Positions 1 to 64,000 of a stretch of DNA of 64,000 bases are shown piece by piece (the stretch's first letter is position 1; each line of letters begins with the position of its first letter). The stretch is from an uncultured delta proteobacterium. GTDB taxonomy: Bacteria; Desulfobacterota; Binatia; UBA9968. Both the position numbers and the translations under genes were made by a program. The stretch is from assembly GCA_963840855.1 (NCBI GenBank), contig CAWJBB010000041.1, positions 128,001 through 192,000 of the forward strand, read 5' to 3'. The notes under the pieces were generated by a model. It was given only the letters and a program-made list of their open reading frames with translations, ran no database searches and was not told the DNA's origin.

Positions 1-286
1 GCATCACCCTGTGCCGGATATATGCCTGTACGATCTCGGCGATGGCCGGCTCAATGGGCAAGAGCGGCAGGTCACGAACGAGGGCAAGTCGCTGCGCACT
101 GCGCTCCGGTATACCGCCGGTTAGCTCGTCCAGCACGGCTGGGCTGGTAACCAGCTCATAGCGGTCGGGCGCGCCTTCCCACCACTGCCGCGTCCACTCC
201 CGGCGCGCCACGATATCAGGAGCGGACCGCGCTTCGTGGTAAAAGCTAGGGATCGTCGTCTCAACGTAAACGCGAGGTTTAGGCAT
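1..286 (-). CDS. PIN-domain (VapC-like) protein, runs off the window start
   Basis: Manual translation from ATG at 286: MPKPRVYVETTIPSFYHEARSAPDIVARREWTRQWW...YELVTSPAVLDEL. The VYxETT and TSxxVLxE pattern matches PIN toxins. Not in the ORF track. Confidence 0.75.
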   Translation of the reverse strand, partial: MPKPRVYVETTIPSFYHEARSAPDIVARREWTRQWWEGAPDRYELVTSPAVLDELTGGIPERSAQRLALVRDLPLLPIEPAIAEIVQAYIRHRVM

Positions 287-556
287 TGTTGATAAGATAC
301 CGCACTTAATCTGCAAGGAACAGGGCTAATAAGCCGGAAAAATCATAGAGCGCGCATAGATGAATAATCGGAGGTGTCGCTGTGAGAGGCTGGCCGGTTA
401 TCCACTTTGGGGCAGATGCTTTCGCTCATGAGGAAACCTTATTCGTCACACCCAAAATGCGCGCGCAAGATTGAGATTCCGGTTATTGGTTGTAAAAGTT
501 TCCGCCGTAAGTTTTAATACTCGTGTCCTGCCGAAGTTGTTGAAATCAAACATTGC

Positions 557-644
557 GGAGGGGTGGGAGAGCGGTTTAATCCACCGGTCTTGAAAACCGG
601 CGTCCATTCGTGGACCGCGAGTTCAAATCTCGCCCCCTCCGCCA
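557..644 (+). tRNA. tRNA-Ser (anticodon TGA)
   Basis: Acceptor stem GGAGGGG/CCCCTCC, discriminator G plus CCA, anticodon arm CCGGT-CTTGAAA-ACCGG, long variable arm GTCCA-TTCG-TGGAC, T arm GCGAG-TTCAAAT-CTCGC. Confidence 0.97.
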
Positions 645-870
645 ATTTTCAATACTGTCGCCCGTTGAATGCTACTTCCGGCAGAAGCGGTTTTCCGGAG
701 AAGCCTTTCCGTTTGCATTCTGCGTAGCTCGCCTGAAACCGAGTTTCGGGTACCCAGCACCCGCGGCTTATCTTAATGCGATCTTCTCCTCAGTTTCCTC
801 GCATGCCTCCCGTAGCGGTTTTCCTGTTACGAATGTAAAGAAACAAGACTTGACCCTCGGCGGCCATTTT
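585..870 (+). repeat. 286-bp direct repeat copy 1 (tRNA 3' part plus 226-bp island left arm)
   Basis: Near-identical to 2468-2753 (offset 1883, a few substitutions). Confidence 0.95.
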
Positions 871-1042
871 TAGCGATAACTCCCTGTTTTTTTGGCTTTT
901 GCGTTTTTTCACTCCCTGAATTATTTTTCATGAATTGCAGAAAAGCGGTCTTTTTGCAGGCGAATTGATAAATGAATTGATAAATGGGACGGGTCAACGT
1001 GTCCACGAGCGCCGTCTAACCATCTCTAGAGAGAGGGCAAAC

Positions 1043-1669
1043 ATGCTTAAACAGTTTTGGCAATGGCTCAAGGGAAACCTAGCCTATGACGTCACCAAGT
1101 ACGTACTGGAGTCGAAACTAATCATGTCGGCGATTAGTGCGGGCGTCGCTGGATTTATTGTTGTCTGGAATAACTATGGTCCTTTGGTTCTTTTTTTTGC
1201 CATTCTTCTTGCCGCTAGCCTGGCAGCTAACCTCGCTAGTGATATTAGCGCCTGGCGAAAGGCCATAGTGCGTGGCAAGCGTCACTATTTAGTTCCGGCG
1301 ATACTGCTCGGAATCGGCTTGATAGGTTTGTGGTATTGGGGCGGCGGTTATGAAGTCACTCTTGACCAGGCAATGCCTAATCATTCGGCGCTTTTCAGAC
1401 AGTGGAATGCCATACCGCTGACGGAGGTCGACCAGAGAGTCTTCCATAAGACCACGGTCGTTCTTGACGGTAAGCGTTTCAAGAAAGATTGCGTCTTCGA
1501 CAATGTGCAGTTTGTTTTCAACGGTACCGCGCCATACAAGGTCGGTGGCTGTAGGATCATGGGTAAAAACTCCATCTCGACAGGGAATCCCTCGTTGGAG
1601 CAATTTGCAATTTTGTTTTTGCAATTACGTTTTTACAACCCAGGGGTTTCGCGCGAATTACTCAAGTAG
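1043..1669 (+). CDS. hypothetical membrane protein (island 1 cargo)
   Basis: ATG 1043 preceded by GAGAGGG. About three hydrophobic segments followed by a soluble C-terminal domain. Lower GC than core genes. Confidence 0.6.
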   Translation: MLKQFWQWLKGNLAYDVTKYVLESKLIMSAISAGVAGFIVVWNNYGPLVLFFAILLAASLAANLASDISAWRKAIVRGKRHYLVPAILLGIGLIGLWYWGGGYEVTLDQAMPNHSALFRQWNAIPLTEVDQRVFHKTTVVLDGKRFKKDCVFDNVQFVFNGTAPYKVGGCRIMGKNSISTGNPSLEQFAILFLQLRFYNPGVSRELLK

Positions 1670-2079
1670 GGTGTTTCATCGAAACAAACGCCACGCCACG
1701 GAACGAAGCGCCGATAAGCAGCAACCGCACTTCGCGCAAGTAGGCTGGCTTTTCAGGAATTTTTCTTTGGAAATTCTGTTCATATCGTGGGTGGATTGGT
1801 GCATCTATATCGCCAGGCAAGGCGACCGGTCAAGCGAAAAAGTGGATGGTGCTCGGCGGGTCATTCGGACCTGCTGCTGGCTGAGGGCTAGTATGCTTCC
1901 TGACTTCCGGTCTATATCGTCCAGCGGGCGAACGGTCAAGGGACTCCTGCGCTTTCGGCCTCTTCCATGGTAAAATTATAGAATCTTTGCTGCGGGCGGA
2001 GGAGGTTGGGGATGAGTAACAACGTGGAAATAATTGGGTTGCCGCTTCAGTCGATTCTGGTGATGGGCGAGGCGATACG

Positions 2080-2290
2080 ATGAGCAGCATCAAGGCAACC
2101 TGCAAAGCAGCCACCAGCATCGAGCTGGCAGAACTTCAGCCGCTCCAAGGAAACCTGAAGGAATTGTCCCTCGCGGCGACGTGAACCTTTGCCCCGACAT
2201 CGACCGACTGTGCTATGAGTGTCTCGTCAAAGCATTCAGCGCCCGACTTATCGTGCATCCAGCCGAGCCGTCAGGCGAGCCTACGTGTTG
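2080..2290 (+). pseudogene. fused remnant: phage ParB-like N-terminal fragment joined out of frame to a Cys-motif gene fragment
   Basis: MSSIKATCKAATSIELAELQPLQGNLKELS resembles the start of phage ParB-like proteins (from memory). A second frame reads IVPRGDVNLCPDIDRLCYECLVKAFS. Confidence 0.45.
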
Positions 2291-2467
2291 CCGTTAGCTC
2301 AAAAGCTGCTTGGTTTCGGCAGTACAACCGTAGTACAAAACGCGTGTTGGAATGAGCCTATCTGTGGCGGAATGGGGAAACATGAAAGCGAAGGGAAAGC
2401 GCAAGAAAAACAGACGTTTAGAGCTTAAATCGTTATTTCTCATGCGCTTACGATACCCCTAGATAAG

Positions 2468-2753
2468 CGGTCTTGAAAACCGGCGTCCATTCGTGGACCG
2501 CGAGTTCAAATCTCGCCCCCTCCGCCAATTTTCAATACTGTCACCCGTTCAATGCTACATCCGGCAGAAGCGGTTTTCCGGCGAAGCCTTTCCGTTTGCA
2601 TTCTGCGTAGCTCGCCTGAAACCGAGTTTCGGGTACCCAGCAGCCGCGGCTTATCTTAATGCGATCTTCTCCTCAGTTTCCTAGCATGCCTCCCGTAGTG
2701 GTTTTCCTGTTACGAATGTAAAGAAACAGGACTTGACCCTCGGCGGCCATTTT
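2468..2753 (+). repeat. 286-bp direct repeat copy 2 (att junction between islands 1 and 2)
   Basis: tRNA 3' 60 nt from CGGTCTTGAAA to CCGCCA plus the same downstream arm as 645-870. Confidence 0.95.
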
Positions 2754-2968
2754 GTCGGAAGCGCGACCTTTCGTTACCGCATGGGCGTCGACTCCGGCAA
2801 CTACCAGGTGACATCGAGCGTTGTCATCAATTCAGGCCCGTCTATCGTCGATGTATTGAACTACGGGCGGTTCACCGACTTTTCCTTCAGCGCTGCTAAC
2901 TCCCAAGTGCCGACGTACTATATATTTGGAGAACCGATACGGTAATTAACCGACAAACATGAAAATGT

Positions 2969-3388
2969 CTAGCTGACCAATTCTAAGAAGTGTGGCCCTT
3001 CTTTGAACCGAGGATTGTTCCTAATCATATCGCGAGCTACGTCAAAAAAATCGCTCGGCCCGTAAACGAACCTATGCGAAAAGGCGACCTGGAGTGAATT
3101 GAGATTAAGCACGTTGTCAGGATTCATATTTATCGGTGTTCCATCTGTCATCCCAGCAATGAACTGTTCAATTAGAGCATCTCGTTGACCGAGCATTGTT
3201 TTAACTTCTGGACGAACTCCCCGCAATTCGACGTAGCGCTCATAGGCTTTAGTGAACTCTTCTTCATGACTTGGGCAAAGAATTCCAAGAGAGAACTTAG
3301 CACTAAGCGGCATGTAAATTTCGATACCTTCAACACCCAAACCAAGATTTCCGGCGAGCCCAAACGTTTTTTTGTTGGTGCCGAACAT
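2969..3388 (-). pseudogene. DUF4238-like protein, C-terminal fragment
   Basis: GLGVEGIEIYMPLSAKFSL...NLNSLQVAFSHRFVY resembles the DUF4238 C-terminal half. The N-terminal part is absent. Confidence 0.55.
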
Positions 3389-3491
3389 TATGGTGGGAAA
3401 TGTTCATCGGTTCCCTGTGGATCAGGTGATTACTTGGCTGCAAGGTGCGTGCGGTTAGGCACTTCTAAGGTAAGTTCCCGGCAGCTCGTGA

Positions 3492-4184
3492 TTACTGGAG
3501 TGCGCGGTTTGAGGTTCTCGTAGTGCCACTCTTACCGGGAAAGTCTTCAAACAATGTCTTGATCATTGTAGGTAACACAACCGACACCTGCTCGCTTGAA
3601 CCGCTGCTAACGACTTTCCCTTCATAAAGTTTCTTCATCTTGCTCTCAGCGAGCGCGTTCTTATCAAGCAGTTCAAACGTCAAAAACCGCGTGTAATGAG
3701 TTTGGGAAGTGACGCCGCTACCGACAACGCCGTACGTAGGCGTATAGGTGGTGCTTCCAGAATAGGTGCCAAAAGTCCCGTAGTTTTGAACAGTTCCGTA
3801 GGTTGTGCTTGAGGATACGCCGGTTTGGCCAAATATCGGATAGGACGAAACGACCTGCTTACCCGTATCAATCCCATAGGAAAAGACAACGATCAAGTCA
3901 GCCTCTGCTGATGGGGTCTCCTTGAAACCTTTTGCATCTAGTTCTTGCCTGACAACATTTTCGTAGGATCGATGTTCAAGACTATGCTCCTGTTCTTTCA
4001 ACGGAATCATTGCATAAGTGGTTCCAGCAAAGCCCTGTGGAAGATCATGAAAGACCACAACTTGAGAGCGTACCATCGTACAACCCGATTGCACTACTAT
4101 CAGAAATATCGCTACTAACAGAGTCCTCGCAGTGGCACTCTGCTGGCCGGAGCAGTCCAGCGTGATTCCGGGTAGTTTTCTCAT
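3492..4184 (-). CDS. DUF4136-like lipoprotein
   Basis: Hydrophobic stretch ending in lipobox-like QSGC, then LDAKGF...ADLIVVFSY and a terminal FEDFPG motif. Confidence 0.7.
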   Translation of the reverse strand: MRKLPGITLDCSGQQSATARTLLVAIFLIVVQSGCTMVRSQVVVFHDLPQGFAGTTYAMIPLKEQEHSLEHRSYENVVRQELDAKGFKETPSAEADLIVVFSYGIDTGKQVVSSYPIFGQTGVSSSTTYGTVQNYGTFGTYSGSTTYTPTYGVVGSGVTSQTHYTRFLTFELLDKNALAESKMKKLYEGKVVSSGSSEQVSVVLPTMIKTLFEDFPGKSGTTRTSNRALQ

Positions 4185-4396
4185 AGTCTCCTCTAGGGTG
4201 AAAACTGGAAACCTTCTATCACTACACCGTAGCGGCGGTCAATTGCATAATGAATAAGAGACAGAGGGGTGCGACCGCGATGTCATCTGCAACCAGCCAC
4301 GCAGTAGCACCCACAACCCGCCTGCGACAGTGAGAATTCCGACAGTAATGATTTCTTTATAGTCCAGCCATGTCTCCATTTGTGGGACTGATGCTT

Positions 4397-4797
4397 TCAC
4401 CTAACCATATCCACCGCGCGTGCTACGAGGCGCGTTTTGTCTTCGCCGCCTTTCAGACATTCCTTGTTCCAGATTCGAGCGAATCCAGGGTTGTTTTCAC
4501 TCGTGCTCATTTTGTCCTTGGTGATGACGGCGTTACCGCGCGTCATGCCTCCAAAGCCGTTTTGACTCCGATACTGATAGCAAACGACTTTCTCTTTAGG
4601 CATGATGTTGACGCTTTCAAGTTTGAAACTGTCAGGGTTTCGCATTGCATCGCGCAGGGTGAGCGCACCTGCTGTAGCCCATTGGAAGTCCTCATTTTCC
4701 TTGATCTGAGCCTGGTTTTAGGCTGTTGCCGCTCTGAGCAATTTCCGACGATCACGAGCAACACCACGACGCCGAATAAAAACGCCAATAACTTCAT
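4397..4797 (-). pseudogene. small exported protein, frameshifted
   Basis: Signal-like MKLLAFLFGVVVLL in one frame and MRNPDSFKLESV...VCYQYRSQNGFGGM in another. Confidence 0.55.
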
Positions 4798-5033
4798 AAT
4801 TCACCGCTTTCTAGTGGGAGAGGGACTCTAGGCTTATTGTGCGGTGGCTTTGCCCTCCAATTCTCCGACCCTACCACAGCGCCAAAAAATTCCTCCGCGA
4901 GCCTGGCGAGGTCTCGCAGCGGGGTTCCAGCGGCGATCTCTTTTTGAATTCGGCGGCCCGCTTGTGGATCACCCTTAGAGTAGGCCGCGTAGTCCAACGC
5001 GGCGATTTGCTCGCTGTTGTAAGTTTTCAACAT
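4794..5033 (-). CDS. hypothetical protein
   Basis: 79-aa ORF with GAGGAG upstream. Its stop overlaps the next start (ATGA). Confidence 0.5.
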   Translation of the reverse strand: MLKTYNSEQIAALDYAAYSKGDPQAGRRIQKEIAAGTPLRDLARLAEEFFGAVVGSENWRAKPPHNKPRVPLPLESGEL

Positions 5034-5184
5034 CGGTTTTACTCCTCCTCGTCGGCTTCGTCGGCTTCAAGTTTAGCTAGTTTCTGTCGCGAAACTCGCA
5101 ACTCACTGCTAAATCAAGAAGTTTTTACTTCTTAGCTTCATTTTTTACTTGACAAGCATGTATGCCTTATGGCACACATAGAAC

Positions 5185-5565
5185 ATGTCGCGCAAAACTG
5201 AAACTGCCGCCGATGTCGAGCAATGGTTCCAAAAACAAGCCGCAGGGCTGTGGCCGGCTGCGCTGGGGTCGTTGAGCCTGCGGCGAAGTCCCTGCGTGCG
5301 CGAACACTGCGCAGCCTGCCGCTCGGGCGAACAGCACCCCAGTCATATCCTATACGTGCGCATTAAAGGACGCCGCTTTGCGGTTTACATCCCAGAGCCA
5401 TTGGTCCCAGAGATACGGCTTAGCCTCGACAACGGCCGTGTTCTTCAGGAGCTGCTGCATCAAACCGCTCTTCGATATACCAAAGCCCTCAAGCATCAAA
5501 GGACCACAAAGATTCAAAAGATCAACCATGACAAGAGTCGTCGAACCGCAAGTCAGCTTCGCTGA
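5185..5565 (+). CDS. DUF6788-like IS accessory protein (C-terminus altered by a 1-nt deletion relative to copy 2)
   Basis: GSLSLRRSPCVREHCAACRSGEQHP Cys/His motif directly upstream of the transposase. Confidence 0.75.
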   Translation: MSRKTETAADVEQWFQKQAAGLWPAALGSLSLRRSPCVREHCAACRSGEQHPSHILYVRIKGRRFAVYIPEPLVPEIRLSLDNGRVLQELLHQTALRYTKALKHQRTTKIQKINHDKSRRTASQLR

Positions 5566-6946
5566 TCTGGAATTTCTCACTCAGGGGATCGATCTCGACC
5601 CGATTCTCAAGAGGATGTCCGACTTCCTCGATTATCGGCCACAGATCATCGAGCCGGTGCGCCAAGATCTTCAGCTGGGTCTGAAAAAGCCTGCCACCGG
5701 CCGCACAGCCATGACCCCGGCGCAGGTGCTTCGGTCGCTGATCCTGATGCGAGTGAAGAACTGGGACTATCGGGAACTCAGCGAACGAATCGCTGACGGA
5801 TACACGTTGCGCCGATTCACGGGTTTTTACAGCCGGCGCGTACCCAAGCATGACGCTTTCAATCGGGCCTTTAATAAACTGCACCCCAAAACCATACAAG
5901 CCATCAATGACTTGGTCCTTAAAGCTGCCGTCGATCTGGGACTGGAGGACGGCAAGAGACTGCGCGTCGATACGACGGTCACCGAAACCGATATCCATCA
6001 TCCAACCGATAATACTTTGCTCTGGGATGTAGTGCGCGTCCTGACGCGGCTCATCGATCGTCTCGGAAAACTTCTTCCCAATGGGATCGATAACTTTACT
6101 AACCGCACACGCTGTGCACGCCGTCGCATGCAAGAGATCCAACGCATGACAGCGAGGCAACGCCACACCCAGCAAAAGGGTAAATATCGCCAACTCATCG
6201 GGACCACCGAGCAGGTCGTCCAAAATGCCCGAGGGGTGCTCGAAAAGACCAAAGATCAATGCGCTGTTGACCTGCTGGACGACATTATCATTAGCGAGCT
6301 TCGAAGAAAGATCGATCACTACTGCCAACTCGGCACCCGCGTCATCGATCAGAGCAGCCGGCGCGTGCTCAAGGGAGAGCAGGTTCCAACCGAGGAGAAA
6401 ATCTACTCGATCTTTGAACCCCACAGTGATCTGATCAAGCGGGGGAAAGTACAAAAGCCGATGGAGTTTGGCCACAAGATCTTTCTCGCTGAAAGTGCCC
6501 GCGGTTTGATCACCCAGTACCGCGTGCTTGAAGGTAATCCCTCCGATCACATCCACGTCACGCCGTCGCTGAAGCGTCATCAGGAGACTTTCGGTTTGGC
6601 TCCCGATTGGTACACTGGTGACCGCGGCTTTTTCAGCGCTGCGAACATCAAAGCATGCCAGGATAGCACTGTGAAGCTCGTCTGCATTCCGCAGTGCGGT
6701 GGCAAAAGGACCTCCCAACGCGAAGCGCTCGAAAAGAGCTCAGAGTTCAAGAAAGGACAACGCTTCCGCGCAGGCATTGAGGGCCGCATATCCGTGCTCT
6801 TTCGCGGCCGCGGCATGAAGCGCTGTTTGGCCGAGGGACCTGAGCGCTTTGAGATGTTGGTCGGCGCCGCTGTGCTTACCAACAACCTCATGAACATCGC
6901 TCACCTGTTAAACCAAAAGAACAAACGGCTACGACGAGCGGCGTAG
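5528..6946 (+). CDS. DDE transposase (IS5-like/ISNCY)
   Basis: LRVDTTVTETDIHHPTD, EFGHK, GDRGF and RAGIEGRISVL motifs. Start set by comparison with copy 2. Confidence 0.93.
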   Translation: MTRVVEPQVSFADLEFLTQGIDLDPILKRMSDFLDYRPQIIEPVRQDLQLGLKKPATGRTAMTPAQVLRSLILMRVKNWDYRELSERIADGYTLRRFTGFYSRRVPKHDAFNRAFNKLHPKTIQAINDLVLKAAVDLGLEDGKRLRVDTTVTETDIHHPTDNTLLWDVVRVLTRLIDRLGKLLPNGIDNFTNRTRCARRRMQEIQRMTARQRHTQQKGKYRQLIGTTEQVVQNARGVLEKTKDQCAVDLLDDIIISELRRKIDHYCQLGTRVIDQSSRRVLKGEQVPTEEKIYSIFEPHSDLIKRGKVQKPMEFGHKIFLAESARGLITQYRVLEGNPSDHIHVTPSLKRHQETFGLAPDWYTGDRGFFSAANIKACQDSTVKLVCIPQCGGKRTSQREALEKSSEFKKGQRFRAGIEGRISVLFRGRGMKRCLAEGPERFEMLVGAAVLTNNLMNIAHLLNQKNKRLRRAA

Positions 6947-7248
6947 CCACTGTCGCTCTCAAACGTTCATTCGACGCTCCCTGGGCGTAGTCTTTTCTGC
7001 CATCACTGCGCGGTCCATCGAACACCCCACACGACTCTTTGCTGTCCACTTTCAGCTCAAAATGATAGAACTATGTCAGAGAAAAAACTTGGCCCATGTC
7101 GCACCCGTAAGATTTTTGCGAGTTTCGCGACAGAAACTAGCTAGTTTCTGTCGCGAAACTCGCAACTCACTGCTAAATCAAGAATTTTTTACTTCTTAGT
7201 TTCATTTTTTACTTGACAAGCATGTATGCCTTATGGCACACATAGAAC

Positions 7249-7596
7249 ATGTCGCGCAAAACTGAAACTGCCGCCGATGTCGAGCAATGGTTCCAAAAAC
7301 AAGCCGCAGGGCTGTGGCCGGCTGCGCTGGGGTCGTTGAGCCTGCGGCGAAGTCCCTGCGTGCGCGAACACTGCGCAGCCTGCCGTTCGGGCGAACAGCA
7401 CCCCAGTCATATCCTATACGTGCGCATTAAAGGACGCCGCTTTGCGATTTACATCCCAGAGCCATTGGTCCCAGAGATACGGCTTAGCCTCGACAACGGC
7501 CGTGTTCTTCAGGAGCTGCTGCATCAAACCGCTCTTCGATATACCAAAGCCCTCAAGCATCAAAGGACCACAAAGATTCAAAAGATCAAACCATGA
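7249..7596 (+). CDS. DUF6788-like IS accessory protein
   Basis: 115 aa. Its stop overlaps the transposase start (ATGA). Confidence 0.8.
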   Translation: MSRKTETAADVEQWFQKQAAGLWPAALGSLSLRRSPCVREHCAACRSGEQHPSHILYVRIKGRRFAIYIPEPLVPEIRLSLDNGRVLQELLHQTALRYTKALKHQRTTKIQKIKP

Positions 7597-9011
7597 CAAG
7601 AGTCGTCGAGCCGCAAGTCAGCTTCGCTGATCTGGAATTTCTCACTCAGGGGATCGATCTCGACCCGATTCTCAAGAGGATGTCCGACTTCCTCGATTAT
7701 CGGCCACAGATCATCGAGCCGGTGCGCCAAGATCTTCAGCGGGGTCTGAAAAAGCCTGCCACCGGCCGCACAGCCATGACCCCGGCGCAGGTGCTTCGGT
7801 CGCTGATCCTGATGCGAGTGAAGAACTGGGACTATCGGGAACTCAGCGAACGAATCGCTGACGGATACACGCTGCGCCGATTCACGGGTTTTTACAGCCG
7901 GCGCGTACCCAAGCATGACGCTTTCAATCGGGCCTTTAATAAACTTCACCCCAAAACCATACAAGCCATCAATGACTTGGTCCTTAAAGCTGCCGTCGAT
8001 CTGGGACTGGAGGACGGCAAGAGACTGCGCGTCGATACGACGGTCACCGAAACCGATATCCATCATCCAACCGATAATACTTTGCTCTGGGATATAGTGC
8101 GCGTCCTGACGCGGCTCATCGATCGTCTCGGAAAACTTCTTCCCAATGGGATCGATAACTTTACTAACCGCACACGCTGTGCACGGCGTCGCATGCAAGA
8201 GATCCAACGCATGACAGCGAGGCAACGCCACACCCAGCAAAAGGGTAAATATCGCCAACTCATCGGGACCACCGAGCAGGTCGTCCAAAATGCCCGAGGG
8301 GTGCTCGAAAAGACCAAAGATCAATGCGCTGTTGACCTGATGGACGACATTATCATTAACGAGCTTCGAAGAAAGATCGATCACTACTGCCAACTCGGCA
8401 CCCGCGTCATCGATCAGAGCAGCCGACGCGTGCTCAAGGGAGAGCAGGTTCCAACCGAGGAGAAAATCTACTCGATCTTTGAACCCCACAGTGATCTGAT
8501 CAAGCGGGGGAAAGTACAAAAACCGATGGAGTTCGGCCACAAGATCTTTCTCGCTGAAAGTGCCCGCGGTTTGATCACCCAGTACCGCGTGCTTGAAGGT
8601 AATCCCTCCGATCACATCCACGTCACACCGTCGCTGAAGCGTCATCAGGAGACTTTCGGTTTGGCTCCCGATTGGTACAGTGGTGACCGCGGCTTTTTCA
8701 GCGCTGAGAACATCAAAGCATGCCAGGATAGCACTGTGAAGCTCGTCTGCATTCCGCAGTGCGGTGGCAAAAGAACCTCCCAACGCGAAGCGCTCGAAAA
8801 GAGCTCAGAGTTCAAGAAAGGACAACGCTTCCGCGCAGGCATTGAGGGCCGCATATCCGTGCTCTTTCGCGGCCGCGGCATGAAGCGCTGTCTGGCCGAG
8901 GGACCTGAGCGCTTTGAGGTGTTGGTCGGCGCCGCTGTGCTTACCAACAACCTCATGAACATCGCTCACCTGTTAAACCAAAAGAACAAACGGCTACGAC
9001 GAGCGGCGTAG
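7593..9011 (+). CDS. DDE transposase (IS5-like/ISNCY)
   Basis: 472-aa intact ORF with the same DDE motifs as copy 1. Confidence 0.93.
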   Translation: MTRVVEPQVSFADLEFLTQGIDLDPILKRMSDFLDYRPQIIEPVRQDLQRGLKKPATGRTAMTPAQVLRSLILMRVKNWDYRELSERIADGYTLRRFTGFYSRRVPKHDAFNRAFNKLHPKTIQAINDLVLKAAVDLGLEDGKRLRVDTTVTETDIHHPTDNTLLWDIVRVLTRLIDRLGKLLPNGIDNFTNRTRCARRRMQEIQRMTARQRHTQQKGKYRQLIGTTEQVVQNARGVLEKTKDQCAVDLMDDIIINELRRKIDHYCQLGTRVIDQSSRRVLKGEQVPTEEKIYSIFEPHSDLIKRGKVQKPMEFGHKIFLAESARGLITQYRVLEGNPSDHIHVTPSLKRHQETFGLAPDWYSGDRGFFSAENIKACQDSTVKLVCIPQCGGKRTSQREALEKSSEFKKGQRFRAGIEGRISVLFRGRGMKRCLAEGPERFEVLVGAAVLTNNLMNIAHLLNQKNKRLRRAA

Positions 9012-9343
9012 CCACTGTCGCTCTCAAACGTTCATTCGACGCTCCCTGGGCGTAGTCTTTTCTGCCATCACTGCGCGGTCCATCGAACACCCCACACGAC
9101 TCTTTGCTGTCCACTTTCAGCTCAAAATGATACAACTATGTCAGAGAAAAAACTTGACCCATGTCGCACCCGTAAGATTTTTTGCGAGTTTCGCGACAGA
9201 AACTAGCTAGGGCGTGCGCCATCCACGTGTTGCTTTCCGCGTCCAGCGCTTCTGCGATGGTCCCATTTTAAATTTTTGCTTTCTGAGCGTAGTTGAGCAA
9301 TTCAGGTGCCAGTTTTTTGCGCAACGGGTTTTTACAGGCAAAT

Positions 9344-9580
9344 ATGAAAACTGCGGGGCTACCACTATCGCCGCGCGGCTATAGCAAACTGGAAGGTCGT
9401 CGTAATCAACGCAGGAATGAGAAAGGGTTTTTCGTATCGCCGCACGGCGATAGCATTGTCCCTCGCGGCGACGTGAACCTCTGCCCCGACATTGAGCGTC
9501 TCTGCCACCGGTGCCTGGTGAAAGCATTCAGCAGCCGCGTGGTCGTGCGTCCGCCCGTGCCGGACGACGAGCCGACGTGA
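9344..9580 (+). CDS. small Cys-motif hypothetical protein (C-x6-C-x2-C)
   Basis: IVPRGDVNLCPDIERLCHRCLVKAFS is conserved at the protein level with 2163-2290 and 10968-11102. Confidence 0.5.
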   Translation: MKTAGLPLSPRGYSKLEGRRNQRRNEKGFFVSPHGDSIVPRGDVNLCPDIERLCHRCLVKAFSSRVVVRPPVPDDEPT

Positions 9581-9830
9581 AAGTTCGAGCCGATTATCCA
9601 CATCTTTTCGACACGAGTCCGAAACCTGCCGGTCCCCTCGAAGGTATGATGAAGGCGGCGTAATTATTATTGACTTCTGAATCTGACGGCTTGGCGCGGG
9701 TGTGTCTGGCTCTGACGAAAACTAACTCTGAAGCCCCATGGCGGTGTCCCAGCCACATGAAAACTATCGGTTCAGTTGCAGCGAGTTCGGGTCCGAACCG
9801 GTCATTAGGCAGGCCGATGGCTGATGTAAT

Positions 9831-10238
9831 CTATAAGCCCGGAAGAAACAATAAAACGACAATGAGCACGCTCTCCCCAACGAGTAACAAAAGCGCTGCT
9901 TTCTCTCTGCAGCGAACATTGCGGTGCTTACGGCTCTCAGTTTCGATATTCGCTTTTCTCTGCTCTTCAGTCAGTTCAGGCCCAGAAAACATCCTGCCAA
10001 TGTCGAGGTAGCGTTCCTTCGTGACCCAGAAATTCCATATCATGAGCAAAAGCGATACAAGGCAACAAGCGACAAGAAGCAAGGAAATCGGCCTGTTTAC
10101 GGCTGGAGAGAGCAACAACAAAATCGAAAACGCGGTTAACATGATGCCGTTAACAGTCAGGAGAGCGTTCCAAAGTTGGAAGTTGGATTCGCCAGCCTTG
10201 TTTACGAAATGCTGCAGAACCGGACTGAAGTTCGCCAT
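9831..10238 (-). CDS. hypothetical membrane protein
   Basis: 135 aa with three hydrophobic segments. Confidence 0.6.
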   Translation of the reverse strand: MANFSPVLQHFVNKAGESNFQLWNALLTVNGIMLTAFSILLLLSPAVNRPISLLLVACCLVSLLLMIWNFWVTKERYLDIGRMFSGPELTEEQRKANIETESRKHRNVRCREKAALLLLVGESVLIVVLLFLPGL

Positions 10239-10284
10239 ACTAACTTGGGTAACGCCTCAACGGTTCGGTCAGTCATGCGGCGGC

Positions 10285-10683
10285 CTATTTCCGCCCTACG
10301 CATGGAAAAGCGTTCCCCAGGCTTTCGAGAGCGACATGGAAGAAATCCGCGTGAAGACGTTGCGGATTTTTCTCCGCATAGGCCACATAGATAGAGATAA
10401 GTTGTGTTAGTTTGCTGTTTGATGGGGCACAGACCCCATGAATTGGGCCAGTGTCGTCGGCTTGCACGATTACCTTCTGAATAACACCGAACGCTCCCCA
10501 ACAAATTCCAGTTTCGTAATTCGTTGGGAACCTCACATAATCACCCGTAACTTCGGCCTTCGCTATCAGTCTACATGCTGAGAGCAGCTCTTCCGCAGAA
10601 AAGGCAAGAGCGGATTTGGAACCGCTTGCGAAAAAAAAGACGAGCAAGAACAGTCGAAGCGCTGTTGCCACTCGCATTTCCAT
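10285..10683 (-). CDS. Rap1a/Tai-family immunity-like exported protein
   Basis: Signal peptide, then ELLSAC...CWG...VCAP...VAYAEKNPQRLH...LGNAFPC, the Rap1a Cys pattern and terminal FPC. Confidence 0.75.
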   Translation of the reverse strand: MEMRVATALRLFLLVFFFASGSKSALAFSAEELLSACRLIAKAEVTGDYVRFPTNYETGICWGAFGVIQKVIVQADDTGPIHGVCAPSNSKLTQLISIYVAYAEKNPQRLHADFFHVALESLGNAFPCVGRK

Positions 10684-11668
10684 GATCTTTTTTTGGGCCA
10701 AACCCAGTGAGTATTACTGACCAGTAATATTACCCGATCCCAAGAATCAAGGTTCAGGCAAGATTTAACTTTTTAGTCAACGAGTTGTCAATCATTTTTC
10801 GTTCGCGTCCATTCGGGTGCGTTTGACGGCACCGGAGGTCCTCGTCGTGGGTTTCTGCGAACCGACGCGCCAGGGGGTCGATCTTGTTTCCCAGGCCATG
10901 CTGCCTCGTCCTTCGTCCCCGCGACAACACTTTTTCCATTGACCTCCGCCCTGAGGAAACCTGAAGAATTGTCCCTCGCGGCGACGTGAACCTTTGCCCC
11001 GATGTCGAGCGTCTGTGCCATGAGTGCCTCGTCAAAGCGTTCAGCGCCAGCTTGGTCGTGCTTCCGCCTGAGCCGGACGACGCGCCGACGTGCAGCTGTT
11101 GAATCTCGGTTTAAAAAGGCACTCTCCTCGTAAAATCACCAAAACTGCCGTCATAACGTGGTTATAAATGGCGTTGGAGCGCGGAAAAAAAATTCTTGGT
11201 GCGCGCGCAACAACGGACCCAGGATCGCAACTGCCCTTTGGGCCGGACATCAGCCCCGAGAAAACGAGAAGTCTTTACCGGGCAAAATCAAAAAACGGTG
11301 GACGATGTTCGGGCCGATAAGGTGGGCGAGTCGCGATGGGGCTGTCGCAGGCGCAACTGGGACGCCTGCTGAAGTATGCGGGGCCTAACACCATCTCAAG
11401 AAAAGAGCGCGGTGAGCACTCGGTTCAGCATGTCGAGGCGATTGCAGTGATGTACCTGGCGACGCTCGCGCTGTGCAGAGAGGAGGTAAAAATGGAGTGG
11501 CCTTGAGGAACGCCGTGCGTCTTGAGCGGCGTCACACCACGCATATTCCGCTGCTCACCTGGCGCACGACGCAATGACAACGCAAACTCAACGGCGCGGC
11601 TCTTGATGATTTCGTGGTCGTACCCTTCATTTTTTCCCGTTCGTTCACGTCTTTCTCCTTTTCTTTTG

Positions 11669-12133
11669 TCACGGGCTTTCACGGTCTGGTTTCTGCCTCA
11701 GTTCCACGACCCAAAAGCCTGTAATGTTCACAGCAAGCCAAACAAGCCCCCCGAGCAGCTTGCTTCCCGTGAAGTATGCGAGGATTTCAGCCGCCACACC
11801 ACCCAAGATGGAGAAAGCGACCAACTCCAACATTGCGACCGCGAGCCATTTGAGAAAGGTCAAACCCCGCTTCCAACAGAACCAAATCACGAAAGCGTAA
11901 GAGGCGCTCATCACAGCGAACAGCTGTACGCGGATTAATGGGTCCCACCCTGATGGGTCCCGCCACACGACAATGATGAGGGGGGGCATGAGGAAACACC
12001 ACCATCCGACCACCCCCGCTCCATACCTCTTCGCAGCTCTGCCAAGCGCGTTAAATACCCGCCGAGAACCTCGCCAGTGGGAACTGCCTAATGCGTCCAT
12101 CTCGCCTCCCTCTGCTTCGCCTCTCGCTTTCAC
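11669..12133 (-). CDS. hypothetical membrane protein
   Basis: Four hydrophobic segments. Start uncertain. Confidence 0.4.
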   Translation of the reverse strand: MKARGEAEGGEMDALGSSHWRGSRRVFNALGRAAKRYGAGVVGWWCFLMPPLIIVVWRDPSGWDPLIRVQLFAVMSASYAFVIWFCWKRGLTFLKWLAVAMLELVAFSILGGVAAEILAYFTGSKLLGGLVWLAVNITGFWVVELRQKPDRESP

Positions 12134-12175
12134 CCATAGCGCATCAATCAGTTTTTTGTCTGTCCTCGGTTTCGG

Positions 12176-12430
12176 TTACTTCCTCTCCTTTTTGCCCTGG
12201 CTGCGGCTTTGGGGGTGTCTATCACGGATGATTTTTTGGGCCTTGTCCACAAATGCCTTCTCCGCTTTGTCTTTTGTGGGAAATGGCTCGGTTTCCAACT
12301 TGACGCTTGGGTTAGATTCGAGGTAGCCCCGAGCGACCCAACTTTCAGTCCCTGCGACCCGTACCACATCATACATAAATGTTTCTCCCCTGTGTTTGTA
12401 GGGGATTTGCGTGTGTGAATCTCTAGCCAT
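12176..12430 (-). CDS. hypothetical protein
   Basis: 84-aa ORF next to the island right arm. Confidence 0.4.
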   Translation of the reverse strand: MARDSHTQIPYKHRGETFMYDVVRVAGTESWVARGYLESNPSVKLETEPFPTKDKAEKAFVDKAQKIIRDRHPQSRSQGKKERK

Positions 12431-12648
12431 AATACACCCTTTATAGTATAGCGCTCCGAGAAAAAAACCTCTTTGGTCCTATCCAAAGGCTGTGGTTTCC
12501 GCAGTACAATCACAGTACAAAACGCGTGTTGTAATGTGCCTATTTGTGGCGAAATGTGGTGGAATGAGGAAATACGAAAAGCGAGGAAAAGCGCAGGGAA
12601 ACAGAGCGTAACTCATGTTTTCCCTGCGCCGATGCCCTCCTAGGCAAG

Positions 12649-12707
12649 CGGTCTTGAAAACCGGCGTCCATTCGTGGACCGCGAGTTCAAATCTCGTCCC
12701 CTCCGCC
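12649..12707 (+). repeat. attR-like copy of the tRNA-Ser 3' part
   Basis: Matches 585-643 with one C>T change. The 5' half of the tRNA is missing. Confidence 0.93.
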
Positions 12708-12850
12708 GATTCTGACCGACACCTATCCTTCCCCTCGCCGAAGTTGGAGTAATGGAGTGGTAGAGTAATGGGTAGGACGTGCATCAGCGCGGTTGCGCAT
12801 GGGGGCGCGCTCTGTTTACCTATCTTCAAAAGGATGGAGGGTAATTCACG

Positions 12851-14254
12851 ATGGCGAGTTCGGCAGCGCCGACATTGCAGTTTCTCGGGGCCGCGGGCGG
12901 GGTGACCGGTTCGAAGTTTTTGTTCGCCAGGAACTCCGATCTAGGTACTGATCGATTGCGGGTTATTCCAGGGGCTTAAGGAACTGCGCTTGAAAAACTG
13001 GGCGCCCGTGCCCATCGACCTGGCGCGGCTGCGCGCGGTGGTGTTGACCCACGCGCACATCGATCACTCCGGCTATCTGCCGCGGCTCGTCGCCAAGGGC
13101 TATCGCGGTCCCATCTTCGCGACCCCCGGAACTTGCGATCTGCTGGGAGTCATGTTGCCCGACGCGGCGCACTTGCAGGAAGAAGAAGCGCGCTACGCCA
13201 ACCAGAAGGGTTATTCGAAGCATGCCCCGGCGTTGCCGCTTTATACGGTGGAAGACGCCGAGCTCGCCCTGCGGCTTTTGCGGCCAACGAAAAATAGCGA
13301 AGCCGTCGAAGTGGCCAAAGGCGTGTTCGTCGATTTCGGCCGGGTCGGTCATATACTCGGCGCGGGCTCGGTGCGGCTCTCCTTCGAGGACAACGGCGGA
13401 AAAAAATATTTGCTGGATTCCGGCGATCTGGGGCGTTACCAGAGGCCCATTCTCAAAGATCCCGAACCGGCCAAGCCCGCCGACTGGCTGCTAATCGAAT
13501 CGACTTATGGCAATCGCTTGCACCCCCAGGAATCGGAACAAGAGCTGGGAAATATTATCACGGAGGTTGCGGATCAGCACGGCTGCTTGATAATTCCAGC
13601 ATTTGCCATCGGCCGAACCCAAGAACTGCTCTACACGATTCGCAAGCTGGAGGATGAAGGCGCGATCCCGGCGCTCCCGGTGCATGTCGATAGCCCGATG
13701 GGCATCGAAGCAACAGAAATTTATTGCCGGCATACCGACGAGCACGATTTCGAGATGGCGTCGTTGTGCAATCACGCGCGCTCCCCGCTCAGCTCGCGGC
13801 ATTTGACCGTGCACAGAACGCCGAACAGTCGAAGTCGATTAATAAGCTCAAAGGTCCGCTGATCATTGTTTCGGCGAGCGGCATGGCGACGGGCGGGCGC
13901 GTTCTGCATCATCTCAAGCAACGCCTACCCGATCCCAATACCACGGTGCTCTTGGCCGGCTACCAAGCCGAAGGCACGCGCGGCCGGCTGCTGCAAGACG
14001 GCGCCAAAGAGATCAAGCTGCTCGGCGAAGTCGTTCCCGTGCGCGCTAAGACAAAACTGCTCGATGGTTTTTCCGCCCATGCGGATCAAGGTGAAATCCT
14101 GCGCTGGCTTGGGACCTTTCAAAAAGCGCCGCGCAAAACTTACATCGTTCACGGCGAGCCGGCGGCGGCTTCGGCCTTGGCGGATGTCATCGGTGAACGG
14201 CTCAAGTGGCCCGTGGAGATCGCCAAATTTAATCAAAAGGTATCGCTGGCATGA
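12851..14254 (+). CDS. MBL-fold beta-CASP metallo-hydrolase/ribonuclease (two apparent frameshifts, ~12943 and ~13822)
   Basis: LQFLGAAGGVTGS, LIDCGLFQG, THAHIDHSG, GHILG, IESTYG, FSAHAD and VHGE motifs spread over three frames. Confidence 0.9.
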
Positions 14255-14455
14255 TTCAAGGGGCTCGTTCAAACAGTTCAAGCCGTTCAAGTAGTTCAAG
14301 CCGTTACAGATAGCAGAAAGCATTTTGAACCGTTTGCATGTTCTTATTAGCGGGCACAAAAATTAACTGCACTCAGCCGGTTCGAGTAGTCCAAGGCGTT
14401 ACAAACATCCGGAAACGATTTGAACGACTTGAACGTCTTGAACGATTGGAACGTA
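14254..14455. repeat. GTTCAA/TTGAAC 9-nt-period palindromic repeats (two adjacent units)
   Basis: gttcaaacagttcaagccgttcaagtagttcaag ... ttgaacgacttgaacgtcttgaacg. Confidence 0.75.
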
Positions 14456-14465
14456 GAGGAAAATC

Positions 14466-16901
14466 GTGACCGATCCAATCTGCGATATGAAGGTGGAGCC
14501 GGAAAGCGCCGCCGGCAAGTTCGATTACGAACGGGAGACTTATTATTTTTGCAGTGTCCACTGCCAAAAGCTCTTCGCCAGCGATCCGGCAAAGTATCTG
14601 AGCGCCGCAAAGGCGCGCCAAAAAACTTCAGCAGTTCAGCACCATCACGCGCCGGCCCAGCCTGAAGTTCCAGGCGGCATATACACTTGTCCCATGGACC
14701 CGGAAGTGCGCCAGGTGGGCGCCGGCGCTTGCCCCAAGTGCGGCATGGCGCTCGAACCGCTCGAAGTCACCGCACCGTCAACCAAGACCGAATATGTTTG
14801 TCCCATGCACCCCGAAGTCGTGCGCGACGCGCCCGGCTCATGTCCAATTTGCGGCATGGCGTTGGAACCCCGCGTCGTAACGCTGGCGGAAGAGAAAAAT
14901 CCGGAATTGGAAAATATGACCCGCCGCTTCTGGGTGGGCGTTATTTTATCTGCGCCAGTTTTTCTCGTCGCCATGTCGGATATGATTCCAGGCCAACCAT
15001 TGCATCAGATATTTTCATCGAGATGGCTAACCTGGTTTCAATTCGCCCTGGCGACGCCGGTGGTGTTGTGGTGCGGCTGGCCGTTTTTCGAGCGCGCCTG
15101 GGCCTCGGTCGTCAATCGAAGCCTCAACATGTTCACCTTGATCGGCATCGGCGTAGGCACCGCCTATCTGTACAGCGTTGCGGCGGTGCTGTTTCCCGGC
15201 GCTTTTCCGGATTCGCTTCGCGGCCACGGCGGCCAAATCGGCGTCTACTTCGAAGCCGCCGCCGTCATCACGACTTTGGTTCTTCTCGGTCAGGTGCTGG
15301 AACTGCGCGCGCGCAGCCGCACCAGCGGCGCCATCAAGGCTTTGCTTGGACTTGCGCCCAAAACGGCGCGCCGTGTCGCTGCGGACGGAAGCGAAGAGGA
15401 CGTCCCCTTGGAGCAGGTAAGGGTTGGCGATCTGTTGCGCGTGCGTCCCGGCGAAAAGATACCCGTCGATGGGATCGTCGTCGATGGGCAGAGCGCCGTC
15501 GATGAATCAATGGTCACCGGCGAGCCGATTCCCGTCGAGAAACTTCCGAACAGCAAAGTCATCGGCGGCACGGTCAACGGCACCGGAAGTTTTTTGATAC
15601 GCGCCGAGCGGGTTGGCGCTGATACCTTGCTGGCGCAGATTGTGCGCATGGTGAGCGAGGCGCAGCGCAGCCGTGCGCCGATCCAAAAATTAGCCGACCG
15701 GGTATCCGCCTATTTCGTGCCCGCGGTGGTCGCGGTCGCGGTTGTGACTTTTATCATCTGGGCGACAGCGGGGCCGGAACCGCGCTTAGCCTACGCTTTG
15801 GTCAATGCCGTAGCGGTGCTCATCATCGCCTGTCCCTGCGCTCTCGGCTTGGCTACGCCGATGTCGATCATGGTCGGCACCGGGCGTGGCGCCACGGCCG
15901 GGGTACTTATCAAAAACGCGGAGGCCCTCGAAGTGCTGGAAAAAGTGGATACGTTGGTCGTCGATAAGACCGGCACCCTCACGGAGGGAAAACCGCGGCT
16001 TGCCGCCGTCGTTGCCGTGGAGGGCGTCGATGAAGCCGAGCTACTAAGACTGGCCGCGAGTCTGGAAAAGGCCAGCGAGCATCCACTGGCGGGCGCCATT
16101 GTTGCGGGTGCCCAGGAGCGTAAATTGGCGCTCGCTCGCGACCAGGGTTTTCAGTCGTATACTGGCAAAGGTGTCGTCGGCATGGTCGATGGCAAGCGTA
16201 TGGCCCTGGGCAATTCGCAGTTGTTCGACGAACTAAAAATAAACACCGACGCGTTGCGCGCTCGCGCCGAAGCGCTGCGCGCCGAGGGCCAGACGGTGAT
16301 GTTCGTGGCGATCGAAAAAAAGCTGGCGGGTTTGATCGGCGTAGCTGACCCCATCAAGGCGTCGACGCCCGATGCGATCCGCCAGTTGCACGACGACGGC
16401 GTGCGCATCGTGATGCTCACGGGAGATAGCCGGGCGACGGCCGGAGCAGTGGCGCGCAAGCTCGGCATCGACGAGGTCCACGCCGAAGTGCTGCCAAGCC
16501 GGAAAGGGGAGATCGTCAAACAACTTCAGTCCGAAGGACGAATCGTCGCCATGGCTGGCGACGGCGTCAATGATGCTCCCGCGCTGGCGCAAGCTCACGT
16601 CGGCATCGCCATGGGCACGGGCACGGACATCGCCATCGAAAGCGCCGCAGTGACGTTGATCAAAGGCGACTTGAACGGCATCGTTAAAGTCCGCAAACTC
16701 AGCCGCGCCACGATGCGCAATATCCGGCAAAATCTTTTTTTCGCATTCTTTTACAACCTGCTCGGCGTGCCGATTGCAGCCGGTATTCTTTATCCCTTCT
16801 TTGGACTGCTTTTAAACCCGATGATCGCCAGCGCCGCGATGACCTTCAGTTCGGTGTCGGTCATTACTAATGCGCTACGGCTGAACAAGGTCGAACTGTA
16901 A
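14466..16901 (+). CDS. copA: Cu(I)/Ag(I)-translocating P1B-type ATPase with YHS and two CPM(H/D)P metal-binding domains
   Basis: TGE, CPC, DKTGT, SEHP, GDGVND, YN and MxxSS motifs. Confidence 0.93.
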
Positions 16902-17047
16902 GCGAAATCATCGCCGGGCGGCCGAAATCAAACCCGTTGGGTGGGTAAGTTTGCTTTCCGGCGCAATTGAGATAGATAAACATCCGTATGTGGGCGAGTC
17001 ATCGTCCCGGCGTATCTCTCGCGGGCGTCTCCGAGTGACCGTAACTT

Positions 17048-18152
17048 ATGTCAATTTTAAAGGTCGAAGGCGTTACCAAACGGTTCAAAGATCTCACCGC
17101 CTTAGACAACGTATCATTCGAGTTCGATAGGGGAATTCTTTCCTTCCTCGGGCCTTCGGGTTGCGGCAAGACGACGTTATTAAGATCCATCGCCGGCCTC
17201 GAAATTCCCGACGCGGGGGCGATTTCCATCGCCGATCAATTGCAGACCTCCATTGAGGAAGGCGTGCTGGTGCCGCCGTATTCCCGCGAAATCGGGTTCG
17301 TATTTCAAAACTATGCGCTGTGGCCGCATATGACGGTCTTCAAAAACGTCGCCTTTGGCCTCAAGTTGCGAAAGCTGGCGGAGGTAGAAATTCGGCGCAA
17401 AGTCCTCGACCGCCCTGGACCTGGTGGGCTTGCAGGGAAGGGAAGAGCGCTACCCTGCGCAGCTAAGCGGCGGGCAGCAACAGCGGGTTGCGCTGGCGCG
17501 GAGCCTGGCGTTGGAGCCGAGATTGATTTTGCTCGATGAACCGCTGAGCAACCTCGACGCCAAGCTGCGCGAAGAGATGCGCGTCGAAATCCGCAAGCTG
17601 ATTAAAAAGGTTGGCATCAGCGCGCTCTACGTCACCCATGATCAGGAGGAAGCTTTTACGATTTCCGACGCGGTCATCGTGATGGAAAGCGGCCGTATCC
17701 TCCAGTACGCCACGCCGGATGAAATCTATAACCGCCCGGCGCATCCGTTCGTTGCATCCTTTATCGGCCATTCGACGTTGATCGACGGCAAGGTTGTCAA
17801 GGTCGAAAGCGGGCTATGCGAAGTTGCCGTTCCTGAACTCAGCAACGTCACCTTGGTCTCGCCGGTGTCGGGGCCGGTGGCGGCTGGGGACCTCTGCAAA
17901 GTTGTAATTCGGATGAGTGAGATTCATTTGAGCCATGAGCGATTTCCCGACGGGACGGTCAACGTGTTGGAAGGGCAGATGACCAGCCGCGAGTTTCGCG
18001 GCGGTCTTACTGACCACCGGGTTCAGGTCGGGTCGCGCGAACTCGTGGTGACGTCACACAAGCTCTGTCCGATGATTCGGCTCGACGGCGAATCTGGCAA
18101 GACTTTCCTATCCATCGATAAATCCGCTATTAGCGTAATTATCGGCCATTAG
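17048..18152 (+). CDS. ABC transporter ATP-binding subunit, Fe3+/polyamine class (frameshift ~17411)
   Basis: GPSGCGKT in the first frame. LSGGQQQR, LLDEP and YVTHD in the second. Confidence 0.9.
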
Positions 18153-18249
18153 ACATCCCCACCGGATATTTCACTCTTAAACTGAAAAATTAAGGAGTAC
18201 GGGTACGGCAAGCTGGAAGTCGATAAAGCTCGGATTTGGCCAGGGCTCG

Positions 18250-19905
18250 ATGATGCCGCTGCTGGCGAGCAGCATCGCCGGCGCGGCGATTATCACGCCG
18301 GTCATCATCGTTTTCTGGAGGAGCTTTACCTCCGGCAAGCTCGGCTTCACGGTCGGCTTCAATGTGGCCAATTACGCCCGCGTGTTGGGCGACAAAGACA
18401 TTTGGGCGATGCTCAATAACTCGGTTATCTACGCCGCGGGTTCGGCGTTGCTGGGAACCGGGCTGGGCGGGTTGCTCGCCTGGATCGTGGCGCGGACGAA
18501 TACGCCCGGCAAAGGTTTGGTTGAGTTGTTGCCGCTCTATCCGATCTTGATGCCGCCGATCATGAAAAATATCGCCTGGATCCTTCTCCTGGCGCCGAAG
18601 TCGGGGATCTTAAACGGTATGCTCGATCAATATCTGGGTATCTCTACACCTGTCTTCAATGCCTTCAGCATGGCCGGCATGATCTGGGTATTTGGTTTGG
18701 CCTGCGTGCCGCTGGGCTATCTGTTTCTCTTGCCGGTTTTCTTGTCTTTCGACCCTTCGCTGGAAGAAAGCGCATATATCGCCGGCAGCAAGCCGATGCA
18801 TACGATGATGAAGATTACTTTTCCGCTGGCGCTGCCGGCATTCCTTTCCGCTTTTGTGTTGAACTTTCTGCGCGGGCTGAGGTCCTTTGAGACACCCGTC
18901 CTCCAAGGGACGCCGGGCAACATCAAGGTTTTCGTCAGCCGGGTGTACGATTCGATGGCTCTCGAATTCAACACCGGACTGGCTACGGCGTACAGCGTTA
19001 TCTTGGTCGTTATGTCGATCGTAACGCTGTATTTTTACGTGCGCACGACCCGTTTTTCCGAGCGCTACGCGACCATCACCGGCAAAGGCTATCGCGTTAA
19101 GGTGATCGATATCGGCCCGTGGAAGTATGTCACCTTCATGGCCGTGTTCTTCTACTTTCTCGCGGGTATCTTGATTCCGTTCATCGTCCTCATAGTCGTT
19201 TCGATGATTCCGTACTACGACTACGAGACCTTCATGAACTTTCCCAACAACGCGGTGCTGAAAAACTATTTCACGGTTATGAAACATCCCAGCTTTGTCA
19301 ACGGACTTTATAATTCGCTAATACTGTCCATCGGTATTGCGCTGGTGACCGTGTTCTTCGGCATCATCATGGCCTTCGCGATTTATCGCACCCGGGCATT
19401 CGGCACGCAGCTGTTCGAATTTATCGGCACCCTGCCGCTGGCGTTCCCGCCTTTGGTCTTGTCCGTCGGTCTCGTGATCATTTTTCTCGGTACGCCCTTA
19501 TATAATAGTCTATGGGCTCTCGGCCTGGGGCTATTTGTCGCGTACTTTCCCTACGCGTTCCGGAACGCTTCCGGTTCCATCGTGAATATCCACAAGGAAC
19601 TCGACGAAGCGGCGTGGGTGCACGGTGCCAGGTGGCGGCATGTGTTTTTCAAAATTACCCTGCCGATCCTCAAGCCCTCGGTGGGTGGCGCGCTGTTCTA
19701 TATCTTTATTGAAGCGATCCGCAACGTCGATGTGGCGGTGCTGCTCACCGCGCCGGGAATGGAATACGGCCCGGTGACTTTATTCGAATACTTCAGAGTC
19801 GGCCAGTGGGCCGAAGCCGCGGCCGGCGGGGTCATCTATCTGGTCATACTGGCCCTTGCCGTGTCCATCGCGAAGTTTGCGTTTAACATGAAGTTCAGTC
19901 TATGA
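18250..19905 (+). CDS. ABC transporter permease (FbpB-like, fused double domain)
   Basis: About 12 TM segments and two EAA loops (LEESAYIAG, LDEAAWVHGA). Confidence 0.9.
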   Translation: MMPLLASSIAGAAIITPVIIVFWRSFTSGKLGFTVGFNVANYARVLGDKDIWAMLNNSVIYAAGSALLGTGLGGLLAWIVARTNTPGKGLVELLPLYPILMPPIMKNIAWILLLAPKSGILNGMLDQYLGISTPVFNAFSMAGMIWVFGLACVPLGYLFLLPVFLSFDPSLEESAYIAGSKPMHTMMKITFPLALPAFLSAFVLNFLRGLRSFETPVLQGTPGNIKVFVSRVYDSMALEFNTGLATAYSVILVVMSIVTLYFYVRTTRFSERYATITGKGYRVKVIDIGPWKYVTFMAVFFYFLAGILIPFIVLIVVSMIPYYDYETFMNFPNNAVLKNYFTVMKHPSFVNGLYNSLILSIGIALVTVFFGIIMAFAIYRTRAFGTQLFEFIGTLPLAFPPLVLSVGLVIIFLGTPLYNSLWALGLGLFVAYFPYAFRNASGSIVNIHKELDEAAWVHGARWRHVFFKITLPILKPSVGGALFYIFIEAIRNVDVAVLLTAPGMEYGPVTLFEYFRVGQWAEAAAGGVIYLVILALAVSIAKFAFNMKFSL

Positions 19906-19949
19906 ATGATTAACATTAGGCGTTTATTTCAACAAAGGGGGATATTGGA

Positions 19950-21098
19950 ATGATGCGAAAAACTGTGATGGCATGGGTTCTCGTTCTCGCGCCTGTCTTT
20001 CTCGTCTCGGGCCGGGGCATGGCGGCCGACGATACGAAGAAAGCGGCCGGCGAGGCTCAAAAGGCGGCCCAGAAGGCCGCTCCGGCGACCGCAAAGCCGG
20101 CCGGACAGAACCAAACAGCGGCTGCGGAAGCGGCGTTTCAAAAGCTCGCCAAGGAACTCTATCCGAAAGCGCAAAAGGAAGGGGCGTTGATCGTTTACTC
20201 GGTGTGGGATGTAGAACATCTCCGGGTCGTCACCGAGGCTTTCACCAAGCGTTTTCCCGGTATCAAAGCGACCTACTGGCAGGCGAGAAATCCTGAAATC
20301 GTCACCCGCGTCCTGACTGAATTTCAGGGCGGCCAAGCGAGCGTGGATGTAATTTTGTCGGACAATGCGCCGTCCGTGTTGCGCGCCGCCGGGGCGATGG
20401 CGAGCTACGAGACGATTCAGAAGGACGTATTGGTCTTGCACGACTCCACCCTGCCGACTGTGAGCCTTCAGGTACAAGCGCTGACTTTCAATACCAAGAA
20501 AATCAAGCCCGCCGAAATGCCGAAGAGCTGGGAGGAAGTCGCCAACCCGAAATTCAAGGGAATGGTGGCGTTGGATGACCCGATGAGAGCCGGGCCGCTC
20601 AGCTCTATGCTTGCGGGCCTAAAGGAGCAATGGAAAGACGACAACCGCTTCAACCATTTCCTCAGGGGGCTTAAGGCGCTGAACGTTCCCGTCCACAAGA
20701 GCACCAGCGCGATGTTTCGTCTGGTGATCGCCGGCGAGTACGCCATCTGCATGCCCGCGCTGCTGCACGACGTGATTGAAGAGAAGGAAAAGGGAACTCC
20801 AGTCGATTACCTCAAAACCGTCGCGCCCATTGTCTTCCCGCGCCAGGCGGGCATTTACGCTAAAGCGCCCAATCCTAATGCGGCGAAACTGTTCGCGGAA
20901 TGGGCTATCTCTCTGGAGGGACAGAAAGTGATCGATTCCGTCGGCAGAGAATCCTCACGCAAGGATTTCAAGTCAAAGACGGCGATCGAATCGGCGTTCC
21001 CCAAAGGTACCAAGGCCGTGCCGGTGAACGATAAGCTTTTTCTCGAAGATCCCAAAAAATGGTTGGATACTCACGTAAAGCCGATTTGGGAAGGGTAG
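19950..21098 (+). CDS. ABC transporter substrate-binding protein (AfuA/FbpA-like fold)
   Basis: Signal peptide, AQKEGALIVYS, PKSWEE and APNPNAAKLF motifs. Confidence 0.88.
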   Translation: MMRKTVMAWVLVLAPVFLVSGRGMAADDTKKAAGEAQKAAQKAAPATAKPAGQNQTAAAEAAFQKLAKELYPKAQKEGALIVYSVWDVEHLRVVTEAFTKRFPGIKATYWQARNPEIVTRVLTEFQGGQASVDVILSDNAPSVLRAAGAMASYETIQKDVLVLHDSTLPTVSLQVQALTFNTKKIKPAEMPKSWEEVANPKFKGMVALDDPMRAGPLSSMLAGLKEQWKDDNRFNHFLRGLKALNVPVHKSTSAMFRLVIAGEYAICMPALLHDVIEEKEKGTPVDYLKTVAPIVFPRQAGIYAKAPNPNAAKLFAEWAISLEGQKVIDSVGRESSRKDFKSKTAIESAFPKGTKAVPVNDKLFLEDPKKWLDTHVKPIWEG

Positions 21099-21246
21099 TA
21101 TCCAGGACAAATGATAAGCGAGGCGAGAGGTCCGGCAAACATCAACATGCCTCGCCCATTTACTGCTCAAGCAATCTACCTGTATGGCTAGGGTACCGGA
21201 TTAATTAGCTGTAAAAGAAATTAACAAAACATTCTCAAAATAGCGC

Positions 21247-21275
21247 TTGACAAGAAAAACGGTTTTAAATAGTAT
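21247..21275 (+). promoter_or_regulatory. sigma70-type promoter upstream of rho
   Basis: TTGACA-17 bp-TAGTAT, about 300 nt before the rho start. Confidence 0.65.
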
Positions 21276-21577
21276 ATAGATAATCGCTCAGCGGTCTTAT
21301 TAACAAAACCCCCACTAGCGAAGCATCGTCCAGTTTGACCCGTTCCTAATTTGATTTGGTTTTCAGCAAAAACCTTCGAAAATCGTCTTGATGCTTGTCG
21401 TAATGACATGCCCGATGCCTAAATTGTGCCATAGCTAAATTTCCGCTGCAGGGGTTCGTCGGATATCCCGAGCCGGTATCGACTGTCCGGGCGAATTAGT
21501 TCCTATTTCAAGATCGACTCACGGGACGGAAAAATTCTTTAGCGCTCTTACCCAGTTTGAAAGGAGAATGATCGTTT

Positions 21578-22879
21578 ATGGTGCGTGGCAGAATGCGGGC
21601 CGCCGAACCGGAAGGTACTGACGACAACGGGCTAAACCTCAAAGCTCTCAAGGAAAAGAAGATCAGCGATCTCGCGTTGATTGGCAAGGGCTTCAACATC
21701 GAAGGCGCGGCTAATATGCGCAAGCAGGAGCTGATTTTCGCGATCCTGCAAGCGCAAACCGACCAGAACGGCCATGTTTATGGCGAGGGCGTTTTGGAAA
21801 CGCTCCCTGATGGATTCGGTTTTCTCCGGGCTCCAGACTACAATTATTTGCCTGGTCCGGATGACATCTATGTGTCTCCCAGCCAAATACGGAGATTTAG
21901 CTTGCGCACGGGGGACATTATTTCCGGCCACATCCGGCCGCCTAAGGAAGGGGAGCGTTATTTTGCGCTGCTGAAGGTCGAGTCTATTAATTACGAAGAC
22001 CCCGAAAAGGCGCGGGAGAAAATCCTTTTCGACAACCTGACTCCGTTATATCCCAACGAGCGACTCCAGCTCGAATCTCAACCCGACAACTACACCACGC
22101 GCATCGTGGACCTGCTTACGCCCATCGGCAAAGGCCAACGCGGCTTAATTGTTGCCGCTCCCCGAACGGGCAAAACCATGATGCTGCAAAATATCGCCAA
22201 AGCGATTGCGCACAATCATAAGGAAGTGATCTTGATCGTGCTGTTGATCGACGAACGGCCCGAAGAAGTCACCGATATGCAGCGGTCCGTAGACGGCGAA
22301 GTCATCAGTTCCACCTTCGACGAACCGGCCACGCGCCATGTGCAGGTGGCGGAGATGGTTATTGAAAAGGCCAAGCGGCTGGTAGAACATGGAAAAGACG
22401 TCGTGATATTGCTCGACAGTATCACGCGATTGGCCCGGGCCTATAATACCGTCGTCCCGCCCAGTGGTAAGATACTCTCCGGCGGTGTCGACTCCAACGC
22501 TCTTCACAAGCCAAAAAAGTTCTTCGGCGCGGCGCGCAATATTGAGGACGGCGGCAGCTTGACCATTTTGGCCACCGCGCTCATCGATACCGGCAGCCGC
22601 ATGGACGAGGTGATCTTCGAGGAATTCAAAGGCACGGGCAATATGGAGGTCAATCTGGACCGCCGATTGATGGATAAGCGCGTCTTTCCTGCCATCGACA
22701 TCAACAAGTCGGGAACCAGAAAGGAAGAATTACTGATCGCCAGAGAAGATCTCAACCGCATCTGGATATTGCGCAAGGTTTTGTCACAGCTGAGCGTCGT
22801 CGAGGCGATGGAATTTTTGCTCGATAAGATGCGCGGCACCAAGAACAATAAAGAGTTTTTGGAATCCATGAGCCAGTGA
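21578..22879 (+). CDS. rho: transcription termination factor Rho
   Basis: [35 protein letters not shown] and FEEFKGTGN motifs. Confidence 0.98.
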
Positions 22880-23027
22880 CCTCTTCGAGTCTTGCCAGCC
22901 TGCCTTGCGTGATCACTCGATCTTTGTTAAAAACGCTCAGGTTGCTAGCTGTCTCTAACTCGTCATAGTTCAATCAGGGGTCCCTCGCCGGGCGTATGTG
23001 CGTCGCGAGGGCTAATCTATCACCTAT

Positions 23028-23104
23028 TACACACCCTCACGGATCTCAATCGGGGTGCCGGGTAAGGTTCGGTTGGGAATTGAAGTGAAGAGAGGATAAG
23101 ACCA
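23028..23104 (+). ncRNA. rpsB 5' leader (t44-like autoregulatory element)
   Basis: ACAC...GGGGTGCC...GGTTCGG...GAGG pattern directly before rpsB. Confidence 0.6.
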
Positions 23105-23117
23105 AAGGAGTAACTGC

Positions 23118-23903
23118 ATGGCGGATATCGCAATGAAACAACTCTTGGAGGCGGGGGTGCATTTTGGGCACCAAACCAGCCGCTGGAATCCAAAGATGAA
23201 ACCCTATATCTTTGGCGCCCGTAACGGGATTCATATCATTGATCTTCAACAGACAGTGTCCATGTTTAAAGACATGGAGAACGCTGTGCGCAATTTAGCG
23301 GCCGCGGGCGGGCATATTCTTTTTGTCGGCACCAAGAAGCAGGCGCAGGACGCGATCAGAGAAGAAGCGGAACGCTGCGGCATGTTTCATGTGCACAACC
23401 GCTGGCTCGGTGGTACGCTCACCAACTTTTCAACGATTCGCCAGAGCATCGAGCGGCTGCGCAAACTGGAAGAGATGGAAAACGATCCGAGAATCGCCGA
23501 GGCGCTCACCAAAAAAGAAATGCTCGGCCTCAAACGCGAAAAGGAAAAACTCGAACAGTCACTGGGCGGGATAAAAGCCATGCGCAAACTCCCGGACGCA
23601 ATTTTTGTCGTGGATCCCAAGCAGGAAGAGATTGCGGTTAAAGAGGCAAGAAAGCTTGGCATCCCGGTGGTCGCGGTTCTCGACACCAACTGCGATCCGG
23701 ATATGGTGGATATTAAAGTCCCTGGTAACGACGATGCGATTCGCGCCATTAGGCTGTTTTGCGCCGCTATTGCCGACGCCGTACTCGAAGGCAAGACCGC
23801 GTATGAACAATCCCTCGTAAAAGAAAAAGAGCGTGAAAAAACGCCGGAAACGGCGGCGGATGGCCGGCCGGGGGCGGAGAGTTCCATGGCGGGAGGGGTA
23901 TGA
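23118..23903 (+). CDS. rpsB: 30S ribosomal protein S2
   Basis: [20 protein letters not shown] and [10 protein letters not shown] motifs. Confidence 0.98.
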
Positions 23904-23907
23904 GACG

Positions 23908-24522
23908 ATGGAAGTCAGCGCTAACATTGTCAAACAGTTGCGGGAAAAAACCGGCGCGGGATTCATGGATTGTAAGAAGGCCCTTGCCGAAACCGGCGGA
24001 GACATAGAAAAAGCGGTGGATTACTTGAGGAAGCGAGGGGTGGCGGCGGCGGCGAAAAAGGCCGGCCGAGTTGTCACCGATGGCGCGGTCGGCGCTTACG
24101 TCCATCCGGGCGGCAAGGTCGGTGTGCTCTTGGAAATTAATTGCGAAAGCGATTTCGTCGCGCGAAACGCGGAGTTTCAAGCTCTGTTGAAGGATATGGC
24201 AATGCAGGTGGCCGCGGCCAATCCCCGCTATGTGAGGCGCGAAGAGGTCTCTGCCGAGGAGTCTGAAAGGGAAAAATCGATCTACCACCAGCAAGCCCTG
24301 GAAACTGGCAAGCCGGAAAAGGTCATTGAGAAAATCGTCGAAGGCAAGATGGAACGATTTTACTCCGAGGTTTGTTTGCTGGAGCAACCTTTCATTAAAG
24401 ATCCGGACCGTAAAGTATCAGCGGTTATCAACGACGCTATCGCGCGTTTAGGGGAGAATATTCAAGTTCGCCGTTTCGCGCGCTATCATCTCGGTGAAGG
24501 GACGTCCTCCGCCAAGGAATAG
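23908..24522 (+). CDS. tsf: elongation factor Ts (short form)
   Basis: [19 protein letters not shown] and [10 protein letters not shown] motifs. ATG at 23908. Confidence 0.97.
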
Positions 24523-24541
24523 TTGCATAGCCTGGATAGCC

Positions 24542-25273
24542 ATGGATAACGGAACCCTCAAGTACAAACGCATTATCCTTAAAGTCACCGGTGAAGTCTT
24601 TGCAGGGCCGCAAAAGTACGGTATCGACGGGAAGACCGTAAAAGCCTTCGCCCAGGAAATCCAAGAAGTCAAAGAATTAGGTTGCGAGCTTGCGCTGGTC
24701 ATCGGCGGCGGAAACATATTTCGTGGCGCGGTGGCGAGCGAGATCGGTATGGACCGCGCCAGCGCCGATACGATGGGCATGTTGGCGACGGTAATCAACA
24801 GCCTGGCGCTGCAAGACGCTCTGGAGAAACTCGGGGTTTCGACTCGGGTCTTATCTGCCATAGAAATGCGCCAGGTCGCCGAGCCTTATATCCGGCGGCG
24901 CGCGACGCGCCATTTGGAGAAGGGCAGAGTCGTGATCTTCGCCGGCGGTACCGGCAACCCCTTTTTTACGACCGACACCACCGCTAGCCTCCGGGCGATG
25001 GAAATAGGCGCTGAAGTTCTTCTAAAGGCGACCAAGGTCGAAGGCGTCTACGATGCTGATCCCTTCAAAAATGAAAGCGCCACCAAGTTTGAAGAGTTGA
25101 CCTACATCGAGGTCCTGAACCGCGAGCTCAAAGTGATGGATTCTACGGCCATATCCTTATGTATGGATAATCATGTGCCGATCATCGTCTTCAACATCAT
25201 GGAAAAAGGCAACATCTTGCGCGTCGTATCGGGAGAACCCATCGGCACTCTAGTCAGCGGGGGAAAGCGATGA
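24542..25273 (+). CDS. pyrH: UMP kinase
   Basis: [15 protein letters not shown] and [10 protein letters not shown] motifs. Confidence 0.97.
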
Positions 25274-25827
25274 ACGAAGTAATTTTTGCACAGGTGCAAA
25301 AAGAGATGGACGAATCGGTGGGCGCGTTGCGCAAGGAGTTGGCCAAGCTTCGTACCGGAAGAGCTTCCACCGCGCTGTTGGAACATATCGTGGTGGAATA
25401 CTACGGTGCCACCACTCCTTTAAATCAGCTGGCGACATTGAGCGCACCGGAAACGCGGCTCTTGGTGATTCAGCCCTATGACCGTAGCGCGATGGTGAAT
25501 ATAGAAAAGGCCCTCTTGAAATCGGATTTGGGGCTCACGCCAAACAATGATGGGAAAATCATTCGCGTGCCGATTCCCCAGCTCACGGAGGAGCGGCGCA
25601 AGGATCTGGTGAAGCATGTTAAAAGGATCGGCGAAGAGTTTCGCGTTTCCGTTCGCAATCACCGCCGGGTAGCCATTGAACGCCTGAAAGAGGCTGAGAA
25701 AAAGAAAGAGATCACGGCAGATGATTTTAAGCATGGCCAGGATCGGGTGCAGAAAACCACCGATGATTTCATTGGCAAAATTGATCAAGTCATCAAAGCC
25801 AAGGAAGCGGAGGTCATGGAGGTGTGA
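25270..25827 (+). CDS. frr: ribosome recycling factor
   Basis: [17 protein letters not shown] and VRNHRR motifs. Conserved synteny. Confidence 0.97.
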
Positions 25828-25936
25828 TCCGCCGTTGACCCGCCGCTTCACCATGTGTTTCCTGCGCTATTGTCGCGGAATCTCGCTCCACCCGCCGCTT
25901 ACGCAAGTGCAAGCGCTACCGCGCGTTTAAAGAATC

Positions 25937-26716
25937 ATGGAGCTCAACGGTCTGGACAAGAGCCGTTTGCCCCAGCATGTGGCCATTATTATGGACGGCA
26001 ATGGGCGCTGGGCGAAGTTGCGTGGCAAGAGCCGGATCGAGGGCCACCGCCGCGGCAAGACATCGGTGCGCGTGATCGTCGAAATGAGCCGCAAGATCGG
26101 CATTCGCTATCTGTCATTGTACGCGTTTTCCACCGAGAATTGGTTGCGCCCGAGAGAGGAAGTGCATGCCTTGATGGGCCTGCTGGAGCATTATCTTGCC
26201 GTGGAGCAAGCGAAACTGATGCGCTACGGTATCCGGCTTCTCGCGGTCGGCGACCGGGAGCGTCTTCCTGCGCGGGTGCGGCGCGCCCTTGAACAAGTGA
26301 TAGCGCGGACGCAGGATAACCGGCGCATGACCGTGATTCTGGCCCTGAGTTACAGCGGGCGCGACGACATTGTCCGCATGGCCAGACATCTGGCGCGTGA
26401 AGCGCGCGCGGGCAGATTAGATCCCGAGACCGTCAACGAAGAAATCATCTCGGCGCAGCTCGATACGGCGGGGGTGCCCGACCCGGATCTGTTGATTCGT
26501 ACCAGCGGCGAGCAACGCATCAGCAATTTCTTCTTGTGGCAAATCGCCTACAGCGAGCTCTACGTGACCCCGACGCTCTGGCCCGACTTTCGTGAGCGCG
26601 AGTATGTCGCGGCCCTTACTGAATATCAGAGCCGGCGCAGAAGGTTCGGCCGAACCGACGAGCAACTCGACCAAACGCCGCCCCAGTCCGTGCAGGCCAG
26701 TGGAAGCGAATCTTAA
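25937..26716 (+). CDS. uppS: undecaprenyl diphosphate synthase
   Basis: IIMDGNGRWA, FSTENW and IRTSGEQRISNF motifs. Confidence 0.96.
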   Translation: MELNGLDKSRLPQHVAIIMDGNGRWAKLRGKSRIEGHRRGKTSVRVIVEMSRKIGIRYLSLYAFSTENWLRPREEVHALMGLLEHYLAVEQAKLMRYGIRLLAVGDRERLPARVRRALEQVIARTQDNRRMTVILALSYSGRDDIVRMARHLAREARAGRLDPETVNEEIISAQLDTAGVPDPDLLIRTSGEQRISNFFLWQIAYSELYVTPTLWPDFREREYVAALTEYQSRRRRFGRTDEQLDQTPPQSVQASGSES

Positions 26717-27506
26717 GCGGCGAGTTCTCACCGCGCTGGTTGCCATCTCGCTTGTGGCTATGATCGTCGGTTGGGCACCGCCGTGGATTTTTACCGCTCT
26801 GGTTCTGAGCGTGACAGCGCTGGCGCTCTATGAATATTTCGCTATGGCGCTACCGGGACACCCCGGCGAGCAATTTCTGGGGGTTTTATTCGGCATCACG
26901 GTGTCGCTCTTGTTGGTGATCCCCGACCTCGCTCAAAGGGAGCTATGGCTTTCGCTGTTGTTGGTGCTAAGTTTTACGGGTTACGTGTTTGTCGGCGGCA
27001 AACTACAGGAGAAATTTACCAGGCTGGCCTGGACCGTGCTTGGCGGTTTTTATATCGGTTTGTTGATGCCGAACTGGATTTTCTTGTTTCGATTTCCCGA
27101 CGGTCGAAGCTGGGTATTTTTCGTTCTCAGCGTGATTGTGGCGGGCGATACAGCGGCGTATTTTACGGGAAAGCGGTTTGGCGTCAAGACGCTCGCCCCG
27201 GAAATCAGCCCGGCTAAGACCGTGGCGGGCGCTTGGGGCTACCTATGTGGCAGCGTCGTCGCGGGCGCCATCGCAGCGCCATTGTTCCTAGGTAAGTATC
27301 CGTTTTTGGCGATCACCGGATTGGCGCTGATTCTGGCGGCGCTGGGTCAGCTCGGCGATTTGTTTGAGTCTTTGCTTAAGCGTGTTTTCGCCGTAAAGGA
27401 TTCAAGCGCGCTACTGCCGGGACATGGCGGAGTCTTGGACCGCCTCGATAGTTTGATATTTCCTGCGGTGTTTGCGAACGCCTATTTGAGAGTCTTCCAT
27501 TCATGA
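26700..27506 (+). CDS. cdsA: phosphatidate cytidylyltransferase
   Basis: ISPAKT, GDLFESLLKR and PGHGGVLDRLDS motifs. GTG start inferred. Confidence 0.95.
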   Translation: MEANLKRRVLTALVAISLVAMIVGWAPPWIFTALVLSVTALALYEYFAMALPGHPGEQFLGVLFGITVSLLLVIPDLAQRELWLSLLLVLSFTGYVFVGGKLQEKFTRLAWTVLGGFYIGLLMPNWIFLFRFPDGRSWVFFVLSVIVAGDTAAYFTGKRFGVKTLAPEISPAKTVAGAWGYLCGSVVAGAIAAPLFLGKYPFLAITGLALILAALGQLGDLFESLLKRVFAVKDSSALLPGHGGVLDRLDSLIFPAVFANAYLRVFHS

Positions 27507-28684
27507 AAACCATCGCGCTCTTAGGCTCCACTGGGTCCATCGGCATGAGCACTTTGGATTTGGTGCGCCAATTTCCCGAGCGTTTCAAAATTCATGGCAT
27601 GGCGGCGGGAGTGAATCTCAAACGACTCGCGGCTCAGGTAAAAGAGTTTTCTCCGCGCGTCGTGTCGATCAAACATGAAAAAGACGTGCCGCGCATGCGG
27701 CAGTTATTGAACGGGCAGCGGGTGGAAGTACTTTGGGGCGAAGCGGGTGCCGCCGAAATCGCCAGCGCTAACGAGGTAGACGTTGTATTGGCCGCCATCG
27801 TCGGCGGGGCGGGGTTAATGCCGACTTTCAAGGCGCTCAACGCCGGTAAGGAGATCGCTCTCGCCAACAAAGAGGCGCTGGTGATGGCGGGCGAGCTTTT
27901 GGTCAGCGCCGCGGAGAAAAAGGGCGTAAGGCTGTTCCCCGTGGACAGCGAGCACAGCGCCATTTTTCAATGCCTGCAAGGCAACTTGCGCGACGAGGTG
28001 GACAAGCTCATTTTGACCGCGTCGGGGGGGCCGTTCCTGCGCATGCCGCTGAAGCGATTGGGCAGCGTGACGGTGGCCCAGGCGCTCAAGCATCCCAATT
28101 GGAAAATGGGACGCAAAATCACCATCGACTCGGCAACCATGATGAATAAGGGATTAGAGGTGGTGGAGGCGCGCTGGGAATTCCAAATGGTACCTGAATG
28201 TATAGAAGTAGTAATTCATCCCCAGAGCGTCGTGCACTCCATGGTCCGGTACCAGGACGGCGCGGTCATTGCCCAGTTAGGCGTTCCCGACATGCGAATT
28301 CCGATTGCCTACGCCTTGGCTTACCCGCATCGTTTAAAAGGAAAGTGGCAGGCTCTGGAACTCACCCGGCATGGTGAGTTAAACTTTCTCCCGGTGGATC
28401 ATAAGCGATACCCTGCCCTCGGGCTTGCCTACGGGGCGTTACGCGAAGGTGGCACGATGCCGACGGTACTCAACGCGGCCAATGAAGTGGCGGTGGAGGC
28501 ATTTCTCGAAGGGAGGATCGGATTTCGCGATATTCATCGCGTTATTGATAAGACGATGCAGCGCCATGCGGCGACGCGTCCAAAAGATATAGGCGAGATT
28601 CTCAGCGTGGACCGCTGGGCGCGTGAGAACGCATCTTCGTTAGTGAACCGGACTTACGGAAGGATAAAAGCATGGAAAGCGTAA
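27503..28684 (+). CDS. dxr: 1-deoxy-D-xylulose 5-phosphate reductoisomerase
   Basis: LGSTGSIG, LANKE, PVDSEH and HPNWKMG motifs. Confidence 0.97.
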   Translation: MKTIALLGSTGSIGMSTLDLVRQFPERFKIHGMAAGVNLKRLAAQVKEFSPRVVSIKHEKDVPRMRQLLNGQRVEVLWGEAGAAEIASANEVDVVLAAIVGGAGLMPTFKALNAGKEIALANKEALVMAGELLVSAAEKKGVRLFPVDSEHSAIFQCLQGNLRDEVDKLILTASGGPFLRMPLKRLGSVTVAQALKHPNWKMGRKITIDSATMMNKGLEVVEARWEFQMVPECIEVVIHPQSVVHSMVRYQDGAVIAQLGVPDMRIPIAYALAYPHRLKGKWQALELTRHGELNFLPVDHKRYPALGLAYGALREGGTMPTVLNAANEVAVEAFLEGRIGFRDIHRVIDKTMQRHAATRPKDIGEILSVDRWARENASSLVNRTYGRIKAWKA

Positions 28685-29754
28685 TTTATTCGATCGTCGC
28701 GGCTATCATAGGACTTGGGGTTTTAATCGTATTCCACGAATTCGGCCACTTCCTGGTCGCCAAGCTGTGTGGCGTGGGCGTGCTGACTTTTTCCGTGGGT
28801 TTCGGACCCAAGCTTCTCGTCAAGAAAAAAGGTGAGACTGAATACGCCTTGAGCGCATTTCCTCTCGGTGGCTACGTCAAGATGGTCGGCGAAGATCCCG
28901 CGGACGAGGTCTCACAAGCTGATGTCCAACGCTCCTTTGCTCATAAGGGACTTCTCCAGCGCGTGGCCATCGTTGGCGCCGGACCGGGGTTCAATCTTTT
29001 GCTCGCGGTTATTCTCCTCATGGTTGTTTTTTTGTTCTACGGTGTTCCTGTCGTTTCGACCCAGATTGGCAGCGTCGAAAAGGGCTCTCCCGCGGAATTG
29101 GGGGGAATCCAAAAGGGCGACCGTATTGTCGCCATCGATGGCCGGAGCGTCGACAGCTGGGAGACGCTTTCCGGCGCGATCAAGGAAAGCCAGGGGAAAC
29201 CCTTAAACGTTCAAGTACGGCGGGGAGCCGAGGAAGTCATGGTCACGGTGGTGCCGCGCAAGAAAGAGGCGCGCAACATTTTCGGCGAGCGGCGCGATGA
29301 GTGGATGATCGGCATTGGCAGCCAAGTGACCATTGAAAAAGGCAACGCCGGTCTGTCCATCGTGAAAGCTTTTACGCAAACCTATGACTACGCCAAGCTA
29401 ACGCTGGTGGCTCTCTATAAAATGGTTACGGGCGAAGTGTCGCCACGCAATCTTGGCGGGCCGATTCTCATAGCTCAAATGGCAGGGCAGCAGGCCCAGG
29501 AAGGATTCGCCAGTTTTTTGGCTTTCGTTGCGGTGTTGAGTATCAATCTTGGTGTACTCAACTTATTGCCCATTCCGGTGCTGGATGGCGGCCATCTATT
29601 GTTTTTTATGGTGGAAGCGGTAATCGGGCGGCCGGTGGCCGTGCGCCACCGCGAAGTCGCCCAACAAGTCGGCATATTTCTTTTGATGCTCCTGATGGTT
29701 TACGCCTTCTATAACGACATCGCGCGTTTCTTTGAAAAACAGGTGGGAGGATGA
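28672..29754 (+). CDS. rseP: RIP metalloprotease RseP
   Basis: HEFGH, PDZ domain and NLLPIPVLDGG motif. Confidence 0.95.
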   Translation: MESVIYSIVAAIIGLGVLIVFHEFGHFLVAKLCGVGVLTFSVGFGPKLLVKKKGETEYALSAFPLGGYVKMVGEDPADEVSQADVQRSFAHKGLLQRVAIVGAGPGFNLLLAVILLMVVFLFYGVPVVSTQIGSVEKGSPAELGGIQKGDRIVAIDGRSVDSWETLSGAIKESQGKPLNVQVRRGAEEVMVTVVPRKKEARNIFGERRDEWMIGIGSQVTIEKGNAGLSIVKAFTQTYDYAKLTLVALYKMVTGEVSPRNLGGPILIAQMAGQQAQEGFASFLAFVAVLSINLGVLNLLPIPVLDGGHLLFFMVEAVIGRPVAVRHREVAQQVGIFLLMLLMVYAFYNDIARFFEKQVGG

Positions 29755-30488
29755 GGCTACTTGGTGTCGACACCTCATCCTCCCATGCCAGTGTGGCCAT
29801 CGTTGAAAATGGCCGGCTTATCAGCGAGAAATGGCATCGCCCCGACGCAGCGATTACCACGAGTACGGCCCGCTCGAGAAATAACCACGCGGCGATTCTC
29901 CTGCCCCTGATTGACTCGGCGCTAGGAGGAGCGGCTCTTACCCTGAGCGATATTTCGGGATTCGCCGTCGCCATCGGTCCCGGCTCTTTTACCGGCCTGC
30001 GTATCGGCTTGAGCACGGTACAGGGCCTTGCGTACGGTTCCGGCATATCCGTTATCGGTGTTTCCACGCTTCATGCCATTGCGGCGCGAATCAATGATTT
30101 TAACGGTATCATTTGCGCCATTTTGGATGCGCGCAAAAAAGAAGTGTACGGGGCGCTTTTTCGCCGGAGCGGCTGCTCTCTCAAGCGGCTCACGGATGAT
30201 GCAGTGGTGTCGTGCGAGAGGCTCGGCGAGCTTCTCCGTGAATTCAATCCTGCGCAACCCATTTTGCTCACCGGCGATGGGACGACCACTTACGGAGAGC
30301 GCCTCGTTGTGTCTCTTGGCGGTCAGGTTCGGGTTTGCCAGAATGAAATTGCGCCGACCGTTGCGGCTGCGGTTGCGCTTCTTGGTGAGGCCCATGTTGC
30401 CCGCGGCGCGGCACTTCCGCAGGCTTCGCTGTCGCCCCATTATGTGCGCCCGGCCGAGGCTGAGTTAGGCTCACGAAAGCCGGCCTAA
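29751..30488 (+). CDS. tsaB: tRNA threonylcarbamoyladenosine biosynthesis protein TsaB
   Basis: LGVDTS, GPGSFTGLRIG and DARKKEVY motifs. Confidence 0.95.
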   Translation: MRLLGVDTSSSHASVAIVENGRLISEKWHRPDAAITTSTARSRNNHAAILLPLIDSALGGAALTLSDISGFAVAIGPGSFTGLRIGLSTVQGLAYGSGISVIGVSTLHAIAARINDFNGIICAILDARKKEVYGALFRRSGCSLKRLTDDAVVSCERLGELLREFNPAQPILLTGDGTTTYGERLVVSLGGQVRVCQNEIAPTVAAAVALLGEAHVARGAALPQASLSPHYVRPAEAELGSRKPA

Positions 30489-30517
30489 CTCGTTGAAACT
30501 ATTCCGATAAACCTACG

Positions 30518-30546
30518 TTGACAAAAAAAACATCGTACGTTAAATT
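30518..30546 (+). promoter_or_regulatory. sigma70-type promoter
   Basis: TTGACA-17 bp-TAAATT upstream of the DUF465-ilvBN genes. Confidence 0.65.
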
Positions 30547-30597
30547 AAGCCCTCGCGAAAAAATCTTTAGCAAATTAGAAATAGGAGGCTGACCCCT

Positions 30598-30834
30598 ATG
30601 GAACATAGAGAAGAGCAGGCGATCGTCTCCCTTTTGGACAAGGACCAGGAGCTGAAAAGATTTTACGATGAGCACCAGGAGTTGGAAAAGCAATTGGCTG
30701 TCTTTCAACGCAAACACCATTTATCACCTGAAGAAGAAATAGAAATGAAAAGAATTCAGAAACTCAAACTCGTGGGCAAAGACAAGATCATGGAGATACT
30801 GGGCAAGCATCGGCAGAACGGCGACATCAAATAG
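30598..30834 (+). CDS. DUF465/YdcH-family small coiled-coil protein
   Basis: EHQELEKQL...KLKLVGKD pattern and strong RBS AGGAGG. Confidence 0.8.
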   Translation: MEHREEQAIVSLLDKDQELKRFYDEHQELEKQLAVFQRKHHLSPEEEIEMKRIQKLKLVGKDKIMEILGKHRQNGDIK

Positions 30835-30842
30835 GGGCAGCC

Positions 30843-32621
30843 ATGAAAAAGACCGGCGCTGAGATATTTTGTGAATCGCTAAGGCATGAAGGCGTTAAGA
30901 CCGTCTTTGGACTGCCCGGCGGCGTCGTTCTAAAAATCTTTGACGTTCTCTGCCAGCAAAAAGACATCGAACTAGTCCTGACCCGCCATGAGCAAGGGGC
31001 GGCCCATATGGCCGAAGGTTATGCCAAAGCAACCGGCAACCCTGGGGTGGTGTTGGTGACGTCCGGGCCAGGGATGACCAACATAGTGACCGGACTTGCC
31101 GACGCTTATATGGATTCCGTGCCGCTGGTCGCATTTACCGGCCAAGTGTCCACCGACTTGATTGGTAACGACGCGTTTCAAGAAGCAGACAATGTCGGCA
31201 TCAGCCGGCCCTGTACGAAACATAACGTGCTGGTCAAGGACGTGAACGAACTGGCGCAGATTATCAAAGAGGCTTTTTATATCGCCACCAGCGGGCGCCC
31301 GGGGCCGGTACTCGTGGATATTCCCAAAGACGTGAGCATGGCGAAGACGGATTTTAAATATCCGGATAAGGTTAACTTGCGCGGCTATAACCCGACGGTG
31401 GTGGGGAATAAAATTCAAATACGCCAGGCCGCGGAAGAAATAATGAAGGCCAGAAAGCCGATCATTTATGTCGGCGGCGGGGCGGTTTTTTCCGATGCCG
31501 CGGATGAGGTGCGCGAGCTGGCCGAGCTTACGCAGATACCCGTAACCATGACGCTAATGGGACTGGGGAGTTTTCCTGGCACCCACCCTTTGTCGTTGGG
31601 CATGCTCGGCATGCATGGCGCCTACTGCACGAATATGGCGATGCACCACGCCGACTTGTTAATCGCCGTCGGCGCCCGTTTCGATGACCGGGTCACCGGC
31701 AAGCTCTCGGCTTTTTGTCCCGAGGCCCGGGTGATTCACATTGACATCGATCCGACTTCGATCAAGAAAACCTTTCATGCCCATATTCCAATCGTCGGCG
31801 ACGTCAAAACGGTTCTGCGACAGATCAACGTTATCCTGCGCTCCATGGACGGCAACGCTGCCGAAACGAAAGCGCTTAGAAGCCCATGGCTGAAGCAAAT
31901 CAATACATGGCAGACGACGCATCCGTTGACTTACAAACAGGACGACAAGGTCATCAAGCCGCAATACGTGGTGCAAAAACTATACGAACTGACCAAGCAT
32001 GACGCCATCGTCGCTACGGACGTCGGACAGCATCAGATGTTCGCCGCGCAGTACTTCAAGGGAAACAAGCCACGCACCTGGCTGACCTCCGGTGGGCTCG
32101 GCACCATGGGGTTTGGCTTCCCCGCAGCCATCGGCGCCCAGAAGGCTTTCCCCGACCGCATGGTGGTTTGTATTACCAGCGAAGGCAGCTTTCAGATGAA
32201 TCTTCAGGAGCTCGTGGTGGCCGTGGAACACCAGTTGCCGGTAAAAATAGTGTTGCTTAACAACGGCGTGCACGGCATGGTTCGGCAGTGGCAAGATCTT
32301 TTCTATGAAGGCCGTTATTCGGCTAGCCTACTCGGCAAGATGCCGGATTTCGTGAAATTGGCGGATGCTTATGGCATCCTCGGTTTGCGGGCGCTGAAGC
32401 CGGTCGAGGTGGTGCCTGTGCTCAAGGAAGGGCTCAAGCACAAGGGGCCTGTGCTGATGGATATTCATACCGATCCCTATGAAAACTGCTATCCCATGAT
32501 TCCCGCCGGCGGAGCGCACCATGAAATGATGCTCGAGGATCCGCCCGAACTCAAGCAGGCGCGAAAAGGCGGTGCACAAAAAAGAAAGTTGGATGAGGGG
32601 GAGGGCGTGCTTCCTGCCTAA
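30843..32621 (+). CDS. ilvB: acetolactate synthase large subunit
   Basis: RHEQGAAH, TSGPG, DAFQEAD, DVGQHQM and SGGLGTMG motifs. Confidence 0.96.
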   Translation: MKKTGAEIFCESLRHEGVKTVFGLPGGVVLKIFDVLCQQKDIELVLTRHEQGAAHMAEGYAKATGNPGVVLVTSGPGMTNIVTGLADAYMDSVPLVAFTGQVSTDLIGNDAFQEADNVGISRPCTKHNVLVKDVNELAQIIKEAFYIATSGRPGPVLVDIPKDVSMAKTDFKYPDKVNLRGYNPTVVGNKIQIRQAAEEIMKARKPIIYVGGGAVFSDAADEVRELAELTQIPVTMTLMGLGSFPGTHPLSLGMLGMHGAYCTNMAMHHADLLIAVGARFDDRVTGKLSAFCPEARVIHIDIDPTSIKKTFHAHIPIVGDVKTVLRQINVILRSMDGNAAETKALRSPWLKQINTWQTTHPLTYKQDDKVIKPQYVVQKLYELTKHDAIVATDVGQHQMFAAQYFKGNKPRTWLTSGGLGTMGFGFPAAIGAQKAFPDRMVVCITSEGSFQMNLQELVVAVEHQLPVKIVLLNNGVHGMVRQWQDLFYEGRYSASLLGKMPDFVKLADAYGILGLRALKPVEVVPVLKEGLKHKGPVLMDIHTDPYENCYPMIPAGGAHHEMMLEDPPELKQARKGGAQKRKLDEGEGVLPA

Positions 32622-32633
32622 GTCGCTTCGCGA

Positions 32634-33155
32634 ATGGAACATATCATCTCGGTTCTTGTCGAAAACAAGTTTGGTGTGCTCGCCAGAGTGGCGGGCTTGT
32701 TCAGCGCGCGCGGTTACAATATCGAAAGTTTGTCCGTGGCGCCCACTCTGGACCCGACCGCCTCCATGATCACGATTGTCACCGTTGGTGATGACCCGAT
32801 CATCGAACAGATCATGAAACAATTGAATAAGGTCGTCGAAGTGCTCAAGGTCGTGGATTTGACCGAAACCCAGTTTCTCGACCGGGAAACCGCTCTTATC
32901 AAAGTTCACACCAAAGCGGAACACCGGGACGAAGCGATCCGCATCGCAGATATCTTCCGGGCCAAGATCGTCGACTCGTCGCCGAGCACTTATACTATCG
33001 AGATTACCGGCAACGTCGACAAGGTGGAAGCCTTAATCAATTTGTTGCGTCCGCTGGGCATCAAAGAACTGATTCGCACCGGCAGAATCGCCATTGCCCG
33101 CGAAACCTCTCGCACCGCATCGCCACGCCGCGAGCCGGCGTTGCTGAAAGCATGA
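32634..33155 (+). CDS. ilvN: acetolactate synthase small subunit
   Basis: ACT domain VENKFGVLARVAGLFSARGYNIESL. Confidence 0.96.
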   Translation: MEHIISVLVENKFGVLARVAGLFSARGYNIESLSVAPTLDPTASMITIVTVGDDPIIEQIMKQLNKVVEVLKVVDLTETQFLDRETALIKVHTKAEHRDEAIRIADIFRAKIVDSSPSTYTIEITGNVDKVEALINLLRPLGIKELIRTGRIAIARETSRTASPRREPALLKA

Positions 33156-33396
33156 TGGTTAAATCTACGGTCGTGTAACCAAATTTTCCGCATGGGTTTT
33201 TCGCTGCAAATCAAAGTTTTCGAATTCTCTAGCGCTGAAAGAGCCCTCGGCGACGCGATCAGGGGATGCCGCGCGGAGTTTCGGGCTTTGCATCCGTAAC
33301 CGTCCCATAAGCACCGAACCTTCCGAAATCTCGCTCGCTAACTACTGCAAATTTCCGAACTGTCCCGGCCAAAGGTGATACCTGTCGTCGAGGGGT

Positions 33397-33423
33397 TTAG
33401 CTTTCGGGGATCGCTGCCGATAG
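33397..33423 (+). promoter_or_regulatory. putative sigma28 (FliA)-type promoter
   Basis: TTAG-N15-GCCGATAG versus consensus TAAA-N15-GCCGATAA, upstream of the HD-GYP gene. Confidence 0.45.
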
Positions 33424-33549
33424 GTTTGAATGTCAGCCGCCTCGCAGCCCGCCAAGCTCCACCTGGCTGGAAACGAGAGTAACGTTTCAAGGATTCGAAA
33501 GAGGGATGGAATTGCCAACGGCAACAAAGACCTCGTTGGTTTCGATAAT

Positions 33550-34857
33550 ATGATGGGCTGGCTCGGACGGCGGAGAATACTCGTGAACCTGGAAGAGTCG
33601 AATGCGAGAAAGCGCATCCCGCTGGCACAGCTCCAACGTGGCATGTATGTCGTGGAGCTCGATCAGCCGTGGCTTAAAACTCCTTTTATCTCCCATAGTA
33701 GGCATATCAAGAATGGCGATGAGATTGAGTTGCTCGCGAAGCATGGCATTCGCGAGGTCGTTATCGATCTCGAACGGAGCGTCGATGCCGAGACACCTAA
33801 ACCCCCTCCGGCGCCGGAGCCCATTGTCGAGGAAAACGGATCGATACCTGAATCGACCGCCGCGACACGGGCGCGGCTCCGGGATGAGAGGATTCTCCGG
33901 CCTTTAAATCACGAGCTATCCGTGGCCCGTGGAATCCACAAGGAAGCCCTGGCAGCGGCGCAGAGTGTTTTTGACGGCGTTGGACGCGGATCACGGCTAA
34001 ATAGTCCCGCAGCGAAGCAAACCGTTACCGATCTTCTTGGCAGCGTAACGCGCTCCCCGGAAGCACACCTGCTGCTTATCCAGATGCGCCGCTTTCAGAA
34101 CGATTTATTTACTCACGCGGTAAATGTTTGCGTGCTTTCCCTGGTGGTGGGCACGCTCGAAGGATTTGCCAAAGAGGTTTACGAACTGGGCCTAGGTGCG
34201 CTGTTGCACGATATTGGACAAGTACGCTTACCCCGTAACCTACTTCGCAAGAATGACAGCTTCACCGACCAGGAGCGGCGGCTTGTTGAGCAGCATCCCG
34301 CGCTTGGAGCGGCTGTGCTGGAGCAGGAGGAAAGCGTCCCGACAGCGGCCCGGCGGATCGTGATGGAACATCACGAGCGCCTTAATGGTACTGGCTATCC
34401 GCAGAAGCTCGGCGGCGAAAACATCTCGCCTCTGAGCCAGATAGTCGCCATCACCGACGCCTACGACGCCATGATCATTGGTCGCAATGGCATCCTCCGG
34501 AGACCCATCGATGTGCTACGCCAATTGTATTTGGACGCCAACGCCGGCGCTTTCAGCCGCGATTTAATCGAAAAAGTGATCCGCTCCTTGGGGGTTTATC
34601 CCGTGGGCAGCCTGGTGGAGCTCAACACCGGCGAGCGGGGCATTGTATTGGCGGCGAACCGGAGCGATACCCTTAGGCCAACCATTCGCTTGATCTTGAG
34701 TCGCGATGGCTTGCCCCTATTGAGGGGACCGATACTGAGCCTGGCCGAAGAGAAGTCGGTTGCTATCGGGCGGCAGATTGTGCGGACCTTGGATCCCGGC
34801 AAAGAGCGCATCGACATCATGAGTCACCTGACTCTGGCGACGGGATTAGCAGGGTGA
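33550..34857 (+). CDS. HD-GYP cyclic dinucleotide phosphodiesterase with DUF3391-like N-terminus
   Basis: [22 protein letters not shown] and [11 protein letters not shown] motifs. Confidence 0.9.
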
Positions 34858-34861
34858 CGGC

Positions 34862-36400
34862 ATGGAGTCGGTAGCTCCGATGATGGTACCACCGCCTGGC
34901 GTTGAAGCTGCCGAGCGAGCGATAGCGCAGCTGCTTCTCGACGCCCTGCCGTCGGCCGCGTTTCTTACGGACGCCGATGGTAGAATCGTTGCGGCCAACG
35001 GGCGGGCGGAACTGCTTCTGGGCTGGGTGGCGCCGGTACTCGAGGGGCAACTGGCCCATGAACTTCTTGACTGCCGTTCGGAGAATCATACCGATGGCGT
35101 GGAAGAGTGTCCCGTCGAAAAAGTCATCCGTGGCGGCAACGTCGAAGCGGCCGCGCGTATGCGGATACTTTGCCGCGACGAAAGCGTTAAGGAAATCGAA
35201 TACCGCTGCGTTCCTTACCCTACCGCAAGAGGGCTCGGCGCGGTTCTGGCGTTTCATGACTTGACGCGGCAGAACGAGTTGGAGAAGGACCTCCGCCGAC
35301 TGGCGTCCATCGCGGAGGAGAGTCCCATCGCCATCGTCGAGCTCAATGAAGACGGAAATTTGATTCACGCCAATCCGGCGATGATGTCTTTAGTGGAGCG
35401 ATTCGGATTCCGCGCCGACGCGCGCCCCGTGATATTGCCTTCTAATGTTGTCAAACTTGTCGCCCATTGTTTGAAAAGCCAAACCCAAATTGACGGCGTA
35501 GAAGTCAACGTGGGAGATAGCCACTACGAGTGGAAAATAGTCCCGGTACTCAGGGAAAATCTGGTGCGGGGTTACGGCATCGACCTCAGCGCGCGCAAAC
35601 ATGCCGAGATGGAACTAATCAGAGCCAAGGCCAAAGCGGAGGTCGCAAACCAAGCGAAATCTGAATTTCTCGCTAACACCAGCCACGAGATTCGTTCGCC
35701 CCTGCATGTCATTCTCGGCATGACCGATCTTTTGGCCGACGGCGATTTGAGTGATGAACAGCGCGCGTATCTCAACACTATTCAGGGTTGCGCCGAATCC
35801 TTAATGTCCGTCATGGGCGATATACTCGACATGGCGGCTCTGGAAGCGGGCAAAGTTACCATTGAGAACGCGTCCTTCGATCTCAGAGTCTTCATGCAAG
35901 AGACTATGGCCTCTTTTAAACCGCTGGCCGAGGAAAGCGGGTTGTGTCTCACCATGGCCATCGGCGCCAAGGTCCCATCGCAAATCCAGTGCGACCGCAA
36001 ACGGCTGAGACAGTTGATTGAAAACCTGCTGTTCAATGCGATCAAGTTCACGGACGACGGAGATGTGGCGGTGGAGGTGGATCGCGATCCCATCTCGGCG
36101 TACTTGGGCCAAGAGAAACCAGGGGACGACGTCCACGGCTCCAGTGGCCACGGCGATTACCTGTTTTTCTCCGTGCGGGATTCGGGCATTGGTATTACGC
36201 GCGATAAACAACAAATTATTTTTAATCCCTTTTCCCAAGTCGATGGAGCGAGCAGCCGCAGCTACGAGGGGATCGGCCTCGGCTTGGCGATCTCCAAGCA
36301 CCTGGTGGAGTTGATGGGCGGAAAAATCGGAGTGGCGAGTGAGCCGCAAAGTGGCAGTCGATTCTGGTTCAGCTTGCCATTGCAACCGATGGCCCGATGA
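34862..36400 (+). CDS. PAS-domain sensor histidine kinase
   Basis: Two PAS-like regions, H-box SHEIRSPL, N-box NAIKFT, and DSGIG and GIGLGL motifs. Confidence 0.92.
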
Positions 36401-36440
36401 GCGGAATAACCACAAATGATCCGCTTCGGCGGGCTAAAGT

Positions 36441-36521
36441 TGTTCACGCCGTTCAAAACGTTCAAGCGGTGGAACAGTCCGCAGCGCGTTTTGAACAACT
36501 TGAACGGTTTGAACTTTTTTG
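36441..36521. repeat. GTTCAA/TTGAAC palindromic repeat between convergent genes
   Basis: gttcacgccgttcaaaacgttcaag ... ttgaacaacttgaacggtttgaac. Confidence 0.75.
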
Positions 36522-36565
36522 AGCCCTCGTGGTGAGACCCTATTGTCTCGTCAATCGAGAATCGC

Positions 36566-37438
36566 CTAGGCGGTGAGACGGCGAAGAGCTTCAGCGTATT
36601 TTTCCAAGGTCTTTTGGACGATTTCGGGGGGCAACTCGGGAGGGGGCGATTTCATGTCCCAGGGAAGGTTCAATAGGTAATCGCGCACGAACTGCTTGTC
36701 GAAGCTGTCCGGGGTTTTGCCCGGCTCGTAACCGTCGGCGGGCCAAAATCTGGACGAATCCGGCGTAAGCACTTCATCGATGAGCATGATCTCATTACCC
36801 TCGATGCCAAATTCAAGCTTGGTATCGGCGATGATGATGCCTTTGTTTTCGGCAATCGCACGAGCGCGGTTATAGATCGCAACTGTCGCCTCGCGCATTT
36901 TCTCGGCGATGCGCCGTCCGACCTTTTCGATCGTTTCCTCAAAGGTAATGTTGCGGTCATGCTCGCCTGCGGGCGCCTTGGTGGAAGGGGTGAAGATGGG
37001 CTCGTCAAGGCGGGAGGCTTCGAGCATTCCTTTGGGCAGCGCGATACCGCACACGGCGCCGGTTTTCTGATAATCCTTCCAGCCTGATCCGGCGAGATAA
37101 CCGCGCACCACACATTCCACCGGCGCGGGATAAATTTTCTTTACGAGCATACTGCGTCCCGCCAGGCGTGCTTCGTGCGGCTGGCATGGCGCCGGGAAAT
37201 CATTCACATTCGCTGAAATAAAATGGTGGCGAACGAGATCTTGCATGATCCCGAACCAGAAGACCGAGAGGGCGGTGAGTATCTTGCCCTTATCTGGAAT
37301 AAGAGTGGGGAGGATAATATCGAAGGCTGAAATGCGGTCGCTGGCGACCATCAAAAGCCGGTCGCCGAGATCGTAAATATCGCGCACCTTGCCGCGATTG
37401 AATAGGGTCAGTCCGGAAAGTGGAGCGTCGACCACCAT
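36566..37438 (-). CDS. purC: SAICAR synthetase
   Basis: GKVRDIY, DRISAFD, ADTKLEFG, DEVLTPDSSRFW and DKQFVRD motifs. Confidence 0.97.
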   Translation of the reverse strand: MVVDAPLSGLTLFNRGKVRDIYDLGDRLLMVASDRISAFDIILPTLIPDKGKILTALSVFWFGIMQDLVRHHFISANVNDFPAPCQPHEARLAGRSMLVKKIYPAPVECVVRGYLAGSGWKDYQKTGAVCGIALPKGMLEASRLDEPIFTPSTKAPAGEHDRNITFEETIEKVGRRIAEKMREATVAIYNRARAIAENKGIIIADTKLEFGIEGNEIMLIDEVLTPDSSRFWPADGYEPGKTPDSFDKQFVRDYLLNLPWDMKSPPPELPPEIVQKTLEKYAEALRRLTA

Positions 37439-37530
37439 AGACTAGTTTGTCCCTTCGACGGACCAAAAAGGCAAGGCCCCTACAGTCATACAGTCCCACG
37501 GCTTTGCCGTCGCGCTCGAGCAGCGGTCGT

Positions 37531-37878
37531 TCAAAGGATTTTTTTTACTGCCTCCTCATCGAACCCGGTGAGCTTGGTTTTGCCTTTAATGAGGACCGGG
37601 CGCTTGAGCAGGTTGGGGTCCCGCAACATCAGCTTGATCGCCTCTTCTTTCGACGGCGGCTTCTGCTTCATTTTCTTCTCGCGATAGAGCGGTGTACGGG
37701 TGTTAAGATAGCTCTCGACCGGGCCCGCGCCGATAATCTCGCGCAATTCATTTTCCGAGAGGGGATTTTTCCCGTACTCTCGCGCCTCGAAATCGATATT
37801 TCTTGATTGCAAGAAACTTCTTGCTTTACGGCAAGTCGTTCAGTTTGCTTTATAGATAAACTTGATCTTTTCAGCCAT
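37531..37878 (-). CDS. ArsC/Spx/MgsR-family protein, predicted selenoprotein (UxxC)
   Basis: ATG 37878 gives MAEKIKFIYKAN-TGA-TTCRKARSFL, in frame with the 37531-37812 ORF, which carries PNLLKRPV and GFDEE. Confidence 0.82.
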
Positions 37879-37889
37879 CGTGTTTCAGC

Positions 37890-39266
37890 CTACTTGAAGA
37901 ACTTTGCAACGCGCTCAAAAGCGGCCGGTTCGATTTCGTTGCGCACCGGCCAGCCACCTTTGAGCGGCACGGTGGCATCGATAATCGCCACCGCATCACC
38001 TAACCAGCCGCGGAAACTTTGTACTTCGCGGATGATTTCGATGTCTTTATCCCAATGCACCCGGGTCGCGACCGCCCACATAACCTCTCTTTCATTAAAG
38101 ACGTCGACGTCATCATCGACGATCACCGCGAGTTTCAAGTTCGGCATTTCAACGAAGGCCTGCATCCCTGCTTTGTTGGGTTCGTTTTCGAATTCTTTCT
38201 TGATCGAAATGTAGCAAATGCAGCGACCGCAACCGGAGGACGGAAGGTGAATCGCCTTTATTCCCGGGATGTTTCTCTTGATGACGTTGTAAACGCTGCC
38301 TTCCTTCGGGATACTGCCTAGATTCCAATGGTCCATATGCCCGGGCCAGAAGTCTTCGACGATGGCGTTACGCCGGTGGGTAATCGCCGTAACTTCAATG
38401 ACCGGAACGTCCATTTGCGGCTGAGCGTAACCGAGAATCTCACCGAAGGGGTTTTGTGATTGCCGAACTCCGGGAAGGATTTCGCCTTCGATAATGACCT
38501 CGGCGTCCGCTGGGACCATAAACTCATCGCCCCAAGTCGTCGACGGCGTTAAGCGCAGTGGCTGGCGCAAGAAAGCCGAGGCGGTCAGGTAATCGTTGTT
38601 CCCCATGGGCGTCATACAGCAACTGGAGAGATAGAAAGCCGGATGGTGCCCCAAAATTACGATTACCGGCGCGCGCATTTTCTGTTCCTCGTACTCGCAT
38701 GCCATGGCCTCCAGGTGATGGTGCTTGTGCGCAGAAAAACTCATATGCCGAGGATCATGGAATTTGTTTTTGGTAAATGTGATGTCGTAGAAATCGCTGT
38801 TCAATCCCTTCATGGCGCAGGTCATAGTGTGATAGGGACCGGCGTCGCCCTTTTGGTGCATCGGCATGGGGAGGATCCTGAGATCGGCCTTGTCGCCCGT
38901 AAGCACGACTTCCTTGACGGGGGACTTTTCAGGCGCAATTATTTCGACCTTGCCTTGCTGCAGCTCGAGTTTGGCGACTTCGAGGCTGACGTCCATCGAA
39001 GACTTAATATCGCCCATGTCGAGCGAATCGGCGACATACTGCCGCGTCACCCAGGGGTTGTAAAAAATCGGGAACTCGGACTTCTGCCCGTTGAGCGCAG
39101 GCACGTTTTCGAACAAGACCATTTTAGGCTCGTTACGCAGGTCCAGATGCTTTAGATAGGCTACGGTCTCGTAATTGTTCGCATCGATAAAGTTTTTCTC
39201 TCGGATCACGGAGCCTTCTCGTTTAGCTCCTTCTTGCGCGATAAAACTCGGCAGATCTTTAACCAT
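37890..39266 (-). CDS. UbiD-family decarboxylase (divergent)
   Basis: DLRILP, DAGPY, VPADAEVIIEG, PFGE and VIVDDDVDVF...VMWAVATR motifs. Confidence 0.9.
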   Translation of the reverse strand: MVKDLPSFIAQEGAKREGSVIREKNFIDANNYETVAYLKHLDLRNEPKMVLFENVPALNGQKSEFPIFYNPWVTRQYVADSLDMGDIKSSMDVSLEVAKLELQQGKVEIIAPEKSPVKEVVLTGDKADLRILPMPMHQKGDAGPYHTMTCAMKGLNSDFYDITFTKNKFHDPRHMSFSAHKHHHLEAMACEYEEQKMRAPVIVILGHHPAFYLSSCCMTPMGNNDYLTASAFLRQPLRLTPSTTWGDEFMVPADAEVIIEGEILPGVRQSQNPFGEILGYAQPQMDVPVIEVTAITHRRNAIVEDFWPGHMDHWNLGSIPKEGSVYNVIKRNIPGIKAIHLPSSGCGRCICYISIKKEFENEPNKAGMQAFVEMPNLKLAVIVDDDVDVFNEREVMWAVATRVHWDKDIEIIREVQSFRGWLGDAVAIIDATVPLKGGWPVRNEIEPAAFERVAKFFK

Positions 39267-39343
39267 GGCGGTACTCCTCTATTCCGTTTGAACAAAAAGT
39301 ATCATCTTTACTTAGATGAATCGCCTAGGGAGTTCAAGGGAGC

Positions 39344-40873
39344 TTAGCTCTTGAGAAGTCCTTTGAAGGCGTTCCATTTGTTACGCCAACCCGAGCGGCA
39401 AAGTAGGCGCAGCAGCTGGCGCACCTGGCGGGCCTTTTTGTCACTGGCGGGATACCAGGGGAACTCTTCTTTCAAGCCGAACCGATCCGTAACAATAGAT
39501 TTCTGGCGGCAATACTTTCGGATGCCTTCGGCGCCATGGCGGTGGCCGAAGCCGCTCTCTTTAATTCCTCCCATCGGCGTATCAGGAATGATGTAATTAA
39601 CCAGGCTGTCATTGACGCAAACCGCGCCGACTTCAATTTGCTCGGCCAGCTTCGCGGCGGCGTCCCGGTCACGGCAGAAAATGCTGGCGCCCAAACCATA
39701 GCATGAGTCGTTGGCCAAGCGCATCGCTTCGGCGGCATCAGCGACCTTCATGATCGGGATCACCGGGCCGAAGGTCTCATCTTTCATTACGCTCATATCG
39801 TGATCGACATCAACCAATACCGTGGGCTCAAAATACAGGCCCGGAAAGTTCGGATTTCGTCTGCCGCCCACAAGAACTTTGGCCCCGCGCAGAACCGCCT
39901 CATCGACTTGCGCCGCGACTTTCCCGAGCTGGGCATCAGAGGTCATACTCCCGATGTCGACCAGCTCTTCGCTCGGGCCCTGGCGGATGGCGCGGCTTTT
40001 GGCGCAAACGCGCGCGACGAAATCATCATAAACCGGGGCTTCGACATAAACCCGTTCAATGGACGTGCAGGCCTGGCCCGCGTTCATCAGCGCGCCCCAC
40101 ACGCAGGCTCCGGCGGCGCGTTCAAGATCAGCATCTTTGAGCACGATCATCGGGTCTTTGCCGCCAAGTTCTAACGATACCGGAATGAGCCGCTCGGCGG
40201 CCCGGCGCATCACCTTTTTGCCCGTGGCGACGCTGCCGGTAAAGCTCACCATGTCGACATGATCGATCACAGCCTCGGCAGTTTCGCCACGGCCAATAAC
40301 GACCTGGAGAAGATGATTTGGAAAGCCGGCCTTGAGAACTAACTCGGCGCCAAAAATTGCGGAAAGCGGCGTCAGTTCGGATGGTTTGATAACCACCGCG
40401 TTTCCCGCCATGAGCGCCGGTAGAGCCTCGCCCAGGGTCAACGTCAACGGAAAATTCCACGGGCTGATGATGCCGACGACGCCGCGCGGCGCATACGTGG
40501 AAACGACCTTTTTCGCTTTCATCAGCGGGAAATGCGGGCGAATTTTCTTCGGACCGAGATACCCCGCGCTTTTCTTGGCCCAGACGCCGATGGCATCGCA
40601 AAGATAGAAGAGCTCGTTGCCGTAGGCTTCCGTTCGCGGCCGTCCCGTCTCCGCTGTCAAAACATCGGCCAATCTATCTTGCTCGTCGAGCAACAAATCG
40701 CGCAGGCGATAGAGTAGTTTTGCTCGATGTGGGAAGGTCGAGGTCCGCCAGAGAGCCTGCGCTTTGCGCCCGCGGGCGACGGCTTCAGCGACCTCCGCCC
40801 GCGAGGCGACTGGCAGTTCAGCGAGTTTCTTCAGCGTCGCCGGACTGCGTACTTCGATTGTTTCGTGCTGCAT
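39344..40873 (-). CDS. aldehyde dehydrogenase
   Basis: SPWNFP, FTGS, LELGGKD, GQAC and ETFGP motifs. Confidence 0.94.
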   Translation of the reverse strand: MQHETIEVRSPATLKKLAELPVASRAEVAEAVARGRKAQALWRTSTFPHRAKLLYRLRDLLLDEQDRLADVLTAETGRPRTEAYGNELFYLCDAIGVWAKKSAGYLGPKKIRPHFPLMKAKKVVSTYAPRGVVGIISPWNFPLTLTLGEALPALMAGNAVVIKPSELTPLSAIFGAELVLKAGFPNHLLQVVIGRGETAEAVIDHVDMVSFTGSVATGKKVMRRAAERLIPVSLELGGKDPMIVLKDADLERAAGACVWGALMNAGQACTSIERVYVEAPVYDDFVARVCAKSRAIRQGPSEELVDIGSMTSDAQLGKVAAQVDEAVLRGAKVLVGGRRNPNFPGLYFEPTVLVDVDHDMSVMKDETFGPVIPIMKVADAAEAMRLANDSCYGLGASIFCRDRDAAAKLAEQIEVGAVCVNDSLVNYIIPDTPMGGIKESGFGHRHGAEGIRKYCRQKSIVTDRFGLKEEFPWYPASDKKARQVRQLLRLLCRSGWRNKWNAFKGLLKS

Positions 40874-40944
40874 GCAGGGTGGATATCAAAAATGGCGTAC
40901 GGAAATCGGCGAGCCGCACCAAGCATCGCCCAGGCATCCGCTTC

Positions 40945-41733
40945 TCAGATCATGGTTTGACCGCCGCAGATATTGATCGCCTGCCCGGTCATGCCGCGCG
41001 CCTGTTCCGATGCGACATAACACACCAGCTCGGCGACTTCGTCCGCATCGATAAATCGTTGGATGGGCACGGCGGCCATCGCCTGGGCCTTGAATTGTTC
41101 AGGCGTGATCCCTTGAAGCGCGGCCGTTTCATTGATGCCGCGGGTCGCCATTGCCGTATCCACCCAGCCTGGGCAAATAGCATTTACCGTTATGCCCCGG
41201 CCAACGACTTCCAACGCCAAGGCGCGCGTAAACCCGATCATGCCGTGCTTAGCAGTGCAATAGGCGCTATATCCAGGCACACCGAATTTTCCCAATACCG
41301 ATGAAATATTGATTACGCGCCCGCCTTGGTGGTCGGGCATGTGGCGGAGGACTTCCTTGGTTATGAGGTACATGCCGTTCAAATTGGTGTCGACAATGTC
41401 GTACCAGCAGGAGTCATCCGGGTCGTCGATCTTGCTCAGGCCGGAAATACCGGCGTTGTTCACCAAGATATGAATTGCTCCCCAGCGCTCACTGACTTCG
41501 CCCACGGCCCGCTGCATTTCTGCCTTCGACCGGACATTCATAGTCACGGGCAATACGGCGAGGCCTTTGGATCGAAACTCGTCGGCCGCCTCGTCGAGAT
41601 GCGCTCGATTGCGTGAGGCAATGGCGACCCGGGCGCCGCAGGTCGCGAGACTGCCCGCGATAGCCTTGCCGATGCCCGTCCCTCCCCCCGTAACAACAGC
41701 GATTTTGCCCGTTAATTGGATTTCCAAAGACAT
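40945..41733 (-). CDS. SDR-family oxidoreductase
   Basis: TGGGTGIG, NNAG, YCTAK and CPGWVDT motifs. Confidence 0.93.
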   Translation of the reverse strand: MSLEIQLTGKIAVVTGGGTGIGKAIAGSLATCGARVAIASRNRAHLDEAADEFRSKGLAVLPVTMNVRSKAEMQRAVGEVSERWGAIHILVNNAGISGLSKIDDPDDSCWYDIVDTNLNGMYLITKEVLRHMPDHQGGRVINISSVLGKFGVPGYSAYCTAKHGMIGFTRALALEVVGRGITVNAICPGWVDTAMATRGINETAALQGITPEQFKAQAMAAVPIQRFIDADEVAELVCYVASEQARGMTGQAINICGGQTMI

Positions 41734-41981
41734 TCTATGGCCCTTTGGAATTGGTAGCCGCTTTTGTCTAAAAACGCAATCAAGACATCGCTGGGCCGTT
41801 ATGAAAGAGAATTCACGCGATATCGGCTTTACTATTGGAGATAGTGGCCGATGCTAGCGCTATAGGGATTGCACACTCCTACCGCGAGGAGGCAATCGCC
41901 GAGATCCAGGAATTGTGGACGGGATAACGCCCGTGCCATTAGGAGACCGCCAAAAAGCGCTGAAGGGGAGAGCAGATATTC

Positions 41982-43052
41982 ATGGACGTAACTGAACTTT
42001 TAGTATTTGGCGTCGAGCAGGGCGCCTCGGATTGCCACCTGAGCGCCGGTGAACCACCGATGATTCGCATTCACGGCGATCTCAAAAAGCTCGACTATCC
42101 GGCGATGTCGCGAGAGGAAGTTCACAGCCTGATTTACGACATCATGGGGGACGCGCAGCGCAAGACCTTCGAAGAAACCCATGAATGCGACTTTTCCTTC
42201 GAGATGGGTGCCATAGCGCGTTTCCGTGTCAACGTTTTTCTCCAGCGCAAAGGCGAAGGCGCCGTGTTTCGTACGATTCCCACCAAGATTCAAACCCTCG
42301 ATGAACTGGGCATGCCGCCGATTCTCCGCCAACTATGCGACAAAGAAAAAGGCTTGATTCTCGTGACCGGCCCCACGGGTTCGGGCAAATCGACGACCCT
42401 AGCGGCGATGGTCGATGATCTAAACAATACCTACGAAGGTCATATTCTAACCATTGAAGATCCTGTCGAATTCGTCCATCAATCAAAAAAATGTCTCGTC
42501 AACCAGCGCGAGCTTGGCCCGCACACCCACTCGTTCGCAAACGCGTTGAGAGCCGCGTTGCGCGAAGATCCTGACGTGATTCTGGTCGGTGAAATGCGCG
42601 ATCTGGAAACCATCCAGCTGGCGCTCACCGCAGCCGAAACGGGTCACATCGTCTTCGGCACGTTGCACACCTCCAGCGCGCCTAAAACCGTGGACCGTAT
42701 CATCGACGTATTTCCGCCCAGCCAGCAGGCGCAGATTCGCGCCCAGTTCGCCGAATCCATCGAGGCGGTAATTACGCAAACACTACTAAAGAAAAAAGGC
42801 GGGGGGCGCACCGCGGCATTGGAGATCATGACGGGCACGACAGCAGTGCGAAACCTGATTCGCGAAGGCAAGATCCACCAGATACCAGGCACCATGCAAG
42901 TAAGCCAAAAAGACGGCATGCAGACGATGGACATGGCGCTGATCAATCTCATTAACCGCGGTATCATCACGAGGGAAGAAGCGCAATCGAAGAGCATGAA
43001 CCCTAATCTTCTGGGTCCCAACGCCATGCCGGCCGTGGTGGCACGCGCCTAA
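41982..43052 (+). CDS. pilT: type IV pilus retraction ATPase PilT
   Basis: GPTGSGKSTT, TIEDPVE, ALREDPD, GTLHT and AVRNLIRE motifs. Confidence 0.96.
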   Translation: MDVTELLVFGVEQGASDCHLSAGEPPMIRIHGDLKKLDYPAMSREEVHSLIYDIMGDAQRKTFEETHECDFSFEMGAIARFRVNVFLQRKGEGAVFRTIPTKIQTLDELGMPPILRQLCDKEKGLILVTGPTGSGKSTTLAAMVDDLNNTYEGHILTIEDPVEFVHQSKKCLVNQRELGPHTHSFANALRAALREDPDVILVGEMRDLETIQLALTAAETGHIVFGTLHTSSAPKTVDRIIDVFPPSQQAQIRAQFAESIEAVITQTLLKKKGGGRTAALEIMTGTTAVRNLIREGKIHQIPGTMQVSQKDGMQTMDMALINLINRGIITREEAQSKSMNPNLLGPNAMPAVVARA

Positions 43053-43076
43053 ATCTCAATTAGATCGGAGTCGTAG

Positions 43077-44258
43077 ATGGAAGGATTGATCAAAATTCAC
43101 GAGATGCTTCGAGTTATGGTGGATATCGATGCCTCTGATCTATATTTGACTGTGGCCAGGCCGCCCATGTATCGGATCAACGGACTCATCCAGCCCCGCG
43201 GCGACGACGTGCCATTCGTGCAGGCCGATCTGGATATTCTTGCCAACTCGATCATGAACGACTGGCAGCACAAGGAATTCGAAGCACAACACGAAATGAA
43301 CATGGCGATGGCGCTGCCTGGCATAAGCCGATTTCGTGTGAACATCTTTCGTCAGCGCGGCTCCGTCGGGTTGGTGATCCGGCGCATCAACGCCGTGGTG
43401 CCCACTCTAGAGGAGCTTGGGCTACCTTCGATCCTGGGAGAGATCGCCATGACCAAGCGGGGCCTGGTGCTGGTGGTTGGCGCCACGGGTTCGGGAAAAT
43501 CAACCAGTCAGGCGGCCATGGTCGATTATCGCAACAAGCGTGAACAGGGGCATATCATCACCATCGAAGACCCCATCGAATTCGTCCATTCGCACGATAA
43601 ATCGATCATCACCCAGCGCGAAGTCGGGTTCGACACTCATTCATTCGGCGCGGCGCTGAAAAATACTCTGCGCCAGGCGCCGGATGTCATTCTGGTCGGC
43701 GAAATCCGCGACACCGAAACTATGGAAGCGGCCATCACCTTCGCGGAGACCGGCCATCTGTGCTTGGGCACGTTGCATTCGAACAACGCCAACCAGGCCA
43801 TCGAGCGCGTGATGAACTTTTTTACCCATGAACGCCATGCCCAGATCTATCTTCAATTGTCGTTAAATTTGCGGGCCATCGTTTCCCAGCGGCTGATTCG
43901 CACCGTCGACGGCAAGCGCACCGCCGCGTTGGAAATAATGATGGACACTCCGTATATCAAAGACCTCATCAAACGCGGCGAGGTCGATACTATCAAAGAG
44001 GGCATGGAGCAGGGGGTCCAGGAAGGCTGCCAGACCTTCGACCAGGCCTTGTTCAGTCTCTATAAAGAGGGAAAGATCAGCCTGGAGCACGCGTTGATCA
44101 ACGCCGACAGCACCAACAACCTGAGACTCAAGATCAAGTTCGCGGGCCTCCAGTACGACCAGGAGCCGGAGATGTCAGATCAGGTAGGGCACGCAAACAG
44201 GCAGGCGGCGCAAGCGGCGGCAAGAGCCGCCAACGCGTTTCGCATCAAGAGATCCTAA
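43077..44258 (+). CDS. pilU: type IV pilus ATPase PilU
   Basis: GATGSGKST, LRQAPDV and TLHSNNANQA motifs. Follows pilT. Confidence 0.93.
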   Translation: MEGLIKIHEMLRVMVDIDASDLYLTVARPPMYRINGLIQPRGDDVPFVQADLDILANSIMNDWQHKEFEAQHEMNMAMALPGISRFRVNIFRQRGSVGLVIRRINAVVPTLEELGLPSILGEIAMTKRGLVLVVGATGSGKSTSQAAMVDYRNKREQGHIITIEDPIEFVHSHDKSIITQREVGFDTHSFGAALKNTLRQAPDVILVGEIRDTETMEAAITFAETGHLCLGTLHSNNANQAIERVMNFFTHERHAQIYLQLSLNLRAIVSQRLIRTVDGKRTAALEIMMDTPYIKDLIKRGEVDTIKEGMEQGVQEGCQTFDQALFSLYKEGKISLEHALINADSTNNLRLKIKFAGLQYDQEPEMSDQVGHANRQAAQAAARAANAFRIKRS

Positions 44259-44337
44259 GTTATTAGTAATGTGGACGTGCTCTGGCCAGATTTTCCGAGA
44301 GCCCTCGTTGTGATGGCGGTAGCCCAGCTTTGTAGAA

Positions 44338-44673
44338 TCATACCTGGAGCAGAACCCATGCTGTGACGATCGTCCCGACAATCGCTCCGCCATAGCACAG
44401 CACGGCAAGGAGCTTGTTTACGGGTTTGAGCCCCATATCATTCAGCGTGAAGTAGAAGCGATGGGCCCAGTGGTATAGGGGCAGAACGATCAGAACAAAA
44501 AGATAAAGCTTCACCCACCAGGCGCCATATAACGCCCCACTGTCGGTAATCCAGCCAAGCGGCACAGCAAAGCCAACGAGGATGATGTGAATGGGAACGA
44601 GGAATGCGGCGACTACGCCTCCTGCAGAGAAGAGTCCCCACCAAAAAGGTTCCGAGGTTTTTTCCGTGCTCAT
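44338..44673 (-). CDS. frdD: fumarate reductase membrane anchor D
   Basis: EPFWWGLFSAGG and HWAHR motifs. Confidence 0.9.
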   Translation of the reverse strand: MSTEKTSEPFWWGLFSAGGVVAAFLVPIHIILVGFAVPLGWITDSGALYGAWWVKLYLFVLIVLPLYHWAHRFYFTLNDMGLKPVNKLLAVLCYGGAIVGTIVTAWVLLQV

Positions 44674-44676
44674 CTT

Positions 44677-45090
44677 TCAACCTTTAAGCGCGAGAAACAA
44701 GATCAAAACTGCCAGTGAGACCACGGCCCAGGCGCCAACATGCAGCGCCATGACGAATGGCCGGGGGATCAAACGCTCGCCGATACGTAGCTGCAAAACA
44801 ACCGCACTCGATTGAAACCACGTAACGCTGTGGTACAAGGCGAACAGCAGAGCCACCAGGTGAAAAAGTACCCACCCCGGCGAGCTGAGCTTTCCCGCGA
44901 ATGCGATGTAAGCTTGGGGCCCTTGGGTCAATTGATATATCTGGCAAAGGTAGACAATGAGGAAGATAGCAATAAATACGCTCGAAAGCTCGCGCAGCAT
45001 GAACAGAAAGTAACTCTGCTTCTTCAGCCACCAGGTGGCCGGCATTTTCCGGTGGTAGAGCTTGGATGGCTCAGGTCGCGTTACGCTCAT
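44677..45090 (-). CDS. frdC: fumarate reductase membrane anchor C
   Basis: YHRKMPATWW...FMLRE and HSVTWF motifs. Confidence 0.9.
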   Translation of the reverse strand: MSVTRPEPSKLYHRKMPATWWLKKQSYFLFMLRELSSVFIAIFLIVYLCQIYQLTQGPQAYIAFAGKLSSPGWVLFHLVALLFALYHSVTWFQSSAVVLQLRIGERLIPRPFVMALHVGAWAVVSLAVLILFLALKG

Positions 45091-45133
45091 CCTTCGATCC
45101 TCCGCTGGATGACCCTGAGCTCAGTCAAACCGG

Positions 45134-45877
45134 TCATCGCTGCCCCCAAGGCATCAGGATCGACTGAAACCAGTTTTTCGTGGTATCCACCTTGGAGCGC
45201 TGGATCGCCGCGGCCGGATCCACATGCTTCGGACAAACAACGCTGCATTCTCCGACAAATGTGCAATCCCAGATGCCGTCGTGGTTGCCGATAATTTCGC
45301 GTTGATCTTTTCCTTGATCGCGCGAGTCCATGTTGTAGCGGTAGCCAAGCGCAATGGCGGCCGGGCCCAAAAACTTCGGCTCCAGCCCATAGACCGGACA
45401 AGCGGAGTAGCAAAGCATGCAGTTAATGCACTGGGTAAATTGATGGAACTCCTCGAGCTCCGCTGGCGTCTGTAGATACTCTCCTTGACTCACGGGTTTT
45501 TCGTCCCTGCGGATAATCCAGGGTTTCACGCTTTTCAGCTTGTCCATGAAGTCACTCATATCAATGACGAGATCGCGGATGATCGGAAAATTGACCAGAG
45601 GCTCGACGCGAATCGCCTGCGGATAATAGTCGCGCAGAAATGCAGCGCAGGTTAGCTTCGGCACGCCATTGACCATCATGCCGCAACTGCCGCAGACGCC
45701 CATGCGACAGGACCAGCGGTAGCTCAGCGTGCCGTCAATCTGGTCTTTGATGTGATTTAGCGCATCGAGAACGACCCAATCTTGCTTGAACGGGACCGTG
45801 TAAGCTTGGGTTGTCGGAGCATGATCTTGCCCAGGGCGATAGCGGGTAACATTCAATGTGATGGTTGGCTCTGCCAT
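45134..45877 (-). CDS. frdB: fumarate reductase iron-sulfur subunit
   Basis: [22 protein letters not shown] and [17 protein letters not shown] motifs. Confidence 0.95.
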
Positions 45878-45953
45878 TGTCTCCTCGTTCTAGCGGTTTC
45901 GCGTTACGACCCGGGATCCGAGTTCTCACGACACCTCGCCCAACGCGCATCGG

Positions 45954-47684
45954 CTAATATTTTCTCTCCTCGGGTGGCCAGCGCGTGATGGTCACGGGCA
46001 GGTATTCGATTCTCGGCCCGTCCGCCGTCCGGTAAGCCAGAGTATGCTTGAGGAAATTCTCATCGTCGCGTTTAGGGAAGTCCGTTCGAGTGTGTGAACC
46101 ACGCGACTCTTTTCGCTTCAACGCAGAATTTGCAATGGTCTCGGCCACGTCGAGCATGAAATCGAGCTCAAGCGCGTTCATGACTTCTGTGTTAAAGGTG
46201 CTGCCGCGGTCTTCAATGATGACGTTATTGAAACGCTCTCTAAGGGTTCTTAACGTGTTGCAAGCCTGCTGCATGCTTTGTTCGTCGCGATAGATTCCCG
46301 CGCCATCCTCCATTGCTTTTTGCATGTCTTGGCGAATGGTCGCAATTCTCTCCTTGCCACCATCCTTCTTCAAGAACTGGCGATCAAGACGCTGTTGTTC
46401 GTCCTTCGCCAGCGCCAGCAGTGTTGCTGACGAGGGCGGGGAAATGGAGGCGGCGTAGGCCGCCGCTGCGCGGCCCGCCCGATTGCCGAAGACCAATAGC
46501 TCGGTCAGGGAGTTGGAACCCAACCGGTTGGCGCCGTTTAGCGAAACGCAGGCGGTTTCTCCGGCGGCATAGAGTCCCGGCAAATTTGTCTTGGCATCGA
46601 TATCCGTCGAGATGCCGCCCATCATGTAATGCACGACGGGGCGCACCGGAATCGGCTCATAAACGGGGTCTATCCCGACGTACTTGCTTGCCAATTCGCG
46701 CACGAACGGCAATTTCTTGTTGATGACTTCCTCGCCGAGATGGCGCAGGTCGAGGTGAACGTAATGGCCGTACGGACCCTCGAAGGTTCGCCCTTTGGCC
46801 AGTTCCTGCATGTGACAGCGCGAAAGAATGTCACGCGGACCTAACTCCATCTTGCGGTGGGTGGGCGTATCCGTCGGCGGCCCAAGCCCGTAGTCCTGGA
46901 GGTAGCGGTACCCGTCTTTGTTTTTTAGCCAACCGCCTTCACCCCGCGACGCTTCGGTAATCAAAATGCCGGTTCCTGGTAGGCCAGTGGGATGGTATTG
47001 AACGAACTCCATGTCTTTCAGCGCGACCCCCGCTCGATAGGCCACCGCCATGCCGTCCCCGGTATTGATGGCGGCGTTGGTGGTGAAAGGGAAGACACGG
47101 CCACCGCCGCCGGTGCAGAAAATAACCGCTTTCCCGGCGATCACTTCGACTTGGCCGGTATAGAGATTGATCGACGTGACCCCGCGCACCTTTCCATCGT
47201 CGACCAATAATGCGGTGAGGAAGCATTCATCATAGCGGATGATATTGTCGTACTTCAAAGAAGTCTGAAACAGGGTGTGGAGCAAGTGAAAGCCAGTTTT
47301 GTCCGCGGCAAAGAGCGTGCGATCAACGGTCATGCCACCGAAGGACCTGACGCTCACGCGACCGTCAGGATCGCGGCTCCAGGGACAACCCCAATGTTCC
47401 AACTGGATGAGTTCACCAGGCGCTTCCTTCACGAAAGCTTCGACCGCACCTTGGTCGGCCAAGAAGTCGGCGCCGAAAATGGTGTCCTTCGCATGCAGAT
47501 CGAGGCTATCGAAGTCACGCATCACCGCCGCGGTACCGCCCTCGGCGGAGACCGTGTGGCTTCTCATGGGATAGACTTTGGAGACTAATGCGATCGACAG
47601 CTTGCTCGATACCTCCGCTGCCGCGATCGCGGCGCGCAGGCCAGCACCACCGCCACCGATGATAACAAGGTCATGAGTATACAT
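45954..47684 (-). CDS. frdA: fumarate reductase flavoprotein subunit
   Basis: [10 protein letters not shown] (covalent FAD His), [20 protein letters not shown] and [10 protein letters not shown] motifs. Confidence 0.95.
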
Positions 47685-47780
47685 CGTGAAATTTCTTATA
47701 TGCTGCTATGCTGGGAGTCAAGACTGCTGTGGAACTTCTCGTTAGCGAGAACTGAATTGGCGCGGGATGGGGAGCGGCCC

Positions 47781-47984
47781 TTACTTAGTTTTCTTGACGA
47801 TTTGATATCCGAGTTCCTGAATGGCAGAGACGATATCGGCGACGGCGGTGAGGTCGTGGATCTCGGCGTGGCCCATGCGCAGCTTCACCGCGTAATTATA
47901 ACCATAAGGATGTTTTTCCTTGCGAAACTTGAGAATCTCCTGCGCCAGTGCGAGGAAATTCGCCTGTGGCTCCTCATTTTCCAT
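47781..47984 (-). CDS. small hypothetical protein
   Basis: MENEEPQANFLALAQEILKF..., 67 aa, lying between the two reductase operons. Confidence 0.5.
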   Translation of the reverse strand: MENEEPQANFLALAQEILKFRKEKHPYGYNYAVKLRMGHAEIHDLTAVADIVSAIQELGYQIVKKTK

Positions 47985-47998
47985 ACCAATGGGGATAA

Positions 47999-48083
47999 GG
48001 AATATTGGAGTGCTGGAGCGTTGAGGCAAGAGGAATGTTGTTCCCCTTACGCGTTACTCCACCACTCCACGACTCCAATGCTC
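47999..48083. repeat. TGGAGT-type short-period inverted repeat (stem-loop)
   Basis: ggaatattggagtgctggagcgttg ... cgttactccaccactccacgactccaatgctc. Half-units also occur at 12744, 56231 and 57956. Confidence 0.7.
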
Positions 48084-48090
48084 GCTTCTT

Positions 48091-48972
48091 CTACGTGAGC
48101 ATCTCCACTTTTGTTTCCACTGGCTTGGTCGAAACAATGTGGCGTTTGAGGTTCATTTCTTCCGGGTCGAAGCCCAGGGCCAGGCCGACGAACTGCGGCA
48201 AATGCAGAATCGGCAGGTTAATTTCTTGCCCGGTTTGCGCTTCCGCTCGCGACTGGTTCCCGTCGAGATTGAGATGACAAAGCGGACAGGGTGTCACCAT
48301 AAAATCGGCGCCCTTTTCTTTGGACTCGCCGGTGTGTTTCGCTACCATCGCAAGAGAGTTTTCCTCGTTCGCCGACAGAATCGGAAATCCACAGCACTTT
48401 CCTTTACCGCTAATATCGGCCAGTTCGGCGCCCACGATGCCGATGATCTGATCCAGATAACCCTTTCGCGCGTTGGATTCTTTGGTCGGAGTGATCGCTT
48501 CCGCCGGTCGACGGAGAAAGCAACCGTAAAATGGCGAGACTTTCAGCCCTGTAAGCGGCCTGCGGATTAACGATTTGAGACGGTCAATCCCATAATCCTC
48601 AAACAGCACCCAAAGCAGGTGTTTGACCTCGGTTGTGCCTTTATATTCGAGTCCCTCTTCGGCAAGATACTCTTTATTGATTTTTGCCCGGTACTCCGGG
48701 TCGCTGGTGAGCCGGTAATTGGCTTGCGCCAGAACGCCCTGGCAGGTGCTGCATATAGTCATCATCGGCAGACCCAGCTTCTCCGCCTTTGCCAAGGTCC
48801 GCGCGTTGATGGGGTCGGAAAGATACTGTGGCAAGACCCCCGCGCCGGTGCATGCCACATCTTTCATCTCTTCGATCTCGATGTTGAGTTTGTCCGCCAC
48901 CTTGACAGACGACGGAAACAGTTCGGGGCAACCGCCTTTAGAAACGCATCCGGGATAAAACGCGTACTTCAT
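48091..48972 (-). CDS. CCG-domain protein (HdrB/SdhE-like)
   Basis: YAFYPGC, CTG, CSTC, FYGC, CCG and [11 protein letters not shown] motifs. Confidence 0.9.
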
Positions 48973-49928
48973 TTTTTCTCCGCCTCTCCTTTCTCGAAAA
49001 TCCTTTTAATTTGTTCAGCTCCCGGCCTCTTGGAATGCATGTAGGGGATGGGCGCCTTGCCCCTTACCATGGCTTTAGCGGCCGTGGGCAAAAGCTTCAT
49101 GAGACCTGAAACATTGGTAAGACCTTCCGACTCCACCGCGAGCCTCCCCTCGTCCAACCAGCCGCTTTCCTTGACTGACGCGGCAAAACTTTGATGATGG
49201 CGCGCGACCTTGTCATTGGTGATGCCAGCTCGGAAGGCCTCGTCTCTTATGGCGATAATGCGCTTGGTGGGCTCGATTCCTCTAGGGCAGTGTTCGTCGG
49301 CCTCATAACAATGAACACAGTCCCAAACTCCTTTCGGTCCTTCGAGGATTTTCATTCGCTCCTTGTGGTCTTTCTCTTTAGGATCGAAGACAAAACGGTA
49401 AGCTTTGGTGAGGGCGGCGGGACCGAGGAAGTTGAAATCCACCGGTAAAACCGAGCACCCTTCATCGCACATACCACAGTGATAACAGCTCATGACTTTT
49501 CGCAAATCCTTAAGCGGTGCGTCCGGGATGATATTTTCACCGTCGGCAGCCGTCTCGCTGGCATCGAGCCAGGGTTTGGTGGCCCGGATCTTATTCCACA
49601 TGAAGGCGTCCCAGTCGAAAACCAGATCCTTGATGACCGGCACGTTGCGCAGCGGATCGAGGGAGATCTCAGGCCCCTTTTGGGTGTAGGCAGAGACTTT
49701 GGCCGTGCAGGTCAAACGGCTACTGCCGTTAACGCGAACCATGCAGTCGCCGCAGTGACCCCGGAGGCAGGAACAGCGAAACGCCAGGCTGCTGTCCATT
49801 TCATCGCGAATTTTGAACAGCGCTTCGAGAACCGTGGCGCCGTCGGGCACCTCGACAGTGTAATTGGAACGGCCTGGCTTGCCGTCCTTTTCCGGATCCT
49901 TGCGGTAAACCTTGAATGTTACTTCCAT
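48969..49928 (-). CDS. succinate dehydrogenase/fumarate reductase Fe-S subunit, long form
   Basis: [20 protein letters not shown] and [12 protein letters not shown] motifs plus a C-terminal extension (GWLDEGRL). Confidence 0.9.
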
Positions 49929-49955
49929 GACTATTCCCTCCTACGATCGCCGATT

Positions 49956-51574
49956 TTAATTCGCGACCGGCTTTTTCTCGATTTGCGCTGCACCCTGTGA
50001 AAGTCTCGCAACGGTATGGTTCTTCCAATTCCCGTCGTCGGCTGCGGGAAAATCTTTTCGATAGTGCGCGCCGCGGCTTTCCTTACGAGCTTGCGCCGAG
50101 AGCGCCACCACTTCCGCAAGGGTAAGCATTGCTCCGACTTCAAAATGGCTGGTCAGCTCATAATTGTAAATCTTCGACGGGTTCCTAACGCGCAGCCTGC
50201 GATGCCGCTCTTGCAGTTTCTTGATGCCGTCAAGCGCCGCCTGCAATCCCCCCGCGTCGCGCGCGAGACCGACCTTTTCGTTCATCAAATGCCCGACTTC
50301 GGCTTGCACGTTGCCCAAGGAGTCGCCGGCAGCGTCTGCTGAGGCGAGCGCGGCAAGCTTTTTTTCTTCCTCCGCGAGCTTGGCCGCGGGAAAGCTCTTT
50401 TTGGCGGCGGATTTTGCGTAGGCGGCGGCCGCCTCGCCGACCTTTTTACCGAATACTACCGCTTCGGCTAGAGTGTTACCGGCCAGACGGCCGGCCCCGT
50501 TAAGCCCATTGCAGGCGCATTCGCCGACGGCGAACAGGCCGGCCAGCGAGGTTTCACCTGAAGCCTTGGTCTCGATGCCACCCATCGGACGATGGGCGAC
50601 AGGATGAATTGGAATCAAGTCTTTCGTGCAATCCAGGCCGGCCACGGAGCGGAGCAGCTCGTGAGTCTGGGGGAAGAGGGAAAGAATATTCTCCTTGCCC
50701 ATGGGTTTCAGATCGAGGCAGGTAGAGCCATCGCCGTTTTGCGCTGCCGCGACGATCGCCAGGCAAAGTTTATCCCTCGGCGCGCCCTTGGTTATTTGAA
50801 TCGCCGCTCCCTGCCGGTTGACGATCTGCGCTCCTCCGCCCAAGGTGGCTTCGGTGATCAGCAGGCTTTGCCCCTTGGGAAATACCGTGGGATGAAACTG
50901 GACCATTTCCATATCCACCAACGTCGCGCCGGACTGGTAGGCAAGGGCCTGACCGTCGCCGGTTGTGCCGACGGAGACGGTGGAAGGAAAATACATCCGC
51001 GTGAAACCGCCGGTGGCAAGTATCACGGCCCGCGCAGCGAAAGAATCGAGCTTGCCCGATCTGAGGCCGAGGGCGACGGCTCCGAGACAAGCCCCGCCGT
51101 CGACGGCTAGCGAAGTGGCGAACCATTCTTCGAACCGCGTAATACCCTCGCGCTGGAATTGCTCGTACAGTACTTGGAGGACGATGTGGCCGGTCCGATC
51201 ATCGGCGAAGCAGCTACGGCTCCGGCTATTGGAGCCGAAAGCGCGGCGATCGAGCCGTCCTTCCTTGTCACGATTGAAAGGAACACCCATGCGGTCGAGC
51301 CAGATGACTTCCCGCGCCGCCTCTTCGGCGAAGCTCTGCACCACCGACCGCTCGCACAATCCATCTCCCGCAGCGAGGATGTCCTGGGCAAAAGCCTCTG
51401 GAGAGTCGTCCTTCCCCAGCGGGGCGTTAATCCCTCCCTGGGCGATGCCTGAGTTGGATTTCAGCGGATGGTTTTTTGAAATCAGCGCCACCGAAGCGCC
51501 GCGCGCTTTGCGGCGATGGCCGCTCTTAGTCCTGAAACTCCGCCACCAATGACGACGACATCGAATTCTGGCAT
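49956..51574 (-). CDS. SdhA/FrdA-like flavoprotein, atypical (frameshift ~51500)
   Basis: MPEFDVVVIGGGVSGLRAA from ATG 51574, continuing in another frame as KSNSGIAQGG, QFHPT, HRPMGG and RKESRGAHYR. Confidence 0.88.
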
Positions 51575-51756
51575 CTGAGCTCCGTTTATCTGTTGTGCTT
51601 CGGACTTATAACAAATGGCTATATGGGGGTCAAGGAAACGTCCTGATATGTTTTTAGTTGGAAGGGAACTTAGGCGATGATATTGTTACCATTTAGCATG
51701 AAGACAAGCATCATTGACAACAAGAGATAGGGTTGATCGTGACCGCCGATATCCTC

Positions 51757-52434
51757 ATGCAATCTCTTAATCAGCTCAACAAGGCTATAGTAGAATGTCA
51801 CAAGTGCCCGCGTTTAGTCCGTTGGCGCCAGGCATGCGCCAAAAAGCCACCGCGGCGTTACGCTGGGGGAAAATATTGGGCCAAGCCTCTGCCTGGCTTC
51901 GGCGATCCCCAGGCGCGGCTCCTGATTGTCGGACTCGCGCCCGCGGCGCATGGTGGTAACCGCACCGGCAGAATGTTTACCGGCGACCGCAGCGGCGATT
52001 GGCTATATGGAGCGCTTTATGCCGCGGATTTTGCGAACCAGCCGAATTCGGAACATCCCGGCGACGGTCTCAAACTTCGAGATTGCTACATCTCGGCGGC
52101 GGTGCGCTGCGCGCCGCCGGACAACAAGCCCAATAGTTTGGAATTTGCGCGCTGCCGCCCTTATCTGGTCGAAGAGCTAAAGCTCTTCGAGAATGTTCGC
52201 GTCGTAATCGTCCTCGGCAAGATCGCCTTCGATTCATTTCTTGCCGCGTACCGGGAAAACGGCGGCGCAGTTTCCAAGCCGACGCCAAAATTCGGCCATG
52301 GCGTCTCGGTCGTGTTGCCGGACGGCATCCAGCTCATATGCTCGTATCACCCGAGTCAGCAGAACACGTTCACTGGCAGGCTAACCCAGCCGATGTTTCA
52401 GGCAATCTTCGACCGGGCTAAAGCGGCCTTGTAG
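51757..52434 (+). CDS. uracil-DNA glycosylase family 5 (UdgB-like, Fe-S)
   Basis: CxxCPRL, GLAPAAHGGNRTGRMFTGD and YHPSQQN motifs. Confidence 0.92.
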   Translation: MQSLNQLNKAIVECHKCPRLVRWRQACAKKPPRRYAGGKYWAKPLPGFGDPQARLLIVGLAPAAHGGNRTGRMFTGDRSGDWLYGALYAADFANQPNSEHPGDGLKLRDCYISAAVRCAPPDNKPNSLEFARCRPYLVEELKLFENVRVVIVLGKIAFDSFLAAYRENGGAVSKPTPKFGHGVSVVLPDGIQLICSYHPSQQNTFTGRLTQPMFQAIFDRAKAAL

Positions 52435-52487
52435 GTTTCCTGCCGCGCTGGTCGTGGCGGGGGCTTGGTGTTACCTATGGGGCAAGC

Positions 52488-52541
52488 GGTTCAAAGTTCA
52501 AGACCGTAGGCAGTTCAATGTTCAACGGTTCTAAGTTCAAA
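52488..52541 (+). repeat. GTTCAA 7-nt-period tandem repeat
   Basis: gttcaaagttcaag...gttcaatgttcaacggttctaagttcaaa. Confidence 0.65.
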
Positions 52542-52581
52542 GTTGACCGCAAATCAAATGCCGCGTCTCGGGAGCAAAATC

Positions 52582-55468
52582 ATGAGCAATTCATCGAGTA
52601 GAGACTACTTTGAAATTGAAGCGGAGCTTAAGAAACGCGTCGAAGGGGACATTCTTTTCGACGGTTACTCGCGCTTGCTTTACTCCACGGATGCGTCGAT
52701 CTATCAGATCGAACCCATCGGCGTAGTCGTGCCGCGCCACAAGGGTGACGTGCAGGCGGTCATCGAGCTCGCCAATAAGTTGAATGTGTCCGTCTTGCCG
52801 CGGGGCGGCGGGACTTCGCTGGCGGGGCAAACGGTGGGCCACTCCATCGTTTTGGACTTCTCCAAGTACATGCAGAACGTACTCGAGGTTAACAAGGAAG
52901 AGCTCTGGTGCCGGGTCCAGCCGGGATTGGTGCAGGACGAACTGAACGCTTATGTCCGCGGCATGGGGCTGCAATTCGGCCCCGACACCTCGACTTCCAA
53001 TCGCGCCACCATCGGCGGCATGATCGGCAACAACTCCGCCGGAGCCCACTCACTGACTTACGGAAAAACCCTCGACCATGCCATCGAGCTGACGGTGCTT
53101 TTGTCGGACGGGAGCGAAGCGGTGCTAAAGGATCTCTCGCCAGCAAGCAGTGGAAAGCAGAGGCCGGGTGGACACCGTCGAGGGCAGGGCGTACCGCGAG
53201 GTATTGCGCTTAGCCGAGCAGCATAAGAACGAGATTCTGGCGCGCTATCCGAAAATCATGCGGCGGGTGTCGGGGTACAATCTCGATGAATTCATCAAGG
53301 CCCAGCCGTGCAATCTTTCGCGCATCGTCGTCGGCTCCGAGGGAACCTTGGCCACGGTGGTCGAGGCCAAGATGCGGTTGGTGCCCAAACCGAAGTGGAC
53401 GGCCATGGACGTTATTCACTTCAACGACGACATCGAAGCGCTCCAGTGCGCGCAAGTGATTTTGCAAACGGCCCCCTACGCCATGGAATCCACCGATAAG
53501 ATGATTCTCAATCTTGCGCGCGGCAACATCGTGCAGTCGAGAAGATTGAGTTTCGTGCAGGGGAATCCCGATTCTCTCCTGATGGTGGAGTACGCGGGGG
53601 AAAGCGAAGACGAAGTCAAAGAGCAGATCTACAAACTGGAGGAAATTCGCAAGCGAGAAAACATCGGCTACGCCGCGACCCTCGCTTTCAAGCCGGAGGA
53701 AGTGAAAGCCATCTGGGGCCTGCGCAAGGCCGGACTCGGCTTGCTTCTGGGCACCACCGGCGACAAGAAACCCATCGCTTTTGTCGAAGACGCCGCGGTC
53801 GCGCCGGCAAAGCTCCCTGAGTTCATCAAACGTTTCAAAAGCATTGTTAGCGGTCACGACGCCGTGGCCGGCTATTATGGCCACTGCTCCGTGGGCTGCA
53901 TGCACATTCGCCCGCTCATCAACCTCAAGGAAATGAGCGAAATGCATAAAATGGTTTCAATCGCAGAGCAGGTTTGTGACCTCGTCCTCGAGTTTAACGG
54001 CGCGATGTCGGGCGAGCATGGCGACGGCTTGGCGCGGAGCCATTTTAACAAGAAACTCTTCGGCCCGGCGCTGTACGACGCGTTTCGTCAGGTGAAACGC
54101 GCCTTCGATCCGAAAAATTTAATGAATCCCGGCAAGATCGTCGATGCGCCGGGCATGACGGAATCGCTCAAGATCAGCCCGCAATACAAAACTTGGCAGC
54201 CGCAAACAACGCTGGACTTCAGCGCGCAAGGTGGCTTCGTGCGCGCGGTCGAAATGTGCAGCGGCATGGGCGAATGCCGCAAGAAGCTCGACGGCACCAT
54301 GTGCCCGTCCTATATGGGCACCCTCGACGAAGAGCACTCGACGCGGGGACGCGCTAACGCCCTGCGCTCCGTGCTTTCGGGAAAAATTCCGAAAGAGGAA
54401 TTCACCGGCAAACGACTATATGAGGTCATGGATCTTTGTCTCGAATGCAAAGCGTGCAAAGCCGAGTGCCCGTCCAACGTCGATATGGCCAAGCTCAAAT
54501 ACGAATTTTTGGACCACTACCACCGAGCCAACGGCCTGCCGCTGCGCAATAAAATTTTTGGCGCCATTGAGGCGGTCAACCAGCTTGGCTCGATCCTCGC
54601 GCCTCTATCCAATTGGCTGGTGAATACGTCACTGAACCGCTGGCTGATGGAAGCTTTTACGGGCATCGACCGCCGCCGGCCATTGCCCGAGTTCGCCGGC
54701 GAAACTTTCGCGGACTGGTTCCGGAGTCATCAGCCCGAAGGTGATGGCTCAAATGGCGACGTCGTGTTGTTTCACGACACCTTCAACAATTTTAACACCC
54801 CAAACGTCGCCAGAGCCGCGACGCGTTTTCTGGAAAAATCCGGCTACCGAGTATTGTTGGTCGACAAAAAGTGCTGCGGTCGGCCGATGATTTCGAAAGG
54901 GATGCTCGGCCAGGCGAAAGAAAACGCCCACTGGAACGTAAACCGCCTTACGCCCTATGCTGAGAAGGGGACGCCAATCGTTGGCCTGGAGCCTTCATGC
55001 TTGTTGACGCTGCGCGACGAATATCCGGAGTTCCTCCGCACCAACATCGCCAAGAAAGTCGCCGAGAACAGCTTTCTCTTTGAAGAGTTCGTTATGCGCG
55101 AGCAGGGAGCCGGCCGCATAAAACTTGAGAGCAAAAGCCAGACCGGAAAGGTTTTACTGCATGGCCACTGCCATCAAAAGGCGCTTGTCGGTACAGCCCC
55201 GACGGTCAGCATGTTAAAAGCCGCCGGCTTTGACGTAAGTGAAGTTGACTCCGGCTGCTGCGGTATGGCTGGCTCCTTCGGCTTTGAGAAAGAACATTAC
55301 GATCTATCGGTAACCATCGGCAATCGCCGCCTCGCGCCGGCGGTCAAAGCCGCAGCTCCCGAGGTTGAGATCGTCGCGCCCGGTATTTCTTGCCGCCAGC
55401 AGATTGACCATCTAGCAGGAAGGAAGGCGAAGCACCCGGCCGAGTTATTGTGCGACAGCGTCAAATAA
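52582..55468 (+). CDS. FAD-linked oxidase fused to Fe-S/CCG domains (GlcD/GlcF-like; frameshift ~53145)
   Basis: YSTDAS, RGGGTSLAGQ, GSEGTL, SGEHGDG, CLECKACKAECP and CCG motifs. Confidence 0.9.
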
Positions 55469-55706
55469 CTCCGCGCTCCCAGCGCGCATCGGTCGTGGGC
55501 GTAGGCGAAATAACGACATTGTGTCAATTGAGGCGCACTGCGTGGCAGTGGGTGACCGAGGATCCCGCCGCCGAATTCGGTGAGATTCCCTCAGAACCAA
55601 TCCGTAACGAATTGAACTCCACGGGTTTGCCGCGGCGTCGGGGATTGTTAGGGTCTGGAGCGACGGCCCCGGTTGGCGCGGTGACGATTCATGTTAGAAT
55701 GCGCCT

Positions 55707-56216
55707 GTGGCGGCGGATGCAAACCAGATCAAGTCCTTGGTACAGAGTTGGGCTGCGGGACACCCTCACGCGGTGCTCTACGACGAAGACAGTGCCGCGT
55801 TGATGGATGTCGCATCCGGCAAAACGACCATAGTGCCGTGGCGAGATCTTACGGCCTTTGAGGAAAAGATCCACCCGGAGACCAACGAGGCTTACCTGGT
55901 GCTGCTCTTTGAGAATGGTTCGCAAATCGCCCTCGTCGATCCCGGCGGTGTCGCCTTCGCACCGTCGACGGTGAATTCGGGGCCGGTGCCGGGACTTCCA
56001 CCGGTGGTTTGCCTCAAAGATTTCTTCACGCTGAAGGGCCGCGTCGATCATTATCTCTATGACCATCCCGACGAGCCGCCGCCCCGAGAGTGCCTGGACA
56101 TGATGATGGTCTGCATCGCGACCCTCGACGGTGCCCGTGCCGTGGGTTTCGATATCGGTGATCTGGAAGGACAGCTGGAAAAATCGCTCAACGAAATTGA
56201 CAGGAGAAGCGGGTAG
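55707..56216 (+). CDS. hypothetical protein
   Basis: 169-aa ORF with core-like codon usage, upstream of thrC. Confidence 0.65.
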   Translation: MAADANQIKSLVQSWAAGHPHAVLYDEDSAALMDVASGKTTIVPWRDLTAFEEKIHPETNEAYLVLLFENGSQIALVDPGGVAFAPSTVNSGPVPGLPPVVCLKDFFTLKGRVDHYLYDHPDEPPPRECLDMMMVCIATLDGARAVGFDIGDLEGQLEKSLNEIDRRSG

Positions 56217-56279
56217 GAACGAAATCGAGCGGAGTATTGGAGCGTTGAAAAACGTGGGTCTCAAGCGGTCTGGGGCGGA

Positions 56280-57527
56280 TTGAGGGGCTCGGTGGGAGCC
56301 ATTGCCGGATTGGGCTGTCCGAAATGCGGCGAGCAATTTTCGTCGAGGACGGAGTTTCGCTGTGCCGACTGCAATTGCGTCCTCGAAGTAAACGTGGACA
56401 TCGGTCATTTGCACCTCGCCGATTTTGACATCATGCGCAAAAGCCGGGACCGGTCGATCTGGCGCTGGCTCGAGTTCTTTCCGGTCCGGCATCGTTCGTC
56501 GATCGTTACCTTGGGGGAAGGCGACACGCCATTGATCCATGCACGCCAATTAGGCGAGCTGCTGGATATTCCGCGCTTGTACTTGAAGAACGACTCGCTT
56601 CTGCCCACCGGATCGCTCAAGGACCGCAGCAACAGTGTCGGAATCTCGGTGGCGAAGGAGCTTGGTTTCAGCACCGCCGCGGTGCTGTCCACGGGTAACG
56701 CCGCGGCCTCGGTGGCGGCATACGCTGGCGCGGCTGGCATGAAAAGCGTGGTGATGGTACCGGCCGGCACCGCGCCTTCTAAAATCATTCAAGCGCGTGC
56801 CTGCGGCGCGACCGTAATCGTTCTCCAGGGCAGTTTCGATGACGAAGTCGCTCTGCTCTATCGGAACGCCATCGAGGAATTTGGTTGGTATGATTGTCTG
56901 TCATCCAATCCCTACCGCGTCGGCAAAAAATCCTACGCCTACGAAATCGTCGATCAACTCGACGGGGAAGTGCCGGATTGGGTCATCCATCCCACCGCGG
57001 GCGGGGCCGGTATTCACTTCATGTGGCAGGGCTTCGGGGAATTCGTTTCGCTGGGTTGGACCGATCGGCTGCCGAAACTGGTTGCCGCGCAGAGCGCAAT
57101 GGCCGCGCCCATCGCTCTGGCGTTTGACAAAGGTCTCGTCGAGATAGAGCCGGTGACAGCGCGACAGACGGTTGCGGAAAGCATCCAGGTCGGCAATCCA
57201 TCGGCGCTCGGTTGGCGCGCCCTCGCCGCGGTGCGCGCGTCGAAGGGTATGGCGGTGGCTTTAAACGACGAAGAGATCCTCGAAGCTCAATCATTGCAGG
57301 CCAGGCTAGCCGGAATTTTTGCCGAACCCGCCGCCAGCGCTTCCTTGGCCGGCGCCAAAAAACTGCGCGCTGCCGGCGCGATTGACCGAGAAGACCTCGT
57401 CGTGTGCAATGTCACCGGTCATGGCCTCAAACAGCCGGAAGCGTTGTGCATACCCGAGGACGAACTCCGGCCGATATCACCCAATCTCGGAGCGCTGCGG
57501 GAAGAGCTTCGGAGAAACGAGCGCTAG
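56280..57527 (+). CDS. thrC: threonine synthase (PLP fold II, N-terminal zinc ribbon)
   Basis: CPKC...C.C, LGEGDTPL, PTGSLKDR, STGNAAAS and TGHGLK motifs. Confidence 0.85.
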   Translation: MRGSVGAIAGLGCPKCGEQFSSRTEFRCADCNCVLEVNVDIGHLHLADFDIMRKSRDRSIWRWLEFFPVRHRSSIVTLGEGDTPLIHARQLGELLDIPRLYLKNDSLLPTGSLKDRSNSVGISVAKELGFSTAAVLSTGNAAASVAAYAGAAGMKSVVMVPAGTAPSKIIQARACGATVIVLQGSFDDEVALLYRNAIEEFGWYDCLSSNPYRVGKKSYAYEIVDQLDGEVPDWVIHPTAGGAGIHFMWQGFGEFVSLGWTDRLPKLVAAQSAMAAPIALAFDKGLVEIEPVTARQTVAESIQVGNPSALGWRALAAVRASKGMAVALNDEEILEAQSLQARLAGIFAEPAASASLAGAKKLRAAGAIDREDLVVCNVTGHGLKQPEALCIPEDELRPISPNLGALREELRRNER

Positions 57528-57714
57528 GGCAAAACGGATGGTTGTGCCGCGGGACGTGATGAGCATCCGTCCCTGTGGGTCGATACCCGGCGTTACGAAG
57601 GTCATCTACGGCCAACCATCTTTTTGCCGCACCGCGATACAAGCGCGATGATTTTCCTGCATGAATTTCTGGACATCTGAGATTTCCATCCCATCCTCCT
57701 ATTGCGACTAAAGA

Positions 57715-57954
57715 CTATCCGTGACCGTTAGCGCCCCAAAGTTTGCCATCGATCCAGAGCTTGGCAAGTTCAAGACCGTATGAATCCGCCTGTGCTTGAG
57801 TATCGAACGTCATTCTGCGCCGGCCGAAGATCGGAATGCGTTTTTCCTTGTCGTTCTCTGTGAACACGATAGTCACTCGCGCCGTCCACTCGCCAGAGCG
57901 CTTCGCTTCCGACTCCAGTTCGACCCGGTGACCACGATAACTCTTTGTCCGCAT
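57715..57954 (-). CDS. small hypothetical protein
   Basis: 79 aa, YRGH...AKLWID pattern. Confidence 0.55.
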   Translation of the reverse strand: MRTKSYRGHRVELESEAKRSGEWTARVTIVFTENDKEKRIPIFGRRRMTFDTQAQADSYGLELAKLWIDGKLWGANGHG

Positions 57955-58015
57955 ATGGAGTGTTGGAGTAGAGAGGTATGTGCTTAGGGCTGGGTGAGCC
58001 GGTTTTGACAGCGCG

Positions 58016-58846
58016 TTAAATGCTGACTTTTCCGCCGTTCAATTTGATGCCCAGCTTTGCCAGCGCTTCGACCACGGGAATTTCCGCGCCCAGGATCTTG
58101 CCAACTTCCGCGGCTAGCGGTAGATCTTTGTCGTAAAGATTGGTGCCCGTGTTGAATTTCATTTCCCCGCTGGAAAGATCGTATCTCGTTTCCCAACGCT
58201 CCAGAATATTCGGCGACTTGGTTTTCTGCATCAGGTCGAGGGCTGCTTTGTAATCGATGCCTCCCGCTTTGGCGATCTGCAGCGCTTCGTAGACGATGAG
58301 CGCCTCGGATGCGGTGACCATGTTTTTGAACAGCTTGGTCACGTTGCCTGAGCCCAGCGGCCCCATATAGACGGCATCCTTGGCCATGTTCATTAGATGC
58401 GGTTTGGCGCGGTCGAAAAATACTTTTTGTCCGCCGACGAGGAATGTCAAGCCGCCCTGGCGCACCATGCTGGGCACCGCTGTCATGCAAGCGTCGATGA
58501 CGTTGACCCTCTTGTCGGCGCCAGCTTCGGCCACTTTCTTCGTGGTGGCGGGGCGGATTGTGCTGTGGAGCAACACCAGCGCTCCCGGCGCCGCGCCTTC
58601 GAGAACGCCGTCCCGGCCCAAAGTGCAGTCGAGAACTTCCTGGTCTGTGCGCACGACCACGTCGATAAGGGTCGATGCTTGCGCCACCGCTTTCGCCGAC
58701 GCGGCGATCTCGGCCCCTTCGGCGCGCGCCGCCGCCAGGCCGGACGGCGCGATATCGAACGCCAGTGCCTTGATATTGGCCAGTTTCAGGCGGGATAACA
58801 GCGCACTACCCATCGCTCCGGTTCCAACAAAACCGATATTCTCCAT
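58016..58846 (-). CDS. NAD(P)-dependent beta-hydroxyacid dehydrogenase (3-hydroxyisobutyrate dehydrogenase family)
   Basis: IGFVGTGAMG, HSTI, LTFLVGG, GSGNVTKLFKN and KDL motifs. Confidence 0.88.
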   Translation of the reverse strand: MENIGFVGTGAMGSALLSRLKLANIKALAFDIAPSGLAAARAEGAEIAASAKAVAQASTLIDVVVRTDQEVLDCTLGRDGVLEGAAPGALVLLHSTIRPATTKKVAEAGADKRVNVIDACMTAVPSMVRQGGLTFLVGGQKVFFDRAKPHLMNMAKDAVYMGPLGSGNVTKLFKNMVTASEALIVYEALQIAKAGGIDYKAALDLMQKTKSPNILERWETRYDLSSGEMKFNTGTNLYDKDLPLAAEVGKILGAEIPVVEALAKLGIKLNGGKVSI

Positions 58847-58929
58847 ACCATTCTCCTCTCTATGTTTTTGTACTACACTCGGGCACTGCAGTCGACGAGA
58901 CAGTTTTTCACGACGCAGGCACCACTCCT

Positions 58930-59051
58930 CTTTCGTATGTTCCCAACGTTCGCATCTTTCAAATCAGTTCCGGATCTTTGTAACTGCTTGAACGGTTTGC
59001 ACATCTTGAACGCCTTGAACCCCCGGCTCGCGGCCTTCTTTGTGGTTGAAT
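58930..59051 (+). repeat. GTTCAA/TTGAAC composite repeat, copy A
   Basis: Homologous over ~120 bp to 60161-60288. Confidence 0.75.
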
Positions 59052-59083
59052 CTTGTCTCCTCTCAGGTTGCGGCTGTGCCGCG

Positions 59084-60094
59084 CTATGTTGTTGCGGTCA
59101 ATTTTGCCATGACATGTTTGCTGAACAATTGCACCGAGCGCAGCGATTCGGCGAGAGAAAGATCGCCGAAGGCGAACTGTCCGACTAGATAATTGGCGCC
59201 GGACTCGGCGAGCTGCGCTTGCAGGAACTCGCGCACGGTTTCAGGATCGCCGGCAACGGCCTGGCGGATTTCCATCATCTTGTCGAAGTCGGCTGGCCGT
59301 GGGTGGGCGGGCCTGCCGCCGCGTAGAGAGAACAAGAAATAAAAACTACGATGCCAAACCGGATAGGCGCGCCGGGCGGCGGCAAGCGCTTGTCGACCAT
59401 CCTCGGCGATGACAATGAAGCGGCTTAGTCCCAGTTTTGGTAGCGGTGCATCGCCGCGCGTCGCCCGCCAGACCTCGCGGAATTTGTCATTGTATTTGCG
59501 CGTGTCAGCCGCGGAATCGAGGCTGACCATGTTCAGGCCTTGATGGGCCGCGCGCTCGCCGGCTTCGACGGAGTGCACGCCGTACCACATCGGTGGGTGC
59601 GGTTTCTGCAAAGGTTCCAACTCCATCGGAATATCTTTGAACGAAAAGAAGCTGCCCTCGAAGTTGAGTTTCTTTTGCGTCAGTCCTTGCAAGATCAGCT
59701 CGCGTGCCTCGGTGTAGACGGCCTGCGCCTTGGCCGGATCCTGGCCGTAAAACGAGACCTCCACCGGCGAGGAGCCGCGCCCGAAGCCGATTTCAAGCCG
59801 GCCGCCGCTCAGTTGATCGAGCATGCATATCTCTTCGATCAAACGAAGCGGGTGATGGAGCGGCAAGGCATAGACCATCGGGCCAAAGCGGAGCCGGCTC
59901 GTGCGCTGGGCTACCGCTGAGAGAAATACGCTCGGCGACGGCGCCATGCCGATGGGTGTGGAGTGGTGTTCGGCGAGGTGATAGGCATAAAATCCCGCGG
60001 CATCGTAGGCCTCGATGAGCTTGAGGCGCGCTTCATAGTACTCATGAAGCGGTAAATCGTTGCGGTCGAGATGATCGAATACGCCGAATTCCAT
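59084..60094 (-). CDS. LLM-class (luciferase-like) flavin-dependent oxidoreductase
   Basis: AEHH, LDQLSGGRLEIGFGRG and PLQKPHPP motifs. Confidence 0.92.
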   Translation of the reverse strand: MEFGVFDHLDRNDLPLHEYYEARLKLIEAYDAAGFYAYHLAEHHSTPIGMAPSPSVFLSAVAQRTSRLRFGPMVYALPLHHPLRLIEEICMLDQLSGGRLEIGFGRGSSPVEVSFYGQDPAKAQAVYTEARELILQGLTQKKLNFEGSFFSFKDIPMELEPLQKPHPPMWYGVHSVEAGERAAHQGLNMVSLDSAADTRKYNDKFREVWRATRGDAPLPKLGLSRFIVIAEDGRQALAAARRAYPVWHRSFYFLFSLRGGRPAHPRPADFDKMMEIRQAVAGDPETVREFLQAQLAESGANYLVGQFAFGDLSLAESLRSVQLFSKHVMAKLTATT

Positions 60095-60160
60095 AGAGCA
60101 AATGGCTAGCCCTGCTTTGCTGATAGACGAAACAGATTCTCGCCACGACCGCACCGCTCA

Positions 60161-60288
60161 CTTTCGTATGTTCAAACGTTCCAAACGTTCAAGTCGTTTC
60201 AAATAGATTCTGGATATCCGTAACGGTGAACGTTCTGAACATCTTGAACGCATTGAACCCGCGGCACGCGGCCTTCTTTGTGTTTGAT
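60161..60288 (+). repeat. GTTCAA/TTGAAC composite repeat, copy B
   Basis: ctttcgtatgttc...catcttgaacgc.ttgaaccc...cgcggccttctttgtg shared with copy A. Confidence 0.75.
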
Positions 60289-60389
60289 TTTCTTTGCGCG
60301 TTAGCTTTTCGCGAAGCGTATATGAGACCGGCTTAGTTTTACAAGCACTGTTCTTGGCAAAGCGGAAAGTTAGGCGTTGAAAACCAAGC

Positions 60390-60432
60390 GGCGATGCCAG
60401 GATTGAACTGAATTCTCCAACGACTTAATCCT
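60390..60432 (+). repeat. 43-bp direct repeat copy 1
   Basis: GGCGATGCCAGGATTGAACTGAATTCTCC identical at 62919-62947. Both copies end in AATCCT. Confidence 0.85.
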
Positions 60433-60442
60433 AGAGGTGCAT

Positions 60443-61367
60443 ATGAATTCCAATCTATCGAAATCCGCTGTCGCTACCGGCTTGTCCCTTGTGGCCACCT
60501 CTACGGCATATGCAGCCGACAGTGCAAAGATGGAGGGTGGTAGATGGCGTCAAGTTCGAACACAAGTATGCCGCTGTCAATGATATTCAACTGCACTATC
60601 TCATTGCTGGAGATGGCCGCAAACCGGTGTTGTTGATACACGGATTTCCAGGAGACTGGGGGAACTGGAAGCTCTTGATGGGGAAGCTGGTCAACCAAGG
60701 CTACGCGGCTGTCGTTCCGGATTTTCGTGGGGTAGGCGAGTCCTCCGTCCCGGCCTCCGGTTACGATAAAAAAACAATCGCACAAGACCTGCGTGCGCTC
60801 ATGAATGGACTGGGGTTCTCGGCACCTATAATATTGCCCACCTGTATGCGGCCCAGTTCCGAGGCGAGGTAAAGGAGCTTGTGCTCATGGATTCCTTTCT
60901 GCCGGGGATTCCGGGTTGGGAGCAGGGATACGATGGACGTCCCGGGAAATGGCATTTCCGCTTCTTCGGCGAAACCCATTGCAGTTGGTAAAGGGGCGTG
61001 AGCGCATATATCTGGATATGTTCTGGAATGATTTTGTCGTCCCTGGCAATCCCTCGGTCCCTGAAATCGACAGGGTGGCATTGACCGAAGGCTACGCAAG
61101 GCCGGACCGTATGAAATCCGCATTTGCGCTTTATTTAACCTGGACTACCAACGATGCTCCTGACAATCAGGCTTTCCTAAAGAGAAGCTTGAAGTCCCGG
61201 TCTTGTCGATAGGCGGTGATCATTCGCGTGGCAAGACCTTGGCCGAGCAAATGCCGCAGATTGTGGTAGATCCCCAGTCCTTGATCGTAAAAAACAGCGC
61301 GCATTTTGTACTTGAGGAGAAGACCGAGGAAACGAGCGCTGCGATTTTCAGGTTTTTACAGGATTAA
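60443..61367 (+). pseudogene. alpha/beta hydrolase (epoxide hydrolase-like), multiply disrupted
   Basis: LIHGFP, PDFRGVGES, GYDKKT and WHFRF motifs lie in different frames. The GHD nucleophile segment appears deleted near 60818. Confidence 0.8.
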
Positions 61368-61563
61368 CTGCAAAGCGTTGATGGCCTTCCGGCGCGTCGC
61401 ATATTACGTTGACAGAGAATTACTTTGCTACCACACAAGAAAAAAATCGAGTTGACAAGGCGAGTCCAGCCGTAATAACGTGCGCGACACTATCTGGGTT
61501 TTTGCTTCAACTCTAGATAAACGCACGACGGTATTTCATCAATCTCGTTAATGAGAGGGAACC

Positions 61564-62803
61564 ATGAAGCGATTTGTATTTAGTATTCTTCTGGTAGGGT
61601 CGTTGTTCACGTTGTTTACCGGCTTGGTAAAAGCCGATGTGATTGCCGACTGGAACGAAAGAGCGGTCGTCGCGGGCGAAAAGGCGCGCGTCGGAAATTT
61701 TCCGACAGCTAGGGCTATAGCGATGGTTCATTTGGCGATGTTCGAGGCGGTCAATTCAATTGAACCCCGTTATATGCATTATCGAGCCCGGTTATCGGCG
61801 GAGCCCGCGGCGTCGCGCGACGCCCGCTGCGGCTAGCGCCGCCCATGCCGTATTGGTGCGCGTGTTTCCCGAACAAGCCGCGGAACTAGATAAGGCGCTT
61901 CAATCGTCACTTGCCACTGTGTCGGATGGTACATCCAAGACACAAGGCGTTGAGCTTGGCCAACAAGCGGGCGCGGCGATCGTCGCCGAACGCCGTGACG
62001 ATGGTTGGGACGCGCCAAACAGCTACCGGCCATACACGGTGGCCGGTAAATACGTTCCTACGGAGTTGCCCATTGGTTACACCGTGGCGAGCGTAAAGCC
62101 ATTTTCACTCAAGACCGGCAATCATCTGCGGCCGCCAGCTCCTTATGCACTCAAAAGCGCGCAGTGGGCCAAAGATTTCATCGAAGTAAAAAAGCTGGGG
62201 GCCAAGACAGGTTCGGCGCGCACGGCGGAACAGACAGATATAGCCCGCTTCTGGGCATTGACAGGACCGGCGACGTACAACCCGGTGGTACGCCAGCTTG
62301 CAGCGGCTAAGGGGCTCGATGTTTTGGACAACGCCCGGTTATTCGCTCTGTTCTCGATGGCAACGGCTGATGCGAGTATCGAAATCTTCGATGCCAAGTA
62401 CGCCTACAACTTCTGGCGTCCAGTGACCGCGATCCGCAACGCAGACTTGGATGGTAATAACGCCACCGAGCGCGATCCGACGTGGGAGCCGTTTATTGCA
62501 ACGCCCATGCACCCTGAATATCCCTGCGCCCACTGTATCGCTCAGGGTAGTGCTGCCAGCGTGCTCGATGCGTTTTTCGGAGACGCGGTGCCGACTTTCA
62601 CAATGACCAGCACGACTGCGCCCGGAGTGACACGCAAATTCTCCAAGCTGTCCGATTACGTTACGGAAGTCGTCAATGCTCGCGTTTACGACGGCGTGCA
62701 CTACCGCACCTCCGGTGAGGTTGGTGCCACCATGGGCCGCAAAAACGGGCAATACGCCGTGCAGAATTACCTAAAGCCCATTGCTCAAGCGGGTGCCCGA
62801 TGA
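61564..62803 (+). CDS. exported vanadium-dependent haloperoxidase/PAP2-family protein (frameshift ~61824)
   Basis: Signal peptide, DVIADWN, K..YNFWRP, HPEYPCAH and ARVYDGVHYR motifs. Confidence 0.88.
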
Positions 62804-62918
62804 TGTGATAGGTTGAAGAAAGCATGACCATCGGTCGCACGCACATGAAGAAAGTTGCGGTGCAAGCAATTTTGCTTGCAGTAGTACTCCTTATTGCAGT
62901 CATCGCCGAGGCGCACGT

Positions 62919-62961
62919 GGCGATGCCAGGATTGAACTGAATTCTCCGTCTACTAAATCCT
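62919..62961 (+). repeat. 43-bp direct repeat copy 2
   Basis: Matches 60390-60432. Confidence 0.85.
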
Positions 62962-63308
62962 GTGAGATTTGTCCGTTGCGTCGTTCAGTTCAATCCTACG
63001 GCAAAATCTCTCGATTTTCAGAGCTATGCGAGGGTGTTTCGCTCGTCATGAGTAGCGAATATTTTAGATTGGCAATTTGCGTTTTCTCCATCGCACAAAA
63101 TCCCGTGAGATTCACCGGTCAGACAACCGTCGCTGCTTCACCCAAGGCTTTAGTCCAAAGGGTTAATTGCATCGTTGACGCCACCAACCATCTGAAGTAA
63201 AAAATCAGTTCAGCCGCCGGGGGAGCCTGTTGCGACGGCATAACCCAATCCTGTCATAATTATAGGTTCTCCCCCGACCAACAACTTTGCTTCGGTCTTT
63301 TTGGATTT

Positions 63309-64000
63309 ATGGCAACCCCGACCAAAAAAGGCTCTAAGAATACCACGGCAAAACCGCGCCGCCCGGTGGTGAAGACATCTCAGCCTAAACAAGCGCAAAA
63401 CATTCAGTCATTGCAGCGAAATCTCGATGAGTCACACGAACGGGAAGCGGCGACGAGCGACATTCTTCGCATGATCGCGCGCGCGCAGGGAGACCTCCAA
63501 TCTATCCTGGATGCGACCGCTACGAATGCTGCGAAATTGTGTGATGCGGTGGATGCTGCGGTGTGGCGCGTCGATGGCGATGTGTTACGCCTCGCCGCGC
63601 ACTTTGGGTCGATCCCGATGCTACACGCGCTAGGTGATACTGACAGCATCGATCGGAGCACAGCCACTGGCCGCGCGGTTGTGGAGCGGCAAACAATCCA
63701 TGTCCACGATATGGTAGCAGCGCAAGCTGAGTTTCCGAGAGCTCAAATGCGCGGCGTAATAACGGGAACTCGTACCACGTTGGCGGCGCCGCTGCTACGC
63801 GACGGCAACGTAATCGGGGCTATTCATATTCGTCGACGCGAAGTCTGTCCCTTCACTGATGAGCAAATCAAACTCGTTGAGACCTTCGCCGACCAGGCCG
63901 TCATTGCGATCGAGAACGTGCGGTTGTTTCAAGAATTGAAGGAGTCACTGGAGCAGCAAACTGCGACGAGCGAAATTCTCGGCGTCATCGCGAGTTCGCC
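63309..64000 (+). CDS. GAF-domain sensor protein, runs off the window end
   Basis: Manual translation: EREAATSDILRMIA...GRAVVERQTIHVHD...FADQAVIAIENVRLFQELKESLEQQTATSEILGVIASS. Confidence 0.88.
   Translation, partial: MATPTKKGSKNTTAKPRRPVVKTSQPKQAQNIQSLQRNLDESHEREAATSDILRMIARAQGDLQSILDATATNAAKLCDAVDAAVWRVDGDVLRLAAHFGSIPMLHALGDTDSIDRSTATGRAVVERQTIHVHDMVAAQAEFPRAQMRGVITGTRTTLAAPLLRDGNVIGAIHIRRREVCPFTDEQIKLVETFADQAVIAIENVRLFQELKESLEQQTATSEILGVIASS

Follow-up and report, generated by a model that had tools for sequence, protein, structure and literature searches.

What does it mean that the 3' part of one tRNA-Ser gene occurs three times within some 12 kb in an uncultured Binatia-like lineage? 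The locus lies in a 64-kb stretch of DNA, all of which was analyzed and is called the window below. A sequence-only reading had seen here a stack of units that could form an integron-like gene-capture array or, alternatively, be decayed remnants of one element family. We conclude that 645-12711 is probably a composite island, formed by the successive insertion at tRNA-Ser(TGA) of at least two related integrative elements, which now lack an integrase, resemble cis-mobilizable elements (CIMEs) and are ageing as remnants.

The tRNA-Ser(TGA) gene is the only tRNA found by ARAGORN in the 64-kb window. Its 3' part, from 585 on, belongs to the attL copy of a 63-nt core that runs from the anticodon stem to 3 nt beyond CCA:

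557..644, plus strand: intact tRNA-Ser(TGA) gene (ARAGORN; Rfam RF00005, 58.1 bits)
585..647, plus strand: att core copy 1, 63 nt
2468..2530, plus strand: att core copy 2, with 0 differences from copy 1
12649..12711, plus strand: att core copy 3, the displaced native 3' fragment of the tRNA, with 2 changes in 63 nt

Identity between the cores starts with CGGTC, one base inside the anticodon stem, and the anticodon-loop part is intact in all three. A 49-nt core pattern gave three matches in 64 kb, all on the plus strand (at 584, 2467 and 12648), where shuffled sequences are expected to give 0. Alignment and pattern count thus bear out the three tRNA 3' parts at 585, 2468 and 12649 given in the sequence-only reading; its assignment to the anticodon-loop type of att site also held, since the identity block begins in the anticodon stem. 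An intact tRNA with two 3' fragments on the same strand is the signature of tDNA integration. The changes in copy 3 are C to T in the T-stem and CCA to CCG. At both positions C and CCA are retained in tRNA-Ser loci of other genomes (L031, L076 and L008), and pairing in the T-stem likewise calls for C.

The same tRNA site is empty in related genomes, as alignment to loci L031 and L076 revealed in agreement with the earlier proposal of insertion. Positions 12649-14241 of the window align without interruption to 10001-11580 of L031, where the tRNA 3' part is directly followed by the native flanking gene:

12853..14254, plus strand: beta-CASP metallo-hydrolase gene (Pfam), native flank, split over more than one frame

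In L076 the tRNA is followed by the beta-CASP gene at 10256-11634 and by CopA at 11710-13252, and in the short locus L087 the beta-CASP start lies close behind the tRNA. Because these three loci have the tRNA and then directly the beta-CASP gene, 645-12711 represents an insertion, and relative to L031 and L076 it starts exactly at the tRNA 3' end. Its two units (A and B, below) are of foreign composition: unit A has a GC content of 50.5% and unit B, its insertion sequences (IS) excluded, one of 51.6%, compared with 55.8% in the rest of the window (sd 1.9%, 2-kb windows). It should be noted that the beta-CASP gene, with a frame change near 13811-13823, is one of several housekeeping genes in the window that are split in this way, the others being an ABC ATPase and an FAD oxidase gene.

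The cores delimit two units, each with a left and a right arm as far as the sequence goes:

645-2530: unit A, 1,886 bp, bounded by att cores
2531-12711: unit B, 10,181 bp, bounded by att cores
648..870, plus strand: left (P'-type) arm of unit A, non-coding, 96.4% identical to 2531-2753
2531..2753, plus strand: left (P'-type) arm of unit B
2300..2467, plus strand: right (P-type) arm of unit A
12484..12648, plus strand: right (P-type) arm of unit B

The left arms diverge by 3.6% over 223 nt and have a sharp common end at 870/2753; that of unit A contains an 11-nt direct repeat, AGCGGTTTTCC, at 686 and 814. The right arms (about 165 bp) are 87% identical between 2311-2377 and 12493-12559 and, together with the core, 77.5% identical in a gapped alignment (2300-2530 versus 12484-12711). 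Each contains a pair of AGTACAA motifs at 11-nt spacing (2321 and 2332 in unit A, 12503 and 12514 in unit B), which has the look of a protein-binding site. We therefore agree with the view that both segments open with the same arm and close with a related one (about 77%, core included), and that related att-flanked units, two of them with three cores, are stacked at one tRNA. Besides some 460 bp of att sequence, unit A contains one ORF and the remnant of a backbone module described below.

Other roles of the left arm were considered and rejected. No conserved ORF was found in it. As an RNA it had no Rfam match and folded no better than shuffled sequences (z = -0.92). As a regulatory element it showed no conserved outward promoter; promoter-like sites in 400-13200 numbered 2 against 6.9 expected, with 0 in the arms. 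Nor is it what remains of the 3' end of an integrase gene running the other way (as in Nitrospira loci L007, L017, L030 and L048), since tblastn matched the tRNA overlap only. A motif search of the left against the right arms gave no common motif of 7 nt or more.

The units were said to differ in their cargoes, and in general they do, but a third colinear module common to both (2140-2295 versus 10946-11100, 81.4% identity) had been missed; a further copy lies at 9455-9579. It corresponds to a small Cys-rich ORF:

2140..2295, plus strand: backbone module copy 1, comprising only the 3' end of the ORF and no usable start codon (81.4% identity, third-codon-position bias)
9344..9580, plus strand: backbone module copy 2, a complete small ORF of 78 aa
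10946..11100, plus strand: backbone module copy 3, shortened by an in-frame stop and, compared with copy 1, a deletion of 1 nt

The ORF is thus truncated in two of its three copies (1 and 3). Among 1.84 billion representative proteins the 78-aa product had 6 matches, itself included, and its relatives are mosaic small ORFs. The ESM Atlas gave unnamed or weak zinc-ribbon-like leads only and the AlphaFold model reached a pLDDT of 52.7, so that we dropped the claim of an excisionase or zinc ribbon. With three colinear modules at 96.4%, 81.4% and 77.5% identity, the two units are related, judging by their sequences.

The remaining contents of the units are mainly ORFans or small membrane genes, plus an orphan Rap1a immunity gene, a gene for a lipoprotein-like DUF4136 protein and two tandem ISNCY copies. 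Unit B has several genes on both strands:

1043..1669, plus strand: ORFan of 208 aa (counted from ATG), the one sizeable ORF in unit A
3492..4184, minus strand: DUF4136 protein, unit B cargo (PF13590, 8.4e-18)
5074..7144, plus strand: ISNCY-family IS copy 1, with terminal inverted repeats (NF033593, 9.7e-123)
7138..9210, plus strand: ISNCY-family IS copy 2, transposase frame split, abutting copy 1 head to tail
9831..10238, minus strand: small membrane protein, unit B cargo, with weak 8xMP/SLATT-like matches only (PF24838, 0.038; PDLC03795, 3.1e-4)
10285..10701, minus strand: Rap1a-family immunity protein without an adjoining effector (PF18602, 1.5e-09)
11336..11506, plus strand: small helix-turn-helix protein, Xre/HTH_31-like (PF13560, 3.7e-05, below the curated cut-off)

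The product of 1043..1669 appears hydrophobic in its N-terminal part; it matched no Pfam, NCBIfam or PADLOC family and, within the limits of a word search, only itself among 5.8 billion proteins. The DUF4136 protein has what looks like a lipoprotein N-terminus. The two ISNCY copies are 98.8% identical (23 substitutions and 2 indels). A PHROGs search of 17 ORFs revealed no phage hallmark genes; besides the IS transposase there were three weak matches (E 0.001 to 0.008), to one family of unknown function and two regulator families. Profile searches detected neither a replication module (primase, helicase, polymerase) in the island ORFs nor integration or transfer genes in units A and B.

Is there a recombinase that could account for the att sites? 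The sequence-only reading had recognized no tyrosine or serine recombinase ORF and had proposed a search with PF00589, which we ran on stop-to-stop ORFs. Of 159 such ORFs of at least 45 aa overlapping 640-12720, 130 were searched at E<=0.05, the 29 left out all lying inside the IS copies (5532-9135). Neither PF00589 nor PF00239 nor any other recombinase domain was found in these 130, and the only transposase-type matches in the island were those of the IS. Of the source contig (333,537 bp), the window shows 556 bp before the tRNA and 51 kb downstream, and no recombinase gene or recognizable fragment was present in the 556 bp or among the 43 larger ORFs of the window's other 51 kb; the earlier observation thus extends to the rest of the window. 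Four integrases that neighbour this tRNA in other genomes served as tblastn queries and again matched only the tRNA overlap, and no integrase pseudogene fragment was detected in the island.

To find relatives of the arms and islands, we used a degenerate tRNA pattern, which gave at least 120 tRNA-Ser loci in other genomes, 80 of those listed having long flanks. Neither arms nor cargo were found in the 120 loci listed (blastn), and 18 island ORFs had no tblastn match there. There were no further arm copies in the 64-kb window, no matches of the arms in plasmid collections and none at the DNA level in 50,697 phage records (blastn). None of 185,579 species genomes contained the exact 48-nt tRNA core. 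When translated, ORF 610-870 of the left arm and that part of 12482-12829 which belongs to the right arm had no candidate among 5.8 billion proteins, not even themselves, no gene being called there. Three of the 120 listed loci contain the 3' part of their own tRNA twice, and two of these (L028 and L053) have no recognizable integrase in the enclosed ~3 kb; in L053 the repeat also begins in the anticodon stem. Judged from these two loci, an integrase-less segment between tRNA 3' copies is not unusual.

We propose the following origin of the composite island. A tyrosine-type integrase, encoded outside the window, would have recombined the tRNA with an element attP ordered as right arm, 63-nt tRNA-like core and left arm, the crossover probably falling in or near the anticodon loop. 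Each insertion would have restored the tRNA with element DNA and moved the earlier copy downstream, which would leave the order tRNA, unit A, core, unit B and native 3' fragment. The units presumably lost their integrase; an integrase-bearing ancestor or another member of the arm family was not found in the collections searched. Because both units keep full arms and the intact anticodon-loop part of the core, they may still be mobile, moved by an integrase in trans: given a cognate integrase and an excision factor from elsewhere in the cell, they could be excised one at a time or jointly. The evidence so far makes them ageing remnants rather than an active cassette system. The truncated backbone copies 1 and 3, the two IS inside unit B, the two changes in the native fragment and the ORFan cargo of unit A show decay.

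Some observations speak against this explanation. Simple decay would often leave a fragment of an integrase pseudogene, which was not detected, and the left arms (96.4%) are far more alike than the right arms and the backbone module (77-81%) and end at the same base. Such a shared edge is not expected from independent deletions and is in line with a discrete module that has a function, or with gene conversion among the tandem repeats. It would also suit the interpretation preferred in the sequence-only reading, a truly non-autonomous family with a full attP and small cargo, moved by an integrase encoded elsewhere, in which a cassette array grows by repeated capture at the tRNA. The small size of unit A, the AGTACAA pairs in both right arms, the complete arms with an intact crossover region and the lack of integrase fragments in the island ORFs agree with such a family. 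We nevertheless find it unlikely: the units are only two, no more arm copies were found in the window, the listed loci or the plasmid and phage collections, no cognate integrase was found, and the left and right arms share no motif. Moreover, the backbone ORF truncated in two of three copies points to decay, not design, and unit B is multi-gene, on both strands and IS-invaded. The integron-like array of the sequence-only reading fails on much the same grounds (two units, no integrase, attI or attC equivalent, unit B with several genes on both strands, no other arm copies in the window, the listed loci or the plasmid and phage collections). We are more doubtful still that the locus exposes an undescribed Binatia-like family of miniature integrase-less 'attP-plus-cargo' elements with tRNA-Ser as the capture site for small cargo, an unlinked tyrosine integrase moving them in and out, and three discrete modules: the conserved 223-bp left arm, the right arm with its paired AGTACAA sites, and the Cys-rich backbone protein perhaps acting as directionality factor.

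The other idea of that reading, decayed remnants of one element family, fits better than gene capture in view of the truncated backbone ORF, the two tRNA-fragment changes and the IS; its phage side found no hallmark genes to support it. Remnants of a single prophage or phage satellite family, deleted to their ends and without residual mobility, seem quite improbable. The coding density looks low, with many short family-less ORFs, unit B has a small HTH protein gene close to its right end, and the changed tRNA fragment and the divergence of the left arms would suit such a history, but neither PHROGs nor the phage records gave support and the anticodon-loop part is intact in all three cores. Finally, the repeats could be non-integrative, owing to segmental duplication or to repeat-induced misassembly of this metagenome-derived contig. 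Since several housekeeping genes are split by frame changes, the assembly may be error-prone, and the exact tRNA core has no counterpart in the species genomes. Against this, the modules diverge unequally (96%, 81% and 77%), the repeats carry distinct substitutions and the IS copies differ at 25 positions, a pattern not to be expected from collapsed or duplicated reads. Besides, the repeat block begins in the anticodon stem, comparison with L031 and L076 places the start of the insertion exactly at the tRNA 3' end, and the GC content is below that of the flanks; we regard this account as highly improbable.

In a lineage that has been poorly sampled, the composite island provides a clean, precisely bounded case of accretion at a tRNA, one that integrase-requiring island finders would miss. 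If active in trans, its units would include one of the smallest tRNA-targeting integrative elements (1.9 kb) and provide a useful model of mobility sustained by arm sequences alone; as it stands, the locus adds little to the known biology of CIMEs and tandem islands. CIMEs are described as integrase-less, att-flanked elements movable in trans, and occur in tandem accretion with related islands such as the ICESt1/ICESt3-type elements of streptococci (PMC5704250). Like them, units A and B sit at a tRNA 3' end between attL/attR-type repeats without integration or transfer genes, adjoin a related element head to tail, with one att copy in between, and would need another element's integrase to move. 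They differ in having no known parent ICE or IME, cognate integrase, or conjugation or relaxase remnant, and in their host, an uncultured lineage that the nearest tRNA loci mark as Binatia-like; in the CIME tandems described, usually a CIME with an ICE or IME, one partner is of another kind, whereas here both members are integrase-less.

Islander reports 125 tandems of two or more members, and the att site is anticodon-centred in 2,083 of its 3,919 islands (PMC4383910). The array studied here shares with these the intact tDNA with displaced 3' fragments, the anticodon-centred att and the stacking at one tDNA; as described in that paper, an integrase gene is demanded in each array member, so units A and B would be filtered out. 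In Prochlorococcus, islands are described with stacked elements that have only a partial tRNA between them, plus degenerate remnants, and tRNA-Ser(TGA) serves as an example of a tRNA label in one figure legend of this tycheposon paper (bioRxiv 10.1101/2020.12.28.424599). Successive integration at one tRNA, with older elements pushed inward and decaying, and varied cargo are common to both cases, but tycheposons, by that description, carry a recombinase, of the tyrosine or rarely the serine type, and usually also a module for replication (10.1101/2020.12.28.424599), and units A and B have neither. With integron cassette arrays only the loose idea of promoter-distal stacking of recombinase-less units is shared. 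There is no intI, attI, Pc or attC hairpin here, the repeats consist of direct copies of a tRNA-derived core, accompanied by arms of about 165 and 223 bp, and unit B is multi-gene on both strands, so the integron analogy fails on every defining feature. Rather than a new gene-capture system, the locus represents a decayed or hitch-hiking genomic island of a kind already known.

A tRNA-Ser(TGA) gene at 557–644 (Rfam score 58.1 bits) was the sole tRNA that ARAGORN detected in the 64-kb window. A 49-nt pattern of its 3′ part matched three times in the window (584, 2467 and 12648), each time on the + strand, and never in shuffled sequence. The repeated tRNA-derived block, the att core, is 63 nt long; it begins with CGGTC, one base into the anticodon stem, and ends 3 nt beyond the encoded CCA. 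Copies 1 and 2 show no differences, and copy 3 differs from both at two positions. The cores bound two units stacked behind the tRNA gene, in which left arms follow core copies 1 and 2 and right arms precede copies 2 and 3.

Features of the tRNA-Ser region (window coordinates)
585–647, + strand: att core copy 1
645–2530: unit A, 1,886 bp
648–870: left arm of unit A
1043–1669: the one sizeable ORF of unit A
2140–2295: backbone module copy 1, without a usable start
2311–2377: first part of the right arm of unit A
2468–2530, + strand: att core copy 2
2531–12711: unit B, 10,181 bp
2531–2753: left arm of unit B
5074–9210: two ISNCY-family insertion sequences, head to tail
9344–9580: backbone module copy 2, 78 aa, the sole complete ORF of the three
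10946–11100: backbone module copy 3, broken by a stop and a 1-nt deletion
12493–12559: first part of the right arm of unit B
12649–12711, + strand: att core copy 3

The left arms are 96.4% identical over 223 nt, and their similarity ends on the identical base in both units, following GGCCATTTT. The right arms are 87% identical over their first 64–67 nt and, with the core included (2300–2530 and 12484–12711), 77.5% identical with gaps; a pair of AGTACAA heptamers with 11-nt spacing is kept in both (2321/2332 and 12503/12514). A motif search of the arms found no motif of at least 7 nt common to left and right arms. Pattern search and alignments showed that the sequence-only reading had placed and described the repeats and arms correctly.

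Besides the arms, the units share a third colinear stretch, the backbone module (copies 1 and 3, 81.4% identity), with copy 2 as an extra one inside unit B, alignable at 9455–9579 (78–84%). The module corresponds to the 3′ end of a small ORF. In pairwise comparisons of the copies, all in a single frame, 18 of 36, 12 of 25 and 13 of 26 differences fell at third codon positions, and the amino-acid changes were conservative. HMMER, run in full against 1.84 billion representative proteins, gave six matches including the ORF itself; the relatives are small mosaic ORFs sharing the N- or C-terminal half only, and one of them, a repeat protein of 346 aa, seems to be spurious. The family is rare. No match to the ORF was found in Pfam, PHROGs, NCBIfam or PADLOC, the Atlas gave weak leads only, and the structure model (pLDDT 52.7) was too low for use.

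To place the region in relatives, we compared tRNA-Ser loci of other genomes (labelled here with an L and a number). The exact tRNA core had no match in a 185,579-species genome collection; a degenerate tRNA pattern recovered at least 120 tRNA-Ser loci, 80 of them with 10-kb flanks. The closest tRNAs among the matches listed (L031, 96.7%; L076, 94.9%; then L092, L087 and L008) came from MAGs labelled 'uncultured delta proteobacterium' and Candidatus Binatia. Positions 10001–11580 of L031 align unbroken with 12649–14241 of the window, L076 has the order tRNA, beta-CASP gene, CopA, and in L087 the beta-CASP gene starts about 250 bp behind the tRNA. Since the tRNA is followed by beta-CASP in all three, the chromosome resumes at 12712 and 645–12711 is inserted DNA. 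The lower GC content of the units (50.5% in A and 51.6% in B without the IS, against 55.8%, sd 1.9%, in the remainder of the window) agrees with insertion. Core copy 3 carries a T-stem C to T change and CCG for CCA, at positions where both the relatives and the pairing of the stem point to C and CCA; such changes would be expected of a displaced native tRNA fragment freed from selection. The proposal that related islands are stacked at tRNA-Ser is thus borne out by the three cores, the shared arms and the empty site in relatives.

The unit A ORF matched itself only among 5.8 billion proteins, within the limits of a word-based search. The cargo of unit B includes a DUF4136 protein, a small HTH protein, several small membrane or unassigned ORFs and a Rap1a-family immunity gene (10285–10701) with no effector gene adjoining. 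It should be mentioned that this gene adjoins a small membrane protein (9831–10238) with weak 8xMP/SLATT-like matches; as island cargo, the two may represent a piece of a conflict system or an orphan immunity fragment. In the ISNCY pair (NF033593, 9.7e-123) the right inverted repeat of copy 1 adjoins the left inverted repeat of copy 2, and all three junctions, including the one common to both copies, contain the 4-bp AGCT (or CTAG) once. Copy 2 has a split transposase frame. By its appearance, the pair arose when a second element inserted into the target duplication made by the first, or else it is a tandem dimer of some age.

The absence of a recognisable tyrosine or serine recombinase ORF, noted from the sequence, held in a Pfam scan (E ≤ 0.05) of 130 of the 159 stop-to-stop ORFs of at least 45 aa overlapping 640–12720; the 29 omitted all lie within the two IS copies, and every transposase-type match in the island came from IS. 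No recombinase was found among 43 larger ORFs in the remainder of the window, which is housekeeping DNA (rho, rpsB, tsf, pyrH, frr, uppS, cdsA, dxr, rseP and others), and a 105-aa ORF running past the left end of the window had no family at 1e-5. Three housekeeping-type genes there are split across at least two frames: a beta-CASP hydrolase (12853–14254), an ABC ATPase (17048–18152) and an FAD-linked oxidase (52543–55468). Either the three are genuine pseudogenes or the assembly contains indel errors, and the splits bear on the trust to be placed in absence claims resting on ORFs.

Other repeats were also observed in the window. Intergenic arrays of the hexamer TTGAAC, repeating every 9 nt, form facing pairs at two sites, one of them just upstream of a CopA-type ATPase gene.

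TTGAAC arrays in the window
14267–14308, − strand
14420–14452, + strand
36442–36474, − strand
36491–36514, + strand
58988–59020, + strand
60226–60258, + strand

The three-unit pattern gave 12 matches in the window against none in shuffles; the arrays may bind a regulator or form a small family of repeat elements. Two intergenic direct repeats lie near the right end of the window (60385–60432/62914–62961, 48 nt, 88%; 58989–59049/60227–60287, 61 nt, 89%).

At the other tRNA-Ser loci, we scanned ORFs of at least 230 aa (120 of the 191 with at least 180 aa) up to 3.5 kb downstream of the tRNA. PF00589 integrases were revealed at four loci among the matches listed, all Nitrospira-type.

Tyrosine integrase genes, on the strand opposite to tRNA-Ser(TGA) (locus coordinates)
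L007: 9923–11221
L017: 2497–4128
L030: 7974–9338
L048: 8865–10172

Their open frames read into the tRNA 3′ end, and apart from this overlap they bear no relation to the window. Near the integrase of L048, one ORF has a match to Zot, a family characteristic of filamentous phages.

A second copy of the locus's own tRNA 3′ part was found at three of the at least 120 loci.

Loci with a second tRNA 3′ part
L007: 7.2-kb island with integrase; repeat of about 23 nt, T-loop and acceptor end
L028: 2.9 kb; repeat of about 25 nt, T-loop and acceptor end
L053: 3.0 kb (about 300–3265 of an 8,122-bp contig); repeat of about 63 nt from the anticodon stem, as in the window

The att sublocation of L007 differs from that of the window. 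No integrase was recognisable among ORFs of at least 70 aa in L028 and L053, so the window is not alone in having short intervals between tRNA fragments with no integrase. The L053 interval, with a 395-aa ORF lacking a Pfam family, is a further integrase-less island of the window's att class, in an unrelated lineage.

Taken together, the units are probably accreted, integrase-less and largely decayed islands of the CIME kind (cis-mobilizable elements: att-flanked, without integrase, movable in trans). Age and decay are indicated by truncation of backbone ORF copies, invasion by IS, mutation of the native fragment, the 3.6% left-arm divergence and the ORFan cargo. A truly non-autonomous family mobile in trans is rather unlikely; it is favoured by full arms kept in both units, by the lack of visible integrase debris, and by left arms that end on the same base and are far more alike than the other shared modules. 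This edge and higher identity may reflect a discrete conserved left-arm module or gene conversion between the 286-bp tandem repeats. No further arm copy was found elsewhere in the window or, with 645–2760 and 9211–12711 as queries, in plasmid and phage collections, and neither arm nor any island ORF had a match (blastn, tblastn) in the loci listed, at least 120 in number; translated arm ORFs, standing in for a metagenome DNA search, did not recover even the query's own sequence, which deprives that negative of weight.

That the units are remnants of a dead phage or satellite is improbable. A duplication or assembly artefact is highly improbable: the ISNCY copies are 23 substitutions and 2 indels apart and are therefore two real copies, not an assembly duplication.

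The integron-like array proposed from the sequence fails, since intI, attI and Pc are missing and each boundary is a direct repeat derived from the tRNA, with long arms. Integron attC hairpins are absent, the left arm folding no better than shuffled sequence (z = −0.92), and, unlike integron cassettes, unit B is multi-gene with genes on both strands. Thus, the observation behind the sequence-only reading was confirmed and its interpretation is supported in part, without the integron analogy.

The region has the structure classically left when two site-specific integrations, one after the other, strike a single tDNA and the att site is anticodon-centred. Islander counts 2,083 of 3,919 islands in this att class and 125 tandem arrays with at least two members (PMC4383910). 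The lack of an integrase in both stacked members is an unusual feature. Prochlorococcus islands, too, are described as having stacked elements parted by a partial tRNA alone, together with degenerate remnants (bioRxiv 10.1101/2020.12.28.424599).
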